Position numbers and translations under genes: made by a program. A stretch of DNA of 64,000 nucleotides from Candidatus Woesearchaeota archaeon (GTDB lineage: Archaea; Nanobdellota; Nanobdellia; Woesearchaeales; JAZDKJ01). Positions 1 through 64,000 of this stretch are shown here, in pieces (position 1 is the first letter of the stretch; each line of letters begins with the position of its first letter). Location of the stretch: positions 364,222 through 428,221 of the forward strand of contig JAZDKJ010000006.1 of assembly GCA_043803105.1 (NCBI GenBank), read 5' to 3'. The notes below the pieces were generated by a model that did not search any database, was not told the origin of the DNA, and saw only the letters and a list, made by a program, of their open reading frames with translations.

Positions 1-738
1 CTCAAGAACTGTCCTTAGGTTTGTTCCTGCAGTGATTATTATGAACTCCGCACCCCTTTTTACTGGAAGCACCTGCCTTATGCCTTTTACTCCCTTGATA
101 TATGCCTCCTTTACCTTCTCTTTTATCTTGTATACCTCGTTCAGGTTCTCGTTCTTTTTCTTGGCTTTGACAATTATTCCGTCTTTTGCAGCCTTGACTG
201 TTCCTTCCTTTAGGCTTTTCTCAAGTACTTTTGTGACCATGCCAAGGTTTAGTCCAAGAATCGACATTTTTTCCTTGCTAAGTTTCACTTCTATTGTTGA
301 TTCTATGACATTGATTAGGAACTCCGATGCTATGTCCTTTAATTTTGTCTCTTTAAGTGAAAGCGCCAGCTCTCTTATGTCCTTGCCCTTGTTGTATGGT
401 GGTTTCAGATAGACTTCCATCATCGGCGTATCAAGCTCTTTTCTTCCGTCGAGAATCTCAATTATTCTTGGCAGGCCCATTGTGACGTTCATCTCTGCAA
501 CTCCAGCAAAGTGGAAGGTGTTGAGTGTCATCTGGGTTCCAGGTTCTCCAATCGACTCAGCCGCAATGATGCCCACGCATTCTCCTGCGTGAATCTTGGA
601 CTGCTCGTACTCCTGGTAAGTGCGCTCCACAATTTTCTTGATCCGTGCCTCGCTTGCGCCTCGCGGCATTTTCTCTTCCAGTTCCTGCAATATCTTTGGT
701 GGAAGTTTTCCGACATATCTTTTTAGTATTGGGTTCAT
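1..738 (-). CDS. rpoA2: DNA-directed RNA polymerase subunit A'' (C-terminal part of the largest subunit); N-terminal 245 aa only, runs off the window start
   Basis: ATG at 736-738 on the minus strand, 2 nt after the rpoA1 stop. The translation [79 protein letters not shown] carries the conserved [16 protein letters not shown] motif. It is not in the ORF track because no stop falls inside the window. Confidence 0.85.
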
Positions 739-740
739 TT

Positions 741-3380
741 TCAGGTGTTGTCTATTATGCTCTGGACGTTTAACTTACCTCCCTCTGATTTTGATACGTC
801 CATGCTGTCTTCTCCGTAAAGGAATTGTATGATCTTTCCTGAAGCATCCCGCACAGTGTTGTCATACTCCACCTTCAGGTCCTGCATCGCGTTTGCCAGC
901 CTTCTATAGAGGTATCCTGATTTTGGGGTCCTCAATGCTGTGTCCATGAGTGAATCCCTTCCGGTCATTGAGCCGAAGAAGAATTCTGCTGGGCTTAGCC
1001 CTTTCTTGAATCCATCCCTGATAAATCCGTGCGCGCTTGATCCCAGATCTCCTTTCTTGAAGTGGCTGATAGTCCTTCCCTGGTAGCCCTTGTCAATCCT
1101 CTTTCCCCTCATTGCCTGCTGGCCTACGCATGCTGCCATCTGGGCAAGGTTTAGGGGCGTACCGCGTGCTCCTGATTCTGCCATGATTATCGTGTGAGTT
1201 TTCTTGTCAGCGAATTCTGCCACTATCTCTCCTGTCCTGTTCCTGGTCTTGTTGAGTAGCTCCAATATCTTCAATTCAAGCGTCTCTTTGAGAGTCCTCC
1301 CTGGGAATGTCTCCAGTTTTCCGTCGCGATAGAGCGCAATCAATTGATTTACGTCCTCATCTGCCTTGTTGAGTTCTTGCTCTATCATCTGCCTTGCGTT
1401 CTCTGGCAGGTCAGTATCTGATATTGCAGTTGTGAATCCTCGCTTTGAAAGGACTGCTATTCCAAGCCTGAAGATGTTTTCAAGGATCTTTATTGTCTCA
1501 TAAGGTCCATACTTCTTATGGAATTTCCTGAGCAAGAGTCCTGATCCCTCGCCAAGATTGCTTCTGTCCATCACTCCCTTTGTTAGCTGCCCTTTGCGTA
1601 TCGTAACAACGTTGCTTCCATCCAGGTCTTTGGACTTTGATTTTCCGTCAAAATCGAAGTCATCCGGTAAGAGCACTGAGAACATCTCTTTTCCTGTCAC
1701 CTTTTGCCTGCTTGGTAGCTTCGAGAGGTCTGAGATGCCAATTGAAATCATTAGCTCAACCGCTTGCGTTCTTGGCATTTCCATGAATTTTGTGAGTAGA
1801 TAATTGCCTGAGATTGAGTCCTGGATGCAGCCTATCACAGATAGCCCGTATCTTGGGCTTATGAGCTGGGTCGGGACTGACATAAGTATCTCTGCCTCAG
1901 CCCTTGCTTCCTCTGTCTGAGGTATGTGGAGGTTCATTTCGTCTCCGTCAAAGTCTGCGTTGTATGGATGGCACACTGCTGGATTCAGCCTAAGCGTCTT
2001 TCCAGGCAAGACCCTGACTTGATGGCACATCATGCTCATCCTGTGCAGGCTTGGCTGCCTGTTGAATATTGCGACGTCCCCATCAAGAAGATGCCTTTCA
2101 ACAGAATAACCTGGCTGAAGTTCTTCCAGGCTTGCTTCTTTTGTCTCGTCTGTAATTTTCTTTTTCTTGCCGTCAGGCCTTATGATATAGTTTGCTCCAG
2201 GATATGTTCCGGGGCCCCTCTCTACAAATTTCTTGAGGTAGGCCATATTCCAAGAGTTTACGATTTCAGGCACTGTGAGTTTCATTGCTATTTCCTTTGG
2301 CACCCCGACCTCGCTTAAGTTTAGCATTGGGTCTGGGCTGATCACTGTCCTTGCGCAGAAGTTTGTTCTCTTTCCTGCAAGGTTATGTCGTATCCTTCCT
2401 TCCTTGCTCTTGATTCGCTCAGTGATTGTCTTGAGCGGCTGTCCGCTTCGATGCCTTGCCGGTGGCAATTGTGCTATGTTATTGTCAAAGAATGTGGTGA
2501 CATGGTATTGAAGCAGGTCCCATAGGTCCTCGATAATTATTTCTGGTGCTCCTGCATTTATGTTTTCGAACAGTCTCTGATTGATTCTGACAATGTCTCC
2601 CAATTTGTGTGTGAGATCGTCTTCAGAGCGCTCTCCAGACTCCAGAGTGATTGAGGGTCTCATCGTGACTGGTGGTATTGGCAGGAGTGTTAGCACCATC
2701 CATTCTGGTCTTACAGCCTTGGGATTTATTCCGAAAAGGTCAGCATCATCATCGGGAATCCTCTCCAATCTTGTCCTTACCTCTATCGGATTCAGCCTTC
2801 GCTCGTTTTCCATGAAGGTTGTTGGTTTCTCGAGCAAAACCTTGTGTTGTCGTGCCTTGCAATAAGGGCACTTGTTTGCTGTCTTTAGGCTGTTCACAAT
2901 TTCTTTGATGGCCTTTCTGCGTCCCTCTACGCCAGATTCCTTTTCCACTTTCGCGAGCTGGTCTTGGTAGTATTCAATCTTGTTTTTTGGGATAAGAACT
3001 CTTCCGCAATCCCTGCATGTGCACTTGAGGAGCGTTAGAATCACTCCCACAAACTTCACGTGCATTATCGGCCTTGCAAGTTCTATATAACCGAAGTGTC
3101 CTATGCACTCCTTTAATTTTGATCCGCATGTCTTGCACTTGAGTCCTGGATCAATGACTCCTAGCCTGATATCCATTAGCCCACCGTCAACAGGATAACC
3201 CTCCTTGTCATAAAGCTCAGGCGTGACTATCTTTGCCGAGGCCATCTGCTTTACCATCTTTGGGCTTAGCACTCCAAATACTATGCTGCTTACCTGCTTG
3301 TAAATATATTGCACAGGCTCTTCAGCTAGTTCCACGACCTCTTTTGTTAGTTCAGCTGCTGCTGGTGTTTCGTCTGCCAT
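741..3380 (-). CDS. rpoA1: DNA-directed RNA polymerase subunit A'
   Basis: 879-aa ORF with zinc-binding and clamp motifs of the largest RNAP subunit ([39 protein letters not shown]) and a TGA stop. It sits in the canonical H-B-A'-A'' gene order. Confidence 0.95.
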
Positions 3381-3384
3381 TTTC

Positions 3385-5187
3385 TCAATATTTGTTTTTC
3401 AATACAAGTTTAGGGTAGATGCATAGTGACTTGAATTCGTCGAGCATCAATTTGAACGCATAGCTCAATTCGATATTGTTTATCTCCACATTCTCTCCGC
3501 AGACAGGGCAGTACTTCTTGTCCTTGTATGCGTCGTATATTGCAATTATTCCGCAGTTCTCGCAGACTGGTACGACTGTCTTGTCTGAGTCGAACCTTTC
3601 TTTGAGGAGTAATGATGCTCCGTGAGCCACAAAGGTGTCCTTTTCCATTTCTCCAAGCCTTAGGCCTCCCTCTTTTGCTCTTCCCTCTGTTGGCTGTCTT
3701 GTGAGCAGTTGTATTGGTCCCCTTGCTCTCGAGTGTATCTTGTTTGCAACCATGTGCCTTAGCTTGAGATAATACATGTTACCGATGAATATCTTTGCCT
3801 CGAACCTCTCTCCAGTCTCCCCATTGTACATGGTCTCTGTCCCATTCTCCCTGAAGCCAAGCCCGAGCAACTCCTTTCTTATGTCTGACTCTTTTTCTGA
3901 GCTGAATGTTGTTCCGTCTACGTATCTTCCTGCCAGTGCTGCAGTTTTTCCTGCCACTAGCTCAAGCAGGTGCGCTATTGTCATTCTGCTCGGTATTCCG
4001 TGCGGTGAGAATAATAGGTCTGGCACTATTCCTGATGCGCTGAATGGCATGTCAGCATGAGGCACGATTAGTCCGATTACCCCCTTCTGTCCATGTCTTG
4101 ATGTGAACTTGTCGCCTATCTCGGGTATTCTCTGGTCTCTTACCCTTACCTGCATGAGTTTGTTTCCCTCTTCGTTTTCTGTTATCAATACAAAGTCCAC
4201 TATTCCCTGCTCACCGTGCTTTAACGCCACTGAGCTCTCCCTTCTTGTGTTTGACGCTAAGCTATACTCATCCATGCCTGAGAGGAATCTTGGTGGGCTG
4301 GTCTTTCCTATGACAACGTCCTCTTCCTTGACTGGCGCTTCAGGGTATACTATTCCGTCAGGCTCAAGGAGCCTATAATCTCTCTCGCTCTTATAGCCCT
4401 TTACATCTTTGTTTGGTATGCAGACATCGTCCATTAGTCCGCCCGAATACCTGAGCTCTTCCGTTATTGATGGTCGATAATATGTGCTTCTTCCCATGCC
4501 CCTGTCTATCGATCCCTTGTTGATTATAATCGCGTCTTCCATGTTATAGCCCTTGTAGCTCATAACCGCAACAACAAGGTTTTGTCCTGCAGGGTGCTTG
4601 TCGTAGTCAGATATTTCGTGGATTATTGATTGCACGAGTGGCATCTGTGGTGTGTGCAGGAGGCTCACGTCCATGTCCATCCTTATGTCAAAGTTGGCAG
4701 CGTACAACCCTATTGCCTGCTTTTGGTTCTTGCTTCCCATGTTCAGCCTTGCTCCCTGGGTAAAGTTACCGAAGGGCACAAGCGCAACTGTTAGTCCGCA
4801 CATTGCCAAGGGTGTTATCTCCAGGTGGGTGTGTTCTGCTGTTACGTCCTCTGGCGTGAAGGCAACAAGGGTGTTCTCTTCCTCCATTGCATCCAGGTAT
4901 TCTATTACTCCTTGCTCTACAAGTTCCTTCCAGCCTATCTCCCCTTTCTGCAGCTGCTTGATGTGTTTTTCAGTTATGAGCGCTACTCCGTCCTTTACCA
5001 CGATTAGCGGCCTTCTTACCCTGCCCCTAAGGCTTTCTATTCTTACCTCGTCGATTTTGTCATTGTAGTATACGTTTACTGAGTCTGAGAGGACTCCCTT
5101 TCTTCTCTCTGCCTTTACCTGCTTTACAAAGTCCTCAGGATTATCGATTGTTCCCACATATTTGCCATTCAAAAAAACTTCGCTCAT
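3385..5187 (-). CDS. rpoB1: DNA-directed RNA polymerase subunit B' (C-terminal half of split RpoB)
   Basis: 600-aa ORF with conserved Rpb2 C-terminal motifs (GEMEKDTFVAHGASLLLKERF, CENCGIIA zinc ribbon). It overlaps the rpoB2 stop by 4 nt. Confidence 0.95.
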   Translation of the reverse strand: MSEVFLNGKYVGTIDNPEDFVKQVKAERRKGVLSDSVNVYYNDKIDEVRIESLRGRVRRPLIVVKDGVALITEKHIKQLQKGEIGWKELVEQGVIEYLDAMEEENTLVAFTPEDVTAEHTHLEITPLAMCGLTVALVPFGNFTQGARLNMGSKNQKQAIGLYAANFDIRMDMDVSLLHTPQMPLVQSIIHEISDYDKHPAGQNLVVAVMSYKGYNMEDAIIINKGSIDRGMGRSTYYRPSITEELRYSGGLMDDVCIPNKDVKGYKSERDYRLLEPDGIVYPEAPVKEEDVVIGKTSPPRFLSGMDEYSLASNTRRESSVALKHGEQGIVDFVLITENEEGNKLMQVRVRDQRIPEIGDKFTSRHGQKGVIGLIVPHADMPFSASGIVPDLLFSPHGIPSRMTIAHLLELVAGKTAALAGRYVDGTTFSSEKESDIRKELLGLGFRENGTETMYNGETGERFEAKIFIGNMYYLKLRHMVANKIHSRARGPIQLLTRQPTEGRAKEGGLRLGEMEKDTFVAHGASLLLKERFDSDKTVVPVCENCGIIAIYDAYKDKKYCPVCGENVEINNIELSYAFKLMLDEFKSLCIYPKLVLKNKY

Positions 5188-6671
5188 TTGATTACCTTCA
5201 GCCCCAAGCCTTTGAGTGCCTTGAGCACCTCTTCCTCGTTTGTGTCTGCCGAGACGCTTGCGAGTAGCGCAAGGTTCTTTCTTAACCCTATATTTGTTCC
5301 TTCAGGTGTCTCGATAGGGCATAGCCTTCCAAGGTGGGTGCTGTGCAGCTCCCTTGCCGCAAAGTTCTCCTGCGAGGCTGAGAGCGGGCTCACCACCCTT
5401 TGCAGGTGCGAGACTGTCTCCAGGAAGTTTAGCCTCTGAATTCTTTGGCTGATTCCCTTCCTGCCGCCTACCCAGGCTCCTGTTGCCATCGAGCTGTATA
5501 TCCTCTGGGTTAATAGCTTGTCCCTGATTATCACTTTGATGCTTGGGAATTTTCCCCTCTTTACTATTCTCTGGAAATTGTATAGTAGGTCTCCGATCAG
5601 CACTTTAAGGTTTACCCTGAATAGGTCTGCCAATAGGTCTCCTGAGCACTTGAGCCTCTTGTTCTTGTAGTGGTCCTTGTCGTCTTCCTCTACCTCTCCG
5701 TTTGACACAAGGATATATTTCTTGAGCATCTTGCAAAGGTTGTATGCTTTGTATATTCTCTCTTCTTTTTTCATTCCGATATGGGGCATCAGGTAGCGGT
5801 CAATTATCTCGGTTGTTCTTTCGATCCTGATTTCCTTTGCTTGTGTTATGCCTATCCTTTTTGCTATGAAGTCTAATGCGTCTTCACTCGTCTTTATATC
5901 TGCGAAGCTGTATAGGTTCACGACCACCTCATCGAATTGCCTCTCCTTGGATACTGACTTCATTATATCTTCATCGTTCAGGAGGCCAAGTGATTTTATG
6001 ACGATTATTAACGGAATTCTCTTAACTCTTGTAAAGGACAAATAGAAGATTCCATCCTTCATCTTTTCCAGTGTATGAGGTATCTTGTAATACCCATGCT
6101 CTGAGAATAGCTTGCCTGTGTATTCCGAAACCCCAATGTTTTGCTTCTCCACCAAAAGTTGGTTTGATGCGAGGTCTTCGACATCGATTAGTACCTTTTC
6201 TGTTCCGTTGATTATGAAATATCCTCCTGGGTCATCAGGGTCTTCACCCTTTTCTATAATCTCGTCCCTTGACATGTTGTGCAGGTGGCAAAACTTGCTC
6301 CTCAGCATGATTGGTATTGAGCCAACCTGGGTTACAAATGATTCTCTCTGCACATCATTGATATGGGCGCTTACCTCGATGAAGCATGGGCTTGCATAAG
6401 TTATCTTTCTTAGTCTTGCTTCAACAGGGTATATTGCCCTCCTTGAGCCGTCTGCTTCTGTTATCTCCGGCTTTGTGAGCCATATCTTGTCAAGCCTTAT
6501 CTTGAACTTGTCGACATTGCTTGGGATTATTGTGGGCTCTATATCTTTGTTTTCTTCTATAATCTTCTGCAGCTCGTGCTCTATAAAATAATTGTAGGAC
6601 TCTATGTCTGACTTTATGAGGGAATAGCTTTCAAAATATTTTTGTATCAGCAATTTTGCAGTGTTAACCAT
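5184..6671 (-). CDS. rpoB2: DNA-directed RNA polymerase subunit B'' (N-terminal half of split RpoB)
   Basis: 495-aa ORF with an Rpb2 N-terminal-like sequence. A split rpoB is typical of euryarchaeal-type genomes. Confidence 0.93.
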   Translation of the reverse strand: MVNTAKLLIQKYFESYSLIKSDIESYNYFIEHELQKIIEENKDIEPTIIPSNVDKFKIRLDKIWLTKPEITEADGSRRAIYPVEARLRKITYASPCFIEVSAHINDVQRESFVTQVGSIPIMLRSKFCHLHNMSRDEIIEKGEDPDDPGGYFIINGTEKVLIDVEDLASNQLLVEKQNIGVSEYTGKLFSEHGYYKIPHTLEKMKDGIFYLSFTRVKRIPLIIVIKSLGLLNDEDIMKSVSKERQFDEVVVNLYSFADIKTSEDALDFIAKRIGITQAKEIRIERTTEIIDRYLMPHIGMKKEERIYKAYNLCKMLKKYILVSNGEVEEDDKDHYKNKRLKCSGDLLADLFRVNLKVLIGDLLYNFQRIVKRGKFPSIKVIIRDKLLTQRIYSSMATGAWVGGRKGISQRIQRLNFLETVSHLQRVVSPLSASQENFAARELHSTHLGRLCPIETPEGTNIGLRKNLALLASVSADTNEEEVLKALKGLGLKVIK

Positions 6672-6906
6672 TTATCGCACATCTGTAATAGTATGATTCT
6701 CCTGCAGTGCTGCTCTTTCGCGTTATCTTGACGACATCTCTCGGCTTTAGCTTTAGATCAATTACCGCAGGATCCTTGATAAGTAGTTTTGGTAGTTCGT
6801 TCTCAGTAATGTGGAAATGCTCGAGCAGCTGTTTTTTTTCAGCCTCGCTAAGTTTTTTATGCTTAGGCACAAGAATGTGTTTGCTTATGTTGAATGATGG
6901 CTTCAT
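6664..6906 (-). CDS. rpoH: DNA-directed RNA polymerase subunit H (Rpb5 homolog)
   Basis: HILVPKHKKLSEAEKKQLLEHFHITENELPKLLIKDPAVIDLKLKPRDVVKITRKSSTAGESYYYRCAI matches the RpoH family. The internal Met (MKPSF) at 6906 is preferred as the start because the longer ORF reaching 6960 would overlap tRNA-Lys. Confidence 0.85.
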   Translation of the reverse strand: MKPSFNISKHILVPKHKKLSEAEKKQLLEHFHITENELPKLLIKDPAVIDLKLKPRDVVKITRKSSTAGESYYYRCAING

Positions 6907-6917
6907 TTTAGATTGAA

Positions 6918-7044
6918 TGGGCCGGACGAGATTTTCTTTGTTTTTTTTTCCAAGTTGCATTCGAACTCGCGACCACCTGATTGCTTTGCAGCTTAAAAGT
7001 CAGGTGCTCTATTGCCCTTATACTCCAGGCTGAGCTACCGGCCC
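6918..7044 (-). tRNA. tRNA-Lys (anticodon UUU) with three putative introns: a mini-insert in the D-loop, the canonical 37/38 site, and a site after the T-loop
   Basis: Minus strand reads GGGCCGG-TA-GCTC-AGCCTGG[AGTATAAGGGCAA]TA-GAGC-A-CCTGA-CTTTTA[GCTGCAAAGCAA]A-TCAGG-TGGTC-GCGAG-TTCGAAT[GCAACTTGGAAAAAAAAACAAAGAAAAT]CTCGT-CCGGCCC-A. The acceptor, D, anticodon and T stems all pair once the bracketed segments are removed. Confidence 0.6.
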
Positions 7045-7059
7045 ATCGTGATTGAAAAA

Positions 7060-7225
7060 CGCCCTGGTCGGGACTTCCAACAACAGACATGCCGTATGAC
7101 ATTTTCAGCTGATTTGAACCCGAGTCGAAGCCTTTTTGCGGTAGCAAACAGTAATTCAACCCTCCCTCTGGTTGAAAAGCCACCTCGACAGGGCTTCATG
7201 ATAGGCCAGACTACACTACCAGGGC
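7060..7225 (-). tRNA. tRNA-Asp (anticodon GUC) with two putative introns: the canonical 37/38 site (about 52 nt) and a site after the T-loop (about 39 nt)
   Basis: Minus strand reads GCCCTGG-TA-GTGTAGTCTGGCCTATCAT-G-AAGCC-CTGTCG[52 nt]A-GGCTT-CGAC-TCGGG-TTCAAAT[CAGCTG...GGAAGT]CCCGA-CCAGGGC-G. The D-arm resembles archaeal tRNA-Asp (GTGTAG...CCAATCAT). Confidence 0.6.
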
Positions 7226-7237
7226 TTTGACCTAGTT

Positions 7238-7250
7238 AAGCCTAATTTAA
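7238..7250 (-). promoter_or_regulatory. Putative BRE/TATA element upstream of tRNA-Asp
   Basis: Minus strand reads AAAGCTTAAATTAGG about 15-25 nt upstream of the tRNA-Asp 5' end. Confidence 0.3.
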
Positions 7251-7432
7251 GCTTTCTAGCCACCAAGCAGTCCACATAGGTCTTCTTAAGCGCATAGAAA
7301 GATTGAATTGGCATGGCCCACCTATCTTCACACCTGTTTATAAAGCTTGTGGTTTTTTCCTGACTTATTCAGGTCTGCTTGAACTTTTGCTTGATTACTT
7401 TCAAATGTTCTGCTCGAATTAAAGCGAGAATA

Positions 7433-7559
7433 TCCCCGAGGCCGGAGTCGAACCAGCAACCTTTCGGTAACGGCTGAGTGTTTTTCACATTCTGCACTGA
7501 GTGCAATATCAAAACACTATCCCTACAGCCGAACGCTCTAGCCATTGAGCTACTCGGGG
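7433..7559 (-). tRNA. tRNA-Tyr (anticodon GUA) with a canonical-position intron of about 49 nt
   Basis: Minus strand reads CCCCGAG-TA-GCTC-AATGGCTA-GAGC-G-TTCGG-CTGTAG[GGATAG...CCGTTA]A-CCGAA-AGGTT-GCTGG-TTCGACT-CCGGC-CTCGGGG-A. The C1-G72 pair is typical of archaeal tRNA-Tyr. Confidence 0.65.
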
Positions 7560-7690
7560 AAGCTTTTTTCCTTAGGAAAAAACCTTGGAAAATATGTTTT
7601 TGCCAAGGCAAAAACGCTGCCTTTAAGGCAGCTAAAGTTGCGAGCTGACTTTTCAGCTCAGCTATTGAGCTACTCAGGGATAATTCAATG
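7560..7690 (-). repeat. Structured element directly upstream of tRNA-Tyr: a near-copy of tRNA-Tyr positions 1-25 followed by a conserved hairpin and three further hairpins
   Basis: Minus strand has TCCCTGAGTAGCTCAATAGCTGAGC, matching the tRNA-Tyr 5' region TCCCCGAGTAGCTCAATGGCTAGAGC at 25 of 26 positions. This is followed by GAGCTGA-AAAG-TCAGCTC-GCAAC, then GCTGCC-TTAAA-GGCAGC, CCTTGG...CCAAGG and TTTTTTCCT-AAGGAAAAAA. Confidence 0.45.
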
Positions 7691-7777
7691 AATAACAAAC
7701 AAGGGTCTTTTTATAAACATTTCTTATCTCTGTGTGTGCTTCTTTCTTCGGAACGACTCAGAATTTTGCTATTGCTA

Positions 7778-8137
7778 TTAGTGTACAATTCTCATTTTTC
7801 CAGCCATGACTAAATTGTGCTCAATCTCTAGCTTGTTGAATCTTTTTTCCATCGCTAGGATCTTATCGACTTTTTGCTCTGTTTGCTCTACACCGTTCTT
7901 TATCTTACCTAATTTGTATGCTCCCCCGAGAATCGAAATGCCTCCTCCAAGATATGGTATCATCTCTACCCACACTGGAGAGCGCACAATTCCAAAAACC
8001 TTAAGCAGCGCCCACAGGAGTATTGCCAGTGCTCCTATGACAATCAGGGAATCCCAGAGGTCAAAACTTGCGTTGAAGAGTTTTTTTAGCTTTTGAATTG
8101 TCCTCATGCTGGCAGCAATAATAAAAAGGTCGTTCAT
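7778..8137 (-). CDS. Small membrane protein (two predicted TM helices), hypothetical
   Basis: 119-aa ORF with hydrophobic stretches LIVIGALAILLWALLKVF and GGGISILGGAY. It is the last gene of the minus-strand surface-protein operon. Confidence 0.4.
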   Translation of the reverse strand: MNDLFIIAASMRTIQKLKKLFNASFDLWDSLIVIGALAILLWALLKVFGIVRSPVWVEMIPYLGGGISILGGAYKLGKIKNGVEQTEQKVDKILAMEKRFNKLEIEHNLVMAGKMRIVH

Positions 8138-8204
8138 AAACTTTTGTCTTCGATAAATCCAGATTGTATGAATGAGCCGTAAATCTTCCGAAAGTCACAA
8201 CATC

Positions 8205-10154
8205 TTATTTCTGCGGTTCGCTCGATGTCCAGTCCTGCTTGCACATGTTGTCGATTGCAGAGTATGCAAAGCTGCCCAGAGTATAGTCGAGAAGTTTCCA
8301 TGTCAAATCTCCTGCCAGGGCCTTGTTTGCCTGCTGTTGGGCTTCCCTCTCTGCTATTGCTTTTTGCTCGGCAGGGTCATTGTATGCTCCTGCAGTCTTC
8401 GCACTCAACACACTGGCGTATACTATTCCATCCGTACCGAGCACTGTTTTTTCCCCACTTAGTGCTATCCTTTCAGACCTGATTGGCCCACCCTCATCAA
8501 ATGTGTACTCTGTAACCATGGCCCCTGCTTGTGCAATATAGGTGCTTGATATTGCTCGTGTTGGAGGTGGAAAACTTTGTGGTGTACACACAGTGGGAGG
8601 AAATCCCTGCTTGACATATGCACCGTAAGGATACTCACTGTTAGGTTCTTGGTATTGGTAGTCCTGTTGTGCAAAATAGACTTGGGTGAGTGTAGGATCC
8701 TGCGCAGCTTGGCTGGCGCTTATGTCTATGATATTTATATCCGGATATATTGTGCTTTTCCAGCAGTTGCAGTTTGTATTGAAATGGTAAGAACCTTCTG
8801 ATGCTATGCTTGATATCTTCCCGTTATACCCGTTTTGGGTTAGGTCAGTTTGGAGTGTAAGATAGCTCATCCCTGATTTTAGGAGAGGGGTGTTGCCCCC
8901 AGCCACAATATAGTAACTGTATTTACCTTCCTTGTCAGTTGCAGATTGGCTATCAATTTTGCTTATTATTATCTGCCCCTTGTTCCCGTCAAAAACAACC
9001 CCTGCCTTCACATCATCAACCGTAACTGAAGGTTTGACTACCTGTCCGTTCTTCGCTACCCCATCATACATTTTGTCTCCATTCTTGTCAACCAATCTGT
9101 AATTATAGGGCACGGGTCTTCCAGACAACCTGTTCTTTATGTCCTCAAAGTGCAGGTCAGTGCATGTTGGTTCATTAAAGCTCGTTGACATCCAGTTCCA
9201 TGACTCTGTTACCTGTGATATCATTCCAGGAATGTTGGTGAGCTCCATCAATTTCAATACGCATTTTGGTATGGCTGCCTGCTTGATGATTTCTCCCAGC
9301 TGGCTTGCAAGGTATTTTGCCAGGATTGACATAAGTATCTTAGCCACAGTCTTTAGTATAGAACCTTTCCAGTACATGCACAGCGCTTCATCTAGTTGTT
9401 TCTCGCATGCCTCTGTTGATATTCCTGCGGTGCACGCCTGTTCGATGCAGCAATTATACACCTGGTAGATTGTCTTGAGCTTTCTTATGTTAAATAGTAT
9501 TGCAACTGGGCACAGGCAGTAAGTTGCAGTGTAGATGTTCTCATAAGGATTCAGGTGGAAATCTCCGATAGCCAGGTTTCCGTACCCTCCGCCTGTTGTT
9601 GTCTTTCCAACTCCAACCGTGTTGCTCAGGCTTTCAGAGTTCTGTCCTAGCACCGGCACGTTCTTCACTATTCCTCCGCATCCAAACTTTCCTGTGCACC
9701 AGCCGCAGCTTACAAGACAGCACAATCCCTGCACTACCGGCAATTTGTACACGCTAGACCATGCCTTAAACACTTTTTGCATTGCTATGCAAAGTTTGGT
9801 GCCAGTGAGTAGTCCAAGCAGGCAGCAGTCCCCTGCCTCGTCTCCTGAGAACCCTATTAAGCTTGATATTGCCGATAGCACGATGTCTATGGCGCTCATT
9901 ACAGTGCATATCATGAGCATTATTGACGCTACGCTCTCAAGCGTTCCTATTACTCCATTGTCAAGCGAGTCAGCTATGCCTGAGCTTTTCTTGTGCTTCT
10001 CAATGCACTGCTGTCCAGCCTCAAGGTCTGTTGTGCCAGTTTCCTCTGTTGCCTTACCAGTAACTGGATTTACCTCTGCAAATGCGATTGAAGTGCAAAA
10101 TGGGATGCTGATTATGAGAAAGATTAGGATTTTGGCTACTTGCTGTTTTATCAT
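8205..10154 (-). CDS. Secreted cysteine-rich protein, hypothetical (Sec signal peptide, 649 aa)
   Basis: N-terminus MIKQQVAKILIFLIISIPFCTSIAFA|EV looks like a Sec signal peptide with an AFA cleavage site. It has many Cys pairs (CC, CxC) and no recognisable catalytic motif. Confidence 0.6.
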   Translation of the reverse strand: MIKQQVAKILIFLIISIPFCTSIAFAEVNPVTGKATEETGTTDLEAGQQCIEKHKKSSGIADSLDNGVIGTLESVASIMLMICTVMSAIDIVLSAISSLIGFSGDEAGDCCLLGLLTGTKLCIAMQKVFKAWSSVYKLPVVQGLCCLVSCGWCTGKFGCGGIVKNVPVLGQNSESLSNTVGVGKTTTGGGYGNLAIGDFHLNPYENIYTATYCLCPVAILFNIRKLKTIYQVYNCCIEQACTAGISTEACEKQLDEALCMYWKGSILKTVAKILMSILAKYLASQLGEIIKQAAIPKCVLKLMELTNIPGMISQVTESWNWMSTSFNEPTCTDLHFEDIKNRLSGRPVPYNYRLVDKNGDKMYDGVAKNGQVVKPSVTVDDVKAGVVFDGNKGQIIISKIDSQSATDKEGKYSYYIVAGGNTPLLKSGMSYLTLQTDLTQNGYNGKISSIASEGSYHFNTNCNCWKSTIYPDINIIDISASQAAQDPTLTQVYFAQQDYQYQEPNSEYPYGAYVKQGFPPTVCTPQSFPPPTRAISSTYIAQAGAMVTEYTFDEGGPIRSERIALSGEKTVLGTDGIVYASVLSAKTAGAYNDPAEQKAIAEREAQQQANKALAGDLTWKLLDYTLGSFAYSAIDNMCKQDWTSSEPQK

Positions 10155-10156
10155 TT

Positions 10157-12328
10157 CTAACTTACCTCTGGCGCAACAAACTGTGAATAATCGTTAACTG
10201 TGTAATCTACCTGTTTTGTCTTGCCGTCGCAGTTATCATCGACAGTGATCTTTCCGCTTAGCCTGCTGCCATCAATGACTGTCTCAGTGATGCTGTTTAC
10301 CTCAAGGTTCTGGTCTGAGAGGAAATCCACCATGCAGTAGAATTTTATTTTGCTGCCCCTTAGGCTGGTTGCTTTCCATCCAAAGTTCCCGTTGCCAATT
10401 ATCCAAGGTCCTTCGTAGTTGGAATGCGTCAAGGGATTGTTGTCAAAGTCCACTGTCACTGTGTTGTCTCCTTCTTTATAGGTTGAGGGCTTTATGACCA
10501 CGTTGCCTTTGGCCAGCATTCCCACCCGATAGTTTCCGCTTCCTATTATCATGCTCTTCATTGTTGGGTATAGGACAGTAGGGTTTGCAGACGCCCCGTT
10601 TATTGATATTGTTATCTCGTCTTTTGGCCTTGGCTGGTAGCGTGTTTCCTGCAACATTTCTTCAGGTGTTTTTCCGCAGCTGCTTCGTAAATATCCATTT
10701 GTCAGATAATAGTTCTCCAGGAATTTTCTTGCAAGCACAAGCTCCACTTCAATGCTGTAATTCTTCAGTTTCTCCAGTTTGTATTCGCTTTTTACAGCAT
10801 CAACAATCGTGCTGTAACCTGCCTTCTGCAACTTAAGCTGGAGCCCTGCGCATTTCGGCAGCTTTAAGGAGGCTCTGCCGCTGGAGGCTGTCTCTCCTGC
10901 ATCGCATTCGTTGATTGTGTTGTTGCATTGGAATCTGACACCAACTCCAGGCAATAATCCTGTTTCATTCGTTGTGACTACACTAGCCTGCGTGCTTACG
11001 TTGTTGCAGTCAAAGACACTTTTCATGGTCTCGCTTCCGAAAAATGCTGTCAGGTTCACTTCGCTATATGGATTCTGTCCAGTGCACTGCCTGTTCTGGT
11101 TTCCGCACAGGAAGAGTTGCATCGGGAAATAAAACGAGAAGCCCTGTTTTTCCTGCACCAAATTACCAATAATCTTGGCAGAATCGCTGTCTGTGATTTT
11201 TATCACCACAGGATGTGTCAAGAAGTACTTGAACCTGTAATCATAAATGCAGAAGCTTGGGAGGAATGGTATGCTTGTCTGCGATTCCTTGTCCGGGCTA
11301 ATCACGTTGCCGCTTGTGGGTTTGATGTCAAATTTGTTATCTGATTGTGCAGGGTAACTGAATTCTACGCTTATTGAGCTAAGATTTTCGAAATAATTCC
11401 TGATAAAGCTGTCATAAACTCCCTGGACTGAAGCGTCGTTTGAAATCACTCTTTCAAACTTTGTTCCGGCCATCTTTAGGTATGGAAAATTTTTTGAAAG
11501 TATGCCTTCAAGATTTTCCTTGACTTCATCTTTCGTCCATGTTACGTATTTGCAATCTGTGCTTGAGTCAGAGAAGCTGAACGGCGGAAGGTCTTTTGCT
11601 CCCTTTTCTGCCCCGGTATAGCTGTACAGAGAAATCAGTGACTTTGCGTGGTCTTCAAGATAAGTGTCTGCAAACTCTCTTGTGACTAATTCCATAGCTA
11701 TCTCATGGATCAGCGCCAGGTTTACATCCACCTGATAATTGTAGTTGTCCACTTCATACTGTTTTTCGTTCTGTGTGATCTGGATTGGCCAGTGAAGATC
11801 AATTGTTGCCTGTTTGCCGAACCTCACTGTGGTGTTTATTGTTCCAGTCTTGATAACATAACTTTTTTTTCTGAAGACCTCAAAGTCCGTGCATCTCGGC
11901 AGGTTTTCTGTGATGTATCTAGCTAGCTCATTTTGCATGTAATCTGTTGAAGGTACAGAAATCGAATCTTCGGTGATCCAGTAAGGGACCTTGTTCTTTC
12001 CTGTGGCGTCAATAACCTGAATCATGCTCCCAGTTTTAACCACAGTCCTATCGCCGCTTATGCCTGTTGTTTGTAGCTCGGTAGGAATGTATATGAACCC
12101 CGCCTGAAGCCCAAGGATTTCTATTCCTGAATTTGCATAATCACTTAGACACTGTTCCACATATGTCTTAACCTGTTGAGCAGGCTCTGCAAGTTGTAAT
12201 GCCCTTACCTGTTCGACCTGGATTGGCTGCTCTGTTGTTCTTGCCCAGCTAAAGTAGAAGATTGCCGCAGCTATCAGCATGATTATTCCGATGATTATGA
12301 ATATGGTTATCTGTCCTCTTTTTTCCAT
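10157..12328 (-). CDS. Large (723 aa) surface protein with an archaeal type IV pilin-like (class III) signal peptide
   Basis: N-terminus MEKRG|QITIFIIIGIIMLIAAAIFYF has a basic residue, then Gly at -1 and Gln at +1, then a roughly 20-residue hydrophobic helix. That is the archaeal prepilin-peptidase substrate pattern. The mature part is a large Ser/Thr/Asn-rich extracellular domain. The gene ends in TAG and overlaps the downstream gene start. Confidence 0.6.
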   Translation of the reverse strand: MEKRGQITIFIIIGIIMLIAAAIFYFSWARTTEQPIQVEQVRALQLAEPAQQVKTYVEQCLSDYANSGIEILGLQAGFIYIPTELQTTGISGDRTVVKTGSMIQVIDATGKNKVPYWITEDSISVPSTDYMQNELARYITENLPRCTDFEVFRKKSYVIKTGTINTTVRFGKQATIDLHWPIQITQNEKQYEVDNYNYQVDVNLALIHEIAMELVTREFADTYLEDHAKSLISLYSYTGAEKGAKDLPPFSFSDSSTDCKYVTWTKDEVKENLEGILSKNFPYLKMAGTKFERVISNDASVQGVYDSFIRNYFENLSSISVEFSYPAQSDNKFDIKPTSGNVISPDKESQTSIPFLPSFCIYDYRFKYFLTHPVVIKITDSDSAKIIGNLVQEKQGFSFYFPMQLFLCGNQNRQCTGQNPYSEVNLTAFFGSETMKSVFDCNNVSTQASVVTTNETGLLPGVGVRFQCNNTINECDAGETASSGRASLKLPKCAGLQLKLQKAGYSTIVDAVKSEYKLEKLKNYSIEVELVLARKFLENYYLTNGYLRSSCGKTPEEMLQETRYQPRPKDEITISINGASANPTVLYPTMKSMIIGSGNYRVGMLAKGNVVIKPSTYKEGDNTVTVDFDNNPLTHSNYEGPWIIGNGNFGWKATSLRGSKIKFYCMVDFLSDQNLEVNSITETVIDGSRLSGKITVDDNCDGKTKQVDYTVNDYSQFVAPEVS

Positions 12329-13050
12329 ATGAACCTCTCTGTGTAATGAGCATAATAGTTTCGTGCCCAGCTGATTAGTGGCAGTGCTATCATAACCATC
12401 ACTAACAGCTTGAAGAACTGGTCTAATCTAGGGAGCACAAGAAATCGCAATATCACAACCATGAATCCTATCACCGCGTAGGGAACCACAAATTTATGGA
12501 ACCTGCATCCAGTCCAGAAAAGCGCCTTGATGGATTTTTTTATGCTCCGCGTTCTGGCATAAGAGAAAAGTATAATGGTGTTGAAGTGCAATGTAGCCAT
12601 CCCAATGATGACAAACAGGACATTATTATTCAGTTTGATTATTGAAAACAAGGCAATTACGATTGCGACACATAACAGGCCATAGTTGAGCAACGCCATT
12701 TGCCAGAAGTCTTTCAAGGAAAATCTCGTGCCAACCAGCCTGCTCCATATAATCCCTTTGAAGAGGCTAAACTCCGCTATTGCTGCCACAAAGAACAATC
12801 CTATCAAAATGAACAGCGTCGAAAGAAAACCTGCCAGCATATGTAACTGTTCCTGCGCATGGGCTGGGTCAATTGCTGCATTTAGGTTTACCGGCGTGGT
12901 TGCCCTGACTGTCAATGCCCACACAAGAAAGGTGCAGAATAGCGTAGCATAGAAAAGCAGGTCATAGCCATAGGCCACTAGAATCTTCTTGACTTCAAGA
13001 CTTTGCAGAAGAACCTTAAGTTCCTGCTTAAAATACCCTCTTTCAGTCAC
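12307..13050 (-). CDS. Polytopic membrane protein, possibly a CPBP-family (CAAX-like) intramembrane protease
   Basis: 247 aa with about 6-7 TM helices. AEFSLFKG resembles the CPBP EExxxR/FRG motif and TLHFN resembles the H-x-x-x-N motif. The match is weak. Confidence 0.4.
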   Translation of the reverse strand: MTERGYFKQELKVLLQSLEVKKILVAYGYDLLFYATLFCTFLVWALTVRATTPVNLNAAIDPAHAQEQLHMLAGFLSTLFILIGLFFVAAIAEFSLFKGIIWSRLVGTRFSLKDFWQMALLNYGLLCVAIVIALFSIIKLNNNVLFVIIGMATLHFNTIILFSYARTRSIKKSIKALFWTGCRFHKFVVPYAVIGFMVVILRFLVLPRLDQFFKLLVMVMIALPLISWARNYYAHYTERFIWKKEDR

Positions 13051-13076
13051 AGATCTTTCTCAGACTGCAGCCCTAT

Positions 13077-13784
13077 TTATATCTTTTTATGGATGTCCTT
13101 TACCTTGCCGAAATCCAATATTTCTCCATCAGAGACCACATAGGCCTCAAAGTCCCGGATTTTATTGTATGGTCCTAACAAATCATCGCTTGTGATGTCA
13201 GTTCCGTAGCTGGCTGAGCTGAATGATGGCATCACTATCAAGTCTGCCTTGCCATATTTTCCCTTCAGAAAACACTTGTAAGTCTCTGCCCTGGCCCCTT
13301 CCCTGATGGTTATTGCAGGATGCATATGCCCGATTATTATTGTCTTTGCTTTCTTTGGAATCTTCTGCTCGACATGCCCATGCATGAGAAAGACATCATC
13401 TATCATTATGTTGTCCACTATCCGTACATTCTTTTTCTTTGCTATTGGTTCGAGTATGATGTCATGGTTGCCCTTGATTAGCGTGACTTTTGCTGACTTG
13501 CTTAAAAGATCAAGCACCTTCATTGTCTCTCTCCATTCCTGGCTAGACACCTCTCCAAATTCGTGCTTGACGTCGCCATTTATGATGATATGTTCTGGTT
13601 TTGTTTTTGCCATTATCTTTTCGAGTTGTTTCAATAATTCGCGGAGCTGAAACCTAGGTATGAAGAAGCCCTGCTTGTTCAATGCCTCCTCAAAGCCAAT
13701 GTGCAGGTCAGAAATGACCAGTGTCTTACATTTCTTAAGGTGCAAGGCAAGGTCGATTATCTCGATTCCAGGATGTATTTCCAT
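13077..13784 (-). CDS. Calcineurin-like metallophosphoesterase
   Basis: Motifs DLHIG, INGDVKHEF, KGNHD, MHGH and IGHMHP are spaced as in metallophosphoesterases. Confidence 0.7.
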   Translation of the reverse strand: MEIHPGIEIIDLALHLKKCKTLVISDLHIGFEEALNKQGFFIPRFQLRELLKQLEKIMAKTKPEHIIINGDVKHEFGEVSSQEWRETMKVLDLLSKSAKVTLIKGNHDIILEPIAKKKNVRIVDNIMIDDVFLMHGHVEQKIPKKAKTIIIGHMHPAITIREGARAETYKCFLKGKYGKADLIVMPSFSSASYGTDITSDDLLGPYNKIRDFEAYVVSDGEILDFGKVKDIHKKI

Positions 13785-13855
13785 GAGCTGTGCAAAACCA
13801 GGTGGCTATAAAAGCTTTAGTAAAAAATATAAACCCTGATTGCCCGCCTTGTATT

Positions 13856-14212
13856 ATGAGAGAAACACAGGAGATAATAAAGAAATTCAATGATGAGCGG
13901 GCTTGGAGCACCCCACACAGCATCAAGGACCTGATGCTTAACATGAACGAGGAGATCGGCGAGTTCTGGACCTTGATAAAATAGGTTGACATCCCAACTC
14001 AGCAGAGGCTCATAAAAGAGAACAAAGCTGAGGTCGAGAATTTTGTTGGTGACATGATTTATCTCATCCTCAAGATAGCCTATCTTTGCGAAATAGATTC
14101 CAAAAAGGCCATTGATGATGTAATGCAGGAATATGAGATGCGCTTCCCAAAGGAGCAGACTAAGGGCAGGCACGGCAACAAGCTTGCAGGCGGCATCGAC
14201 CTTAAAGAATAA
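13856..14212 (+). pseudogene. MazG-like nucleotide pyrophosphohydrolase interrupted by an in-frame TAG at 13982-13984 (pseudogene or stop-codon readthrough)
   Basis: The first half ends ...LNMNEEIGEFWTLIK and stops at TAG. The same frame continues VDIPTQQRLIKENKAEVENFVGDMIYLILKIAYLCEIDSKKAIDDVMQEYEMRFP... to TAA at 14210. Together the two halves form one MazG domain, with EEIGEF and GDMIYLIL matching the EExGELxE and GDLLfxL helices. The ORF-track version starting at 13790 would sit only 5 nt from the divergent phosphoesterase start, so the Met at 13856 is preferred. Confidence 0.5.
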
Positions 14213-14214
14213 AT

Positions 14215-14346
14215 TTATTCCAGCACAAAGCCGCACTTCTTGCAGAACAATTCATCATTTTCAAAGACTACGCTGTCGCTTCCGCACTCAGGGCAGGTCT
14301 TCTCCTTGTCCTCGTTCTTCAAGTCATTAAGTGAGTGCTCATTCAT
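14215..14346 (-). CDS. Small (43 aa) zinc-ribbon protein resembling the TFIIB/TFB N-terminal Zn ribbon
   Basis: MNEHSLNDLKNEDKEKTCPECGSDSVVFENDELFCKKCGFVLE, with a CPECGS...CKKCG pattern. Its start overlaps the upstream gene's stop by 4 nt. It is below the ORF-track length cut-off. Confidence 0.4.
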   Translation of the reverse strand: MNEHSLNDLKNEDKEKTCPECGSDSVVFENDELFCKKCGFVLE

Positions 14347-14612
14347 TGCTCTTCCTCTTCAAGCATTTTTTTAACCCTTCGTGCCTTTTCTTCGACTTTT
14401 TCCAGGAGCTCAAGGTCGCTGAAATTCTCTTTTGCACAGCTGTCGCAATAATAGTCAGAAGTGTCCTTTATCTGGAACTGGGCATCGGTGCCGCAGATGA
14501 TGCATTTCTTGGGCATGAGATTCTTACAATGTTTGTGCTGCTTAAAAAGGTTTTGGTTTTGCTTTTGCGGTTTTAAGTCGACAGAATCATTCAAGCCCAA
14601 AGGATTCGACAA
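14343..14612 (-). CDS. Small zinc-ribbon protein, hypothetical
   Basis: CIICGTDAQFQIKDTSDYYCDSCAKENF is a C4 zinc ribbon with an acidic C-terminal tail. The true start may be the internal MPKKC. Confidence 0.4.
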   Translation of the reverse strand: MSNPLGLNDSVDLKPQKQNQNLFKQHKHCKNLMPKKCIICGTDAQFQIKDTSDYYCDSCAKENFSDLELLEKVEEKARRVKKMLEEEEQ

Positions 14613-14862
14613 ACTCTGTGATCAGTTTGTACTTGTTCAGGTATTCGTATCCCTTTTCGGTTAGCGAGTAGGTTCTTCCGTCCTTTGTGGTGTGCTGTAC
14701 CATGAATCCTTTTCCCATGAGTTCAGTCAGGTACTCGTCCATCATGACATGGGAAAGGTTTGATTTGTAGAGTATGTGTGTGGGCTTTATTCTGCCGTCT
14801 CTCTCCCTTATGGCATTCAGGATGTCATGTATTACCTGAAGCCTGTCCCGCTTCTTGCTCAT
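14587..14862 (-). CDS. Winged helix-turn-helix DNA-binding protein (HTH_45-like)
   Basis: 91 aa: ...RLQVIHDILNAIRERDGRIKPTHILYKSNLSHVMMDEYLTELMGKGFM...YSLTEKGYEYL is typical of small archaeal wHTH regulators. Confidence 0.5.
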   Translation of the reverse strand: MSKKRDRLQVIHDILNAIRERDGRIKPTHILYKSNLSHVMMDEYLTELMGKGFMVQHTTKDGRTYSLTEKGYEYLNKYKLITEFVESFGLE

Positions 14863-15521
14863 TTTTTTACAATCAAAATAAGATCTATAAGTATCAAGAT
14901 ATATGCTATCATCTCAAGGCCGTGCGCGATGAAGTAAAAAACTGCGTGGTTGACCGAGAAAATAAAGTGTATGCTTCCAAACAGGAGGAATGTAAACGCA
15001 ACAAATACCATCAAGGTTTTTCCTTGCTTGTTTCCAAGAAAATTCATAAGGTAGTGTGATGTCACAAATATCAGAAGTATGCTTGAAATGATGTAGTATG
15101 CATACAGTTTGTTTGCACTGAGCAGAAGCGCAAAAAGGGAGAGCAGGAACACCAAATACCAGAGCTTCGGGCCTCTTGTTTTGAATGACATGTAGACAAG
15201 AGTGACAAGCGCTGTTATGAACAGTAGGATATGCGTGTAAATGCCCACAAAATTGAGAATTGCAACATTGTTCAGCTGTATGAGCCTTGAGATGCCTTCG
15301 TTTAGCTCGGTCATGACTGCGTAATTCATTGCAGATTGCACAAAATACGCAATTGAAAACAGCAAGAACGCTATTCCAAAAAGCCTGGATTGTTTTTGGT
15401 CGGAAAGCTTGTACACCTTAAAGGCAAAGATACTTACTGCCATGGTGATGATAGCAAAAGTGAACTGCAGCGCAACATCGTAACCAAGAAACCAGGCCGG
15501 TATTAGGTAAATATGAGGCAT
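14859..15521 (-). CDS. Integral membrane protein, hypothetical
   Basis: 220 aa with about 6 hydrophobic helices and no recognisable motif. Confidence 0.45.
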   Translation of the reverse strand: MPHIYLIPAWFLGYDVALQFTFAIITMAVSIFAFKVYKLSDQKQSRLFGIAFLLFSIAYFVQSAMNYAVMTELNEGISRLIQLNNVAILNFVGIYTHILLFITALVTLVYMSFKTRGPKLWYLVFLLSLFALLLSANKLYAYYIISSILLIFVTSHYLMNFLGNKQGKTLMVFVAFTFLLFGSIHFIFSVNHAVFYFIAHGLEMIAYILILIDLILIVKK

Positions 15522-15659
15522 TTATCCTTGATAAACAGTCTGCCTTTTTTAAGGTTTATGGAACATTCTTTCAGAATAATCTTCAGTATAACTCTTTAAC
15601 AACGAATAAATAAAAGCCTTTGCTATTGATTTCTAACAGCTAAATGGAGGTGGGTGTAA

Positions 15660-15779
15660 TGAAAACCCGTCAAGACTATACGCATGAATTGAAGGCCAAG
15701 GAGGCAAGGATATCTGCATATGAGCCTGACTACATCAGGACAATTTATGACTTTGACTTTGAGGAGGTGCAAGCATGAG
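15660..15779 (+). CDS. Small ORF (39 aa), hypothetical
   Basis: A GGAGGTG Shine-Dalgarno-like site sits 8 nt upstream of the ATG. Product is MKTRQDYTHELKAKEARISAYEPDYIRTIYDFDFEEVQA. It overlaps the next small ORF in an ATGA arrangement. Confidence 0.25.
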
Positions 15780-15895
15780 GGTCGAGGATTATGAGTTCCT
15801 GCTTGTGGGCGACATATACCATTGGCAGCTGGATGGGCAGGGCCGCATTATGATTATGGAGAACGTCAGCCAAAAGCCTGCTACGTCTTATTAAA
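15776..15895 (+). CDS. Small ORF (39 aa), hypothetical
   Basis: Product is MRVEDYEFLLVGDIYHWQLDGQGRIMIMENVSQKPATSY. It is translationally coupled to the preceding small ORF. Confidence 0.2.
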
Positions 15896-15964
15896 ATTTT
15901 ATTTTTATTGTTCAAACAAAGGCTTATCTATTTGATAAGGTCAAATTGTAGTTGAGGTGAAAAT

Positions 15965-16195
15965 ATGCCTATGATGTATGATTATGGTTACGGCCATGGA
16001 TGGGGATCCTTCGGAGCCTTTTGGATGATAGTCTTTTGGGCTGCATTGATTTGGTTTATTGTCTGGCTCGTAAGGAGGAGCGATTGGCACTCGATGCGCG
16101 GCACAGAATCCTTAGAGATTGTAAGGCAAAGATACGCAAAAGGAGATATAACCAAGAAGCAGTTTGATGAGATGAAAAAGGACCTTAATGGTTAA
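15965..16195 (+). CDS. SHOCT-domain membrane protein
   Basis: Gly/aromatic-rich N-terminus, one TM helix and a C-terminal RYAKGDITKKQFDEMKKDL (SHOCT-like). A GAGGTGA ribosome-binding site lies upstream. Confidence 0.55.
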   Translation: MPMMYDYGYGHGWGSFGAFWMIVFWAALIWFIVWLVRRSDWHSMRGTESLEIVRQRYAKGDITKKQFDEMKKDLNG

Positions 16196-19049
16196 TTCTT
16201 TGCTTGACCAGTTCTGATAACTCTTTCGGCCATTTTTCAATCTCAGATTTTTTCTTTCTTAAGAATTCAATAAATCCATCTTTAACTTCCCTTCCTTCTA
16301 TCATTTCTGCCAATTGTTCCTTCTCTGTTATTGAAAGCCCCTCGATGTTCCATGCTTGCATCTTAAGGCTGTCGATTTTGTCTTCTTTTTCTGCCTCAAG
16401 TTTTTCTTCCTGCTCTATCCAAAGCTCTTCATAGCTCTTGATTTTGTTCTCTGGCTGCTTCTTTCCCTGTTTCAAAGATATTTTTGCCAGTACCATCTCG
16501 TGCATTCTTTTCAGGAACTCCATCCTGTCCTCGATTTTCAACAGGTCTGTGTAGCCCTGCACTATGAGGTTGAAGGCGAACGGGCTTGGCACTGTTGTTG
16601 CGTATTGCTGGATCTTTATCTTGCCATCTTCGATTTGCTTTAGCACAATGCTTGCGCTTTTTTCGTCCATCAGGTCTTCAAGCACCTCTCTTCGTGCCTC
16701 TTCGAGTATCGGAAATCTTGGGTTTATCCTCCTTACAGCGCTTATAAGTATTGTGGATGATACTTGCTGTCTCCCCACCCTTTGCGTCCTTCCCTTATAT
16801 TGCCTTAGTATCATTAATGCCCTTGTTGCGCAGTGCCTAAACCTTCTTTTCAGTACCTCGCTCGTTTCTATTGCGTTTCTTAACACCAGGTCCAGCTTTT
16901 CTGATTTCAATAGCTCAAAGGCCTTCATCACATTGACCTTCTGATTGGTCATCAGGTAGAATCCATTGTCGTTGATTCCTACTGAAACATCCCTGTGGCT
17001 AACCCTTGATACTGCAAATCCTACCGCCCTTGATAGTGCGTCGTTTACCCTTCTCCCAAACAGGCTGTGCAGCAGGTAGTATGTTTGCTTGCCGTCGTTG
17101 TAGGTTTCCATGATTATTGACTTGTCTGTTGGTATTTCCAGGTACTCTGCCTGTTCTTTGAAATAATTGTATAATGCTTTCGCTGCTTTGCTGTCCACGT
17201 AAAGGTACTGGTTGATGAAGCCCATAACCTCTTCCTCGTTCTGCCTGGCTGAAAATTTCTCTTTGATTAATCTCCTGAATCTGCCTATTTCTAAAGCAAG
17301 GTCAAAGCTTAATGGCAGCATCTCTGAGAACCATGATGGTATTGTTGGCGGCCTATACACTGATGTTCTCACGTACGCAACCATGCCCTTTGCGTACAGG
17401 AACTCATATTTTTCCCCTCCCAAGACAAATACGTCTCCCTTTTTTAGCCTTTCAAGGAAAGCCTCGTCTATCTGTCCTATTGCCTGCTCACCTATCTTCA
17501 CTGTTATGTACATCTCGTCTGGTATCGTTCCTATGTTTGTCATGTAGATTACCCTGCCGAGCCTTCCTTTTTTCCCTATCATATTGCTTTCAGGGTCATA
17601 CCATATCTTTGCGTAGATGTGCCTGTCTTCGAGCGATGTGAACTTTCCCGCAAGGTATTGGAGTATATCGATGTAGTCCTTTCTTTGCAGGTCTTTGAAC
17701 GGGTAGCTCTGCTTGATTATTTTGAAAAGCTCGTCAACATTCCATTTCTGCTCTAAGGCAAAACCATCTATCTGCTGTGCAAGCACGTCAAGGCAGTTTG
17801 TTGGCAGGTGTATCTTGTCAATCTTTTTCTCTATTGCGCACTTTAGCAATACTGAGCATTCCACCAGGTCGTCCCTGTCAAGCACTATTATCCTTGCCTT
17901 GACCTTGTCGTGCAGTTTGTGTCCTGACCTTCCTGCTCTCTGAAGAAATCTTGCTACTGACTTTGGCGAGCCAAGGCAGATTACAAGGTCTATGTATCCT
18001 ATGTCTATGCCAAGCTCCAGGGAGGTGCTTGACACAATGACCTTGAGCTCTCCATTTCTTAGTCTGGTTTCTATGTCATGCCTGAGTGTTTTCGACAATG
18101 ACCCATGGTGCGCTCCTATGTTTGAGGTGTACTTTTGCGGCCACCTGTCCTTGAGATGGTCGATTACTCTCTCTGTTGCCGACCTTGTGTTTGTAAATAT
18201 GAGTGTTGTCCTATGGCTTTGCACCAGGTTGTCTATGAGCTCATACATTTTCTGGTGCATTACGCTGTGAGGCGTGCTTATCAGGTCTTCAACTGGTGAC
18301 ATTACTTTCAGGTCCATTTCCTTTAGGAATTGCACGTCTGCTATTTTGCAGTCTCTTGGTTTATCATCCTTGAAGCCTACCAGGAACAATGCAATCTCTT
18401 CTAATGGTGCGATTGTTGCGGAGAGGCCTATCCTTGTCATGTGCGGAGATAAGTAGTCAAGCCTTTCCAAAGACAATGATAAATGAACACCCCTCTTGTT
18501 CTCCGCTAACGCATGTATTTCGTCTACTACACACCACTCCACTGCCTTGAGGTGGTCCCTAAACTTAGGTGAGGTCAGCATGATGGCAAGGCTTTCAGGT
18601 GTTGTGATCAATATGTGCGGCGGCTTCCTTAGCATCTTTTGCTTTTCCGCTGTCGTTGTGTCTCCTGTCCTGACCCCTACTCTTATCCCAAGCTTTTTTC
18701 CTGCAGCCTCTTCCATTTCTTTCAAAGGTTCCACAAGGTTGTGCTGGATGTCGTTTCCGAGTGCCTTTAGCGGGCTCACGTAAACGCAGTAGATTTTATC
18801 CTGCAAAATTTCCTTTTGGGAGGAGTCTATTAGCTCGTTCAGAATCGATAGAAATGCTGTAAGTGTCTTTGTCGCTCCTGTCGGAGCGCTGACTAGGATG
18901 TTTGCCCTGGAGTGTATCTCCATCACCCCAAAGAGCTGCGGCAGTGAGAACTTCTCGAATTTCTTGAAGAACCATTCCTTAACGATTGGATTGAGGATTT
19001 GTTTCAGTTCTTCTTCAGTATTGGCTTTAACCTTATGCTCTATCATCAA
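16185..19049 (-). CDS. lhr: Lhr-type large ATP-dependent helicase (superfamily 2)
   Basis: 954 aa with a Walker A (SAPTGATKT), a DEIH box (VVDEIHAL) and a SAT-like motif. The domain order and length match archaeal Lhr. Confidence 0.85.
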   Translation of the reverse strand: MMIEHKVKANTEEELKQILNPIVKEWFFKKFEKFSLPQLFGVMEIHSRANILVSAPTGATKTLTAFLSILNELIDSSQKEILQDKIYCVYVSPLKALGNDIQHNLVEPLKEMEEAAGKKLGIRVGVRTGDTTTAEKQKMLRKPPHILITTPESLAIMLTSPKFRDHLKAVEWCVVDEIHALAENKRGVHLSLSLERLDYLSPHMTRIGLSATIAPLEEIALFLVGFKDDKPRDCKIADVQFLKEMDLKVMSPVEDLISTPHSVMHQKMYELIDNLVQSHRTTLIFTNTRSATERVIDHLKDRWPQKYTSNIGAHHGSLSKTLRHDIETRLRNGELKVIVSSTSLELGIDIGYIDLVICLGSPKSVARFLQRAGRSGHKLHDKVKARIIVLDRDDLVECSVLLKCAIEKKIDKIHLPTNCLDVLAQQIDGFALEQKWNVDELFKIIKQSYPFKDLQRKDYIDILQYLAGKFTSLEDRHIYAKIWYDPESNMIGKKGRLGRVIYMTNIGTIPDEMYITVKIGEQAIGQIDEAFLERLKKGDVFVLGGEKYEFLYAKGMVAYVRTSVYRPPTIPSWFSEMLPLSFDLALEIGRFRRLIKEKFSARQNEEEVMGFINQYLYVDSKAAKALYNYFKEQAEYLEIPTDKSIIMETYNDGKQTYYLLHSLFGRRVNDALSRAVGFAVSRVSHRDVSVGINDNGFYLMTNQKVNVMKAFELLKSEKLDLVLRNAIETSEVLKRRFRHCATRALMILRQYKGRTQRVGRQQVSSTILISAVRRINPRFPILEEARREVLEDLMDEKSASIVLKQIEDGKIKIQQYATTVPSPFAFNLIVQGYTDLLKIEDRMEFLKRMHEMVLAKISLKQGKKQPENKIKSYEELWIEQEEKLEAEKEDKIDSLKMQAWNIEGLSITEKEQLAEMIEGREVKDGFIEFLRKKKSEIEKWPKELSELVKQRINH

Positions 19050-19158
19050 ATACTCAAGAAATTCTGTTGTTTAAAAAGGTTGGTTTCAATTGGTAATCCA
19101 CAAACTGACTCAAAGTTATGAAAACTTATATATACTGATCATTTGATATAACAAAACC

Positions 19159-19410
19159 ATGAAGAAGGCAATAATCATTTCAATAATGCTGTTGGTAATG
19201 CTGGTTGCCGGATGCAAAGAAAAAACATTAGAAACTGGACCTGAAACACCTTGCACAACTGACAATGACTGCTGGTGTAGGTCTTATACCGGCCTAGGTT
19301 TTATAGCAGGGAAGGGTCCAAGCAGATGTTGCACAGAAGAACTACAAGAAAATATGAACCAAAAAATCTGTCCTGCTGTCAACAAATGCAAGCGATGTTT
19401 ATATCAATAA
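19159..19410 (+). CDS. Small secreted/lipoprotein-like Cys-rich protein, hypothetical
   Basis: MKKAIIISIMLLVMLVAGC resembles a lipobox signal. It has 8 Cys residues across 83 aa. Confidence 0.35.
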   Translation: MKKAIIISIMLLVMLVAGCKEKTLETGPETPCTTDNDCWCRSYTGLGFIAGKGPSRCCTEELQENMNQKICPAVNKCKRCLYQ

Positions 19411-19429
19411 TGCTCCTTGGCATCACTTT

Positions 19430-20392
19430 TCACACCAACTCACTTTGCAGTATATTTAACAGATACCCAGTAAAGATTATTGCCAGAGTTGTTATTCCAA
19501 AAAATATTCCTATCAATTTTAGATTCATAGCCCTTCTAAGCATGATTGCTTCAGGCAGGCTTAAGGCAGCTACCGCCATCATGAAAGCCAATGCAGTCCC
19601 CAAAGGGATTCCTTTTTGGAAGAGCACCACTGCAATCGGGACGATTGCTGCACAGCTGCCATACATTGGAACTCCTATCAACGTGGCTATTGGTACTGAA
19701 AAAATGCCTCCCTTGCTTATCAATCCTTGAATCAATTCAGAAGGCACATAGTTGTGGATTGCCGCTCCGACCCCTACTCCAACCAGCACCCATATCCATA
19801 ATTTCTTGGCAATTGATACGGATTCATTGAACCCGAATTGCACTCTTTTTTTGATAGAATCATAATTAATTTCTTTGATATGTTTAGAGTTTGTAGATAT
19901 AAGATCTTTAACAAGATGTTTGTCCAATTTCATGCCGCCAAGTATTAATCCGGATACAACTCCTATCAGAATGCCGCTTAATACATATGCCATAGTGATT
20001 TTCCATCCAAAGAACCCGAGCATTAGGACTACCAAATATTCGTTTATCAGTGGGGAAGTTATTAAGAAGGAAAAAGTCACTCCTAAAGGGATTCCTGCCT
20101 CAAGAAAACTTATGAAAATGGGAATTGAAGAGCATGAACAGAAAGGTGTTATAGCCCCAAACAATGAAGCCAGTACGTTTCCGATGCCTTTTTTCTTTCC
20201 GCTTAGCCATTGCTTGACTTTATTTTGGGGAATGTATGTTCTGATGAAGCCTATTGCAAGGATCATGAAGAACAGAAGGAAGAGTATTTTGATAGAATCA
20301 TAAACAAAATAATTAATGGATTGGATCAGCCTTGAAGAAGAATCAAGTCCTAAAAGGTTGTACAGGATCCAATCAACAATCACTTGCAGCAT
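19430..20392 (-). CDS. Permease of the UPF0718/COG0701 family (YraQ-like)
   Basis: 320 aa, polytopic, with the family-typical [10 protein letters not shown] motif. It pairs with the ArsR regulator immediately upstream. Confidence 0.7.
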
Positions 20393-20493
20393 GAGTCATC
20401 GCAGCAGCATTTTTTCTCTTTGGATTTCTTTTTGAGTTTCTTGTCCATTTTATCAATAATTTTTCCAATAAAATTCTTCTTCTTTTCGGTCAT
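20380..20493 (-). CDS. Tiny (37 aa) lysine-rich ORF with a C-terminal Cys cluster, hypothetical
   Basis: [37 protein letters not shown] sits between arsR and the permease and overlaps the permease start codon. It could be a small metal-binding peptide or a chance ORF. Confidence 0.25.
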
Positions 20494-20502
20494 GTTTATC
20501 AC

Positions 20503-20790
20503 CTAGCATACAGTTTTCGTGGTTTTATTCTTGCCAATTCCCAGCAATTTGCAGATAGAGTATACCCTCTTGTCCTTAATTGAGTAGAAAATATTCCTGC
20601 CTTTTCTTCTGGATTTCAGGATATTTTCTTTTTCCAGGTCATTCAAGTGTGTTGAGACTGTTGATTGCGCTCTCCCTGTAACCGAAATAAACTCGCATGA
20701 GCACACTTCGCCCTTAAGGAGATGCCTTATTATCTTGAGTTTTGTCTCATCACCCAAGATTCTCAAGAATACAGCACTTTCCTTTAGCAT
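20503..20790 (-). CDS. arsR: ArsR/SmtB-family transcriptional regulator
   Basis: LRILGDETKLKIIRHLLKGEVCSCEF is an HTH with a CxC metal-sensing motif. The ORF track extends to 20838, but the MLKES start at 20790 is more plausible. Confidence 0.7.
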   Translation of the reverse strand: MLKESAVFLRILGDETKLKIIRHLLKGEVCSCEFISVTGRAQSTVSTHLNDLEKENILKSRRKGRNIFYSIKDKRVYSICKLLGIGKNKTTKTVC

Positions 20791-20939
20791 AAATATCGAT
20801 AAATGTAGATATATAAATAATTTTCGGATGGACAGCACTTATGTTCCCTCTCAGGTTCCTTTTATAAACTGAAGTCGCCCCGAATGTAAGAACGGACAGA
20901 ACAATAATCTTTATATATCACTTTAGAGTTACTATTGGA

Positions 20940-21191
20940 ATGCAGCACCAAGTTAACGTGTTTTATGATCCGAAAACAATGGATATAGGTTTGTTGCAGA
21001 AGTTTTACTCAGCGTACGGTCTCGCTTCCCCGTCAGAAGACGCGTTAAGATTTCCTCTGTTTCGCCGCAACGGCGATGGATTGGAAACAGCCCTGGCAAA
21101 ATATGAGTTCTTGACAAAGGCTCAAGCTATGGAATTGATAAGTGCTGTTAGTGATTTCAAGAATATCCAAACAGAGATGTCTGACCTTTAG
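20940..21191 (+). CDS. Hypothetical protein (83 aa)
   Basis: ORF only, with no recognisable motif. Confidence 0.3.
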   Translation: MQHQVNVFYDPKTMDIGLLQKFYSAYGLASPSEDALRFPLFRRNGDGLETALAKYEFLTKAQAMELISAVSDFKNIQTEMSDL

Positions 21192-21272
21192 TGCTTCACC
21201 TAATTTTATATTGTAATTCTTCACCAATTTCTCATATAACTGTCTCTTGTATGAGCTTTATAGAATTCCAAC

Positions 21273-21818
21273 TTATTTCTTCCTTACCTTTTCCGGATTC
21301 AACTTCTTGTATCCCATCCATATAAGTATTGCCAGAGTCAAGCCTAAAATTATGACCCTGAGATAGTTTGAGGCATTGCTCCAGTACCTTATGATGCCAT
21401 ATATTATTGATATTACTCCTCCACCCATCAGCCCTGAGGAAACGCTCTCAAGCTTGAGGATAAATCCTCCTAAGGCCACTGCTATTAACCCTAATATTGT
21501 TGCTGCAATGAATACATTTTTTGTATAGCCTTTGTCTGCATCCTCGTATTGTTTTTGACATTTTGAATACATGTCGCAAAAACCCTGTGGGCACTCAATT
21601 ACTCCAGGTTCGCACTTCTGCTTACTTGGATATGGGTTCCAAACCCCTCCTGTTGCATTGCAGGCTGCCTCAGTCATTGTTGGTGGTGTTGCAACATTCT
21701 TGCAATAGTCATTATATTCTGGTCCTGGTTTGACAGCATGAATTGAGAATCCTACGAAAAGCGCAAGCACGATCGCTATCGCGACCCCAAGGATTGTTTG
21801 CTTGACTTTGGATACCAT
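21273..21818 (-). CDS. Membrane protein with an extracytoplasmic Cys-rich domain, hypothetical
   Basis: N-terminal TM helix, a Cys-rich loop (CKNVATPPTMTEAACNATGG...CEPGVIECPQGFCDMYSKC), then two C-terminal TM helices. Confidence 0.45.
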   Translation of the reverse strand: MVSKVKQTILGVAIAIVLALFVGFSIHAVKPGPEYNDYCKNVATPPTMTEAACNATGGVWNPYPSKQKCEPGVIECPQGFCDMYSKCQKQYEDADKGYTKNVFIAATILGLIAVALGGFILKLESVSSGLMGGGVISIIYGIIRYWSNASNYLRVIILGLTLAILIWMGYKKLNPEKVRKK

Positions 21819-21907
21819 ACATCTGCCTAAGGTTGCCTATTATTTAAATTTATTGATTTGAGGCAGTTATGTAGGTAATCAAAGAATCTTGTTTCCATGA
21901 ATTGCCC

Positions 21908-22654
21908 CTACCTTTTAGTCCTGTAAAAACATGCGTGGTCAAAATCCCCTGGCACGATCTTTGCTGTATGGTCAGTAGCCACTTGAAGAAAAAACATCTT
22001 CCTGAATGCGTCTGAATGACTGCCTTTTTCATTGTGTCTGCCGATTCTGACAGACCATTCCTGTTTGTTATCTTCATATTTGTGGTACAGCTGGTCAAGT
22101 TTTTCCATATAATGCAAGAATACTTGCTTAATCTCTTGACCGTTTTTGAAAGCCTTGAAGTCTTCTCTTGGGCGTATATCCCTTACCAGGTAGCGTCCTC
22201 CTTCAGTAAGGTTGGGCATGATCATAAAGGTTCCGTGAGTGCTCGGGTACCATTGGGCTTTACCCTCTTTGTTCTTTAAGCACCCAGAAATTGCGGGTAT
22301 ATCAAACCCAAATTCTTGATATAGGAAGGTCATCATATCGTGCTGCTTTGGCGTATAGTTCGGCGACAAGTGCATCACATAATATTTCTTGAACTTGAAA
22401 TGGTTGGCCGCTTTCGCCACCCAGCGATCATCAAGCTTGATAACCAACTGTCCCTCACCGCGATTTAAGTATCGCCTTGAGTCAGTGCGGAGGTAGAACT
22501 CATCGCTTAGAAAGTCTTCAATGAGGTCAGTTGTGTCGCACCCGCATGCCGCGCACCATTCTGCATGAAACTTTCTTCTGGCAGCAACTATTTCTTCAGT
22601 CCTGTTCTGCGCTATTATCTCTTCGAGTTTTCCTATTTGTTCTGTAAAGGGCAT
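21908..22654 (-). CDS. Hypothetical protein (248 aa) with an HAEWCAACGCD Cys motif
   Basis: Long ORF with even codon usage. No family recognised by eye. Confidence 0.45.
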   Translation of the reverse strand: MPFTEQIGKLEEIIAQNRTEEIVAARRKFHAEWCAACGCDTTDLIEDFLSDEFYLRTDSRRYLNRGEGQLVIKLDDRWVAKAANHFKFKKYYVMHLSPNYTPKQHDMMTFLYQEFGFDIPAISGCLKNKEGKAQWYPSTHGTFMIMPNLTEGGRYLVRDIRPREDFKAFKNGQEIKQVFLHYMEKLDQLYHKYEDNKQEWSVRIGRHNEKGSHSDAFRKMFFLQVATDHTAKIVPGDFDHACFYRTKR

Positions 22655-22736
22655 TAGTAGGTGCAGTTGCTTCTGGATTCTTAAGATTAATGGCTGCTAG
22701 CGCCTCACTCCTGATCCATCTGAAAGGATTAAATAC

Positions 22737-23132
22737 TTGGAAAACAATCTGTGCCCTGTGAAACCATTCATTATCATCTTACTGATTATATTCTTGCCCA
22801 TTCTGGCCTGCTCTCAACAGCAAGGCATCATTCAAGGTAAGGTTAGCATCGGCCCTTTGTGCCCTGTTGAGAGAAATCCTCCTGACCCAAATTGTCAGCC
22901 TACTCTTGAGACCTTTCGCAATTGGCCTATTGGGGTTTATTCAGAAAACACAAAGGTAGGTGATATCATGCCTGATTCAAGCGGTACATACACTCTTGAT
23001 TTGAACCCTGGTGTCTACACAGTCAAGCTTGAGCTAAACCAGGGCATAGGTCGCAACCTGCCGATGGAAATTGTTGTGAAATCTGGCGAGACAACATCCC
23101 TTGATGTGAATATCGATACTGGCATCAGATGA
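22737..23132 (+). CDS. Secreted lipoprotein with a predicted beta-sandwich domain, hypothetical
   Basis: Signal peptide with an ILAC|S lipobox, followed by a roughly 100-aa domain (GTYTLDLNPGVYTVKLE). Confidence 0.45.
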   Translation: MENNLCPVKPFIIILLIIFLPILACSQQQGIIQGKVSIGPLCPVERNPPDPNCQPTLETFRNWPIGVYSENTKVGDIMPDSSGTYTLDLNPGVYTVKLELNQGIGRNLPMEIVVKSGETTSLDVNIDTGIR

Positions 23133-23193
23133 ATTTACACTATTTCTTTTCCATATGGAAAACTATTTAAATGCCCGACCCTGACCAAACCAC

Positions 23194-23511
23194 ATGCCCC
23201 GAGGTCGTCCTGTTTATAGTGAAGTCCGCCAGAACATGGTTGAGATTCTTGCAGCCCTAAAAAAAGGGTGCGGTTATGACATCTATAGAGTGTACCGCAA
23301 TATCTATCCCAAGATTACTCTGCGCCTTGTTTACTACCATTTGAAGAAGGGCGTTGTTCTGGGTGAGTTCAAGGTCCACACTGTTGTATCTGAAAAGGGT
23401 GATTACAGCTGGGGTCCAGAAGCTCAGAAGATTTATTATTCGCTTGGGGAAAAAGCCACTCCTAAAGGAGATCCCAGAGTGACCAAATATATAGACAGAA
23501 AAACAAAGTAA
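23194..23511 (+). CDS. PadR-like winged-helix transcriptional regulator
   Basis: GCGYDIYRVYRNIYPKITLRLVYYHLKKGVVLGEF fits the PadR recognition-helix and wing pattern. Confidence 0.4.
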   Translation: MPRGRPVYSEVRQNMVEILAALKKGCGYDIYRVYRNIYPKITLRLVYYHLKKGVVLGEFKVHTVVSEKGDYSWGPEAQKIYYSLGEKATPKGDPRVTKYIDRKTK

Positions 23512-23778
23512 CTATCTTTTCTTTGCGCTTAAAGAGGTTAGCTTATGCACAACCTGTTTCAGGCTCTCTATGTCCTTTCTCACTTCAACCAAGTCAAAGA
23601 ACTTGATGTATTTCAGGTAAGGAAGGAGCATTAAGACAAAGATTAAGCTGACCATGAAGAATGCGAACTTGTCTGTCTTCAGTGGCATAACATCAAATAC
23701 GTGAAGGATCATCAGAACATAAAGCGTGAAAACGAGCAAGATAAACGGCAGCGGGTTCTTGGCTATCTTGTCTTCCAT
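23512..23778 (-). CDS. Small membrane protein, hypothetical
   Basis: 88 aa with two hydrophobic helices. Confidence 0.3.
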   Translation of the reverse strand: MEDKIAKNPLPFILLVFTLYVLMILHVFDVMPLKTDKFAFFMVSLIFVLMLLPYLKYIKFFDLVEVRKDIESLKQVVHKLTSLSAKKR

Positions 23779-23813
23779 GGTATTGCCCCCTCTTTGGAAC
23801 TTTATAATTGTTT

Positions 23814-24050
23814 CTATTTGTGCATCCCTTCAATCATTTTCTTCTCAAGAAATCTTGACATGTTGATGTTCTTCTCTGTGCAATACGCCTTGAACCTTCT
23901 AAGTACATTCTCGTCAATCGTTATATTGAGCCTCTTCCTCCTGTAAAGTTTTGGAAGTTTTTTGGTTCTCTCATACTCCAGGAGACTCTCAAATACTTCG
24001 GGATATTTGCGTATTATTTCCAGTCCTTTTGCTACTTCCCGTTTTCCCAT
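23814..24050 (-). CDS. Ribbon-helix-helix (CopG-like) DNA-binding protein
   Basis: C-terminal RLNITIDENVLRRFKAYCTEKNINMSRFLEKKM is a typical RHH beta-strand followed by two helices. Confidence 0.5.
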   Translation of the reverse strand: MGKREVAKGLEIIRKYPEVFESLLEYERTKKLPKLYRRKRLNITIDENVLRRFKAYCTEKNINMSRFLEKKMIEGMHK

Positions 24051-24106
24051 TTGACTGTTGGCTTCATACGTACATATACGTATAAATATTTAAGCCTTAT
24101 GATTTA

Positions 24107-24790
24107 TTATTTAATCCGCTTAAAGAACCCAAAGAGCGCAAAAGCCTCTCTTTTGGTTAGGAAGCTCTTATTAAGAATTCGTTTCCATACCTTTCTCTGT
24201 GTTTCCTTTTTTTCTTTTGTAGGGAATTTCATCTTGCCGAGCACCTTGTCCACAAGCTTTAGCAGCAAGTCCTTTTCTTTCTTTGTTGCCAGCACAAATT
24301 TTTCTTCAGTCTGCTTTTCTGATTCCGCCCTTCTTAGTTCATAAAGCAATATTGCCACTGCGTGGCTTATGTTTAGTGTCGGATGCTTAGAGGCAGTTGG
24401 TATGTGCACAATGAAATCACAGTCCTGCACTTCTTTGTTTGTCAGCCCTATTCCTTCTCTCCCGAACAGTAGCGCAATCCTTGTCTTGCGCGGAATTACG
24501 CTTGCGAGTTGTCTCGGTGTTATCGGGCTCCTTGGAAGGTTGTAGTCAGTACCCAATCGTGCAGTTGTTCCAATGATATAGTCATATTCCTTCAGAAGTC
24601 TCTTTTTCCCAATAATTGCGTTAGCCAATATCCTGTTTCCGAACTTTGAGCGCGCAATCGCCTCAGAACTTTTGATGTCGCACTTTGGGTCAATCAGAAC
24701 AAGTCTTCCATATCTAAAATTGTGTAAAACCCTTGCTATCGCTCCAACATTGCCTGCGTTCTCCGGCTGCATAAGCACAATGTCTATCAT
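24107..24790 (-). CDS. SPOUT-class RNA 2'-O-methyltransferase (TrmJ/TrmH-like)
   Basis: IVLMQPENAGNVGAIARVL, LFGREGIGL and IPT...LNISHAVAILLYEL form a SpoU signature. The start is set to the internal MIDIV codon to avoid overlapping the upstream gene. Confidence 0.75.
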   Translation of the reverse strand: MIDIVLMQPENAGNVGAIARVLHNFRYGRLVLIDPKCDIKSSEAIARSKFGNRILANAIIGKKRLLKEYDYIIGTTARLGTDYNLPRSPITPRQLASVIPRKTRIALLFGREGIGLTNKEVQDCDFIVHIPTASKHPTLNISHAVAILLYELRRAESEKQTEEKFVLATKKEKDLLLKLVDKVLGKMKFPTKEKKETQRKVWKRILNKSFLTKREAFALFGFFKRIK

Positions 24791-24828
24791 GCTAACAATG
24801 GATTGTATGGCGAATTTAAAGCTTTTTG

Positions 24829-26013
24829 TTATCTTGTGAATCCAAAGAAGACATTGACTAAGATAAGCGTAATGAAAAATGCGCTGATAAGCATCCAATA
24901 GAATCTTGCCTTTTTCTGGTCGAAGTATTTCTCAAGGGTTGTGAGCATCATTCTGCCTCCATCCACCGGTCCTAAAGGCAGCAGGTTGAACAGCCCTATT
25001 CCAACACTTAGAAGGTAAAGCCAATAAAGTAATCCTAGCAACCAGACTATTGCCTCAGGTAGGAACCCCCCTATAGAGTTCTGCACTCCTGGCTTCAGTA
25101 TGCTGTTCTGTCGGACGAATATCCCGAGGTATGGGGCGCTAAGGTTTGATGGGTTTGCTGCCAAGATCATATCATATCCTGTTTTATTGGTTGTGATATG
25201 CAGGTTCTCACCAGGTGTTTTCATCTTGAGTGCCTGCACAAAGCTTTCAATATCTGTGATGGAGTTATTATCAAGTCCTGTAACTATCTCCCCTGGCTTT
25301 ATCCCTGATGTCTCTGCAGGGAATTTGGCTGTTGAGTTGATGAAGCCAGTTACCTGAACCCCGTTGTATTGGTATAATGCCCCAGTTATCGGACCGGCAA
25401 ACGCGAAAAGCAGCAACAGCGCAATTGCCCCTAGTATAATGTTCGAAAATGGGCCTGCTGCAAAGACCGATAGTTGCTGCTTGACTTTTCTTTTTGACAC
25501 CTCTTTTTCATCTGGCTCAACAAAGGCCGCTGGTAGTATAGGAATAATAATTCCGAGAAATGCGATTCCGCTGGATTTTATCTTCATCTTGTATGCCCTG
25601 GCGATTAGCCCATGTGAGAATTCGTGCACTGCTGCGATGATCATGATTGAGATAATCCAGTAAAAGAACGGCACATAAAATGTTCCCGGTACCTTTACAG
25701 GAAGCACGAGCTGTACCCCAGGCAATGCGGTTGGGTTGGTCAGAAGTTTTACCAGGTTTTGCACCAGCGCAAACGCTATAAGTGCCATCCCAAGAAAACC
25801 GATAAAAATGCCTGCTGTTGCAAGCCATTTCAGCAGTTTTGGCAACCTGGATGCCCAGCTGTCCATTGCTTTTAAGCCTACTTTGGAACGGTACATCAGC
25901 ACGTACAGCACTGGGAAGAAGATTTTCTGCAACCTTAGCCTGTCTCTCCTTGCGTACAAGAAAACTCCCAAAAGAACAACAAAGAGAATGGCACTTGTTG
26001 TCTGGAAATCCAT
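24829..26013 (-). CDS. Site-2 protease (M50 family intramembrane metalloprotease) with a PDZ domain
   Basis: HEFSHGLIA (HExxH) and NLLPLGPVDGG (LDG motif) are present, in a polytopic protein. Confidence 0.8.
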   Translation of the reverse strand: MDFQTTSAILFVVLLGVFLYARRDRLRLQKIFFPVLYVLMYRSKVGLKAMDSWASRLPKLLKWLATAGIFIGFLGMALIAFALVQNLVKLLTNPTALPGVQLVLPVKVPGTFYVPFFYWIISIMIIAAVHEFSHGLIARAYKMKIKSSGIAFLGIIIPILPAAFVEPDEKEVSKRKVKQQLSVFAAGPFSNIILGAIALLLLFAFAGPITGALYQYNGVQVTGFINSTAKFPAETSGIKPGEIVTGLDNNSITDIESFVQALKMKTPGENLHITTNKTGYDMILAANPSNLSAPYLGIFVRQNSILKPGVQNSIGGFLPEAIVWLLGLLYWLYLLSVGIGLFNLLPLGPVDGGRMMLTTLEKYFDQKKARFYWMLISAFFITLILVNVFFGFTR

Positions 26014-26015
26014 TT

Positions 26016-26177
26016 TTACTTCTTTCTAACAGGCCTAAGTGCTTTGCTCCCGCACTTTCTGCAGCTGATCCTTTTTTGGATCACTGCCATTGAAGGTGCT
26101 TTCACAACAGTCTTGCACTTTCTGCAGACAAAATGATTTTTGAACATTCGCGCTTCTGCTTCTGGGAATTTAACCAT
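26016..26177 (-). CDS. rpl40e: 50S ribosomal protein L40e
   Basis: 53-aa ORF MVKFPEAEARMFKNHFVCRKCKTVVKAPSMAVIQKRISCRKCGSKALRPVRKK. It has the L40e C4 zinc-ribbon pattern and is below the ORF-track length cut-off. Confidence 0.7.
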   Translation of the reverse strand: MVKFPEAEARMFKNHFVCRKCKTVVKAPSMAVIQKRISCRKCGSKALRPVRKK

Positions 26178-26186
26178 TTCTCACAC

Positions 26187-26588
26187 CTAATCAGGTTTAA
26201 TCTGTTTCATTATCTTGTCATTCAGCACTACCCAATACAAGATAATTTTTCCTTCCTTTAATTCTGCTTTCAATTCATCTGGAATCTTTAGGTCAAAGGT
26301 CTCGTATGTCTGGCTGTCCATCACGTTTGCCATTTCTCCGGTTATTGATAGCACTTGTGCGTCTCTTTTCTCGATTATGGGGACTTCCACAGTGTCGTGT
26401 CCTGGCATGACCACTTCCCTTTTCTTGTCATCGATCATGCCTATGCCCACAATCCTGACCTTTGCGTGTCCGTGCTTTCCAGGTCTTGATATTTGTAGGT
26501 CACTTACAACGCAAGCTGCTCCGTCCATTACTAGGTAGCTTCCTTTCTTGAGGGTACCTGCACTTGCGTTTTTTGTCTCTCCCATCAA
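26187..26588 (-). CDS. eif5a: Translation initiation factor 5A (aIF5A)
   Basis: The hypusine-site motif SRPGKHGHAKVRIVG is conserved, along with the overall fold pattern. Confidence 0.85.
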   Translation of the reverse strand: MMGETKNASAGTLKKGSYLVMDGAACVVSDLQISRPGKHGHAKVRIVGIGMIDDKKREVVMPGHDTVEVPIIEKRDAQVLSITGEMANVMDSQTYETFDLKIPDELKAELKEGKIILYWVVLNDKIMKQIKPD

Positions 26589-26672
26589 ATCACCGTGATT
26601 ATCAGAGACTATAGGCTATTTATAAAGGTTATGGTGGCATGCTGCCTTAGACAATTAGTTTTTTAAGGCGCA

Positions 26673-27659
26673 TTGTATTTGCAGCTGGGTATGGATGCGT
26701 CAAACGAATACTATGCTTTTGTTATCACTTCATGCCGTGGCAATCGCCTCAAGGAGTTTTGCCTGACACCTGCGAAGCGCCTTGTCACCTCACGCGTTTG
26801 TGTCAAAGCAAGCTTGGTTGACTACCAACATAAGCTTGCAGCTCGAGCTGTCTATAATTATAGGGTCGGAGATTCTGTTCTTGTACCGAGTGCAAGCATA
26901 GACAGTTTGACTGACGTTGTCAGCGAGTCCTGGGATGAATTCGTTGTGAATCTTGGGCCATGTTTGAAAAAGGGTGACCATGTCCAGGCGCCAGGGCATA
27001 AAACTTCTCGTGGTTACCATCAGAGCAATTCAGACATAAAGTCAGTTTTTCACACCTCGGTTTCGTTTGGTGGCCTTGATTTGTACTGCAGTCTTTTGCT
27101 CAAGAATACAAAGATTACAGAGGTCATCGAGACTAGGCAGCCCTTCGATTGCCGAGTTAAGAAAGTGGCTAAGTCAAAGAACATCGAGCACGGCACAGTT
27201 GTTGTTGCAGAGCCTGTTGACGAGAACCTCAAATACAAGGGCAATGAAGTTTTTGTCGCGAATATGGGAGGTTTTTTCGTGCGTGATGGCAAGGCTTATA
27301 ATGGCTTGGCGGAATCGCTGACTCCTACCTTTTTGCATATGAAATACCCTGCCCTTGAAAGAGTCAACACTTATGTTCTTGTTGATAAAGAAGATGACTC
27401 CGCATTCCATGCGGCAAAAGGGGTCTATATTCTTGAGAATTGTGGGGTCACAGTGCTCAAGGAAAATTTAAACGATGAGGAACTGAGATATTTTTTGCAT
27501 TTTTTGCAGGAGATGTTTACCTTGCACAAAGGAAGGGATCATCCGTTTGTTGTGGTGCGTAACTGTCCAGCATACAAGGAGCCTGAACATCTCTTGGAGC
27601 ATTTTGGTTTTGATGCAGTGCGGCTGAGCCCGACCAAGTATTCTGATGTGTTCTATTAG
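26673..27659 (+). CDS. Hypothetical protein (328 aa)
   Basis: Long ORF with no family recognised. Confidence 0.4.
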   Translation: MYLQLGMDASNEYYAFVITSCRGNRLKEFCLTPAKRLVTSRVCVKASLVDYQHKLAARAVYNYRVGDSVLVPSASIDSLTDVVSESWDEFVVNLGPCLKKGDHVQAPGHKTSRGYHQSNSDIKSVFHTSVSFGGLDLYCSLLLKNTKITEVIETRQPFDCRVKKVAKSKNIEHGTVVVAEPVDENLKYKGNEVFVANMGGFFVRDGKAYNGLAESLTPTFLHMKYPALERVNTYVLVDKEDDSAFHAAKGVYILENCGVTVLKENLNDEELRYFLHFLQEMFTLHKGRDHPFVVVRNCPAYKEPEHLLEHFGFDAVRLSPTKYSDVFY

Positions 27660-27717
27660 CCAGTCAATTTGATGACTGGCTGCAGTGTATCGAATCCTGG
27701 GTTAAATTGTTGAATAA

Positions 27718-28371
27718 TCAACCGAAGAAATCTATAATGCTCTTGCGTGTTATCCTTCTTATCTTCCTTTCTATCTCCTCAGCATTTTCAAATTCCTTTT
27801 CCTTTTCCTTGAAAACCCTTGAGTGATAGAGGTTGCTCTTGGTGTTTGCCTTGTATTGCAGCTTCTTATGCAATAGTTCGTGATACATTACATAATCAAT
27901 TGCATCATCCCCGACCTTTCTCAGTATAGGACTTATGCTTATAGTGTTTGTGTGAAAGTTATAGCTACCCAATGTTCTCCTTGAGCCTTTTCCGAACAAG
28001 AGATTTGGTGCCTCCATCAATCCATAGAAATACTTTTTGTTAACCCGAAAGAAAGAATCAACCAATATTGGGTCCATCCGTGTTGCCGGAACCACTGTTC
28101 CAAGGTTTTTGATAAAGTGGTGATACAAGTCGATGTTAGTGCTTTTTGCAGGCTTTTTGAAAACCTTCACGAGCAGGCTCTGTACCAACCCTATCTGGAT
28201 GTCTTCGCTCACAGTCTTCCATTTCGAGCTCAATTGCATACTCAAGCTGCTTCTAGAAAATCTTACCCTTGCATTGTACGCCTTAAGCCGTCCGTATTCA
28301 AGCTTTGTTTCATAACCGGCAAGCTCTTTGTGATAGAGTCCTGAAAATGCTGCTTTGATTAGGTCGCTCAT
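27718..28371 (-). CDS. DUF45/YgjP-like metal-dependent hydrolase (HExxH)
   Basis: C-terminal IDYVMYHELLHKK is an HExxH zinc site placed as in COG1451. Confidence 0.5.
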   Translation of the reverse strand: MSDLIKAAFSGLYHKELAGYETKLEYGRLKAYNARVRFSRSSLSMQLSSKWKTVSEDIQIGLVQSLLVKVFKKPAKSTNIDLYHHFIKNLGTVVPATRMDPILVDSFFRVNKKYFYGLMEAPNLLFGKGSRRTLGSYNFHTNTISISPILRKVGDDAIDYVMYHELLHKKLQYKANTKSNLYHSRVFKEKEKEFENAEEIERKIRRITRKSIIDFFG

Positions 28372-29468
28372 CCCTGCAATTCATACCTTAGGATTGCTGC
28401 CACTTTGCCAAGGTCTCGCAATTGTACCCCTTCTCTTGTCTCTGTGGAGATTATCTTTACTTCGCTTCCCATCTCCTGCGCCTTTTTGTCTAGTTCTGTC
28501 ACAGTGTTCTCGTCAAGCGCGTCTGACACAAGTAGTGTGTTTACCATCCCTATCTCCAGGGCATGGCGTACTTCCTTTAGCCCATAGGCGACCATTCCTT
28601 GCTTTGTTGCTAGTAATTCAAAGAACCTTGCCATTATCTTTTTCTCGTCAGCTATTTCCTCATTTGCTAGCACATCCTGGCTTTTGTCAAGAAGTTCCTG
28701 AAGCCCGAAATCCCCAGTATAGGATAAGTCCTTTATAGCGATTATCTTTTTCTTCACCTCGTTTGTGATAAAATCTCCGTCAACAAACTCATATTTTGTT
28801 GGCCCAGGCCCTCCCACAAGTATTCCCTTTATTTCGCTCTTCCCAAGGAATGCGTCTTTTGCCATCTCCCCAATCTTTTGGTAGAATTCCTTCGCTGAAT
28901 CCTCCCTTATCCTCATGAATCTTGCTGCTGATTGCCCTCCTGCCCTTGTCTTTCCAGGAACGTTTGATTTGGCAGAAGCGATTGGTATTATGCTTTTTCC
29001 TTTGAGCATTGCCACATCTCCATCGCGCCTATCCAAGACTATCATACCGAAAGCGTCCTTGATATCAGTCATGTCCCTCAGCAAGTCAAGCACGAATTCC
29101 TTGTCGCACCTGTAAATCCTTGTTTTAAGCGGCTCTGGGGGCTCAATGCTCCACACCCTGAAATCTTGCCCTCCCTCCCGTTCTGATACGTTTCCGGAAA
29201 AAACCGCCAATCCATCGGGAGGTGTTCTCTTGAAAAGCTTAAGGTGCTGTATCATTTTTTCCAGCGCATCCTGCACATTCTTGCGTGTTGCTGAAGACTT
29301 TATGTTTGACGCAGTGCCCTGCTCCTGAGAAAGATGGTTTATTATCTTGTTCAAGTCATAGTCTGCTGGCACGTAAACGCTCACAAGCTCAGTGTGCCTA
29401 CCCTTGTATTTTTCCAGTTCCTTCACAAACTTCTGAAGGTCATATCTTTGTTTTGCAGTTAATGTCAT
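28368..29468 (-). CDS. prf1: Peptide chain release factor aRF1
   Basis: Both the NIKS motif (TASNIKS) and the GGQ motif (RAGGQSAARF) are present. Length is 366 aa. Confidence 0.9.
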   Translation of the reverse strand: MTLTAKQRYDLQKFVKELEKYKGRHTELVSVYVPADYDLNKIINHLSQEQGTASNIKSSATRKNVQDALEKMIQHLKLFKRTPPDGLAVFSGNVSEREGGQDFRVWSIEPPEPLKTRIYRCDKEFVLDLLRDMTDIKDAFGMIVLDRRDGDVAMLKGKSIIPIASAKSNVPGKTRAGGQSAARFMRIREDSAKEFYQKIGEMAKDAFLGKSEIKGILVGGPGPTKYEFVDGDFITNEVKKKIIAIKDLSYTGDFGLQELLDKSQDVLANEEIADEKKIMARFFELLATKQGMVAYGLKEVRHALEIGMVNTLLVSDALDENTVTELDKKAQEMGSEVKIISTETREGVQLRDLGKVAAILRYELQG

Positions 29469-29572
29469 GATTCAAACTAACTTATCAGGGTATTTAAAAA
29501 TTGTGTTGTGTTCATGCCTGCAAAAAGCTGCCTTGCCAGTCAGATTGACAGGCTCAGGCAAAAAGCATTAAC

Positions 29573-29580
29573 TTTATAAA
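29573..29580 (+). promoter_or_regulatory. Putative TATA box (TTTATAAA) upstream of the tRNA-Pro leader
   Basis: TTTATAAA is preceded by AAAAAG (BRE-like), about 55 nt upstream of the pseudo-5' copy and about 130 nt upstream of the mature tRNA-Pro 5' end. Confidence 0.35.
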
Positions 29581-29637
29581 TCACTGGTCGGCTCTGTACA
29601 ATAATCAAGGAGCAGTACACTTGACCTTACAATCATT

Positions 29638-29710
29638 GGGGCTGCGGGGGAGCTGCGAAGTCAGCTCGCACCTTCGTGGGACATAAAGTCCCCCTGACAT
29701 CACAATCAAT
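29638..29710 (+). repeat. Leader element of tRNA-Pro: an imperfect copy of the tRNA-Pro 5' end followed by a conserved hairpin
   Basis: GGGGCTGCGGGGGAGC matches tRNA-Pro GGGGCTGTGGGGTAGC at 14 of 16 positions. This is followed by GAGCTG-CGAAG-TCAGCTC-GCACC, the same hairpin family as in the tRNA-Tyr leader, and then a GGGAC-ATAAA-GTCCC hairpin. Confidence 0.45.
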
Positions 29711-29827
29711 GGGGCTGTGGGGTAGCTTGGTCTAGCCTATCTGGTTTGGGGCAATGCAAAAAACCAGATGACCCCGGTTCGAAAGTTTTATAAAAGGCTG
29801 ATTAACTCGAAAATCCGGGCAGCCCCA
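29711..29827 (+). tRNA. tRNA-Pro (anticodon UGG) with two putative introns: the canonical 37/38 site (12 nt) and a site after the T-loop (about 30 nt)
   Basis: GGGGCTG-TG-GGGTAGCTTGGTCTAGCCTA-TCTGG-TTTGGG[GCAATGCAAAAA]A-CCAGA-TGAC-CCCGG-TTCGAAA[GTTTTATAAAAGGCTGATTAACTCGAAAAT]CCGGG-CAGCCCC-A. Confidence 0.6.
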
Positions 29828-29925
29828 CTCATGTTCGTGGTTGGTCTTCCCAATGGGAAGACGCACCCTTTAGGGTGCCGATGCAGTCAACAGGCATTTC
29901 TGTTGATCCGGGCCGCCCCCACTCA
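29828..29925 (+). repeat. Trailer element of tRNA-Pro: three hairpins followed by an imperfect copy of the tRNA-Pro 3' end
   Basis: ATCCGGGCCGCCCCCACTCA resembles the real 3' end ATCCGGGCAGCCCCACTCA. The intervening 74 nt folds into TCTTCCC-AAT-GGGAAGA, GCACCC-TTT-AGGGTGC and CAACAG...CTGTTG hairpins. Confidence 0.4.
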
Positions 29926-29977
29926 GTTTTGTTGGCTAAAAACATGGGAAAACGCTGCACAAAGGGCAATTCGCAAA

Positions 29978-30286
29978 ATGGGAGAAAAACAATTCGGTTC
30001 AATCAAGAGGTTTGGAGCAAGGTACGGTCGTACTGTCAAACATAACCTCGCAAAGATAGAGGAAGGATTAAGGAATTTCCAGAAGTGCCCGTACTGTTTT
30101 GCAGTCAAGGTCAAGAGAGTATCTTCTGGAGTGTGGCATTGCCGCAAGTGCGATGCCAAGTTTACAGGCAAGGCATATATTGTTTCAGGCAAGCTAAAAC
30201 CTATTGTCCTTGCAAAACCTATCGAGGAAGTTGATGAGGAGATGTCTTTAGGGAAAAAGAAGGAAAAGGTTTCTGAGGAAGAATGA
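29978..30286 (+). CDS. rpl37ae: 50S ribosomal protein L37Ae (eL43)
   Basis: RFGARYGRTVKHNLAKIEEGLRNFQKCPYCFAVKVKRVSSGVWHCRKCDAKFTGKAY includes the zinc ribbon. The start is the Met at 29978; the ORF-track N-terminal extension overlaps tRNA-Pro. Confidence 0.85.
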   Translation: MGEKQFGSIKRFGARYGRTVKHNLAKIEEGLRNFQKCPYCFAVKVKRVSSGVWHCRKCDAKFTGKAYIVSGKLKPIVLAKPIEEVDEEMSLGKKKEKVSEEE

Positions 30287-30420
30287 CAAAATACAAGTGT
30301 TTTAATTGCAATAAAAGGGTGAGCGAGGAGTATGTAGGCAAAAGGGTTAGATGCCCTTATTGCGGAAGCAAGATGCTGTTTAAGCCTCGCAGCGTGCTGA
30401 CCAAGGTCAAAGCCCGATAA
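30283..30420 (+). CDS. rpoP: DNA-directed RNA polymerase subunit P (Rpb12 homolog)
   Basis: 45 aa, MTKYKCFNCNKRVSEEYVGKRVRCPYCGSKMLFKPRSVLTKVKAR, with a CxxC...CxxC zinc ribbon. It shows the conserved L37Ae-RpoP adjacency and an ATGA overlap with L37Ae. Confidence 0.7.
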   Translation: MTKYKCFNCNKRVSEEYVGKRVRCPYCGSKMLFKPRSVLTKVKAR

Positions 30421-30767
30421 TGAAAATTGACAAGGATGTTGAGCAGAAGATTAAGCGCCTTCAGCTCTATGAACAAAACATGCAGGCGCTTGCTTCACAA
30501 AAGCAGCAGTTCCAAAACCAGCTTGTTGAGATTGAATCAGCATTGGCTGAGCTGGAAACCGCAGAAGTCTCGTACAAAATCATAGCAAATATCATGGTGA
30601 AGTCAGAGAAGCCCGCATTGAAGGCTGAGCTGGAGCAGAAAAAGGAGATGCTCGAGCTTCACATCAAGACCCTGGACAAACAAGAGTCCAGCATTCGCGA
30701 CAAGTCAAAGCAGATTCAGCAGGAAGTTCTAGGCACGATCAAAAATGAAGAAGACAAACCCAAGTGA
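30420..30767 (+). CDS. pfdB: Prefoldin beta subunit
   Basis: 115-aa coiled-coil protein with a prefoldin-beta heptad pattern. It occupies the conserved position after rpoP. Confidence 0.75.
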   Translation: MKIDKDVEQKIKRLQLYEQNMQALASQKQQFQNQLVEIESALAELETAEVSYKIIANIMVKSEKPALKAELEQKKEMLELHIKTLDKQESSIRDKSKQIQQEVLGTIKNEEDKPK

Positions 30768-30999
30768 TCTGGAGCTCATTTTCTTAGCACTCCAAGAGTT
30801 GATTGATGATACAACTGTTCCCAGGAACGTTAAGTCAAAGGTTGAGGCAGTGCAAAAGATTTTGAAGGAAGAATGCGGGCTGTCCACCCGAGTAAACAAG
30901 GCCTTGAACGAGCTGGAGGAGATTGCTAACGACACGAACATGCAGGCTTACACAAGAACCCAGCTCTGGAATGTTGTCAGCCTTCTTGAAAAGCTTTAG
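30745..30999 (+). CDS. UPF0147-family protein
   Basis: 84 aa, DDTTVPRNVKSKVEAVQKIL...NDTNMQAYTRTQLWNVVSLLE is typical of archaeal UPF0147 proteins, which commonly follow prefoldin beta. Confidence 0.55.
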   Translation: MKKTNPSDLELIFLALQELIDDTTVPRNVKSKVEAVQKILKEECGLSTRVNKALNELEEIANDTNMQAYTRTQLWNVVSLLEKL

Positions 31000-31531
31000 A
31001 TAATGTAGCGTTCGGAACATAAATCTTATCTCCAGTTTCTGTTTCTATGAGTGTCTCTGTCATTCCTATGTGCTCAAGCCTTCCGTGCAATCCCTTGAGC
31101 CTTAGCCTTTTGCCTTTGGCTGGATATTTCTTCTTGAGTTTAAACCCTGCTACCAGGTTTGGAAAAAAACTTCTTAGTCCAAGGAATGTTGAGATGATTA
31201 AGATTATCAGGAGTGCTGAGGCGCTCAAGAACAATACCGGCCTTGTCAGGCCTAACTGGTTTAATGCTGCTATGATTGCAATGAAGTAAATGGTTAAGGT
31301 GCACAATGTTCCTATGAGAGCATCTGGCGCCACCTTCAGGTGCATTTTCTTCGACAATGTTTTCAGCTCTGCCTCTTTGAGTATCCTTTGTACAAGCCTT
31401 CCCACCACCTTGCCTACTATGATGCCTATAAGTATTATGAGCACAGCAAGGACCATTCGTGCTAAAATGCCCGAGAATATTCTTGTGACCCATGGAAACT
31501 GGGTTATTGCAAGGAGTTCAGCTTCTGCCAT
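30977..31531 (-). CDS. Small-conductance mechanosensitive channel (MscS-like)
   Basis: 184 aa with N-terminal TM helices and a C-terminal beta domain (LRLKGLHGRLEHIGMTETLIETETGDKIYVPNATL). Confidence 0.65.
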   Translation of the reverse strand: MAEAELLAITQFPWVTRIFSGILARMVLAVLIILIGIIVGKVVGRLVQRILKEAELKTLSKKMHLKVAPDALIGTLCTLTIYFIAIIAALNQLGLTRPVLFLSASALLIILIISTFLGLRSFFPNLVAGFKLKKKYPAKGKRLRLKGLHGRLEHIGMTETLIETETGDKIYVPNATLSKAFQEG

Positions 31532-31613
31532 GCCTGTTCAAAGCATTTCAAGATTATTTAAAACTTGTGTTGAGACCAAAACATTTTAATTCTTCGCTGT
31601 TAAACTGTGGCTA

Positions 31614-32708
31614 ATGGATGAAATCTCCAGGAATATCCTGCCTCAGAAGATAAAGGAGTTGGAAGACGAGCTCGCCAAGACCAAGTACAACAAGCGAACA
31701 CAGCATGCCATTGGGCTCCTCAAGGCAAAGATTGCCTTATTGAAGGAGAAGCATGAGCAAAAGTCAAAGAAGGGCGGCCCACTCTATGGCTTTGCTGTAA
31801 AGAAGACTGGCGACGCTACCGTAGTTTTTTTCGGCTATCCCTCTGTCGGCAAAAGCACTCTTCTCAATAGGTTGACAAACGCAAAGTCAGCTGTTGCAGG
31901 TTATGCCTTTACCACAGTATCAGTCATTCCAGGATTGATGGATTACAACAACACCAAGATCCAGCTTCTTGACATCCCGGGCATTATTGCTGGCGCTGCC
32001 ACAGGTTCTGGCCGCGGTAGGGAAGTTCTTGCCATTGTCAGGAATGCTGACCTTCTTGTCATTATTGTTGAAGCACTTCACACTGAGCAAATCAATATAC
32101 TAAAGGATGAGTTGTACAGGTCAGGCGTACGGATAAATCAAAAACCTCCTCAAGTGAAGATTACTAATACCATGCAAGGTGGTATAGTGGTGGATTCTAC
32201 AATCAAGCTCTCAAAGCTAGGTCGTGATACAATAAGGGATATATTGAGGGAATTCAGGATAATGAACGGACATGTGCTCATAAGGGAGGACATCTCTACT
32301 GACCAGTTGATTGATGTGCTTACAGCCAATTGCAAATATCTTCCCTGCATCGTTGTGGCAAACAAGAGCGACCTTCTCAGTCAAAAGCAGCACATCAAGG
32401 GTTGCGACCTCATGATTTCTGCAAAGCATGACCCTAGTCTGGAAGAGCTGCGCAAGCTGATTTTTCTAAGACTCGAACTTATTCGCGTTTTCTGCAAAGA
32501 GGCTGGCAAGCCTGCAGATATGCAGGTTCCGCTGATTCTGAAGAAAGGCAGCAATGTTGAGGATGTTTGCCTCAAGCTTCACAGGGATTTTGTGCCCAGG
32601 TTCAAGATTGCCAAGGTCTGGGGGAAGAGCGCTAAGTTCCCTGGCCAGCAGCTTGGTATAAATCATGTTGTGCAAGATATGGACATAGTTGAGCTTCATC
32701 TGCACTAG
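31614..32708 (+). CDS. Developmentally regulated GTP-binding protein (DRG/Obg family) with a TGS domain
   Basis: G1 GYPSVGKSTLL, G2 FTT, G3 DIPG and a C-terminal TGS-like region are present. Length is 364 aa. Confidence 0.85.
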   Translation: MDEISRNILPQKIKELEDELAKTKYNKRTQHAIGLLKAKIALLKEKHEQKSKKGGPLYGFAVKKTGDATVVFFGYPSVGKSTLLNRLTNAKSAVAGYAFTTVSVIPGLMDYNNTKIQLLDIPGIIAGAATGSGRGREVLAIVRNADLLVIIVEALHTEQINILKDELYRSGVRINQKPPQVKITNTMQGGIVVDSTIKLSKLGRDTIRDILREFRIMNGHVLIREDISTDQLIDVLTANCKYLPCIVVANKSDLLSQKQHIKGCDLMISAKHDPSLEELRKLIFLRLELIRVFCKEAGKPADMQVPLILKKGSNVEDVCLKLHRDFVPRFKIAKVWGKSAKFPGQQLGINHVVQDMDIVELHLH

Positions 32709-32738
32709 CTTTAAATACATCCTGCAAACTGCAAAGAC

Positions 32739-34040
32739 TTGATGAAACCAATAACCATAATTGCATTATTGTGCCTTTTCCTTGTTGCCTGCTCCGTCCA
32801 ACAGCCTGTACAATCTCCTACAGCCAAGGACCTTGGAGAAAGGCAAGTTAAGACCACCATTCCTGATAAGCAAACTATTCCCGAAAAGCAGACCATCGTT
32901 GCCCTTCCAAACACAAATTTCTCTCTTAGGCAAATTGAGTCTTTGATTTACTCTCTCTCAGCCGTGGACTATGAGTTCAGCCAAGACCTTACTGATGAGC
33001 CAATCGTTTCAGAACTAAGAAAAAAACAGCAATTCCTCGCAATGTCCGAAAATACAAACAAGTTTTTTGTTGTCCAACAGCTCAAGCAAGGCAAGCTACA
33101 GACACTCTCAGATTTCTATAACTTCGAGAAGAGTCCGGATTGGCAGCTTTGGCGTTATTATATTAATGAGACAAAGTGGCACTGGGCTTACAAGCCACTC
33201 AGCCAGAAAGAACTTGCTAGGTTGCTTCCAGGTTATTCCTATTTGTCTTATACTGCTCCCGACTCTGATTGGATTGATGTGGATATTTTCGAGCAGCCGG
33301 TCATGACAAGCCTTGGCCCGATCCTGGAGTACAGGATGTTCTTGACAAAGTATAACCAGTTTGGTTTTGCCCAGGATGAGTGGCAGCCTGCAGTGATTTT
33401 ATATAAGGTTCCGTGCTCAGAATCAACAGTCTTTTACCTGAGGCCAAAAAGAGGCCTTGACTTTGGTTATGCTGTGCAGCTTAACCAGAAAAAGTCTGAT
33501 TATCTTCACAACTGGGACAGGGAAATCTTAAAAAAACAGCCATTGATGATAAATTATAGTGAATCAATAATGCGTGCCTGCGGCTTAAACAGATCATCCT
33601 TCACCTCCGCAAATCCATCAACTTATGAGGACCATTTTAGTTTGGTAGTGAACAACAAGGTCTATTTCAAGAAGTTGTTCAATTTTTCAATGGATGCTAG
33701 GGTCTCGCTCAGGGAAAAGCCGCCTTATGATGCTTATCACATTGAAGACCTCAATCTGAGTTTTGTCTATTCAGACAAGTTCATGAGGATCACCGATTAT
33801 CATGTGAGCGTGAAGATTTTGATCAATGATTCAGGATGGATTAAGGACTATGCTGAGTACCAGATTGTTGGTGACCCTGTTCCTTTCGGTAGGCAGGTCC
33901 AGAGGAATTTCAGTGTCTTCAAGGACATCACTTTTGGCCCTAACGCAACCATTATACTGATTCCCTATCTTGGCACAGTGGACACTTTTGAGGCATGGCG
34001 CTATTATATTGGTGAGCCTATAGCCAGGAAGATAAGCTGA
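32739..34040 (+). CDS. Secreted lipoprotein, hypothetical (433 aa)
   Basis: Signal peptide with an LVAC|S lipobox and a Pro/Thr/Gln-rich linker. Confidence 0.5.
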   Translation: MMKPITIIALLCLFLVACSVQQPVQSPTAKDLGERQVKTTIPDKQTIPEKQTIVALPNTNFSLRQIESLIYSLSAVDYEFSQDLTDEPIVSELRKKQQFLAMSENTNKFFVVQQLKQGKLQTLSDFYNFEKSPDWQLWRYYINETKWHWAYKPLSQKELARLLPGYSYLSYTAPDSDWIDVDIFEQPVMTSLGPILEYRMFLTKYNQFGFAQDEWQPAVILYKVPCSESTVFYLRPKRGLDFGYAVQLNQKKSDYLHNWDREILKKQPLMINYSESIMRACGLNRSSFTSANPSTYEDHFSLVVNNKVYFKKLFNFSMDARVSLREKPPYDAYHIEDLNLSFVYSDKFMRITDYHVSVKILINDSGWIKDYAEYQIVGDPVPFGRQVQRNFSVFKDITFGPNATIILIPYLGTVDTFEAWRYYIGEPIARKIS

Positions 34041-34079
34041 CGAAAGCATTAAATACGAACCAAGAAACAAGGTTCAAAG

Positions 34080-34316
34080 GTGAGATTTATGGCAAAGAAG
34101 AATGAATCAAGCAATGACGAGCAAATCGGTTTTCACAAGGGTGCCCTTTCCACACTCGCAAAGGAGCGTGAGGAGATGGCAAAGATTCTGTCCATTGTCG
34201 AGCAGCTTATGCAGATGCACGTCAAGGCTCTAAAGGAACTTGGTGTTGACCTTGCTGCCCAGGCAAAGGAGTTTGAGGCAAAGCAGAAATCCAAGAAGAT
34301 TGATGATATGTTATGA
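34080..34316 (+). CDS. Small coiled-coil protein, hypothetical
   Basis: 78 aa, rich in charged residues and helical. Its stop overlaps the next gene. Confidence 0.3.
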   Translation: MRFMAKKNESSNDEQIGFHKGALSTLAKEREEMAKILSIVEQLMQMHVKALKELGVDLAAQAKEFEAKQKSKKIDDML

Positions 34317-34702
34317 AGGTTTCTTTTTCTGCTTTTGGCCATCCCAACATCACTGCAACCCACAAGACCACTTTAGAGATAACAAGCGATTCTGAAGTCT
34401 CAGCTTCAGGAACGTGCATTATCGGAGTTAGGGCAAAGATTCCTGACCTGAGATGTTTTCTTGACAAGCCCTCGATTATCATATTGCTCAAGGTAGCTGG
34501 ACTGGAGGACAAGATAAGATGTGTGCCGAACCCCTCGTTTCAAAGTGATAAAGAGCTGGTTGTTAGGATGGGAGAATTCAAGTCACCAAGGACATTTGGG
34601 TTAAGGGCTGACAAGGCTTCAAGACACATTGACCGGAGGATTGCGCAATTGCTCAAGGATAGTTCAATGCGCCTTCAAATTGAGGTGACTGATGAGGCGT
34701 AA
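34313..34702 (+). CDS. Conserved archaeal protein (DUF371-like)
   Basis: 129 aa, FGHPNITATHKTTLEITSDSEVSASGTCIIGV pattern. It is translationally coupled to the PUA-domain gene. Confidence 0.4.
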   Translation: MKVSFSAFGHPNITATHKTTLEITSDSEVSASGTCIIGVRAKIPDLRCFLDKPSIIILLKVAGLEDKIRCVPNPSFQSDKELVVRMGEFKSPRTFGLRADKASRHIDRRIAQLLKDSSMRLQIEVTDEA

Positions 34703-35150
34703 GCAGCTCAGTAAGGCAGAGATAAAGGAGTTCGCAGATAAGCTCTGTGCCCTATACCCTGGTTATCAGCTTTCAAAAAAAGACCAGGTCGAGTTGGTTG
34801 ACGAGAAGATCATTCTTATCAACAGGCAATCCTCTTTCTTCCTGCGTGAAGGCGTTCCTGTTCCAACTCTCAGGCTGCTTTTGAAGAATCAATTTCTTAA
34901 GACCTTAGTGGTTGATATGGGCGCTGTTGGGTTTGTTGCCGAAGGCGCTGATGTGATGCGGCCAGGAATAGTTGGTTTCGACAATGACATAACTGAAGGC
35001 GAGTTTGTTGCAGTCGTTGACTTGCAGAACCGAAAACCGCTTGCTGTTTGCCAGGCTGTTATGTCCTCAGAACAATTGAAGTCGACCGGCTCGGGCAAGT
35101 CGTGCAAGAACCTGCATCATGTAGGGGATGAGATCTGGTCCGTTACTTGA
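34692..35150 (+). CDS. PUA-domain RNA-binding protein
   Basis: 152 aa with a C-terminal PUA-like region (GAVGFVAEGADVMRPGIVGFD...GEFVAVVDLQNRKPLAVCQA). Confidence 0.55.
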   Translation: MRRKQLSKAEIKEFADKLCALYPGYQLSKKDQVELVDEKIILINRQSSFFLREGVPVPTLRLLLKNQFLKTLVVDMGAVGFVAEGADVMRPGIVGFDNDITEGEFVAVVDLQNRKPLAVCQAVMSSEQLKSTGSGKSCKNLHHVGDEIWSVT

Positions 35151-35586
35151 TGCGTCTTGTCTTTGGCACATAGTTCAATATCCTTCCCTGTCTTGCGCTT
35201 CCGCAGCCAAGATAATGTTCCTTATGTTTCACGATCACAAATCCGTCCTGGCATTCCTTTTCTAAGTCAAAGCCTTTCAGCCAGCTCATTTCTTCCTGTT
35301 CATTCACTTCAACAATATTTTTTGTTGCGCCTGGGCCTATGATTTGGCTTCCTTCCATTGACAGCCTAAGCCTTTCGTGTGTTATCTCTCCGAAATAAAG
35401 CCCTACAGAATTGATTCGTAGCGCCTTTAGCTCTATCAACCCAAAATCCCGAGTGGTTAGGAAAATCCTTGACTTGTTGTTCATCAGGAATACGTACTCA
35501 AGTTTTGCCTTGAATCCCCATTGGTCTTCAAGGAGCACAGCTATCTTCTTTATTTCATGGGTGTTTAATATACTAAGGTTGTCCAT
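35143..35586 (-). CDS. Nip7-like protein (pre-PUA plus PUA domain)
   Basis: 147 aa. The C-terminus DGFVIVKHKEHYLGCGSARQGRILNYVPKTRRI is PUA-like and the overall pattern matches archaeal Nip7 homologs. Confidence 0.45.
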   Translation of the reverse strand: MDNLSILNTHEIKKIAVLLEDQWGFKAKLEYVFLMNNKSRIFLTTRDFGLIELKALRINSVGLYFGEITHERLRLSMEGSQIIGPGATKNIVEVNEQEEMSWLKGFDLEKECQDGFVIVKHKEHYLGCGSARQGRILNYVPKTRRIK

Positions 35587-35590
35587 AATT

Positions 35591-35791
35591 CTATGAGTTT
35601 AGCATTCCATCCATTGTGTCATGTACAACTTCCTTGAAAGTCCTGTACTCGTTAGGGTCTATAGCCTTCTGATAGAGCGCTTCAAGCACAGCACAACCCA
35701 CAGACATCCCATATTTAATGCTACCTGCTTCAGGAAGCGCTGCCAGCACAGCCACTGAGTTCACTATTGCTGCTTCAAGGTTTACATCCAT
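35591..35791 (-). CDS. Hypothetical small protein (66 aa)
   Basis: ORF only. Confidence 0.25.
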   Translation of the reverse strand: MDVNLEAAIVNSVAVLAALPEAGSIKYGMSVGCAVLEALYQKAIDPNEYRTFKEVVHDTMDGMLNS

Positions 35792-35877
35792 ACAAACCTT
35801 TCTCTCAGTGTGATATTTAAATATTTAGTTTCATTCAAACATAAAAGCTTAAATATCCATTTTAACAGTATATCCTT

Positions 35878-36495
35878 ATGAAGAAGCTGGTTGCCTTTGC
35901 CTTTCTCCTTGTCCTTTTGGCCTGCGTTGTGAAAGCTGCAGGAATCTCAGTCACTTATGCCTATATCGAGCTGAACGTGACTAATGAGCCTCCGAGCATT
36001 GTCTCTCTATCTGTTGGAGACCCTGTGGTGTACGAGGACTCGGAAATTGTCTGCAACGCCACGGCTTTAGACAGGGAAAATAATGATATCAATTATCATT
36101 ATTCTTGGTCTATAAACAATCAGCCTGTTGCAGAAACCGGCCGCGTGTTTCATACCGGAGCGTTAAAGCCAGGCGATTCTGTGAGTTGCATTGCTGTTCC
36201 TTTTGACATGTTTGCAAACGGCACTTCTGCTGTTGCCTCAACAACAATCCAAGACATGCCTGTCGCAGTGAGGGCAGTTAAGCAAGGTCTCTCCCTTGTT
36301 GGAGTTGACGCAAAAGCACAAGCAATCTCTGGAGCTACACAAAGAGGCCTGCTCGCCACAACCGGTTTTGTTGCTGGACAGGTTTCTTCAAGCACTGCCG
36401 GCTCTGTTGGTTTGCTCCTTGCCATTGTTGCTTTTCTTGTTTTCCTGAACCTTAACCTTGCCCTAAGGTTGAAAAAGAAGCTTTCTCGGGGTTAG
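35878..36495 (+). CDS. Cell-surface protein with a signal peptide and a C-terminal TM anchor, hypothetical
   Basis: Signal sequence MKKLVAFAFLLVLLACVVKA, an extracellular domain, a Ser/Thr/Ala/Gly-rich linker and a hydrophobic C-terminal anchor (LLLAIVAFLVFL) followed by basic residues. Confidence 0.5.
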   Translation: MKKLVAFAFLLVLLACVVKAAGISVTYAYIELNVTNEPPSIVSLSVGDPVVYEDSEIVCNATALDRENNDINYHYSWSINNQPVAETGRVFHTGALKPGDSVSCIAVPFDMFANGTSAVASTTIQDMPVAVRAVKQGLSLVGVDAKAQAISGATQRGLLATTGFVAGQVSSSTAGSVGLLLAIVAFLVFLNLNLALRLKKKLSRG

Positions 36496-36526
36496 CTTTA
36501 TAACAACAAGCGCACTGCCAAGATTC

Positions 36527-36874
36527 ATGGGTATCGATAATATTGCAAACGAGATTATGAAATCACACTTTACAGTTATTGACCTTGGCAAGGAAACTGA
36601 TATCTCAAAACTCTGGGAAACACTTCTTATCATAGCTGCTTCTAAAAAACCTGTTTATATCCTCAAAGAAGCAGGCTTTGAAGGAGCAATTCCAGGCGGC
36701 TTGCTTATCAAGCGCATGATTACCTATGAGGGTCCCGAAGACTCGGCATCACATAAAGAAGCTAGCAGGCAGCTCGAGTCATGGGCAAGGATAGAGACCA
36801 ATGCAGAACCTATCAGGGAATTGTTTGACCATTTCCCTGCATGCCTGTTGCACAAAAAGCTTATATACCATTAG
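36527..36874 (+). CDS. Hypothetical protein (115 aa)
   Basis: ORF ending in TAG. The same reading frame continues into the next ORF after 4 codons. Confidence 0.35.
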   Translation: MGIDNIANEIMKSHFTVIDLGKETDISKLWETLLIIAASKKPVYILKEAGFEGAIPGGLLIKRMITYEGPEDSASHKEASRQLESWARIETNAEPIRELFDHFPACLLHKKLIYH

Positions 36875-36889
36875 GCTTTTTGTTCTGCC

Positions 36890-37201
36890 ATGGCGATTTC
36901 TTACAAGCAAAGATGCATGCGGTGCAAAAAGAATATGGTCATGGTGACTTCAAGGACTTTTTTCCCAGTCTGTTACGATTGTGAAAAGAATGATTTGCAT
37001 GGTCTGGTCAAGAACCCTAAGATGAAAAAGCTCTTTAATATTCCAGAATCCTTCTATGTAGAGAATACTTTCCTGCGCTCAATAAAGATCAATTACCTGA
37101 AGTTTGGCAGCCTCTCAGAAAAGCAGATTGCAAGCTTCAAGAAGACTGTGGAAGAGTTAAAGAAAAAACCCGTAAGCCTCATACCCCCCAGACAGGGTTA
37201 G
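36890..37201 (+). CDS. Zinc-ribbon protein, hypothetical (103 aa)
   Basis: CMRCKK...CYDCEK zinc-ribbon pattern. Confidence 0.4.
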   Translation: MAISYKQRCMRCKKNMVMVTSRTFFPVCYDCEKNDLHGLVKNPKMKKLFNIPESFYVENTFLRSIKINYLKFGSLSEKQIASFKKTVEELKKKPVSLIPPRQG

Positions 37202-38942
37202 ATTTTCTCATTATTATGGCTATCTCTTTCAAGACCTCAGTCTCTTCACGGCCAAGAAGCTTCCTGTACTCCTTTAGTTTTCGGAAATCATCCTCAGGCA
37301 CCGAGCTGTAAAGTGTGTCTCCTTCTTTTATCTGTCTTCCAACAGTGAGGTGCTCAAGGCTCACCGCAACCTGCTTTCCCCGCTCAGCTTTCTCAAGGTT
37401 TTCCTGCTCTGCTTGTATGCTTTTTATCCTGCTAATCTCCTTGCCTTGCGCGTTCATTACAGGCATTCCTGTTCTTATTGTCCCTGCCTCCACCTCTACT
37501 CCTACTACTGCAGGATTGTTTTGCCTGAAAACATAGCCTTTCATGAGTTTGAATTTTGCCGGCCTGACCACCTTGTCCAGTTCTCCCAGCTCTTGTTTCT
37601 TTGACATCTCCTGTTTCCATGCCTCAAGGTCTTCCAGCAGTTTATAGATTATGTCGTGGACTATCACCTTCACATGGTCCAGGCACAACCCTGATTCGTC
37701 CTTGACATTGAACCCGAGCACCACTGCCATCAGCGGATCTTTTTCATAGTTGCTTTCCGCTTCCATAAGGTCTTTTCTCGTTATCGGCCCAACCCCTGCC
37801 TTTCTTATCTCGACTCCGCCGTCCTTCAGGAGCTTGACCATAGCCTCCATGCTGCCAAGCGTGTCTGCCTTTACTATTATTCCTTCCTTGTTTGTTTCAA
37901 TTAGTGCCTCGCTTATCTCGCGCATTATTTCTCTGCTGGTTTTCTCCAGGTTCTGCTGGCTTGTTGCCCTGATTGGCATTCCTGCTATCGCTGTCTCAAT
38001 GTCCGGTGCAGCAATCTTTACCCCTGTCGCTGCAACTGCTTTTCTGACCTTTGTGTATTTTGCCTTTTTGTCTCGCATCTCTTCAAGTGGCAATGGTTCA
38101 AGAAGAGCCTTAACTTTTGTTATGATGGGTTTCTCTATGCCCCCAATTACTATGATATCATTTACCTTGAGGATCCCATCGTATATGATCACATCGATTG
38201 TTGTACCAAAACCACGTTCCTCCTTCACCTCGAGGATTGTTCCCTTGGCTGGTCCGCTTGCATCAATTTTTAGGTTGGTTTCAAGGTATCTTTGAGCTAG
38301 GCCTGTTAGCATTACGAGGAGTTCTGGTATGCCCTCTCCTGTTTTTGCAGATACTGGGACGATGATTATTTGTTTTGTAAAGTCCTCTACTCTGTCATAT
38401 CTTTCAGAATTAAGGCCGAGCTTGCTTAATTCTCCCAGTATCTGATAGACTCTCTTGTCAAGCTGCTCTTGCACTGAACTGCTCTGCTTGCTTATGTTCT
38501 CCAGCAAATGCTCTGCCTTATGCTGCCAGCCTGCAATTAAGTCTATCTTGTTCGCAGCGACAATAAATGGTGTCTTGCTATGCTTGAGTATCTCTATTGC
38601 CTCGACTGTCTGTGGCTTGAATCCCTCGTTGACATCGATAACCACAATTGCGATGTCAGCTAGGCTGCCTCCTCTCTTTCTTAGGCTTGTGAATGCAGCA
38701 TGCCCTGGAGTGTCAATGAAAAGAAGGCCTGGTATCGTGAATTTTGTGTTGAGCGCTTCCAGCAATGGGCCGCATATCTTCTTTATGACTTCAAGCGGTA
38801 TTATTGAAGCGCCTATTGCCTGTGTTATCCTTCCCGCTTCTGTCTCAACTATGGCAGTGCCCCTGATCTTGTCTAGCAGGCTTGATTTTCCATGGTCCAC
38901 ATGCCCAAGCACTGTGCATATTGGGCTTCTTATCTCTGGCAT
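37179..38942 (-). CDS. infB: Translation initiation factor aIF5B (IF2 homolog)
   Basis: 587 aa with the GTPase motifs GHVDHGKSSLLD, DTPGH and NKID, followed by the IF2 domains. Confidence 0.9.
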   Translation of the reverse strand: MPEIRSPICTVLGHVDHGKSSLLDKIRGTAIVETEAGRITQAIGASIIPLEVIKKICGPLLEALNTKFTIPGLLFIDTPGHAAFTSLRKRGGSLADIAIVVIDVNEGFKPQTVEAIEILKHSKTPFIVAANKIDLIAGWQHKAEHLLENISKQSSSVQEQLDKRVYQILGELSKLGLNSERYDRVEDFTKQIIIVPVSAKTGEGIPELLVMLTGLAQRYLETNLKIDASGPAKGTILEVKEERGFGTTIDVIIYDGILKVNDIIVIGGIEKPIITKVKALLEPLPLEEMRDKKAKYTKVRKAVAATGVKIAAPDIETAIAGMPIRATSQQNLEKTSREIMREISEALIETNKEGIIVKADTLGSMEAMVKLLKDGGVEIRKAGVGPITRKDLMEAESNYEKDPLMAVVLGFNVKDESGLCLDHVKVIVHDIIYKLLEDLEAWKQEMSKKQELGELDKVVRPAKFKLMKGYVFRQNNPAVVGVEVEAGTIRTGMPVMNAQGKEISRIKSIQAEQENLEKAERGKQVAVSLEHLTVGRQIKEGDTLYSSVPEDDFRKLKEYRKLLGREETEVLKEIAIIMRKSNPVWGV

Positions 38943-39188
38943 ATTCTCTGCATATTTTGGGCTGTATTTAAAGGTTTTCAGGATACAAGGAAAGTTAGGA
39001 TTTCATGTCCTTTTGTAATTTCTTCAGAAGGCAATCCACACCTTGTAATATATTATCTTCTTGAGGTTTTCAATATCGATAAATTTTGCGCCCGGTCAGG
39101 GATTTTCACTTGATGAGATTTGAACTGTCAGAAATTCACTGAATTTCTGAGCATGCTCGGAAACATAGTTTCCGACACCTGGAGACCT

Positions 39189-39250
39189 GTGATGGTCAAT
39201 TGCTTTTCAGGCAACCGCGATACCCGATTACGCTAGCCCGGCCTCGCACA
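39189..39250 (+). repeat. Repeat unit U1 of the tyrS-flanking repeat family
   Basis: GTGATGGTCAATTGCTTTTCAGGCAACCGCGA... parallels U3 at 41121 (GTGATAGTTGCTTCAGGCAACCGAGCGA). The flanking GATTACGC(T/G)AGCCC motif recurs at 39376. Confidence 0.35.
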
Positions 39251-39453
39251 TTTCTAAATTGACCTGAACCTTAATATGTTCAATTGAGAATTTTCCGTAA
39301 GTTCTGCGACAAAACCGAGCAAAATCTTATATACCAGAATGCTTACAAACTTTATGACCTGCGATTTAATTACCTGATTACGCGAGCCCTTTTTATATAG
39401 TATTTTCTGTAGATTTGACCAATGGCTCAAGTAGCCTTGGCCAGAAATAAAAT

Positions 39454-39655
39454 GGGGCTGCTGGGATTTCCATGCTTCTAGGACGGTCTTTTGGCATCAG
39501 CCAAAAGCCTTTTCCCAGGTTTTTGCATATTGCAAAAAGCTGTTTGGACCCAGATTAGGAGGTTTTCCGCTGAAAACCTTAGGTCAAATGCCCCGAACCT
39601 CCAGTGATAGTTTCTCGAAGAGTTTCTCTCTTCTCCAAGTTACACTACAGCCCCA
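39454..39655 (+). repeat. About 200-nt highly structured element with tRNA-Pro-like termini (GGGGCTGC... / ...CACTACAGCCCCA); candidate ncRNA or disrupted tRNA-Pro-derived element
   Basis: Starts GGGGCTGCTGGG, like the tRNA-Pro 5' end, and ends CAGCCCCA, like the tRNA-Pro 3' end. Internal perfect hairpins include TTTTGGC-ATCA-GCCAAAA, TTTTTGCA-TAT-TGCAAAAA and AGGTTTTC-CGCT-GAAAACCT, with an outer CTGGGA...TCCCAG stem. The 3' part carries repeat unit U2 (GTGATAGTT...CCAAGTTACACTACAGCCCCA). Confidence 0.4.
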
Positions 39656-39855
39656 TAGGTTGAACTGGAAAGCCACACTGTTGTATGACCTTCCTATAAC
39701 TGCTAAACAGCAGGGTGTTAAAAAGGTTGCGATGGAACGTAACGATGTGATATATTAGAATTTTATGTGCCTCTTACCCTTCAGCAATGTGCAGATTCTG
39801 CTAATTAAATTTATATATAAAGAACTGTTTTATTGTTGCAATCGCTTGCATCACT

Positions 39856-40989
39856 ATGGATAACAGAGCAAAATTTGAACTTATAACGAGAAATTTAGAA
39901 GAAGTACTAACACCTGCAGATTTAATGAAACTCATTGAAAATGATGAGCCTTTAAAGCATTATATTGGTTTTGAAATAAGTGGTAAGGTGCATCTTGGAA
40001 CTGGACTTATGTGTATGTCCAAAATTAAAGACTTCATGGATGCAGGTGCGGATGTTTCTGTGTTTCTTGCTGACTGGCATAGTTGGATTAATGATAAACT
40101 TGGTGGAGACAGAGAAGTTATCAAAAAAATTGCCGTCGGATATTTCAAAGAAGCGATGAAGGCTAGCCTTCTTTGTCTTGGTGGTAATCCTGAAAAAATA
40201 AGATTTGTACTTGGTACAGAACTTTATCACAATAATGACGATTATTGGGCAACCATGATTGATGTAAGTAAAAATACGACTCTAGGCAGGATGACTCGGA
40301 GCATTACAATCCTTGGAAGAAAAGAAGGGGAGGGAGTTGATTTTGCAAAATTGATCTATCCTGCAATGCAGGTTTCAGATATTTTTGTTCAGAAATTGAA
40401 CATACCTCATGCAGGAATTGATCAAAGGAAAGCGCAAGTTATTGCAAGAGAAGTTGCTTTAAAAATGAAAGTAAGTCAAATTACTGATAAAGAGGGTAAT
40501 AAAATTAAACCCGTTGCCCTGCATCATCATCTGTTACTAGGTCTTGGCAAACCCCCGGTATGGCCTGTTCCTCAAGATAAATTACAGGATTTATGGTCAT
40601 CAATGAAGATGAGCAAGTCCAAGCCGGACACTTGTGTTTTTGTTCACGATAGTCCTGATGAAATTAAAAGAAAGATTGCAAAGGCATTCTGCCCTGAAGG
40701 TGAAACTGTGTTCAATCCAGTACTTGATTGGGCTAAATATTTATTGTTCAGAGAGACGACTGATGAACTTATAGTAAAAAGGCCTGAAAAATTCGGTGGA
40801 ACTGTTATATATACAACTTACGAAAAACTTGAAAAAGATTTTGCAGACAAAAAAGTTCATCCAATGGACCTTAAAGATTCAGTTGCTGAAAGTTTAATTA
40901 AACTACTTGAACCTGCAAGAATCCATTTTGAAAAACCTGAAATCAAAAAGACGTTGGATCAGCTTAACAAGCTCATAACCACAAGGTGA
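39856..40989 (+). CDS. tyrS: Tyrosyl-tRNA synthetase (archaeal type)
   Basis: 377 aa with a HIGH-like region (GKVHLGTG) and a KMSKS motif (KMSKSKP). The overall pattern is archaeal TyrRS. Confidence 0.9.
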   Translation: MDNRAKFELITRNLEEVLTPADLMKLIENDEPLKHYIGFEISGKVHLGTGLMCMSKIKDFMDAGADVSVFLADWHSWINDKLGGDREVIKKIAVGYFKEAMKASLLCLGGNPEKIRFVLGTELYHNNDDYWATMIDVSKNTTLGRMTRSITILGRKEGEGVDFAKLIYPAMQVSDIFVQKLNIPHAGIDQRKAQVIAREVALKMKVSQITDKEGNKIKPVALHHHLLLGLGKPPVWPVPQDKLQDLWSSMKMSKSKPDTCVFVHDSPDEIKRKIAKAFCPEGETVFNPVLDWAKYLLFRETTDELIVKRPEKFGGTVIYTTYEKLEKDFADKKVHPMDLKDSVAESLIKLLEPARIHFEKPEIKKTLDQLNKLITTR

Positions 40990-41120
40990 TTTTATTCCTT
41001 TTTGTATGTTTATTCTAGATAGTTAATATTAGAATACAAAATTTCAGGATTAGCCTAAAATGTTTTATGCTTCTTTTCGAATTCCGGTCGGACGCATTCT
41101 GGTTTCATCCTCAAGCGTAA

Positions 41121-41184
41121 GTGATAGTTGCTTCAGGCAACCGAGCGAACTGGTTGGCGCTGGCCAAGTTACACTACAGCCCCG
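41121..41184 (+). repeat. Repeat unit U3 (GTGATAGTT ... CCAAGTTACACTACAGCCCCG)
   Basis: Shares a 20-nt identical 3' block, CCAAGTTACACTACAGCCCC, with 39636-39654, and shares the 5' GTGATRGT...TTGCTT(TT)CAGGCAACCG module with U1. Confidence 0.4.
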
Positions 41185-41220
41185 TTGATTGTTATTGTTT
41201 CGCGAAGCTCACAAGAAACC

Positions 41221-41331
41221 TGATAGTTTCTTGGGAGTCCCAAAAAACTTCAAGTTTTTTGTGACGAAAGGCGACTGAAAGGAGTGTAAAGGTGCCAGCT
41301 GACTTCTCAGCTGAGTAGCACTACAGCCCCA
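41221..41331 (+). repeat. Repeat unit U4 (TGATAGTTTCT ... hairpin ... GAGTAGCACTACAGCCCCA)
   Basis: Begins TGATAGTTTCT as U2 does. It contains a CAGCTGA-CTTC-TCAGCTG hairpin, related to the tRNA-leader hairpin family, followed by GAGTAGC as in the tRNA-Tyr 5' region. It ends CACTACAGCCCCA. Confidence 0.4.
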
Positions 41332-41374
41332 ATTACTCAAACCAATTCGGTCGATTGCTTAAAAAATTTGTGCT

Positions 41375-41920
41375 TTGCCAAGCTTTTTAAGGGTTTTAGA
41401 TACTCCGTCCTGCATGGAGAGGGCACCACAGCAAAAACCTAGCCGTGAGTTGTTGATAGAAAAATTCCTCCAGGACAACCAGTTTAATCTCGAAGATGTG
41501 ATATCCAAGGACGAGATTTTCCAAAGCGCGAATGACCTTGCTTCAGCTATATACAAGAAGAGACCATCATACATAACCTTCAAGGATTATAATTTAGGTA
41601 TAACAAGCAGGTTTCCACAGACACCAGAATTTGAGGTCATGATGCTTTACCAGGTCCACGAGACTGCTTTGAAGTTCAAGCAGCAAGGATACAACGAACT
41701 TAGCTGGAACCAGCTTAAATCAGCATACCTAAAAGTCCACTTACAATCAAGGCATGACGCTGCTGGACGCCATGCCAGGTACAACTCACATTTTCCAAAA
41801 GCCCCAAAAGAGTTTGTTAGAGGCAAACATCCTGTGCACAGCATGCTGCTTACCTTGGACAGCATGGCTGTAGATATACTCCTCCATTATGCCACTTTGC
41901 GAATATACAAGAAAAGATAG
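41375..41920 (+). CDS. Hypothetical protein (181 aa; start may be the internal MERAPQQ)
   Basis: ORF only. Confidence 0.4.
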   Translation: MPSFLRVLDTPSCMERAPQQKPSRELLIEKFLQDNQFNLEDVISKDEIFQSANDLASAIYKKRPSYITFKDYNLGITSRFPQTPEFEVMMLYQVHETALKFKQQGYNELSWNQLKSAYLKVHLQSRHDAAGRHARYNSHFPKAPKEFVRGKHPVHSMLLTLDSMAVDILLHYATLRIYKKR

Positions 41921-41926
41921 AAAATA

Positions 41927-42529
41927 TTGGTCTGGCAGAAAATATTAAATAGTTGCGTTTCAGGTTCATTGTTTATGGACAAGCTGGAACAGGCAGGTTT
42001 CTTCCAGGCAGCGCTTATCAATCTATTGCTTGGAAACTTTATACTTGGCGGGCTTCTGGCGTCGATTTTCTTTCTTTTCTTTGAAGCTATTATTGTGCAA
42101 TTTATTTGTATAGCATTAGTTGGCTTATACAGTGGTTGGCTGACAATCTCTGTGATGGCCGGCTTTGAAATGAACTCAAGCCAAAAAGTCCTTGCAGGAG
42201 CGCTTTGCCCTATTCCTGTTGTTTGCCTGTTATTTGTCGAGCAATTCATTTTCAGCAGGCTTGGAGCACAGCTTCAGATGCTTGGAGCCCCTGTGCAGAG
42301 CACTGCTGCATCAATTTCGAATATTTTTGGCCATCCCTCTCTGCAGGTCACCATTATCTTCATTTCTGTCTACTATCTTGCATTCAATTTCTTTGCGATA
42401 CGGGAGATTGACCGAGCAAAACAATTCAGTTCTTTAGGTTGGTACTCATTCGGCTTGATTTTGTTGACATTGATTGTTCTATTAGCAAGGTTCCTGGCTG
42501 CATCAGTCACCGGTGCCAAAGTGTCCTGA
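41927..42529 (+). CDS. Integral membrane protein, hypothetical
   Basis: 200 aa with 5-6 hydrophobic helices. Confidence 0.45.
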   Translation: MVWQKILNSCVSGSLFMDKLEQAGFFQAALINLLLGNFILGGLLASIFFLFFEAIIVQFICIALVGLYSGWLTISVMAGFEMNSSQKVLAGALCPIPVVCLLFVEQFIFSRLGAQLQMLGAPVQSTAASISNIFGHPSLQVTIIFISVYYLAFNFFAIREIDRAKQFSSLGWYSFGLILLTLIVLLARFLAASVTGAKVS

Positions 42530-42569
42530 TTTGGCAACTTTTATATATTGAAGTTTGTGATAATGTGTT

Positions 42570-43121
42570 GTGCCAAGAAAAAAGAGGGTTGTTCAGCATA
42601 ATGTGCTTGAGTACCTATACATGATGATATTTATTGCCTCTGTTGCGCTGGTGGTATTTATCCTTTTTTCTGGAGGTCTTAGAGCAAAGTCAGAGGAGCT
42701 TCGCAGGCTTAAGGTGATTGATGATTTCAAGACCTCGCTTAACCTTGAGAGGCAGGCTTGCGGTTATAAGTGCGACACAGCCTGGTCTTCTGGCTGCGAA
42801 GAAGATTCTGTTGCCCAGTTCTGTTTAATTTCAGTAGAGCTCGATGTTGAGCACAATGGAAAGTTTGACTACAGTGAAAATATTATCCCGGGAACAGGCG
42901 TTTGCGAAGACAAGGTCTTTTGCTCCCAGCTTGTCAGTTGCGATTGTGTCCAAGGGATGAGAGAATGCATTGATTTCCTGTGCCATTACTGGAAGGAGAG
43001 AGACATGGACGGTTCCAAGGCATTGAACATGAACCTTGTTCCTGGCTCATGCGATTACCTTAACGAGCCTTTGCATTGGTACAATCAATTGAGAACCTCT
43101 GAAGGCTTGGCCTGCAGTTAA
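42570..43121 (+). CDS. Membrane-anchored Cys-rich extracytoplasmic protein, hypothetical
   Basis: One N-terminal TM helix, followed by a domain with about 14 Cys residues. Confidence 0.45.
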   Translation: MPRKKRVVQHNVLEYLYMMIFIASVALVVFILFSGGLRAKSEELRRLKVIDDFKTSLNLERQACGYKCDTAWSSGCEEDSVAQFCLISVELDVEHNGKFDYSENIIPGTGVCEDKVFCSQLVSCDCVQGMRECIDFLCHYWKERDMDGSKALNMNLVPGSCDYLNEPLHWYNQLRTSEGLACS

Positions 43122-43456
43122 CGCTTCTGTTCCCTTAAGAGCCGCACAGTGTCCCTTAGTGCTGCAGTAAGTTCGTCTTTTCCACTGGATTTATCGAACA
43201 CAACTGACTCTCTCATCTCTCTGATGATATCATTTCTTGCTGCCCTGATGGCATTTACTGCTTCTCCCTGCTGCCCTGTCTGCTGGAGTATGTTCGTAAC
43301 CTTCTCTTCAAAATCCTTCAGCGCCTTGAAGATGTAGCTGTGCTGGCTATGTATCAGCTGGTGAGTGCTATTTAGGTCAAGCTTGTCTATCTTGTGGTGC
43401 AATGCCTCTATGCTTCTAGAGAGGTTTGCGATTTGTTCCTCAACCGCTAATGGCAT
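43118..43456 (-). CDS. Coiled-coil protein, hypothetical (112 aa)
   Basis: Helical heptad pattern with no recognisable motif. Confidence 0.4.
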   Translation of the reverse strand: MPLAVEEQIANLSRSIEALHHKIDKLDLNSTHQLIHSQHSYIFKALKDFEEKVTNILQQTGQQGEAVNAIRAARNDIIREMRESVVFDKSSGKDELTAALRDTVRLLREQKR

Positions 43457-43503
43457 GTGCGCTCCTCCTGTTTGCGCTTATATAAACTTTTGTAATCACT
43501 TCT

Positions 43504-44031
43504 CTAAGGTATTCTTCTCAATTGCCTGACAAGGTAATTTTGCGAGTCATCAGGCAGCTTATGTCTTGCCTCTTCCTGCACAATTGGCTTTGCCTCTTCT
43601 TTTTTGGCGAACGGATTCTCTGCCAAGGGCTTGAGGATAAGTTCTACAGTTGACATTTCCTCTTCGCTTAGCTGTTTCGTCTTCCACTCAAGGTTAAGGC
43701 CGTCGTTCTCCATCCTTGGTATTATCTGGATCGTGAAATGTGCGTACATTTGTCCAGCAGCAACTCCATTGTTGACAAGGATATTTGTGCCGTGCATGCC
43801 CAGGCTTTCGAACACTGAGGTTGATATCTTGTTTGCCATAACAAAGAGTTTTTCGAGCTCGTCGTCCGGCACCTGTTCGAGTATTGTATAATGCTTTTTC
43901 GGGAAGAGAAGTACCTGGCCTGGAGTGCTCGGTTTGTCATGGAGCACCGCCTTCATCATGTCATCTTCATAGACAGTGAATTCTGCCCTGCCCAAGGCAA
44001 GGTTGCATATTGTACAATCTTCTTTGTTCAT
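43504..44031 (-). CDS. HIT-superfamily protein with a non-canonical triad (H-F-T-I-Q)
   Basis: Hint-like N-terminus (CTICNL...VYEDD...FPKKH) and NGVAAGQMYAHFTIQIIPR, where the second and third histidines of the HxHxHxx motif are replaced. Confidence 0.6.
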   Translation of the reverse strand: MNKEDCTICNLALGRAEFTVYEDDMMKAVLHDKPSTPGQVLLFPKKHYTILEQVPDDELEKLFVMANKISTSVFESLGMHGTNILVNNGVAAGQMYAHFTIQIIPRMENDGLNLEWKTKQLSEEEMSTVELILKPLAENPFAKKEEAKPIVQEEARHKLPDDSQNYLVRQLRRIP

Positions 44032-44657
44032 TTGAATAGTCTGCTTATTGAGTCAAGGTCTGTTTGCCCGGCATCTGTTTTAGCAGGTTTTTCTGCAGGT
44101 TTTTTCTCTTCTACATGGCTCGTTTCTCTTTTTGCAGGCAGTTCCTCAGTTACCATATCCTTCACTCCCAAGATTTCATAGAGCCGCTTCTTTATCCTTT
44201 TCTGCACTTCATGCATGTCGTTTGCAGTCATCTGCTTTGCGGGAAGCTTGAACTCGATTCCATCGTCTGCCATTCTCGGTATGACATGCATCATGAAGTG
44301 CTGCGCCTTCTGGCCTGCCACTAATCCGTTGGCAATAAATACTGTGGTTCCTCCTGCCTTAAGGCCTTTCAAGATTGCGTTTGACAATCCCTTGGCTACT
44401 CTGGAGAGTTTTCCAGTAGTCTTGTCTGGGATCAAGGGCATTATTGCGTAATGCTCGTTTGGTAATAGCAAGATGTGTCCAGGATTTGCAGGATTGATGT
44501 CAAGGACTGCAGTGCAGTCATCGTCTGAGAAAAGCTTTCTTGATTGTACCTTGCTGGAAATTATTTGGCAGAAAATGCATTGCTTTTTTTGGAACTCCTT
44601 GAGCTCTTCTGGAGACATGTTCTTGATTTTTTCCTCATACTCCTGCTGCGGGTCCAT
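44028..44657 (-). CDS. HIT-superfamily protein (H-F-M-M-H variant)
   Basis: CIFCQIIS...LPNEHY...NGLVAGQKAQHFMMHVIPR. The start is set at MDPQQ (44657); the ORF-track N-terminal 123 aa is low-complexity and rejected. Confidence 0.6.
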   Translation of the reverse strand: MDPQQEYEEKIKNMSPEELKEFQKKQCIFCQIISSKVQSRKLFSDDDCTAVLDINPANPGHILLLPNEHYAIMPLIPDKTTGKLSRVAKGLSNAILKGLKAGGTTVFIANGLVAGQKAQHFMMHVIPRMADDGIEFKLPAKQMTANDMHEVQKRIKKRLYEILGVKDMVTEELPAKRETSHVEEKKPAEKPAKTDAGQTDLDSISRLFK

Positions 44658-44712
44658 TATTCTTTTGTCTTCCGAAGAAACTATAAAAATGTTTCCAGAA
44701 AGAATTAAATAG

Positions 44713-45504
44713 GTGGATTCCGATTTTCGGGTTATGGTTGAAATAAAGCTTGACCTGCGAAAATCGGTTGAAGAGAACGCTGGGCTACATTTTGAGAAAG
44801 CGAAAAAGCTAAAGAAAAAACTTGTTGGTGCAAAGGCAACAGTTGAGCGCGTCAGAAAAGAGCTTGATAGGTTTGAGAAAAAGGAGCTGGCTGCTGTTGA
44901 GCTGCCTAAGGTCGACAGGAGAAAACAATGGTTCGAAAAGTTCCGCTGGTTCTTGAGTTCAGAGGGTTTTCTTGTGGTTGGCGGCCGCGACGCAACTACC
45001 AACGAAATAATAATCAAGAAGCACACGGAGCCTGAAGACCTTGTTTTTCATACTGACATGTCAGGCTCTCCTTTTTTCGTTGTTAAGGCTGATGGAAAAC
45101 AACCTGGTGTCCAGACCTTAAGGGAGGCTGCAGACGCCACTTTTTCTTTTAGTCGCAGCTCAAAGACAGGTATGACCACTTCTCCTGTTTTTTACGTTAC
45201 GCCTGCTCAGGTCTCAAGGACTCCTAATCCTGGTGAGTCATTGCCTAAAGGCGCTTTCATCATTCGTGGCAAGACCAATTACATAGAAAACAAGTTTAAT
45301 GTTGCTGTCGGTATCTATAAGGGAGCTGTTATGGCTGGCCCGCTTGAAGCAGTGCAGAAGCATTGCGAAAAATATCTCCAATTGATTCCTGGGGAAAAAA
45401 AGCCTTCTGACATTGCAAAGATGGTTAGGAAGCTTATTGGTGGAGAGCTTGATGAGATAATTAGGGCTCTCCCCAGTGGCAACTGTGACCTGAAGAAACC
45501 TTAA
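44713..45504 (+). CDS. NFACT-R (DUF814) domain protein, Rqc2/FbpA-related
   Basis: WFEKFRWFLSSEGFLVVGGRDATTNEIIIKKHTEPEDLVFHTDMSGSPFFVVK is the NFACT-R signature. Confidence 0.55.
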   Translation: MDSDFRVMVEIKLDLRKSVEENAGLHFEKAKKLKKKLVGAKATVERVRKELDRFEKKELAAVELPKVDRRKQWFEKFRWFLSSEGFLVVGGRDATTNEIIIKKHTEPEDLVFHTDMSGSPFFVVKADGKQPGVQTLREAADATFSFSRSSKTGMTTSPVFYVTPAQVSRTPNPGESLPKGAFIIRGKTNYIENKFNVAVGIYKGAVMAGPLEAVQKHCEKYLQLIPGEKKPSDIAKMVRKLIGGELDEIIRALPSGNCDLKKP

Positions 45505-46063
45505 CACTATCTCCTTTTCTTGCAATATAATGGTAGTTCACATAGAGTTCAACGTTCGTTGCATTCACACCGAGGCCGTTGTGCACCATGATTAATCCAC
45601 TCTTCTCGATTTCTCGCCTTAACGTTCTTGCTTGCCCAAGGTAGGAGGGAATATCAATTGCAAGCTTTAAGAGTCTTCCCCTTTCTCTGAATTCTCTCAT
45701 TGGTCTCATTGGAACGTCTCCGACAAGGTAGCCTCCCGGTTTCAGCACTCGTGCTGTCTCTGTAAAAAGCATGTTCCTGTCATGAACCAGGTCTGCAAGA
45801 TATCCCTGAACCACAACGTCGATGCACTCATCCCTAAAGGGGAGGCGCAGCGCATCTCCTGCAACCGCATCCTTTACAAGCAGTGGTTTTTGCTCTCTGT
45901 AGCAAAGGTCGAGTGCGATAGTCTGTCCTGATGAAGCCAAGTGAAGCGAGCTGTCCAAGGCAAAATATCCAGCTCCAAGGTCAAGCATGCTCTTTGATTC
46001 TAGTTCAGGCACAAATGCCAGAAGCGTCCTGTGGTCATACAAAATCATGCCATGTTGTTCCAT
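45461..46063 (-). CDS. Class I SAM-dependent methyltransferase
   Basis: A Gly-rich motif I (LDLGAGY) and a VLKPGGYLV motif are present. Confidence 0.6.
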   Translation of the reverse strand: MEQHGMILYDHRTLLAFVPELESKSMLDLGAGYFALDSSLHLASSGQTIALDLCYREQKPLLVKDAVAGDALRLPFRDECIDVVVQGYLADLVHDRNMLFTETARVLKPGGYLVGDVPMRPMREFRERGRLLKLAIDIPSYLGQARTLRREIEKSGLIMVHNGLGVNATNVELYVNYHYIARKGDSVKVSSGHSCHWGEP

Positions 46064-46206
46064 ATATCACTTTTAAAGCTTGCTGCTGACATCTCGTGCC
46101 AGAGCAATATCATATATCAAAATGTTACTATTCCAGAATAGAAATGCTTTAATAAGGGGCGTCTAAGGTTCTTTGCAGGGTGTTTAGAGAAAAGCGAGGT
46201 GTCTAG

Positions 46207-47511
46207 ATGAAAGTCCTTATTGTAGGTTCAGGAGGTCGGGAGCATGCTCTGGCCTGGAAAATAGCCAAAAGTCCGCTGGTTTCTAAGGTATATTGTGCTC
46301 CAGGTAATGACGGAATTTTGCAGACGCCAAAGGCAGATTGTTTCTCAGAAATCAAGGCAACAGATATTGAAGGCCTTGTTTCCCTGGCGAAAAAGAAAGG
46401 TGTTGATTTCACTCTTTTTGGTCCTGAAGATTCTTTGGTCAACGGCGCCTATGACAGGTTCAGGAAAGAAGGCCGTCTTGCTTTAGGCCCTGATAGCTGG
46501 GGAGCTGATATTGAAGGCAGCAAAGCCTGGACAAAGGACTTGATGCAAAACTATGGTATACCTACTGCCTTTGGCCAGTCAACCTCAAGGATTTCACAAG
46601 CTAAGGATATTGCCAAGGAATTTGTGCAGCATTATGGTGGTGTAGTTGTCAAGGCAGATGGGCCTTGTGGCGGAAAGGGAGTTTTTGTATGCAGAACCTT
46701 GCTTGAAGCCATTTTAGCCATAGACCGGATTATGGTCAAGCGAGTCTTTGGCCCTGCTGGAAAGCGAGTTGTCTTGGAAGAACTGCTTGTTGGCGAGGAA
46801 GCATCATTCATGGCATTGGTAAACAGCGTCGAAGATTATATCTTGCCTTTTGCTTCATCGCAAGACCATAAGAGGCGTGATGATGGAGATAAAGGCCCAA
46901 TGACCGGCGGCATGGGTGCTTATTCGCCTGCGCCTGTAGTAACACCTGTAATTCATAAAATGATAATGAAAGACACCTTGTACCAGACTATGCGCGCTAT
47001 GGCTCAGGAAGGCAGGCCTTATGTTGGGGTCATGTATGCTGGCCTAATGATAGTTAAAGGAAAACCAAAGGTGCTGGAATTCAACTGCCGCTTCGGAGAC
47101 CCAGAGATCCAGCCAATACTAATGAGGATGAAACCTGACATTATGCCTTTGCTCATTGGCTGTGCAGAAGGCAACCTCAGAAAACAGACGGTTGAATGGT
47201 ACGACGACGCTGCGGTCTGCGTAGTTATGGCCTCAAAAGGTTATCCTGAATCAGAGCAATTGAGAGGCCAGCAGATTCACGGCCTTGAGGATGTTACACA
47301 CATGGAAAATGTCTATGCCTTCCATGCAGGCACTGCTTACAAGAATGGTGTTTGGACTAATAAGGGTGGCCGTGTCTTAGGTGTAACTGGCAGAGCGCCC
47401 ACCATAAAGGAGGCACAAGACCTTGCCTATGAAGCAGCCAAAATGATTACATTCAATGGTGCTCATTATCGCACTGACATAGGCAATAAAGCAATCCAGA
47501 AAACAGTCTAG
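46207..47511 (+). CDS. purD: Phosphoribosylamine-glycine ligase
   Basis: MKVLIVGSGGREHALAWK N-terminus and an ATP-grasp layout. Length is 434 aa and the stop is TAG. Confidence 0.9.
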   Translation: MKVLIVGSGGREHALAWKIAKSPLVSKVYCAPGNDGILQTPKADCFSEIKATDIEGLVSLAKKKGVDFTLFGPEDSLVNGAYDRFRKEGRLALGPDSWGADIEGSKAWTKDLMQNYGIPTAFGQSTSRISQAKDIAKEFVQHYGGVVVKADGPCGGKGVFVCRTLLEAILAIDRIMVKRVFGPAGKRVVLEELLVGEEASFMALVNSVEDYILPFASSQDHKRRDDGDKGPMTGGMGAYSPAPVVTPVIHKMIMKDTLYQTMRAMAQEGRPYVGVMYAGLMIVKGKPKVLEFNCRFGDPEIQPILMRMKPDIMPLLIGCAEGNLRKQTVEWYDDAAVCVVMASKGYPESEQLRGQQIHGLEDVTHMENVYAFHAGTAYKNGVWTNKGGRVLGVTGRAPTIKEAQDLAYEAAKMITFNGAHYRTDIGNKAIQKTV

Positions 47512-47550
47512 TATTGCGAATAACAGAAAAGCAAGTTAGAGGTATCTCAA

Positions 47551-48504
47551 GTGTCTGATAAACTGTTGCTGATTGGTATGGGTTCGCCTAGTGATTTGAA
47601 GCATTTTGAAAAGCCTTATGCAAGCCTTGACGGCACCATCCCGGAATATCTCTTAAAAAAGGGTGTGAGACTATATTTGAGCCCTGGCACAGGAAAGCCT
47701 CTTGTTACCTCAATACATCGCACCACTGATACAGCAATGAAATTTGCAGATTCTCTTGATAGCTTGGTTGCTATAGAAGGAAGAAATGACAGGTTTGTTG
47801 CCTTATTGTTTGGCGGGCTTGCTTTTCATCTTGGTGGGGCTTTTGCTGGAAAGAATCCTGCAATACCGACGATTGTAGCTGCGATGGATGAGCATGCCTT
47901 CATGAGCGCCTATGCTATGCCTAAAGGAACTCCGGTTGGATTGGTTGGAGTCAACCAGCTTGACAAGGCTGTGATGATGGCAACTAAGATTCTTGACTAT
48001 AACGATTCTAACCGAGCATGGATCATACACCATCATTTCACCAATCCTCCATCGACTGATAGGGAGCATCTCGTAAAGTCTTCATATGATGCTGCCACTC
48101 AGCTTCTGCAAAAGTGCAATGTTTTGTCTTGGGCAGTTGAATTTATTTTTGTCGCGCAGAAGAAATATAAAGGTGTTTCATTAAGCCTGCCAGCGCTGCC
48201 ACAAACCGCAATAGAAATGGACAAGAGGTTAATTTTGGGTTCTGTTTCGTTTGTCAATCCTGCTGCGTTAAGTCCTTGCACCACAGGTCAGTATCAGACC
48301 CTCATGGATGTTGCTGGTCAGCTCAAGAACTCTTTGCTGGTCCATGACCCTTACAACGCAGCCCTTTTTACAATCCAGGTTATCGCAAACAAGTATCCAG
48401 ACTTACGTCTTGGGCTTGACAGGATAAAGGAAGAATCGAGGCTGCCGACTGCGAAGGGTGGGTATTCTCAGTTTTTGCCAATAAAAAAGGATGATTTCAA
48501 GTGA
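47551..48504 (+). CDS. PurE-like (AIR carboxylase-related) protein, unusually long at 317 aa
   Basis: The N-terminal half has a divergent PurE pattern (LLIGMGSPSD, SIHRTTD, FGGLAFHLGG, PTIVAA). The C-terminal half is unassigned. Confidence 0.4.
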   Translation: MSDKLLLIGMGSPSDLKHFEKPYASLDGTIPEYLLKKGVRLYLSPGTGKPLVTSIHRTTDTAMKFADSLDSLVAIEGRNDRFVALLFGGLAFHLGGAFAGKNPAIPTIVAAMDEHAFMSAYAMPKGTPVGLVGVNQLDKAVMMATKILDYNDSNRAWIIHHHFTNPPSTDREHLVKSSYDAATQLLQKCNVLSWAVEFIFVAQKKYKGVSLSLPALPQTAIEMDKRLILGSVSFVNPAALSPCTTGQYQTLMDVAGQLKNSLLVHDPYNAALFTIQVIANKYPDLRLGLDRIKEESRLPTAKGGYSQFLPIKKDDFK

Positions 48505-48515
48505 GGTGAAATAAC

Positions 48516-49796
48516 GTGGGCAGTACAAAAGATTTGGTTACTACAGGAAAGCTTGGTGAGCAATGGTATGCGCCTCCAACCGCTGTCAAGTTTGGTTATG
48601 GACCAATGCAGGTAAAAGGAACCTTCTCTGTGGCAGACTTAAAGAAGCTTATTCCTGAGTCTATCATAAAAAACAAGGCAGAAGCCCTTGCCATGCAGCA
48701 GGCAGCATTTGCAGAGTATCTGCAATATAATCACCCTGAGATCCCAAATTCCTATTATGGTATATTGGACAAAGATTTCAAACGTACTGACGTTCAGCAC
48801 TTGTTGTCTAAGGGAGAAACATCGAGCATCGTAGTCATGAAGCTTGCCCACACGCCAGATAGCTTTTGCGAAGGTAACCTTGATAAATATCGGGCTGCCC
48901 TGCAATCAGGAGAATTACAGTGCGGCGTTGCAGACGTGGAGTCAATCTTCAGGCTGGGCTTTCCGCTCGGCAGCTCGACTTTCGAGGATATTTTCAAGGC
49001 TGTCAGGTTAGGAGAAAAGTACGAGCATTTAGCCACTTACAATGAGACTGCGGCCGAACTCGACAAAATCAGGGCTATGGTTTCCGAGCAAGGTCTTGAC
49101 ATCTTCGAAGGTTTGGAGGAATTGCTTCAAAAAAAAGGCCTGGGCACCACTATTCCGAATCCAGGATTTGTCCTCAAGCATTTTGTTTATGATACAACCA
49201 CAAAATTCGTGAGTTACGGCGACCTTAAGATATCTGAGGAAGATGCTGAGAAACTTAGCGGCCTAAGCCATGAGAGTTATCAGCTCTGGAAGAATGACAT
49301 GTTCCCGAAGATTGCTGCTGCGCAGATAAAATTTTGCATGGAAAGGAACATATTCAATATTGATGGCAAGAGTGAAATCGTGGCATACCATCGCATGCCA
49401 GTTGTTGCCGACTTCCAATGCACTGTTGACGAAAACAGGGAAATGATAGTTGTGGCGGTTGACGGGGTTGAATGGCTGATTCCCAGCAATAAGGAAATAC
49501 AGCGGGCGATTTTCAGAAAAGAGGGAGTTTATGCAGCAAAGGCTGAGGCTTTAAGGCGGTCAGTAAAAGACAAAGGAGTCTTTGACCATTGGAAGGAGTA
49601 TTTTCCGGCTGTCATCAAGGAGCGAAAGATTGATTTGGTGGGTGTTACAGAATTCTCGTGTGATTTGATGGCAAATGCAATCATGGAAGTTGCCAACCGG
49701 ACTCTCGGCCATAGGGTGTTTGATGCAAAGCCGCTTGACTCGTGGGTTAGAGACTTTGTTCCTTATGCTAGTAAGTTACAAAGGCAAGGTGATTAA
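48516..49796 (+). CDS. SAICAR-synthetase-like protein (divergent PurC, long at 426 aa)
   Basis: The GSTKDL N-terminus is PurC-like (GKxRDxY) and the gene sits in the purine cluster. The assignment is tentative. Confidence 0.35.
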   Translation: MGSTKDLVTTGKLGEQWYAPPTAVKFGYGPMQVKGTFSVADLKKLIPESIIKNKAEALAMQQAAFAEYLQYNHPEIPNSYYGILDKDFKRTDVQHLLSKGETSSIVVMKLAHTPDSFCEGNLDKYRAALQSGELQCGVADVESIFRLGFPLGSSTFEDIFKAVRLGEKYEHLATYNETAAELDKIRAMVSEQGLDIFEGLEELLQKKGLGTTIPNPGFVLKHFVYDTTTKFVSYGDLKISEEDAEKLSGLSHESYQLWKNDMFPKIAAAQIKFCMERNIFNIDGKSEIVAYHRMPVVADFQCTVDENREMIVVAVDGVEWLIPSNKEIQRAIFRKEGVYAAKAEALRRSVKDKGVFDHWKEYFPAVIKERKIDLVGVTEFSCDLMANAIMEVANRTLGHRVFDAKPLDSWVRDFVPYASKLQRQGD

Positions 49797-49798
49797 GA

Positions 49799-51751
49799 AT
49801 GGGGCATGTTTTGTTCGGTCGTTATCCAAGCAAGGAGATGAAGGAAATCATCGGTCCTCAACCCAAGGATTACAGGACGCTTTGCTCTCCTGATATGGAA
49901 AATATTTTCTCCAAGGAGTCAAAACATAATGGTTGGGATGACGTTTGGTATGCCCATATGAAAGCACAAAAAGAAACAGGCCTGCCAATACCGCAGGAGC
50001 ATTTGGATGCCTTCCAAGTTATTCTACACAAGATTAATTATCAACGCATGGATGAGATTGAACGAATCCTGAAGCATGATGTTGATTCTGGCAGGAAGCA
50101 TCGTGCTGAAGAATTGGAGAAGGTGTTGGAAGGCTCTTCCGCATGGCTGCATGCTGGTGCAACTAGCTGCACGGTCACAGATAATCAGGAGCTTACTGCA
50201 ATGTATAACGGCTTGCAGCTCTTGGCAGACAAAGGATACAATCTCCTTAACAAGCTTGAGCGTTTTGATTCTGGTCTGATTGTTAACCAGCACAAGTCAG
50301 ATCTAGAATATGCCTTGAATATATTAGACAGCAGGATCAACAACTTCAAGATAAGAGGTGCAAAAGGCACCACAGGCACCCAGGCAAGCTATCTCGAGCT
50401 GTTTGATGGCAATGCAGAAAAGGTCAGCGCTTTCGAACAAGCCTTCATCCAAAGACTTGGGTTTGGTAGGGCATTCACGATAACCGGTCAGACCTATCCA
50501 CGGATTGCGGATTACCAGCTCGTATCAACCTTGGGCGTGCTTGCGACTGCGCTTTCAAACATTGCAGAGTACTCAGTCAGCTTTTCCGAAGAATTAGCTC
50601 ATCCTTTGTCTGATGTGAAGAGCTTTGCAAAAAGCGCTGCGCACATGGCATCCAAGCAGTGGTTGGAGCGAACACTAGATGACTCTGCCCAGAGACGGAT
50701 TATCATCGAAGATTCCTTCAAGGCAGTTGAGTATGTTCTGGATAGGCTGAACTCTGCAGAAATTAACCCGATAGAGATAAGGGACCCTGACTTTCAGCTA
50801 AGCCAGCCATTGTCAGAAACGCTTGAAGGCACTACAGGCAAGGCTCTTGAGCTGTTGCGTGACAAGACTGTGAATACAATTTTCAGAATTCACACATTTG
50901 CAGAGAAGTTCAAGGACCAGCCTTGCATGGCATACACTCATTATCAGGTTGCCCAGCCTACAACTGTAGGCAAGCGGCTTGACCTTTGGGCCTATAATTA
51001 TGTTTTGGCACTTCAGGACATTGAAGACTTTTTGGAGTCTGACAAGAACCTTGAAGTAAGCCAGAATATTGTTGAATATCGCATCGCCACACTGTTAACA
51101 CAGATTGCGGTTGCTGCCCATAAGCAAGCCGCAGATGTCAGGTTGTGCCAGCATGACGGGATAATGACTGAGCCTTTTGCAATTGGCCAAAAAGGTTCAA
51201 GTGCTATGCCTCATAAGCGCAATCCTATGAAGAATGAGCGCATCTGTTCTCTATCTACAGAGTTGATTCAGTATGCTGATTCCAATAATGCCAACCCTTA
51301 TAGCTTTTTGCTAGCTGACTCAGTCTTGAATCTTGCAATGGCTGTTTTTGTTGAGGATACTCCTAAACAAAAGGGCTTTACTGTTAACCCAGAGGTTATT
51401 GCAAAGAATTTCAGGGAATTTCTGCCATATATCTGCCTAGAGCAACTGGTTAACAAAGTGCTCAAGACAGGAAAATACAAGCGCGAGGAGCTGTATGACA
51501 TCGCTTACAATTGCTCAATACAGGCCCGAACCAATGTCGAGGTACACGGCAAGGCAAACAACACGCTTGAATTAGTGTGCGAATACCCTCAATTTGGGCT
51601 CACTCCAGAAATGATTCCTGCGATGCTTGATCCTATGCTCTATATCGGTCTAGCGTCAAAACAGGTAGAATTGTTTGGAAGGGTGCATGTGGACCCCTTG
51701 AAAGAGAAGTACAAATCTGTTCAGGCGTTAGAGTCTGACGTGAAAGTTTAA
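49799..51751 (+). CDS. purB: Adenylosuccinate lyase (fumarate-lyase family), long form
   Basis: PurB-like N-terminus (RYPSKEMKEI...LCSPDMENIFSKE) and the lyase signature GSSAMPHKRNP. Length is 650 aa, which implies insertions. Confidence 0.7.
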   Translation: MGHVLFGRYPSKEMKEIIGPQPKDYRTLCSPDMENIFSKESKHNGWDDVWYAHMKAQKETGLPIPQEHLDAFQVILHKINYQRMDEIERILKHDVDSGRKHRAEELEKVLEGSSAWLHAGATSCTVTDNQELTAMYNGLQLLADKGYNLLNKLERFDSGLIVNQHKSDLEYALNILDSRINNFKIRGAKGTTGTQASYLELFDGNAEKVSAFEQAFIQRLGFGRAFTITGQTYPRIADYQLVSTLGVLATALSNIAEYSVSFSEELAHPLSDVKSFAKSAAHMASKQWLERTLDDSAQRRIIIEDSFKAVEYVLDRLNSAEINPIEIRDPDFQLSQPLSETLEGTTGKALELLRDKTVNTIFRIHTFAEKFKDQPCMAYTHYQVAQPTTVGKRLDLWAYNYVLALQDIEDFLESDKNLEVSQNIVEYRIATLLTQIAVAAHKQAADVRLCQHDGIMTEPFAIGQKGSSAMPHKRNPMKNERICSLSTELIQYADSNNANPYSFLLADSVLNLAMAVFVEDTPKQKGFTVNPEVIAKNFREFLPYICLEQLVNKVLKTGKYKREELYDIAYNCSIQARTNVEVHGKANNTLELVCEYPQFGLTPEMIPAMLDPMLYIGLASKQVELFGRVHVDPLKEKYKSVQALESDVKV

Positions 51752-53220
51752 TGCGACCACTAAAAAACGAGCCTTCAAGGAGCTTGAAGGAGTACAGGCT
51801 TCTTACAGGCAGGACTACTGCTAAGACTGTTATGTCTTCTGTCAATCTCAGGACAAGACTCTGCACGAGTCCTAATGGCAAGGACTTTCTCTATCTGAAC
51901 ATTCCATTGATGAGCGCAGCAATGCAGGCTGTTTCAGGAACAAGGTTATCTGTTGCGCTTGCACAGTTTGGAGGCATTTCTGTTTTGCCGTGCTCTATTC
52001 CGGTTCAGGAGCAGGTTGCAATAATCAAGGAAGTGAAGCGCTTCAAGGCAGGCTTCCAGGAGGATGTGACAACCTTTTCCAAGGATGACCTGATTGCCGA
52101 TGCTGTTAAGGTAATGAGTACAAAAGGCTATCACACTTTTCCCATAACAGAAAATGGGAGATCGCACGGGAGGCTCCTTGGCATATTATCAGACAGGAAT
52201 TTTGACCCCAAAGAGCACGTAAAGAATAAGATCGAGAAACACATGGTGAAGAATGTTGTGACAGCAAGGGAGGGCATTTCATTGCCTGATGCAAACAAGG
52301 TGATGATAAAATACGGCAGGAGCATACTACCTATTGTTGACTCAAGGAAAAACCTACGATACGTTGTCTTCAAGAAAGACCTGGAAAAGCACAGGAACTT
52401 TCCTGATGAGCTCGTCGACCATAACAAGCGCTATATGATCGCTGCAGCAGTCTCGACCTTGCCTAGTGACCACTCAAGGATTGATGCCCTGATTAAGGCA
52501 GGAGTTGATGCCTTGATCATTGATTCCTCCGATGGTTTTTCTGATTTCCAAATTGAGACCTTGAGCTATATCCGTAATAAAACAAGGAAGATTCCGGTGA
52601 TTGGGGGAAATATAATCACTAAAGAAGGCTTTTTTCACTTGGCTGAAGCTGGTTTTGATGCAGTTAAGGTCGGAATGGGAATTGGTTCTGGCTGCACGAC
52701 ACAAGAGCAGAAAGGTGTTGGTCGAGGCCAGGCTTCTGCCTTGATTGATGTCTGCGCTGCTCGCGACGAGTTTTATTCAAACACCAACAGATATCTTCCA
52801 ATAATTTCTGATGGCAGCATTTCAAATCCTGGCCAGATTGTAATTGCCTTGGCTCTAGGCGCAGATTCTGTCATGATGGGTCGGTTCTTTGCCCAATTCT
52901 CCGAGTCTGAAGGCGGTGTGAGGAATCATCCTCAATACGGTCCATTGAAAGAATTCTGGATGGAAGCCTCTGCCAGGGCGAGGAGTTATGGCCGCTATGA
53001 AACCAAGCCAGAATTCTTTTTTGAGGAAGGTGTCGAAGGCTATGTTCCGCACATTGGATCAATCTATGATAATCTCGGCCAGACTTTGATCAAGATAAAG
53101 TCTGCCTTGTCCAATGCTGGCTGCAAGAATATAGATGAATTGCACAAGACTGCAGTGCTTGAATTGCAATCAATAGCATCATTGCAGGATGCTGCAGTGC
53201 ATGATATTATAACTAAGTGA
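51751..53220 (+). CDS. guaB: IMP dehydrogenase
   Basis: TIM barrel with an inserted CBS pair. Catalytic loop GMGIGSGCTTQEQKGVGRGQ. Confidence 0.75.
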   Translation: MRPLKNEPSRSLKEYRLLTGRTTAKTVMSSVNLRTRLCTSPNGKDFLYLNIPLMSAAMQAVSGTRLSVALAQFGGISVLPCSIPVQEQVAIIKEVKRFKAGFQEDVTTFSKDDLIADAVKVMSTKGYHTFPITENGRSHGRLLGILSDRNFDPKEHVKNKIEKHMVKNVVTAREGISLPDANKVMIKYGRSILPIVDSRKNLRYVVFKKDLEKHRNFPDELVDHNKRYMIAAAVSTLPSDHSRIDALIKAGVDALIIDSSDGFSDFQIETLSYIRNKTRKIPVIGGNIITKEGFFHLAEAGFDAVKVGMGIGSGCTTQEQKGVGRGQASALIDVCAARDEFYSNTNRYLPIISDGSISNPGQIVIALALGADSVMMGRFFAQFSESEGGVRNHPQYGPLKEFWMEASARARSYGRYETKPEFFFEEGVEGYVPHIGSIYDNLGQTLIKIKSALSNAGCKNIDELHKTAVLELQSIASLQDAAVHDIITK

Positions 53221-53230
53221 GGTGTCATAA

Positions 53231-54643
53231 ATGGGTTTTTCAGAATTGGTGTCAGGTAAGCAGACAATTGCTATTGTTTGCAATCAATGGGGTGATTCAG
53301 GCAAGGGAAAGTTTGTCCACTTGTTTAGCGAGTGGGCTGACATTATCGCACGTGGTACTGGAGGTCCGAATGCAGGTCATACTGTTGTAATAAACGACAA
53401 GACATACATCTTCCACACGATCCCTTCTGGAATTTTGTATGACTGCGCTGGAAAGACTAATGTGATGGGACCTGGAATGGTTATTGATTTGAAAGGCCTT
53501 GGTGAAGAGTTGGACACGCTTGACAAAGAGCGTGCCTCATATAATCACTTGGTTATCAGCAATGCAGCAAATGTGATTTTGCCCCAGCACAAGATTCGAG
53601 ATGGTGCTGCTTTCGCATCCATGGCCAAAGGGTCTGTTGGTTCAACCGGCCGAGGCATCGGCCCTTGCTATGCTGATGCGACTGCCAGAACAGGAATTAC
53701 CTTAGCAGATCTGTTTGACAAAGATATATTGGCAAAGAAATTGAGGGAAAACCTCAAGAACTATCCTGATTTGGTTGACAAGCTAGACGTGGACGAGATT
53801 ATTGAAGAGCAGCTCAAACATTTTGAAAGAATAAGACCTTTTGTCCGCGAAACGCATTATCTTATGAACGAGTCCCTTGCTGCAGGAAAGAAGATCCTCC
53901 TGGAAGGTGCACAGGGATTATTGCTGAGCATAATGTTTGGTACCACACGATATCAGACCAGCTCTGATTGCTCTATTATCGGAACAGCTCAAGGTGTAGG
54001 CCTGAATCCAGCAGTCGTTGACTTAACTCTTGGGATAGTCAAGGCACCTTATATGACTCGTGTTGGCAACGGCCCATTCCCTACTGAGTTTGGAGGAGTA
54101 CTGGCTGAAGAGTATTGTGCAGATGTGAGCCACAACAAGAAGGTTGAACTGGCAAATTACAATCTTGAAGCGCTTCTACGCTCTCCACGCGAGTTCGACC
54201 AGGGGTTATATGCGAGAATTAAAGGAAATGAGTATGGGGCCACCACTGGCCGTCCAAGGAGAACCGGATGGATTGACTTGGTTGCCCTTCGCTATGCTGC
54301 CATGATTAACAAGAGCGCAAAGGCGAAAAGGGCTGATGTTATCATAACAAAGCCCGATGTGATGGATGAGTTTGACAAGATAAAATTATGTGTTGGCTAC
54401 ACCCTTGGGGGTGTGATCACCACCAGGTTCCCGCACCGTTCTGAACTGCTTGAACAATGTGCACCTATTTACGTAACCATGGACGGGTGGAAGACCCCAA
54501 TAAGCGACTTCAGGGATTACAATGAAATAAAGAGGAAAGCGCCAAACCTTGCCAACATTCTGTTCTTCATTGAAGAATATGCTGGTGTTAATATCAGGAG
54601 CGTATCTGTTGGCGCTGATAATGACCAAACAATCTTTAGGTGA
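53231..54643 (+). CDS. purA: Adenylosuccinate synthetase
   Basis: P-loop QWGDSGKGKFV and GGPNAGHTV are present. Length is 470 aa. Confidence 0.9.
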   Translation: MGFSELVSGKQTIAIVCNQWGDSGKGKFVHLFSEWADIIARGTGGPNAGHTVVINDKTYIFHTIPSGILYDCAGKTNVMGPGMVIDLKGLGEELDTLDKERASYNHLVISNAANVILPQHKIRDGAAFASMAKGSVGSTGRGIGPCYADATARTGITLADLFDKDILAKKLRENLKNYPDLVDKLDVDEIIEEQLKHFERIRPFVRETHYLMNESLAAGKKILLEGAQGLLLSIMFGTTRYQTSSDCSIIGTAQGVGLNPAVVDLTLGIVKAPYMTRVGNGPFPTEFGGVLAEEYCADVSHNKKVELANYNLEALLRSPREFDQGLYARIKGNEYGATTGRPRRTGWIDLVALRYAAMINKSAKAKRADVIITKPDVMDEFDKIKLCVGYTLGGVITTRFPHRSELLEQCAPIYVTMDGWKTPISDFRDYNEIKRKAPNLANILFFIEEYAGVNIRSVSVGADNDQTIFR

Positions 54644-54652
54644 GGTGTAAAA

Positions 54653-55426
54653 ATGCAAAAAACTTTAATGGATGTTTTAAAAGATTTTCCCTATCTAGGG
54701 AGGTTTGTTCTTATAGGCGTTGACCTCACAGATACATTTAATTTTATAGCCTGTGGCATCCAGGGTCGAAGCCCGCCAAGTAGAGAAAGGTATTATGAAG
54801 AAAGCACTGACAGGAAGACTCTCTCTGTAAAACCTCTTGCGTATGACAAGATGGTCCGTGAATTCCAGGGAGGCAACCTTAGCGCCAATCCAGAACTTCT
54901 GTTATACAATGTGATAAAAGCTCACCTGACCGGCGTTGCAGTCAGCAACGGAAAACAGACTGATTCGATTGCTGACCTTATACAACCTGGCCAAAAGCCA
55001 AAATCCATTCTTGAAAGAGGCTTATCCAATTGGAGTTATGAATCTGATCCTCCAAATAACACTCCAAGAGTTAACGGGGTGGTGAATGATAATCAGGCAT
55101 GCTTGGCAATTCTGAAAAAGGACAAGGATGGATCACGATTGCCACTATATTTTAACGTCCCGATGACAAGAGGCAGAGGCATGTTACTCCCAACTTATAC
55201 AGGGGTTAATATGAATCCTCTTCCTTCGTTTCAAGGCGAGCCTCTGGAATTGGAGCTCACTGCCACAACCCCAACTGAGATGGTGCTTATGCTTTATGGT
55301 GCCTTAGTGCCACAGTCAGGAGATGATTTACGCGTTGCTGTCGGAGCAATGTTCCAGAACAGGATGGACTTTTCCACAATGCTCTACAGCAAGAGCCGTT
55401 ACGAAAAACCAGTCGAGGTGAAATAA
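54653..55426 (+). CDS. purO: Archaeal IMP cyclohydrolase
   Basis: YLGRFVLIGVDLTD...FIACGIQGRSPPSRE parallels the PurO N-terminus (YIGRF.V.G......A.RVSSRSFPNR). An AICARFT-only purH follows, which fits that functional split. Confidence 0.5.
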   Translation: MQKTLMDVLKDFPYLGRFVLIGVDLTDTFNFIACGIQGRSPPSRERYYEESTDRKTLSVKPLAYDKMVREFQGGNLSANPELLLYNVIKAHLTGVAVSNGKQTDSIADLIQPGQKPKSILERGLSNWSYESDPPNNTPRVNGVVNDNQACLAILKKDKDGSRLPLYFNVPMTRGRGMLLPTYTGVNMNPLPSFQGEPLELELTATTPTEMVLMLYGALVPQSGDDLRVAVGAMFQNRMDFSTMLYSKSRYEKPVEVK

Positions 55427-55427
55427 G

Positions 55428-56891
55428 ATGGCAGCAATGCGAGAAGAGAAGCAGAAGTATTTCAACAGGATGCAGGATAATTTCCCGCAAGCACTCCTGG
55501 TTGGCTTCGCTGATTTGGATGCATCCAAAATACTGGCTGTCAACGTCTCACACCTCAACCAACATGGAGAAACCATAGAGACGACTCTCCAGCCATTAGC
55601 CTACCGCAAAGTGACTTGGACTCTTCCTAATGCAAAAGGTGAGTTGGAAGAGATGGGTTTGCGTTACGGAGACAATCCTGACCAAAAATCTGCTATGTTC
55701 AAATTAGTGGGAGGAAATCTTGCTCTTGCAGCCTGTAAGTTTGTTGGAGCAAATAACGGGCTTGTAAGTGCAATAACTGAGGCTGACATGATCCAAGCAG
55801 GTAAGCATCCAGGTAAAACAAACCTTACTGATGTGGATTCCGCGCTGAATATACTTAGGTATTTGGGTGAAAAACCGGCATGCGCTATAATGAAGCACAA
55901 CAATCCCTCCGGCTTAGCCTATGGAGGTTCTTCTGAAGTGACAGGTGCTGCCTTCGGGTCTGACGTCTCCGAAGCATACAGGAAGGCAAATGATGCTGAC
56001 AGGATAGCTGCTTTTGGTGGGGCTGCTGTTTTCAATAAGCCCATAGATACAGTCACAGCAGAAATGATTAATCGCAATTACCTGGAGGTGGTCTGTGCCC
56101 CGGACTTTGAAAGAGGTGCTGTTGAAATCCTTAAGGGTAGGAAGAACTTGAGAATAATTCGCTTGGACAATATCAATCGCCTAGAGAATTATTCAACCAC
56201 CCAGATTATTGATTTTAAGGCATTGATGGATGGTGGGTTCATAGTCCAGGAGTCCCAGGTGAATAAGGTTCGTTCATTGGCAGACCTGAAAAGAGCCAGT
56301 CACAAAGGTTATCAGACAGAACGGTGGCCCCCAGACCCCAACGAAGTTAGGGACATGATTTTTGGTGTGGCAGTAGAGTGTGGGGTTACATCAAACTCTG
56401 TCCTTTACGTTAAGGACGAAACAACAGTATCTGTTGGGACAGGTCAGCAGGACAGGCTTGATGTTACAGTCTATGCCATAGCTAAAGCGTATAGAAAGCG
56501 CCGTGACAGGGAATGTTTCAAAGAGTTTGGTATTCCCTATCCAGCGCTTGAAACAATGATATTTCACAAAGAGCAAGGCATAGACAGGGATTATGGAAGC
56601 ACTGCGGTCAATAACGCTAACCTGAACGGAGTTGGTATGCTAAGAGAGTGGAAAAAAGAGATAGATGCAAGAGTCAACAGTATACATGGTGGATTGATTG
56701 GCGCGACAAAGGTTTCAGACGCTTTCTTCCCTGAGCCTGACGCCATCGATTACTCGCTTATGGAATTCATTTCCGCAGTTGTGCATCCCGAAGGTTCGGA
56801 TAAGGATTGGGCTACCATTGATGCCTGCAATAAGGCTAAGCCGAGGCCAGTTATTGTGGCGCATACAACTCAGAGATTGTTCAAGCACTGA
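55428..56891 (+). CDS. purH: AICAR transformylase (PurH, AICARFT domain only, no MGS-like cyclohydrolase domain)
   Basis: LRYGDNPDQKSAMF, AIMKHNNPSGLA and AAFGGAAVFNKPID match AICARFT motifs. Confidence 0.8.
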   Translation: MAAMREEKQKYFNRMQDNFPQALLVGFADLDASKILAVNVSHLNQHGETIETTLQPLAYRKVTWTLPNAKGELEEMGLRYGDNPDQKSAMFKLVGGNLALAACKFVGANNGLVSAITEADMIQAGKHPGKTNLTDVDSALNILRYLGEKPACAIMKHNNPSGLAYGGSSEVTGAAFGSDVSEAYRKANDADRIAAFGGAAVFNKPIDTVTAEMINRNYLEVVCAPDFERGAVEILKGRKNLRIIRLDNINRLENYSTTQIIDFKALMDGGFIVQESQVNKVRSLADLKRASHKGYQTERWPPDPNEVRDMIFGVAVECGVTSNSVLYVKDETTVSVGTGQQDRLDVTVYAIAKAYRKRRDRECFKEFGIPYPALETMIFHKEQGIDRDYGSTAVNNANLNGVGMLREWKKEIDARVNSIHGGLIGATKVSDAFFPEPDAIDYSLMEFISAVVHPEGSDKDWATIDACNKAKPRPVIVAHTTQRLFKH

Positions 56892-56893
56892 GA

Positions 56894-57850
56894 ATGTTAA
56901 ACAACAAAACCCTCGAGTCAGCCCTGTCAATACTTGGCTCTCTTGGTCCAGGACCTGCCTGCCTTATCTATAATGATGGCATGCTCTCGAGTGCTGCATG
57001 CAGCATTTCTGCTGCTGACGCTTTCGAGAAGGCTCGTGATAGTTGCTGGACAGGAACCATTGCAGGCTCTGCATTCTTCAACAGGCCTCTGTGCTTGGAC
57101 ACAGCTAAAATGATTGAAGAGACTGATCTTCTTCAGGTGTACGCTCCTTCATTTGATGATAAGGCAGTGAAGGTTTTAGAGAAGAAGACGATGGTTCCAA
57201 TAAACCTCAATAAAGCGCCAAACACAATTCAACTAATTTGCTTGAATAAGCGGAATAGTCAGTTGCGCACTTCTTTTTCTGCTCAGCAAAATGATTTGTA
57301 CTTGGCCATTGCGTGCATGCAAGATACGCCATCCCGTGCCCTGGTATTAGCCAAGGAAAGCAAGACTGCCGCGATTGTTGCGTCTGAAACACTGGAGGAT
57401 TGTGCTTTGCTTGCGTTGAGGGACGCAGGGAGAAACTATAAGAACATGATTTGTTACAATGATTACCATCTCTCCTATGACTTTCTTGAAAGCAGCATCT
57501 CCTGCGTCGCCCTCAGAGTGATTACAGAGCCAGAGGCAATTGCCAAAATTGAGGATATACAAGCAAGGAGTAAGATCATTGGTGGTGCTGTTAAGGTAGA
57601 AAAGCTTAGTGTAATGGACACCATAAACAAGCTTGCCAATCAAGACAGGTCGGGTCTTAATTACGCTGTTGCAGTCACCAAATGCGAATTTGACATGGCC
57701 ACCCTTAGCTTTCTTGCTGACAAAGGCATAATTGCTGTGGCACAGCCAAGCCATAATCCTGAGATTGAAAAAGGATGCCGTAAATTAGACCTTACTTTGT
57801 TGCTCTATCACATTAATGAAAAGCCAAAATGCTGCGAGGTGCGAATATGA
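56894..57850 (+). CDS. PurH-like AICARFT-domain paralog, divergent and possibly inactive
   Basis: ALSILGSLGPGPACLIYNDG and IAGSAFFNRPLCLDTAKMI echo the PurH motifs, but the conserved His/Asn residues are changed. Confidence 0.45.
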   Translation: MLNNKTLESALSILGSLGPGPACLIYNDGMLSSAACSISAADAFEKARDSCWTGTIAGSAFFNRPLCLDTAKMIEETDLLQVYAPSFDDKAVKVLEKKTMVPINLNKAPNTIQLICLNKRNSQLRTSFSAQQNDLYLAIACMQDTPSRALVLAKESKTAAIVASETLEDCALLALRDAGRNYKNMICYNDYHLSYDFLESSISCVALRVITEPEAIAKIEDIQARSKIIGGAVKVEKLSVMDTINKLANQDRSGLNYAVAVTKCEFDMATLSFLADKGIIAVAQPSHNPEIEKGCRKLDLTLLLYHINEKPKCCEVRI

Positions 57851-58884
57851 ATGATAAAAAAGAATTTATGACTTACAAAGGTTCAGGTGTGGATGTTGAA
57901 AAAGGTGAGGCTGTTGCAAAAAATCTGGAGGAAGAATTGGGCTCGACTCTTAACGACCATGTGGTTCCAGGAAAGTCTGGATTCAAGAGGTTTTGGAGGG
58001 ACGAAAATCATACTTATGTTGCAGGTGCTGACGGTGTTGGAACAAAGCTCAAGGTTGGATTCTTGCTAAAAAAGATTGACACTGTAGGCATAGACCTGGT
58101 TGCAATGTGCATTAACGATATTGTCAGGGTGGGTGCAGAGCCAATGTTCTTTCTTGATTATCTTGCTACCGGTAAATTGGATGAAGGTGACCATCTTAAG
58201 ATTGTCAGTGGAATCGTAGAAGGCTGCAGGCGTGCAGGGGTTCCTTTGCTGGGAGGCGAGACTGCTGAACTGCCAGGGTTCTACTCGCCTAAAGAATTTG
58301 ATCTTGCAGGTTTTGCAGTTGGCAGAGCGAAACACCAAGATCTGATTGACGGCACCAATATAAAGGTTGGGGCTGCGCTTTTAGGCATTGAGTCATCAGG
58401 CCTGCACAGCAATGGCTACTCTTTGGCGAGAAAGGTGCTTATGGAAAAGCTAGGCCTTGGAATGTTTGATTATGTGGCCAAGCTTAGGTGCACAGTTGGA
58501 CAAGAGCTGATAAGGTCAACCATCATCTACTCCAAGCCAGTTCTTGATCTACTGAGTCACTTTCCTGGCCAGGTTCAGGGAATGGCTCATGTTAGTGGAG
58601 GAGGTATGCCAAACAAGGTTCCAAAATGTTTTCCTGAAGGCTGCGGCGCAGTCATAAATGAGGGCAGCTGGCCTGTGCATCAGATTTTCTCGTACATTGC
58701 AGAGAACGGCCCAGTTGCACCTGAGGAAATGAGAAGGACCTTCAACATGGGTATTGGTATGGTTATGGTAATAAACGACAAGGGTGTGGTGCCAGAGATA
58801 TCTTCGCTTTTGTTGGAAAGCCACAAACTCAAGAGTTATGACATAGGCAACATTGTTGCTGGCAGAGGATTGCAGTATATCTAG
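57829..58884 (+). CDS. purM: Phosphoribosylformylglycinamidine cyclo-ligase (AIR synthetase)
   Basis: GADGVGTKLK and the PurM N- and C-domain pattern are present. Length is 351 aa. Confidence 0.85.
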   Translation: MLRGANMNDKKEFMTYKGSGVDVEKGEAVAKNLEEELGSTLNDHVVPGKSGFKRFWRDENHTYVAGADGVGTKLKVGFLLKKIDTVGIDLVAMCINDIVRVGAEPMFFLDYLATGKLDEGDHLKIVSGIVEGCRRAGVPLLGGETAELPGFYSPKEFDLAGFAVGRAKHQDLIDGTNIKVGAALLGIESSGLHSNGYSLARKVLMEKLGLGMFDYVAKLRCTVGQELIRSTIIYSKPVLDLLSHFPGQVQGMAHVSGGGMPNKVPKCFPEGCGAVINEGSWPVHQIFSYIAENGPVAPEEMRRTFNMGIGMVMVINDKGVVPEISSLLLESHKLKSYDIGNIVAGRGLQYI

Positions 58885-58905
58885 CACCAAACCTTTTTAA
58901 AGCAA

Positions 58906-59913
58906 GTGCCTTATCGGGCTTTTATGTTCTTAGACAGATTGGGCAAGGTTGAGCACTCCAAGTTCTATGTAGAGCTTGCTATAAGGCACGCTAATGCGCG
59001 ATGCAAGCTCTTGAAGCAGAAACTGCCTGTCAAGGAACGCCTGCTAAGGGAGAAAAAGGTTGGCTCTTACAGGCTGCAGATGATTGACAAGTATTTGGGA
59101 GCAGAGCTTAACAGGCTCATAGCCTGCTTTCCAGACTTTGAGTCTATTCCTGTCTTCTACCTTGAGCTTGTCAAGCTCACAACAGATTATGAGGCGACAA
59201 CGTCAGCATTAAAAAAGCTTGATTGGCTGAGAAGAAGCACGCGCTCATTGGCTAAGGCATATATTGACAGGATTTCAAAACGTAATGACATTAAATTTAT
59301 TCTCTCCAGCGAGAAAGCATTTTATGGCAGGCTTTTCGGCTTAGCAAGGAAGGTCGACCCTAGCTTAGAAGTCCTTGAGACGGTTAGGAAGGTCATGAGA
59401 GAATACCCTGTTGTAAAGACCTCGTTGTTCACTGTTGCTATTGCAGGCTTTCCAAATGTCGGCAAGACCACTCTGCTTTTCAAGCTGACAGGTTCACAGC
59501 CAGAGATAAAGAACTATGCCTTCACAACAAAAGGCATCAACACTGCTTACATGTCTTTTGAGTCAAGGAAGGTTCAGCTTCTTGACACCCCCGGCACTTT
59601 GGACAGGATTGAGAAGATGAACAATCTTGAAAAACAGTCTTTCCTTGCAATACAGCATCTTGCAAACTGCATAGTCTATGTTTTTGATGTTACAGAATCT
59701 TATCCTCTTGATGACCAGATAAAGCTTTACCTCAGGTTAAAGGAGCTTGACAAGCCGATGATTGTGTATGCCTCAAAGACTGACATTTCCAAGGATAACC
59801 TTGCACTGCTTTCAGATTATGAGCCGATCACTGACTTACAGATTCTTCAGGAAAAGTTGAAATCCTTGGCAGAAAAATCCGATATTCTGCCACCGCCATC
59901 TTCAGATTCTTAG
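58906..59913 (+). CDS. Nog1-family GTPase
   Basis: G-motifs GFPNVGKTTLL and DTPG sit in the Nog1/MJ1464 layout. The start may be GTG at 58906 or ATG at 58924. Confidence 0.7.
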   Translation: MPYRAFMFLDRLGKVEHSKFYVELAIRHANARCKLLKQKLPVKERLLREKKVGSYRLQMIDKYLGAELNRLIACFPDFESIPVFYLELVKLTTDYEATTSALKKLDWLRRSTRSLAKAYIDRISKRNDIKFILSSEKAFYGRLFGLARKVDPSLEVLETVRKVMREYPVVKTSLFTVAIAGFPNVGKTTLLFKLTGSQPEIKNYAFTTKGINTAYMSFESRKVQLLDTPGTLDRIEKMNNLEKQSFLAIQHLANCIVYVFDVTESYPLDDQIKLYLRLKELDKPMIVYASKTDISKDNLALLSDYEPITDLQILQEKLKSLAEKSDILPPPSSDS

Positions 59914-61026
59914 CCTCTCATCATCAATGTATATGGTTGGATTTCTGAAGACCTGGTCAAGGTGCGTGCTAGAATACACGCTTCCTCCGAACCATTCGTT
60001 GCTTCCTATGGCTATATGAGCAGTGCCTAATGTTTTCTCATTAATTAGGTTTGGCCCCATTATCTTTGCGTTTGGGTTTATGCCTATGCCAAGCTCCCCT
60101 ATCCTTCTTGTTCCTGCAGGATTTTTCTTTTCTGCAGCACAAAGTGTTTTTTCAAGAAGCTCTGCCTCTTCCCCGCCTTTGATGCTTGTTATCTCTCCCC
60201 TGCTCACGTCCAGCACTATCGGTTCTCTGACAAGGATTGTCTGGTCTTTGATCTTTGCGGAGCCGTCGATTACAACTCGCCCGTCAACTCCCTTTCCGTT
60301 TGGTGCTATGTAAACCTCTCCTGCAGGGATGTTCCCTCCCGATCTCGGCTCATCATAGTTTGCAGTATTGGCTACAGCATATTTCCTGCTTATGTCTATC
60401 GTCACGTCAGTTCCTGCAGGGCTTGTTACCCTTACTGTGTTCCCGTTGTCAAGCTTCTGCTTGATCAATGAGGCCCTCCTCTGCATTTCGCCGTAGTCAA
60501 CATCTATCGCTGCCACCAGGGCGCCAAACTGTTTTGTTGTCAGTTCCTGCAAGCTCACTGTTGTTGCGAATTTATGTGCCTGAGACTTAGCATATCTCCT
60601 GAAGCTTTTGCCCAGCACTTTGGCGCTGCTCAACTTGCCGCTAATCGCTATGGCAAGTGCATTGCACTCATTGAACTCTGACAATGCCTTTACAAGAGGA
60701 TCATCCTCTGTTGAGTGGATCTTTTTGGGCTCCTGTACAACAAGGCTGTACTTTAGCCCTAGTCTTTTTGCTGCCAGGAGATAGCATCCGGTCATGATGG
60801 CAGATGCTCGCCTGTCTTCATAGCCATAGTCTCCGATTATCAGGAGGTACTCCTTCCTTAGCCCAAGTGATTTTGTAAGAAGGGATTCAAATACAGGATA
60901 GTGCCGTTCTGCAACATGAAATAGGCTGTTTTCCTTTAGCCACTGCACAAATTCTTGGGGTGTCATCTCTCTGCCTTTGTTCTGTGAGGGGGTTTTTATA
61001 CTTTTTCCCAAAATTACAGTACACAA
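59902..61026 (-). CDS. Aminopeptidase, M29 (AmpS/PepS)-like
   Basis: C-terminal GTAHIAIGSNEWFGGSVYSSTHLD pattern. Length is 374 aa. Confidence 0.55.
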   Translation of the reverse strand: MCTVILGKSIKTPSQNKGREMTPQEFVQWLKENSLFHVAERHYPVFESLLTKSLGLRKEYLLIIGDYGYEDRRASAIMTGCYLLAAKRLGLKYSLVVQEPKKIHSTEDDPLVKALSEFNECNALAIAISGKLSSAKVLGKSFRRYAKSQAHKFATTVSLQELTTKQFGALVAAIDVDYGEMQRRASLIKQKLDNGNTVRVTSPAGTDVTIDISRKYAVANTANYDEPRSGGNIPAGEVYIAPNGKGVDGRVVIDGSAKIKDQTILVREPIVLDVSRGEITSIKGGEEAELLEKTLCAAEKKNPAGTRRIGELGIGINPNAKIMGPNLINEKTLGTAHIAIGSNEWFGGSVYSSTHLDQVFRNPTIYIDDERLRI

Positions 61027-61075
61027 CGTGCCCCGATTACAAAGGTTTTTAAAGACTCACAAATTTTTTTAACCT

Positions 61076-61366
61076 ATGACCAAGCGCATAGGCAAGGGCC
61101 GAAAAGGCACCAGGCACATCTACAGGAAAAAGCCTGCTTTGCGTGGAAAGGTTCCTATAAGAAAGTTCATGCAGAAATTTGCTGTAGGAGACAAAGTGAT
61201 GCTAAAGCTCGATCCTTTCTACCAGAAAGGTGTTTATTTCCCAAGGGTTCATTGTAAGGTCGGTGTAGTCAAAGGCAGCACAGGCAGGTGCTATCGAGTG
61301 GAGATTTCTGACAGGAAAAAACAAAAGATTTTTATTGTCAATCCAGTTCATCTGAAGAAGGTGTAA
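61076..61366 (+). CDS. rpl21e: 50S ribosomal protein L21e
   Basis: GKGRKGTRHIYRKKPALRGK...GDKVMLKLDP is the L21e signature. Confidence 0.85.
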   Translation: MTKRIGKGRKGTRHIYRKKPALRGKVPIRKFMQKFAVGDKVMLKLDPFYQKGVYFPRVHCKVGVVKGSTGRCYRVEISDRKKQKIFIVNPVHLKKV

Positions 61367-61368
61367 TT

Positions 61369-61719
61369 TTGGCAAGACTTGAAGTTTTCAGCGAAACTCC
61401 CATATCGTATTCTGTGCTAGCTTCTGAACTTAAGAGGATAAAGAAGCGCGACAAGGAATTGAGTTTTCGCGCCCTGAAGACTGAGGAATACCTTCAGCAA
61501 ATCATTGTTCTTGAAGAGGATAAGGCCAAGGAGTTATTGGAAAAGCTTAACAAGCTAAATGTCCCAAGGCTTAAGGAAAACCACATGATAAAGCTCATTG
61601 ACCTCCTGCCGACCTCACCCGAAGAGGTTAAGCTTATTCTCCAGGGATATACCATCACAGTCAATCAAGATAATCTGAAGAAGATTTCAAAGACATTTGA
61701 AGAGTTTATGGCCAAGTGA
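61369..61719 (+). CDS. rpoF: DNA-directed RNA polymerase subunit F (Rpb4 homolog)
   Basis: 116-aa helical protein in the conserved L21e-RpoF-DUF655 position. Confidence 0.55.
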   Translation: MARLEVFSETPISYSVLASELKRIKKRDKELSFRALKTEEYLQQIIVLEEDKAKELLEKLNKLNVPRLKENHMIKLIDLLPTSPEEVKLILQGYTITVNQDNLKKISKTFEEFMAK

Positions 61720-61808
61720 ATACTGCCATAAGGGGTTTTCTTGCTAGCTTTTAGCATAAGGTTTATATAGTCAGCCGGTTGTGATTCCTTGCAATTAGGG
61801 GGATTGTA

Positions 61809-62372
61809 ATGGAAAAGCAGACGATTAGAGAAGAGACAGCTGTAGTGTTAGACTCCCTGCCGAACGGCTATCCCTTTGACACGCGCCCCAGCCACATCAA
61901 GACCCCTATAGTCCAGGCGCTTGGCAAGACTCATTTTTCCCTGCTCGAGCTTGTGCCCAAGAAGGGTGTTTCTATCAAGCCTAATGAGGATATTTACATC
62001 GGTGAGGGCAAGAGGGATAAGATACATCATATCCTCGGAAAGCTTCCATTTTCCAAGCTAACAAGTACCGCAAAGTCTGAGCTCGAGTTTGTTGTTGCAG
62101 ACATAGTCGCGAAGGATGAGCAGCATTTCGTTGACTTCTTTAATACTGCTCAGCCCCTAACAATGAGGATGCACCAGCTTGAGCTTCTGCCAGGTGTGGG
62201 GAAGAAGCACATGTGGGAGATCCTGGCAAAGCGGGACGAGTTGAAGTTCGCAAGCTTTGACGACATCAAGTATAGGGTAAAGCTGATGCCTGACCCAAAG
62301 AAGACAATCGTCAAAAGGATTATCATAGAAATTGAAGGCTCGGAAAAGCATCATATTTTCATAGACTCATAA
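61809..62372 (+). CDS. DUF655-family protein (conserved partner of rpoF)
   Basis: 187 aa with LPGVGKKHMW (HhH-like). A GGGGGA ribosome-binding site lies upstream. Confidence 0.55.
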   Translation: MEKQTIREETAVVLDSLPNGYPFDTRPSHIKTPIVQALGKTHFSLLELVPKKGVSIKPNEDIYIGEGKRDKIHHILGKLPFSKLTSTAKSELEFVVADIVAKDEQHFVDFFNTAQPLTMRMHQLELLPGVGKKHMWEILAKRDELKFASFDDIKYRVKLMPDPKKTIVKRIIIEIEGSEKHHIFIDS

Positions 62373-62387
62373 AAAAAGAGGTGCAGT

Positions 62388-62777
62388 ATGGCAAATGAGA
62401 GTGTTGACGACTTGGAAGTTCCGCTCTTCCCACGTCCATCTGATAATATACCAAAACCTGGATTCTTTACAAAGCTTTTCAACAGACGCAAGACTGCAGA
62501 GCCTCAGCCAGAGCTGGCTGTGCCATCAGTAGTACCTCCTCAAGAGGAATCTAAAGCGCTTGAGGTAGTGCTCCCGCAGATTAAGATGCTTGAGATCAAC
62601 AGTCAGGCGTTGAAAAAAGAGGCAAAAAAGAAAGCTAAAAAGCAGGAGATAAAACCTCCGCTTGATGCAAAACAAGCTGCACTCCAGACCAAGATTAAGT
62701 CTTTTGATGAGGAGCTTTCCAGTATAAACACTGATATTGCAAAGCTTAACGATGAGCTGACAAAGACTAAGGTTTAA
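62388..62777 (+). CDS. Hypothetical coiled-coil protein (129 aa)
   Basis: ORF only. Confidence 0.35.
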   Translation: MANESVDDLEVPLFPRPSDNIPKPGFFTKLFNRRKTAEPQPELAVPSVVPPQEESKALEVVLPQIKMLEINSQALKKEAKKKAKKQEIKPPLDAKQAALQTKIKSFDEELSSINTDIAKLNDELTKTKV

Positions 62778-62841
62778 GGAAATAATATTGCATTATTGTA
62801 CCTTCACGATAAATTTCTTCTGCAATATCTGCATAAATCAA

Positions 62842-63465
62842 TTATGAGAACAGTAGCCCTTTAAGGGCTCTGACAGTGCTTGCCTCAAAATCAGCCTTCA
62901 CATTGTCAAACCTGTCCCACTTTGCAAGGACTGACTTAATCCTAAGCGTTTTGCAGGCAGTCACATCTTCTCTGCTATTGCCAATATAGCAGGTTGGCTT
63001 GCCGTATCTCGCAGTAAAACGCCTTAACAGGACTAGTTTTGAAGGTTTCTCGTGGAGTGGCTGCAGAAATACTATATCAAATAAGGCTCCAGATGCTTTC
63101 AACAAAGGTTTGACAACATCTTCTGGGGAAGTGGTCACTAAGGCTGTTCTGTATTTTTTCCTTAAGGTTTTCAGGAGTTGGGTCATATCCTTGACCAAAA
63201 TGTCATGTTCTTGTGCTTTGCCCAGGAGAATCAGCTGGTAAAGGTTCCTTGCAAGCTTGACAAGGACTACCTTGTCTTGAATTCCAGTATATCTCTTTGT
63301 TATTGTAATTACTGATCCCATAAAATCTTTTTTCCCTGCAAGCCTAACTACCTTAGGGTCTTTGAGGAGTATTGACATTATCCTGTACCAATCCTTGTGC
63401 GCCTCTTCGCTAATCGCCGACTTTATCGTTGTGCCGTCAAAGTCAAATGCTATTATTGGTTTCAT
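62842..63465 (-). CDS. HAD-superfamily hydrolase
   Basis: Motif I at the N-terminus (IIAFDFDGT), with a C-terminal G...D motif. Confidence 0.65.
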   Translation of the reverse strand: MKPIIAFDFDGTTIKSAISEEAHKDWYRIMSILLKDPKVVRLAGKKDFMGSVITITKRYTGIQDKVVLVKLARNLYQLILLGKAQEHDILVKDMTQLLKTLRKKYRTALVTTSPEDVVKPLLKASGALFDIVFLQPLHEKPSKLVLLRRFTARYGKPTCYIGNSREDVTACKTLRIKSVLAKWDRFDNVKADFEASTVRALKGLLFS

Positions 63466-63842
63466 TGCTTCTTTGCTTTTTTCTTTTTTGGCTGTTCCTC
63501 TTGTGCCGGTTGCTCGATGCTTGTCTCATCTGCTTTTTGGTCTTTTTTTTCATGTTCTTTTTCAAGCTCTTCCACATAGTTCACCTGCAGCTGTGTAATC
63601 GCACCTGACAGCAGGCTTTCTTCTGCCCTTGAAAGGTTTCCCCTGGTCTTTTTCTGCAGCATTACAAGAACATCTATTGTCTGTTTTGCAGCAGCAAGAT
63701 TTTTTTCCTGTTTTCCCGTTATTGGATTGGCGATCTTTCCAAGAAGCATCCATGTGCTTCCTTGAAGCCCCATTACCAGCTGCATGAATTCTGATTCAAA
63801 ATTTTCATCCATCTTATCACCCCGGGATGATGGTCTTTGCAT
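63462..63842 (-). CDS. DUF1844-family protein
   Basis: LVMGLQGSTWMLLGKIANPITGKQEKNLAAAKQTIDVLVMLQKKTRGNLSRAEESLL matches the DUF1844 core. Confidence 0.5.
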   Translation of the reverse strand: MQRPSSRGDKMDENFESEFMQLVMGLQGSTWMLLGKIANPITGKQEKNLAAAKQTIDVLVMLQKKTRGNLSRAEESLLSGAITQLQVNYVEELEKEHEKKDQKADETSIEQPAQEEQPKKKKAKKQ

Positions 63843-63935
63843 TCATATTTAAGATTTGTTGCAAAAGTCAAGTTTTATAAACCATTCAAGAAACCTTGAC
63901 CTCGCTGAGTCATACTGGCTCGGGAGGTAACACCT

Positions 63936-64000
63936 ATGGCTGAATTCAAGCTTGTTTTGTCAACAAAGGATGGCAAGAGCCACCAACGTGATGTTAAAGA
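63936..64000 (+). CDS. rps6e: 30S ribosomal protein S6e (N-terminal 21 aa, runs off the window end)
   Basis: MAEFKLVLSTKDGKSHQRDVK, with a GGAGGT Shine-Dalgarno-like site upstream. Confidence 0.65.
   Translation, partial: MAEFKLVLSTKDGKSHQRDVK

What the first reader, a model, noticed from the sequence alone, without database searches (positions are those of the whole stretch)
39454..39655. An approximately 200-nt hairpin-dense element with tRNA-Pro-like 5' and 3' termini lies upstream of tyrS
The element begins GGGGCTGC and ends CAGCCCCA, which are the acceptor-stem strands of tRNA-Pro. No standard cloverleaf can be drawn between them. The interior is a chain of perfect 7-8 bp hairpins. It may be a tRNA-derived ncRNA or SINE/MITE-like element, or a heavily interrupted tRNA-Pro paralog. 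It sits in a 900-bp non-coding stretch that is unusual in an otherwise compact genome.
Basis: seen in the sequence. Interest (0 to 1): 0.55.

Follow-up and report, generated by a model that had tools for sequence, protein, structure and literature searches.

The report
Three-intron tRNA-Pro gene, opposite strand
The hairpin-dense 200-nt element is an ordinary proline tRNA gene (anticodon CGG) on the opposite strand, split by three archaeal-type introns, a gene structure already known in archaea that standard tRNA finders miss.

Summary
The sequence features are real: GGGGCTG…CAGCCCC termini, 6-8 bp perfect hairpins, and a fold z-score of -5.5. The reading was on the wrong strand. On the minus strand (39654→39453) it is a tRNA-Pro(CGG) gene of a Woesearchaeota (DPANN) archaeon. 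It has three introns: D-loop (24 nt), canonical 37/38 (28 nt) and T-loop 59/60 (76 nt). Each intron is flanked by a strict or relaxed bulge-helix-bulge (BHB) motif.

In-silico splicing gives a 74-nt cloverleaf that ARAGORN calls tRNA-Pro(cgg). No plus-strand splice variant gives a tRNA.

Forty metagenomic loci share the first exon, and 37 of them could be parsed in full. Nineteen of those are intronless tRNA-Pro genes. The others carry introns at these three positions, plus a 53/54 position in three loci. One independent contig yields a 74/74 identical spliced product from very different introns. The splice-motif helix shows compensatory changes.

This is a new member of a known kind (multi-intron archaeal tRNA genes).

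Side observations:
- At least three more intron-split tRNA genes in the window were missed by Rfam and ARAGORN.
- A neighbouring tRNA-Phe-like gene has an exon structure I could not resolve.
- Degenerate tRNA 5' fragments followed by a shared 17-nt motif lie upstream of several tRNA genes.
- The T-loop has an unusual C at position 55.

The parts
39453..39654 (-). Whole tRNA-Pro(CGG) gene, 202 nt. G1 is at 39654 and discriminator A73 at 39453. No CCA is encoded.
   Evidence: In-silico splicing gives a 74-nt product that ARAGORN at default settings calls tRNA-Pro(cgg). The product is 74/74 identical to the spliced L088 product and 73/74 to L092/L123.
39635..39654 (-). Exon 1 (positions 1-19): GGGGCUG UA GUGU AACUUGG.
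   Evidence: The exact 20-mer is found in 40 metagenome loci, all at the start of tRNA-Pro genes or fragments. It is invariant in alignment A2.
39611..39634 (-). D-loop intron, 24 nt (AGAAGAGAGAAACUCUUCGAGAAA), between G19 and C20. Relaxed BHB: central helix ACUU/GAGA with 3 of 4 pairs, bulges GG|A and AA|C, inner hairpin of 6 bp.
   Evidence: BHB table. Eight genes, including the window's, carry an intron at exactly this point, all with ...CUUGG|A...AA|(C/U)UAUCA junctions. Intronless relatives read CUUGGCUAUCAC, exactly the spliced product.
39592..39610 (-). Exon 2 (positions 20-37): CUA UCAC U GGAGG UUCGGG.
   Evidence: Invariant against L088 and L123 in A2. ARAGORN cloverleaf.
39593..39595 (-). 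Anticodon CGG (positions 34-36), preceded by U33 and followed by G37.
   Evidence: ARAGORN call. The same UUCGGG(A/G) loop is present in 21 of the 37 fully parsed related loci; the others carry UGG or GGG.
39564..39591 (-). Anticodon-loop intron, 28 nt, at the canonical 37/38 position. Strict H/B geometry: central helix UUCG/CGGA 4 of 4 pairs, bulges GG|G and AA|A, outer helix is the 5-bp anticodon stem.
   Evidence: L088 has a homologous 22-nt intron at the same site. L123 and L098 lack it and read UUCGGGA/G straight through.
39543..39563 (-). Exon 3 (positions 38-59): A CCUCC UAAU CUGGG UCCAAA.
   Evidence: A2. ARAGORN cloverleaf.
39467..39542 (-). T-loop intron, 76 nt, at 59/60. It contains two perfect 8-bp hairpins. 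BHB: central helix UCCA/UGGA 4 of 4 pairs, bulges AA|C and AA|U, outer helix is the 5-bp T-stem.
   Evidence: In 15 genes with 59/60 introns, 98.5% of helix cells are paired and two central-helix pairs show compensatory changes.
39453..39466 (-). Exon 4 (positions 60-73): U CCCAG CAGCCCC A.
   Evidence: A2. ARAGORN.
39445..39452 (-). UUUUAUUU run immediately after A73, a likely archaeal oligo-T terminator (inference).
   Evidence: Sequence. Many homologs also have T-rich trailers.
39655..39750 (-). Conserved upstream region of about 95 nt: a TATA-like UUUUUAA box (39718-39724, about -70 to -64) and a 10-bp leader hairpin (39668-39693). Likely promoter plus 5' leader (inference).
   Evidence: Near-identical blocks in the ortholog L123/L092. 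The hairpin is kept with two C-to-U changes that give G.U pairs on the minus-strand RNA only.

Best explanation
The element is a protein-spliced, three-intron tRNA-Pro(CGG) gene on the minus strand (39654 to 39453) of a Woesearchaeota (DPANN) archaeon.

Shown: the exon and intron boundaries, the cloverleaf of the spliced product, the splice motifs and their conservation.

Inferred mechanism, from established knowledge of archaeal tRNA splicing (BHB recognised by the splicing endonuclease EndA, ligation by RtcB; PMC5829648, PMC4090602):
- The gene is transcribed from a TATA-like box about 70 nt upstream, with a hairpin-containing leader, and ends at a U-run.
- In the precursor, each intron pairs with the adjacent exon to form a bulge-helix-bulge motif: two 3-nt bulges separated by a 4-bp helix.
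- EndA cuts after the second nucleotide of each bulge and an RtcB-type ligase joins the four exons.
- End trimming and CCA addition give a 74-nt tRNA (77 nt with CCA) that reads CCG codons.

For: (1) All combinations of BHB-like excisions of 39440-39670 were spliced in silico and given to ARAGORN. The plus strand gave 0 tRNAs from 1453 variants. The minus strand gave tRNA-Pro(cgg) when the D, anticodon and T introns were removed. The chosen product gives a clean cloverleaf at default threshold.

(2) The product carries U8, A14, G18-G19, A21, U33, G37, G53, C56, A58, C61 and A73 (sequence).

(3) A metagenome scan with exon 1 returned 40 loci, of which 37 could be parsed in full. Nineteen of those are intronless tRNA-Pro genes whose sequence is collinear with the spliced product. 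The rest carry introns at the same D-loop, 37/38 and 59/60 sites, or at 53/54 in three loci.

(4) L088, an independent contig, has all three introns with different lengths (49, 22 and 80 nt) and largely different sequence, yet its spliced product is 74/74 identical. L123/L092 is 73/74 identical.

(5) BHB geometry. The anticodon and T introns have a 4 of 4 central helix, 3-nt bulges and 5-bp outer helices. The D intron has 3 of 4, as in six of the seven other D-loop introns.

(6) Covariation in the 59/60 motif. U55-A changes to C55-G in the window and in L088. A57-U changes to G57-C in three genes. Overall 98.5% of cells are paired, and 0 of 500 shuffles reach the observed covariation score.

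(7) Acceptor covariation in L124: GGGGCUA pairs with UAGCCCC.

(8) Synteny. A tRNA-Pro(CGG) gene lies upstream of aIF2, in the same orientation, in L123 and L124. The upstream leader/promoter block is shared with L123.

(9) Three other tRNA genes in the window have the same architecture.
Against: There is no RNA evidence here for transcription or splicing.

The EndA and RtcB genes of this genome were not looked for.

The mature T-loop would be UCCAAAU. C55 replaces the almost universal U55 (own knowledge), which could mean reduced function.

The D-loop motif is relaxed (A.A in the 4-bp helix), so it needs a broad-specificity endonuclease.

The inner helix of the T-loop motif starts with an A.A mismatch.

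Rfam and ARAGORN do not detect the unspliced gene. That is expected for three introns.
Confidence: 0.92

Rival explanations
1. It is a decaying or non-functional relic of a tRNA-Pro(CGG) gene. It may still be transcribed, but it is no longer needed, because tRNA-Pro(UGG) at 29711-29827 can read CCG by wobble.
For: C55 in the T-loop is the only such case among the six window tRNAs examined. A truncated tRNA-Pro-like copy at 41183 shows that tRNA-Pro pseudogenes exist in this locus. The D-loop motif is relaxed.
Against: All four stems are intact. The exons are 74/74 identical to those of L088 although the introns have diverged strongly. The C55 change is matched by a compensating G in the intron strand of the splice helix in both genomes. 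The leader/promoter block is conserved with L123. These are signs of purifying selection on both the tRNA and its splicing.
Confidence: 0.06
2. It is a plus-strand tRNA-derived non-coding RNA or a SINE/MITE-like repeat.
For: The termini look like tRNA-Pro acceptor strands on the plus strand too. The fold is strong on the plus strand.
Against: Plus-strand position 8 is C, and no D-arm or T-arm can be drawn. None of 1453 plus-strand splice variants is tRNA-like. The introns and the whole element are single-copy in the window and in the related loci. G.U pairs in the leader hairpin and in the splice helices exist only on the minus-strand RNA. All homologs are tRNA-Pro genes.
Confidence: 0.01
3. 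It is a tRNA gene, but one or more introns also carry a second function, for example a stable circular intron RNA or a guide RNA as in some archaeal tRNA introns, or they act as a barrier to integrating elements.
For: The 76-nt T-loop intron has two perfect 8-bp hairpins, and L088 has analogous A/U-rich perfect hairpins. Related loci show partial tRNA-Pro copies next to intact genes, as expected for integration sites.
Against: Apart from the splice-motif nucleotides, intron sequence is conserved only among the closest relatives: the anticodon intron and stretches of the T-loop intron align with L088, and nothing aligns with more distant loci. No C/D or H/ACA boxes were seen, and Rfam finds nothing.
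Confidence: 0.1

Closest known systems
Multi-intron tRNA genes of Thermoproteales and other Crenarchaeota (found with SPLITS/SPLITSX; Sugahara 2006-2008, as cited in PMC4033280 and PMC4090602)
   Same: Up to three protein-spliced introns per tRNA gene. The non-canonical positions include 20/21 and 59/60 alongside the canonical 37/38. Strict and relaxed BHB motifs lie at each junction. The genes are invisible to standard tRNA finders.
   Different: The host is a mesophilic, roughly 44% GC DPANN archaeon (Woesearchaeota), not a hyperthermophilic crenarchaeon. The introns are A/U-rich with perfect hairpins. The D-loop splice point is G19|C20 by my numbering, close to the listed 20/21.
Disrupted tRNA genes of DPANN archaea (ARMAN-1/2, Nanoarchaeum; survey including Woesearchaeota RBG_13_36_6 in Kaneta et al. 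2018, PMC5829648)
   Same: Same superphylum. That paper reports increased tRNA gene disruption in DPANN lineages whose EndA carries the L3 loop. It also says that incomplete predicted tRNA sets point to unidentified disrupted genes. This window is an example: only one of at least five intact tRNA genes reached Rfam's threshold.
   Different: I did not determine the EndA type of this genome. This particular gene and its family-wide pattern of intron presence and absence are not described in the papers I could read.
Split and permuted tRNA genes (Nanoarchaeum equitans, Caldivirga, Thermofilum, Cyanidioschyzon)
   Same: They use the same BHB, EndA and ligase machinery.
   Different: Here all four exons are collinear and in normal order on one strand within 202 nt. 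Neither trans-splicing nor circular permutation is needed.

Membership tests
Archaeal BHB-intron-containing (multi-intron) tRNA gene | Removing the proposed introns yields a canonical cloverleaf with the conserved tRNA nucleotides and a sensible anticodon. | tested here: met
   ARAGORN at default settings calls the 74-nt product tRNA-Pro(cgg). U8, A14, G18G19, U33, G37, G53, C56, A58, C61 and A73 are present. The single exception is C55.
Archaeal BHB-intron-containing (multi-intron) tRNA gene | Each exon-intron boundary lies in a bulge-helix-bulge motif (two 3-nt bulges, 4-bp helix) or a recognised relaxed form. | tested here: met
   The 37/38 and 59/60 introns have a 4 of 4 central helix, 3-nt bulges and a 5-bp outer helix. 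The D-loop intron has 3 of 4 (relaxed), a 3-bp outer helix and a 6-bp inner helix. Motif definition from PMC5829648.
Archaeal BHB-intron-containing (multi-intron) tRNA gene | Exons are conserved and introns variable or absent in homologous genes, with introns at the same positions. | tested here: met
   38 genes were parsed (37 loci plus the window). 19 are intronless and the others have introns at D-loop, 37/38 and 59/60, or 53/54 in three loci. L088's spliced product is 74/74 identical with different introns.
Archaeal BHB-intron-containing (multi-intron) tRNA gene | Compensatory changes keep the splice-motif helices. | tested here: met
   The count of structure pairs on 15 59/60 motifs gave 98.5% paired cells, two-sided changes in 2 of 4 central-helix pairs and 4 of 5 T-stem pairs, and 0 of 500 shuffles reaching the covariation score.
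Archaeal BHB-intron-containing (multi-intron) tRNA gene | The genome encodes a splicing endonuclease (EndA) able to cut relaxed motifs, and an RtcB-type ligase. | not tested
   The window's proteins were not scanned for EndA or RtcB. The rest of the genome is not available here.
Archaeal BHB-intron-containing (multi-intron) tRNA gene | The precursor is transcribed and the spliced tRNA exists in the cell. | not testable with these tools
   No transcriptome data. Only indirect signs: a conserved TATA-like box and leader, and a U-run terminator.
tRNA-derived SINE/MITE-like repeat | Many dispersed copies with shared internal sequence, and terminal repeats or target-site duplications. | tested here: not met
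   The introns and the whole element occur once in the window and are absent from about 0.8 Mb of related loci, apart from the orthologous genes. Only the exon-1 20-mer recurs, in another tRNA-Pro-like gene at 41183.
Known structured RNA families (SRP RNA, RNase P RNA and others in Rfam 15) | A covariance-model match. | tested here: not met
   No match at gathering threshold. No credible match at E up to 10 within 39454-39655.

The most novel reading that the evidence does not exclude
The tRNA loci of this Woesearchaeota lineage may be shaped by a DNA-level mobile element that targets tRNA genes. A 17-nt motif (AAGTCAGCT[C/G]GCA[C/A]CTT, preceded by a GCUGA-RAAG-UCAGC hairpin) lies directly after degenerate copies of tRNA 5' ends, upstream of tRNA-Tyr, tRNA-Pro(UGG) and a truncated tRNA-Pro-like gene in this window. 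The same module lies inside the 59/60 intron of the orthologous tRNA-Pro(CGG) in a related genome (L123). If one element can be both an integration scar and a spliceable intron, that would be direct sequence evidence for how archaeal tRNA introns are gained. The neighbouring tRNA-Phe-like gene, which seems to need more than three excisions, some without a recognisable BHB, could be an extreme product of the same process.
Probability: 0.15. Interest if true: 0.6.

Novelty: new member of a known kind. Interest (0 to 1): 0.3.

Why it matters
In itself this is an annotation correction: a missed tRNA-Pro(CGG) gene, not a new RNA class.

It also illustrates how badly standard tools under-call tRNA genes in DPANN genomes. 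Rfam at its gathering threshold found one tRNA gene in this window and ARAGORN found none. At least five intact genes are present, plus a tRNA-Phe-like gene whose exon structure is unresolved.

The set of 37 parsed related tRNA-Pro genes, which share an identical first exon and range from no introns to three, is a clean natural series for studying intron gain and loss. It could also be used to study co-evolution of exon nucleotides with the splice motif, for example C55 paired with a compensating intron G.

Tried and rejected
(1) A plus-strand cloverleaf (anticodon-like UUUGGAC, T-loop-like GGUCAAAU). No consistent D-arm or T-arm, C at position 8, and 0 of 1453 splice variants recognised.

(2) A strict-BHB 16-nt D-loop intron (39631-39616). 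It leaves an 18-nt D-loop, ARAGORN rejects or mis-calls the product, and intronless homologs show the D-loop is AACUUGGCUA. Replaced by the 24-nt relaxed-BHB intron.

(3) ARAGORN with intron mode and Rfam at permissive E-value on the unspliced DNA. Nothing found at the element.

(4) Synteny through TyrRS in genome contigs. The closest relative (96% identical TyrRS, L001) has a different upstream gene and no element.

(5) An exact look-up of the aIF2 protein failed. Homologs found gave L121-L125. Of these, L122/L123 and L124/L125 carry the orthologous tRNA-Pro, but none carries a tRNA-Phe.

(6) For the neighbouring tRNA-Phe-like gene I tried several models: a single 78-nt intron (poor T-arm and acceptor), split or permuted arrangements (no partner strands in the window), an upstream exon GCUCGGU, a long variable arm, and a 52/53 insertion. 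All give cloverleaves, so none could be chosen.

(7) Rfam on the truncated tRNA-Pro-like copy and the motif element at 40990-41420. No match.

Full report
**1. What is in the sequence**

Window 39454-39655 begins GGGGCTGC and ends CAGCCCCA. It contains four perfect hairpins of 6-8 bp. It folds far better than shuffled copies: -78 kcal/mol, z = -5.47, 0 of 200 shuffles as stable.

It lies in the 913-bp gap between an aIF2/IF5B gene (37179-38942, minus strand) and tyrS (39856-40989, plus strand). Rfam at gathering threshold finds nothing here. In the whole window it finds only a tRNA-Tyr with a 57-nt intron at 7433-7559. A permissive Rfam search finds nothing credible inside the element. ARAGORN finds no tRNA in the entire window.

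The organism is a DPANN archaeon. The TyrRS is 96% identical to that of a Candidatus Woesearchaeota MAG. The aIF2 is 100% identical to a Woesearchaeota MAG protein on a 543-kb contig.

**2. The strand**

GGGGCTG and CAGCCCC are complementary, so the termini look the same on both strands. On the plus strand position 8 is C, and no D-arm or T-arm can be drawn.

The reverse complement reads GGGGCUG UA GUGU AACUUGG..., a normal tRNA 5' end with U8, A14 and G18-G19. It contains GGAGG UUCGGG ... A CCUCC, an anticodon arm with U33, anticodon CGG and G37. It ends ...CCCAG CAGCCCC A followed by UUUUAUUU.

As an unbiased test I enumerated every combination of up to four BHB-like excisions of 39440-39670 on each strand and passed all spliced variants to ARAGORN. 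The plus strand gave 0 tRNAs from 1453 variants. The minus strand gave tRNA-Pro(cgg) when the D-loop, anticodon-loop and T-loop segments were removed.

**3. Gene structure (minus strand, window coordinates)**

| Part | Coordinates | Length |
|---|---|---|
| Exon 1 | 39654-39635 | 20 nt |
| D-loop intron | 39634-39611 | 24 nt |
| Exon 2 | 39610-39592 | 19 nt |
| Anticodon-loop intron (37/38) | 39591-39564 | 28 nt |
| Exon 3 | 39563-39543 | 21 nt |
| T-loop intron (59/60) | 39542-39467 | 76 nt |
| Exon 4 | 39466-39453 | 14 nt |

The 74-nt product is GGGGCUGUAGUGUAACUUGGCUAUCACUGGAGGUUCGGGACCUCCUAAUCUGGGUCCAAAUCCCAGCAGCCCCA. ARAGORN at its default threshold calls it tRNA-Pro(cgg) with a clean cloverleaf.

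My first guess for the D-loop intron was a strict 16-nt BHB. It left an 18-nt D-loop and was rejected. The 24-nt relaxed-BHB solution is the one that homologs support (section 4).

**4. Homologs**

A metagenome scan with the 20-nt exon 1 returned 40 loci. In every case the match starts a tRNA-Pro gene or gene fragment. I could parse 37 of them in full, plus the window gene, giving 38 genes:

| Intron content | Genes |
|---|---|
| None | 19 |
| 37/38 + 59/60 | 8 |
| D-loop + 37/38 + 59/60 (window, L088, L084, L113) | 4 |
| D-loop only | 2 |
| 53/54 only | 2 |
| D-loop + 53/54 | 1 |
| D-loop + 59/60 (L092, same gene as L123) | 1 |
| 37/38 only | 1 |

- Intronless relatives such as L098 read ...AACUUGGCUAUCAC..., exactly the junction my D-loop splice produces.
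- L088 is an independent contig whose three introns are 49, 22 and 80 nt, with largely different sequence. Its spliced product is 74/74 identical to the window's.
- L092/L123 is 73/74 identical and L098 is 65/74 identical.
- Alignment A2 shows the exons as invariant blocks and the introns as indel-rich blocks.
- In L123 (aIF2 72% identical) and L124 (69%) a tRNA-Pro(CGG) gene with D-loop and 59/60 introns lies upstream of aIF2 in the same orientation. The locus is therefore orthologous.
- L124 has a compensated acceptor pair: GGGGCUA pairs with UAGCCCC.

**5. Splice motifs**

The archaeal splicing endonuclease recognises two 3-nt bulges separated by a 4-bp helix at the exon-intron boundaries. 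Relaxed forms are cut by broad-specificity enzymes (PMC5829648).

I checked the geometry against the homolog-defined junctions. Exon 1 ends with the 4-nt helix strand plus two bulge nucleotides, and the intron ends the same way.

| Intron | Central helix | Bulges | Outer helix |
|---|---|---|---|
| 37/38 | UUCG/CGGA, 4 of 4 | GG\|G and AA\|A | 5-bp anticodon stem |
| 59/60 | UCCA/UGGA, 4 of 4 | AA\|C and AA\|U | 5-bp T-stem |
| D-loop | ACUU/GAGA, 3 of 4 | GG\|A and AA\|C | 3 bp (inner helix 6 bp) |

 Six of the seven other D-loop introns also have 3 of 4 pairs; one (L086) has 4 of 4.

For 15 genes with a 59/60 intron (11 related loci and four from this window), 98.5% of helix cells are paired. 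Two of the four central-helix pairs show two-sided changes. U55-A becomes C55-G in the window and L088. A57-U becomes G57-C in three genes. None of 500 shuffles reaches the observed covariation score, and sliding the partner by one column drops pairing to about 61%.

The positions 20/21, 37/38 and 59/60, and a maximum of three introns per gene, are already described for Crenarchaeota (PMC4090602, PMC4033280).

**6. Expression signals (inference)**

About 95 nt upstream of the gene are conserved with L123/L092. This block includes a UUUUUAA box at about -70 and a 10-bp hairpin. The hairpin is kept through two C-to-U changes that give G.U pairs only on the minus-strand RNA. A U-run follows A73. 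I read this as promoter, structured 5' leader and terminator. None of it is tested.

**7. Verdict on the finding**

The element is a tRNA-Pro(CGG) gene with three protein-spliced introns. This is a known kind of gene in a clade where such genes are expected but poorly annotated. Kaneta et al. 2018 (PMC5829648) note increased tRNA disruption and incomplete predicted tRNA sets in DPANN.

It is not a repeat: the introns are single-copy. The only atypical feature of the mature tRNA is C55. It is shared with L088 and compensated in the splice helix, so it is a real lineage trait and not a sequencing error.

**8. Things seen on the way**

(a) The same architecture occurs elsewhere in the window. All three products below are recognised by ARAGORN only after in-silico splicing.
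- tRNA-Pro(UGG), 29711-29827 (+), with introns at 37/38 and 59/60.
- tRNA-Asp(GUC), 7225-7060 (-), with two introns.
- tRNA-Lys(UUU), 7044-6918 (-), with three introns at the same three positions.

(b) Between tRNA-Pro and aIF2 lies a tRNA-Phe(GAA)-like gene.
- The D-arm and anticodon arm are good (39242-39196; Rfam 22 bits).
- It has a canonical 59/60 motif (intron 39118-39103).
- The adjacent 5' acceptor strand GCCGGGC mismatches the 3' strand ACCGGGC at two positions.
- A perfect partner, GCUCGGU, lies 70 nt upstream (39320-39314).
- The T-stem 5' strand needs a further insertion without a recognisable BHB.
- The discriminator would be G.
- Several models give cloverleaves and I could not choose among them.

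(c) A truncated tRNA-Pro-like copy starts at 41183 (-). It has a D-loop intron and a GAG anticodon, and no matching 3' end before the tyrS stop codon. Its D-loop intron resembles the tRNA-Phe anticodon-arm region: local alignment score 30 against a maximum of 24 in 500 shuffles.

(d) Degenerate copies of tRNA 5' ends, followed by a shared motif AAGTCAGCTSGCAMCTT, lie upstream of tRNA-Tyr (7685-7635), tRNA-Pro(UGG) (29637-29674) and the truncated copy (41331-41289). The same module sits inside the 59/60 intron of L123's tRNA-Pro.

(e) Several related loci carry extra tRNA-Pro 3' fragments downstream of the intact gene (L081, L089, L112, L116). L123 carries a 5' fragment 800 nt upstream with an ORF in between. 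These look like integration scars.

These observations support, but do not prove, a picture in which tRNA genes of this lineage are frequent targets of insertion and recombination.

Noticed in passing
window 39089-39389 (minus strand): A tRNA-Phe(GAA)-like gene between tRNA-Pro and aIF2. It has a good D-arm and anticodon arm (39242-39196) and a canonical 59/60 BHB intron (39118-39103). The adjacent 5' acceptor strand GCCGGGC mismatches the 3' strand ACCGGGC at two positions. A perfect partner GCUCGGU lies at 39320-39314. The T-stem 5' strand (CAGG..G) needs another insertion with no recognisable BHB, the discriminator would be G, and a degenerate copy of the 5' part lies at 39389-39361. It could be a gene with more than three interruptions, or a mosaic pseudogene.
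   Followed up: partly
window 29711-29827 (+), 7060-7225 (-), 6918-7044 (-): Three more intron-split tRNA genes missed by Rfam (gathering threshold) and ARAGORN: tRNA-Pro(UGG) with 37/38 and 59/60 introns, tRNA-Asp(GUC) with two introns, and tRNA-Lys(UUU) with introns at the same three positions as the finding. ARAGORN recognises all three after in-silico splicing.
   Followed up: yes
window about 41040-41183 (minus strand): An exact second copy of the tRNA-Pro exon-1 20-mer starts a truncated tRNA-Pro-like gene. It has a 36-nt D-loop intron, anticodon loop UUGAGG (GAG), and T-stem 5' strand plus UUCGAA. No matching T-stem 3' or acceptor 3' strand occurs before the tyrS stop codon. Probably a pseudogene, so tyrS lies between two tRNA-Pro-related sequences.
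   Followed up: partly
window 7635-7685 (-), 29637-29674 (+), 41289-41331 (-); L123:1496-1540: Degenerate copies of the downstream tRNA's 5' end (acceptor strand, with or without the D-arm) are followed by a shared module: hairpin GCUGA-RAAG-UCAGC plus GCA(C/A)CUU. They lie 75-150 nt upstream of tRNA-Tyr, tRNA-Pro(UGG) and the truncated Pro-like gene. The same module is inside the 59/60 intron of the orthologous tRNA-Pro in L092/L122/L123. The 17-nt motif has 3 hits in the window against 0.03 expected.
   Followed up: partly
window 39547 (minus strand; tRNA position 55); L088: The mature T-loop would be UCCAAAU, with C55 instead of the near-universal U55. L088 shares this. In both genomes it is compensated by a G in the intron strand of the splice helix. 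The ortholog in L123 has U55.
   Followed up: partly
window 41120-41148 (-) versus 39189-39221 (-): The 3' part of the D-loop intron of the truncated Pro-like gene (UCGCUCGGUUGCCUGAAGCAACUAUCAC) resembles the tRNA-Phe D-stem, anticodon arm and following AUCAC. Local alignment score 30 against a maximum of 24 in 500 shuffles. This hints at exchange between tRNA exons and introns.
   Followed up: partly
L081, L089, L112, L116 (downstream of tRNA-Pro); L123:601-618: Extra partial tRNA-Pro copies lie next to intact genes. One to two 3' fragments ending ...CGCAGCCCCA follow the gene in four loci. In L123 an 18-nt 5' fragment lies 800 nt upstream with a 157-aa ORF in between. They look like attachment-site duplications left by integrating elements.
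   Followed up: no
L001 versus window 39856-40989: The closest TyrRS (96% identical, Woesearchaeota MAG JBDRIZ010000169) has a different upstream neighbour and no tRNA cluster. In contrast, tRNA-Pro(CGG) upstream of aIF2 is conserved in L123 and L124. The position of tyrS next to the tRNA cluster therefore appears to be recent.
   Followed up: partly
window 7433-7559 (minus strand): The 57-nt intron of tRNA-Tyr(GUA) does not form a perfect BHB by the standard rule. The central helix has a C.U mismatch, or an alternative register gives larger bulges. This again suggests a tolerant endonuclease.
   Followed up: no

Follow-up and report, generated by a model that had tools for sequence, protein, structure and literature searches.

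The four repeat units (U1 to U4) that lie on both sides of tyrS in the window (the whole 64-kb stretch of DNA analysed here, part of a 542-kb contig) are best explained as minus-strand tRNA genes of a Woesearchaeota (DPANN) archaeon rich in bulge-helix-bulge (BHB) introns. One of the units, U2, would be intact, and the extra copies would be debris of duplication and recombination linked to a family of hairpin introns. We put the probability of this reading at roughly 0.7. The units themselves appear to be the 5' thirds of tRNA genes (the acceptor strand and a D arm with its D-loop intron), one lying within the intact gene and the others truncated. The cluster is one of intron-split tRNA genes and fragments, a known phenomenon of disrupted archaeal tRNA genes, and not a new small-RNA gene or repeat. 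The part that looks mobile is a hairpin module rather than the repeat 'unit'. The coordinates of all features are collected in Table 1.

Table 1. Features identified in the window, with the evidence or remarks that belong to each
Feature	Positions	Strand	Basis or remark
U1, tRNA-Phe(GAA)-like 5' part	39176..39242	-	Rfam tRNA, 22.3 bits (gathering score 29)
T-arm and acceptor-like 3' piece downstream of U1, GUUCAAAUC..16-nt insert..CCCUG ACCGGGC G	39089..39125	-	
Partial copy of the U1 5' part (GGGCUCGCGUAAUCAGGUAAUUAAAUCGC)	39360..39388	-	Directly after a TATA-like box
U2, predicted complete tRNA-Pro(CGG) gene with three predicted BHB introns	39453..39654	-	Splice enumeration, ARAGORN and the L115 ortholog
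U2 D-loop intron (predicted)	39633-39612 (or about 39634-39611)	-	Central BHB helix 4/4; outer helix weak (relaxed form)
U2 anticodon intron 37/38 (predicted)	39591-39564	-	H UUCG/CGGA; outer helix 5 bp
U2 T-loop intron 59/60 (predicted)	39542-39467	-	H UCCA/UGGA; T stem is the 5-bp outer helix
U3, 3'-truncated chimeric tRNA-like copy	41046..41183	-	Alignment to U2 and L115
U4, copy of a tRNA 5' end with hairpin module	41185..41330	-	Repeat match, covariance model
tyrS, archaeal-type TyrRS	39856..40989	+	Pfam tRNA-synt_1b
tRNA-Tyr(GUA), anticodon-loop intron of 54-57 nt	7433..7559	-	Rfam 54.6 bits; ARAGORN -i
Upstream partial copy of tRNA-Tyr 5' end and D arm (7679-7660) with hairpin module (7660-7612)	7612..7679	-	
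tRNA-Asp(GUC), anticodon-loop and T-loop introns	about 7225-7060		BHB enumeration
tRNA-Pro(UGG), introns 29751-29762 (37/38) and 29784-29813 (T-loop 59/60)	29711..29827	+	BHB enumeration
Upstream partial copy of tRNA-Pro(UGG) 5' flank and 5' end (29629-29650) with hairpin module (29649-29698)	29629..29698	+	
Exact copies of AGCTGNNAAGTCAGCT	7643-7658, 29651-29666, 41297-41312	-, +, - respectively	Three, no more

Minus-strand reading of the repeat units

All four units are present where a sequence-only reading of the window had placed them. The strand on which they had been read was wrong: sense appears only on the minus strand. There, the shared block becomes GGGGCUGUAGUGUAACUUGG: an acceptor 5' strand is followed by U8-A9, by one strand of a D stem and by the first part of a D-loop that includes G18-G19. 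The motif GTGATAG becomes CUAUCAC, the D-stem 3' strand.

The identity of the 20-mer CCAAGTTACACTACAGCCCC between U2 (39635-39654) and U3 (41164-41183) is confirmed at 20/20 positions (blastn-short against the window, E = 4.7e-5). Three copies of CACTACAGCCCC occur (39643 in U2, 41172 in U3 and 41319 in U4) compared with none in 100 shuffles and, on the minus strand, AACTATCA is common to the same three units. A 3' block had been attributed to all four units. It holds for U2, U3 and U4 but not for U1, which is without ACACTACAGCCCC and ends in ACGCTAGCCCGGCC, and therefore belongs to a different tRNA-like sequence. A 5' module said to be common to U1 and U3 does match at 12/12 positions (TTCAGGCAACCG), but alone this is within chance (E = 2.8).

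The notion of a repeat family thus stands in part. U2, U3 and U4 form a true paralogous family, tied to the hairpin module that also occurs by tRNA-Tyr and near 29638. Their interpretation as a new small mobile repeat or as tandem sRNA genes has to be abandoned in favour of tRNA 5' thirds on the opposite strand. C/D or H/ACA sRNA identity, which had also been considered, found no support in a covariance-model search (Rfam), where no family matches the units.

An intact tRNA-Pro(CGG) gene with three predicted introns

A BHB candidate was taken to be a central helix of 4 bp with a 3-nt bulge on either side, and every splice combination was submitted to ARAGORN. A tRNA was obtained from only 2 of the 3578 splice variants of 39440-39670, and the three-intron variant is identified by ARAGORN as tRNA-Pro(cgg). 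The central helix is paired 4/4 at each of the three U2 introns. The splice register of the D-loop intron is ambiguous, with two options.

The orthologous tRNA-Pro(CGG) gene is found in one of the fetched loci (L115:4419-4606), between g3714 and a gene of 411 aa. Over 143 nt covering the 5' flank and first exons, it has 85% identity to window positions 39734-39592, and exon 1 is the same in both. This ortholog is without the anticodon intron, and GGAGGUUCGGGACCUCC, contiguous in its DNA, is the junction predicted for U2. The D-loop and T-loop introns occupy the same positions in the two genes but have different sequences. The ortholog, with the predicted junction contiguous, therefore identifies U2 as tRNA-Pro(CGG) and also shows that introns turn over rapidly.

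The sole difference between the two deduced mature tRNAs is at position 55 (T-loop UCCAAAU in U2, with C55, versus UUCAAAU in L115). U55 is nearly universal in tRNA T-loops. From its sequence, and with high confidence, U2 can be considered a functional-looking tRNA-Pro(CGG) gene. The mature tRNA would be generated by cleavage of the three BHB motifs by the splicing endonuclease, followed by ligation.

Truncated and chimeric copies

U3 is identical to U2 over nucleotides 1-20 and AACUAUCACU. It carries a 38-nt D-loop insert, an anticodon arm of its own (UACGC-UUGAGG..GCGUC) and a degenerate T arm. Homology ends near 41046: there is no acceptor 3' strand and no CAGCCCCA, and in the alignment of the two units AAUCC..GCAGCCCCA is missing from U3. 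Exon 1 of U3 and the first bases of its D-loop insert match the L115 tRNA-Pro(CGG) gene over 27 nt (96% identity), and the match extends into the D-loop intron of the latter. The 5' flank of U3 (ACAAUCAAC) matches the flank of tRNA-Pro(UGG), and the remainder of the D-loop insert is similar to the D arm and anticodon arm of U1 (with an anticodon-arm segment of ~30 nt). Since it mixes parts resembling tRNA-Pro(CGG), the flank of tRNA-Pro(UGG) and U1, U3 is a chimera.

U4 includes, in order, the 12-nt 5' end of a tRNA (41330-41319, GGGGCUGUAGUG), the hairpin module (41314-41265), AAGAAACUAUCAG, a GUUUC..GAAAC hairpin and the 5' flank of U3. AAGAAACUAUCAG resembles the end of the U2 D-loop intron together with the D-stem 3' strand. 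The module of U4 has lost its second hairpin (hairpin 2); over 40 nt it shares 82% identity with the module in the T-loop intron of the L115 tRNA-Pro(CGG). A BHB formed in U4 by GUGC/GCAC around hairpin 1 was rejected as a chance occurrence because it is absent from the other copies of the module. By these comparisons, both U3 and U4 are paralogs that cover the first third of a tRNA gene such as U2.

U1, on the other hand, is a tRNA-Phe-like piece unrelated to the other three units. It comprises the acceptor strand GCCGGGC, a D arm and an anticodon arm (GUUGC-CUGAAAA-GCAAU) followed by AUCAC. The ACCGGGC of the 3' piece located downstream has 2/7 mismatches with respect to this acceptor strand, and the two do not pair. 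GCGTAATC occurs twice, in U1 and in its partial copy.

Strict BHB splice combinations of U1, U3 and U4, including joined ones, gave no tRNA with ARAGORN, and relaxed listings for the same units gave only candidates at chance level. A search of the 64-kb window for acceptor 3' strands belonging to U3 and U4 found none, the sole nearby CAGCCCC on this strand being that of U2. The internal segments of U1, U3 and U4 have no homologs in any of the fetched loci. We read the three units as truncated or chimeric copies. This reading is drawn from 64 kb, and distant 3' partners are possible on the 542-kb contig.

Other tRNA genes of the window

ARAGORN with default settings finds no tRNA in the 64 kb; with the -i option it reports only tRNA-Tyr plus a dubious Arg inside an ORF. 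Rfam (gathering and E-value thresholds) gives only tRNA-Tyr and the sub-threshold U1 match over the window, and its C/D matches are far below threshold and away from the units. ARAGORN (default) and Rfam miss the tRNA units because of their introns. BHB enumeration provides the additional tRNA-Pro(UGG) and tRNA-Asp(GUC) genes shown in the table. With several introns each in Pro-CGG, Pro-UGG and Asp, multi-intron tRNA genes are abundant in this genome. This agrees with an origin from Woesearchaeota (DPANN) and with the increased disruption of tRNA genes reported for DPANN lineages (PMC5829648). The tRNA finders in standard use report almost no tRNAs in such genomes and, as a result, estimates of tRNA complement and of completeness for DPANN MAGs are biased.

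Upstream of tRNA-Tyr, tRNA-Pro(UGG) and U3 the architecture is the same: the 5' flank and 5' end of the tRNA recur in decayed form, and the hairpin module comes next. In the copies beside tRNA-Tyr and tRNA-Pro(UGG), conserved residues have been lost (U8 to C, G18 to A), whereas the downstream genes retain them. Splicing of an upstream copy onto its downstream tRNA appeared possible by eye only for Pro-UGG, via a palindromic AGCU. Its product loses G18 and the candidate was therefore rejected; the BHB filter passed none.

tyrS in a variable segment

The tyrS gene lies between the U3 fragment and the intact tRNA-Pro(CGG) gene. It is 96% identical at the amino acid level and 94% at the nucleotide level to a gene in another Woesearchaeota MAG (L001), where homology is confined to 39837-41018, that is, the tyrS ORF +/- 30 nt. 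The context in L001 is otherwise unrelated and its tyrS has a bacterial-type tyrS as neighbour. With the tyrS ORF alone in common, L001 was dropped as a close relative for comparison. The nearest relatives of aIF5B are only ~72-73% identical, and none exceeds 73%.

Two fetched loci from among these relatives, L114 and L115 (the latter with an aIF5B of 72% identity), keep the gene order NFACT, HIT/DcpS, HIT, g2928 ... aIF5B ... PUA. At its tRNA-Pro(CGG) site, L115 is without tyrS, U3 and U4. The earlier suggestion that the units mark a recombination or gene-order break point is therefore borne out, as L115 keeps both the flanking order and the tRNA gene. At the locus, Pfam detects TyrRS, aIF5B, HIT and PUA only; the neighbouring small ORFs have no match, and there is no integrase or recombinase. 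The 96% identity of tyrS in L001, set against at most 73% for aIF5B, and the absence of tyrS from L115 place the gene in a lineage-specific variable segment. This is bounded by the intact tRNA-Pro(CGG) gene on one side and by its fragments on the other. From these comparisons, a recent transfer of tyrS is plausible.

Such a segment might also have arisen by integration. An integrase would have inserted a tyrS island into the 5' part of tRNA-Pro(CGG), with the element supplying or displacing the 5' segment of the tRNA; U3 (and U4) would then be attL/attR-type repeats and the hairpin module a conserved arm of the element. Direct repeats of the tRNA end (20 nt) indeed bracket a 1.5-kb insert missing from the syntenic L115, the identities of tyrS and aIF5B point in the same direction, and the repeat geometry, from the loop to just past the gene end, is that of tRNA att sites. 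There is also a precedent in Caldiarchaeum (PMC3293823). We nevertheless consider integration unlikely. The insert contains a single housekeeping gene and no recombinase. None was found beside the module in any of about 16 long module loci (10 other loci by another count), no integrase, transposase or reverse transcriptase is near any module copy, and the neighbouring genes are housekeeping genes. The ancestral 5' flank of U2 (matching L115) reaches 80 nt upstream of the repeat, which implies that the junction is not at the repeat, and U3 runs past the repeat into a different anticodon arm and T arm. In addition, the module has no match in viral contigs and, in most loci, is a plain intron without repeats.

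A covarying hairpin module and its contexts

The hairpin noted in U4 (CAGCTGACTTCTCAGCTG) is real, and the proposed link with the sequences at 7560 and 29638 has been verified by the three exact copies of AGCTGNNAAGTCAGCT. The module consists of SAGCUG-NNAAGU-CAGCUS (hairpin 1), GCAMCUU and then a second hairpin. An exact-pattern scan of metagenome contigs retrieved 33 loci, 12 of which were used to build a covariance model. In the window this model gives three matches of 36-39 bits, with everything else at <=11 bits. In the fetched loci it gives 41 matches, including diverged copies missed by the pattern. At least 35 metagenomic loci contain the module, and all of them seem to come from Woesearchaeota-like DPANN archaea; one locus (L104) contains four module-bearing tRNA genes within 10 kb.

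The main helix of hairpin 2 shows compensatory changes at 7/7 pairs, with 93.6% of cells paired. Its covariation score, from an alignment fitted to the model, is 0.396 compared with 0.114 for shuffles (reached in 0/500) and <=0.06 with the partners slid. Ascertainment accounts for part of the constancy of hairpin 1, the loci having been retrieved by exact pattern. A U-G wobble is found at one position of the module in 12/12 examples of the first set and in 18/35 of the wider set.

Rfam shows no family, sRNA or ribozyme match at the module copies. No copy was found in other tyrS loci from DPANN and Asgard archaea (595 kb), nor in L001-L080, where there is also no conserved tRNA beside tyrS. Likenesses of the module to a hammerhead, a K-turn, C/D, an anticodon arm, the 16S 3' end, IS200/IS605 or omega-RNA were considered by eye and were rejected as unsupported. 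No description of this hairpin/intron family was found in the literature and, as far as our searches show, the covarying family and its three insertion modes are undescribed.

In the first and most common of these, the module is the core of T-loop 59/60 or D-loop BHB introns and starts 1-2 nt past the 5' splice site. This was verified for predicted BHB introns in the D-loop of Gly(UCC) and in the T-loops of Ser(CGA), Val(UAC) and Pro(CGG). Judged from the sequence, an Ala-like tRNA of an rRNA spacer and others carry it too. Hairpin 1 is paired with the intron 3' end in some cases, over up to 8 bp (h'). The module is therefore homologous across different tRNA isoacceptors and positions, as expected of a transposed or proliferating tRNA intron family.

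In the antisense mode, the module is located downstream of a complete tRNA and is bordered by a direct repeat of 19-52 nt, which spans the T-loop to a few nt beyond the tRNA 3' end. In four such loci (L083, L087, L094 and L103) the T-loop of the complete gene and the distal repeat form a clean BHB between them, with an outer helix of 5 bp and a central helix of 4 bp, so that the whole ~100-nt block is itself predicted to be a spliceable intron, starting with a copy of the 3' exon. In the sense mode, to which all three copies of the window belong, the module is upstream of a tRNA and follows a duplicate of the tRNA 5' end. The repeats flanking the module are variable in length (12-52 nt).

In the L115 tRNA-Pro(CGG) gene the module is within the T-loop intron, while the T-loop intron of the window ortholog is module-free. 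A module similar to that of L115 is found in U4, ~1.7 kb upstream of U2. Relocation or turnover of the module at a single orthologous locus is thereby documented directly.

It could be supposed from this distribution that the module is an autonomous-looking mobile DPANN intron that targets tRNA loops and spreads via RNA processing intermediates (by endonuclease cuts and ligase, or by guide-like use of the adjoining tRNA segment). The boundaries of the repeats (from the loop to just past the gene end) are compatible with RNA-processing-derived intermediates and with att-type recombination alike. We regard this proposal as quite unlikely. Were it true, the duplicated tRNA ends would be the signature of the insertion mechanism, and the module would offer a direct and still-active route to non-canonical tRNA introns and split tRNA genes.

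Origin and fate of the fragments

The fragments might be split tRNA genes that are joined by trans-splicing. U1, U3 and U4 would then be functional 5' pieces, with 3' pieces elsewhere and an intermolecular BHB as in Nanoarchaeum and Caldivirga. This would suit a DPANN host in which non-canonical introns are numerous. The end of U3 is close to the T-loop 59/60 intron site, a TATA-like box precedes both U4 and the upstream fragment near U1, and there is no local 3' strand. However, the anticodon arms misfit the shared Pro-type acceptor stem (U3 has GAG, and the 13-nt loop of U4 is irregular), U3 has a degenerate T arm (CCGGAAUUCGAAA, with CCUG as 3' strand) and the 64-kb window contains no complementary leader or trailer. 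Together with the loss of U8 and G18 from the upstream copies beside tRNA-Tyr and tRNA-Pro(UGG), both of which residues are kept in the downstream genes, this makes functional split genes highly improbable.

That the module and the adjacent tRNA segment constitute a functional small RNA (a scaffold with a tRNA-matching 'guide', or a decoy) has very little chance of being correct: tRNA-gene-derived sequence does occur directly 5' of the module in every context, hairpin 2 is kept by compensatory changes and the U-G wobble favours one strand whatever the orientation of the tRNA, but there is no known associated protein gene, the module is simply excised as an intron in most loci, the tRNA-derived segments vary (12-52 nt) and decay in the window copies, and hairpin 2 has been lost from U4.

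We therefore return to the reading in which an intact tRNA gene is accompanied by debris of duplication and recombination. tRNA genes are a classical recombination hot spot. At one of them, duplication and recombination of the DNA would have left the extra copies, U3 and U4, as debris. The hairpin module would form the core of a family of introns which multiplies in the tRNA T-loops and D-loops of this lineage, and the debris would be linked to the gain, loss and movement of this family. Where the module lies outside a mature tRNA it would be bordered by a duplicated tRNA end, so that an intact copy of the tRNA would always be kept (by selection). The tyrS gene would be inside the variable segment created by these duplication and recombination events. 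The fragments U1, U3 and U4 would most likely be non-functional by-products, transcribed as leader sequence.

Comparison with known systems

There are few caught-in-the-act examples of the origin of archaeal tRNA introns at odd positions and of tRNA fragments or halves. The window and its relatives provide a compact series. In it, the introns of one tRNA-Pro(CGG) ortholog differ between two genomes, a conserved structured intron core recurs among many tRNAs and lies also beside tRNAs with duplicated ends (sometimes predicted to be still spliceable), and truncated tRNA copies mark a gene-order break which includes an aminoacyl-tRNA synthetase gene. The locus and its relatives are a snapshot of archaeal tRNA genes gaining introns and falling apart.

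Homologous introns in different tRNA species and positions in Thermoproteales, pointing to spread between tRNA genes, are said to have been described by Fujishima et al. in 2010 (Mol Biol Evol). Transposition of tRNA introns in Thermoproteales appears as a citation in PMC4390854. As far as this citation goes, the likeness lies in the presence of homologous introns across tRNA species and positions. What differs from the Thermoproteales case, as represented by that citation, is the host (Woesearchaeota), the sequence family and the antisense forms that start with a copy of the 3' exon (L083, L087, L094 and L103).

In Caldiarchaeum subterraneum, a 5' fragment of tRNA-Thr is located upstream of the complete tRNA and results from integration of a mobile element (Sugahara et al. 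2012, PMC3293823). In the model proposed there, integration and recombination at the tRNA end leave a 5' fragment and alter the intron content (PMC3293823). As in that case, a tRNA 5' fragment lies 1.5-1.8 kb upstream of the complete gene, an intron has been gained or changed, and the locus varies between close genomes. The Caldiarchaeum insert, however, encodes a recombinase and resembles a pNOB8-type plasmid, whereas the insert here contains tyrS alone and the fragment is a chimera. The duplication and recombination reading favoured for the window comes near both to this model and to the intron transposition of Thermoproteales.

Split and tri-split tRNA genes are known from Nanoarchaeum equitans and Caldivirga maquilingensis (PMC3218864). 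The window shares with these the stand-alone 5' pieces with promoter-like boxes, and the occurrence of several pieces with one acceptor and D-arm sequence. It differs in that the 64-kb window includes no 3' partners and no complementary leader or trailer, and in that the anticodon arms are implausible as those of isoacceptors.

The module can also be compared with MITEs or solo remnants of mobile elements. Like these, it is short (~60-100 nt), hairpin-rich, non-coding and multi-copy (<=4 per 10 kb), and is located between housekeeping genes. Unlike these, its target is always the loop or the end of a tRNA gene, its flanking duplications are long and variable (12-52 nt) with no fixed short target-site duplication, and many copies are predicted to be precisely spliceable BHB introns.

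Finally, archaeal tRNA genes with multiple introns and non-canonical BHB positions occur in Thermoproteales, Thaumarchaeota and DPANN (reviewed in PMC4090602 and PMC4390854). U2, Pro-UGG and Asp resemble these in carrying two or three introns (37/38, D-loop and 59/60), each with a 4-bp helix between 3-nt bulges at its borders, and in being missed by the standard finders. What sets the present family apart is that the T-loop and D-loop introns of the relatives share a covarying two-hairpin core and that, here, this core is also found outside the tRNA body, beside duplicated tRNA ends.

tyrS and the segment beyond U4

The archaeal-type TyrRS gene, tyrS (window 39837-41018), has a counterpart in L001 (3982-5161), a locus of another Woesearchaeota MAG, with identities of 94% at the nucleotide and 96% at the amino acid level. 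Homology between the two stops no more than 20-30 nt from the ORF, and the neighbour of this archaeal-type copy in L001, in back-to-back arrangement, is a tyrS of bacterial type. Such high identity, ending so close to the ORF, together with an aIF5B of the window genome whose closest relatives do not exceed 73%, suggests, from these sequence comparisons, that archaeal-type tyrS was recently exchanged horizontally.

Beyond U4 (the tRNA 5'-end copy with its hairpin module), two ORFs (see table) have no Pfam match and no counterpart in L115, the syntenic locus of a relative. They belong to the same variable segment as U4.

Module copies in other loci

Copies of the structured two-hairpin module were also located in other metagenomic loci. 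In L104, the four module-bearing tRNA genes lie within 10 kb and every one carries the same structured module; T-loop 59/60 interruption may occur in most tRNAs of that genome. Each of the tandem copies in L099 is preceded by an identical 20-nt segment, ATGGACCAGTAGCTCTGCAC. The antisense copies of L088 and L093, which have no flanking repeat, would represent a fourth context for the module.

Two further features were observed in these loci. In L084, roughly 450 nt separate a LAGLIDADG-domain ORF (275-1150) from a copy of the module. The archaeal 23S rRNA match in L097 (7999-11734) covers 3.7 kb compared with the 2987 positions of the model and thus contains large insertions.

Features located in the window and in other loci
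Feature	Location	Strand	Context
Module, four tRNA genes (one copy each)	L104 477-537, 2910-2970, 9753-9814, 9986-10047		T-loop 59/60 introns
Module, two copies	L099 1135-1183, 1251-1299		Tandem, period 116 nt
Module	L088 and L093 (46-100 and 1144-1191)	antisense	Abuts position +1 of tRNA-like 5' end GGGCCCAUAGCUCAGCC...
Two ORFs (181 and 200 aa)	Window 41375-42529		Between U4 and conserved g2928 homolog
tRNA-Asp(GUC), unannotated	Window 7060-7225	-	Introns in anticodon loop and T-loop
Lys-like tRNA-like gene GGGCCGGUAGCUCAGCCUGG..., D-loop insert	Window, from about 7042 downward	-	Directly downstream of tRNA-Asp(GUC)

Other tRNA genes in the window

Both tRNA-Asp(GUC) and its Lys-like neighbour, whose anticodon arm is CCUGA-CUUUUAA, were missed by ARAGORN and Rfam. 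AT skew is strongly negative (-0.17 to -0.32) over window 1-12000, matching a run of long minus-strand ORFs. A tRNA-Arg(CCG) whose intron would span 197 nt (18205-18476, minus strand) was reported by ARAGORN under relaxed intron settings; this call falls within a 954-aa ORF (16185-19049) and is probably spurious.

The predicted T-loop of tRNA-Pro(CGG) (39543-39549, minus strand) is UCCAAAU, with C at position 55, and that of its L115 ortholog is UUCAAAU. In tRNAs, U (as pseudouridine) is nearly universal at this position.
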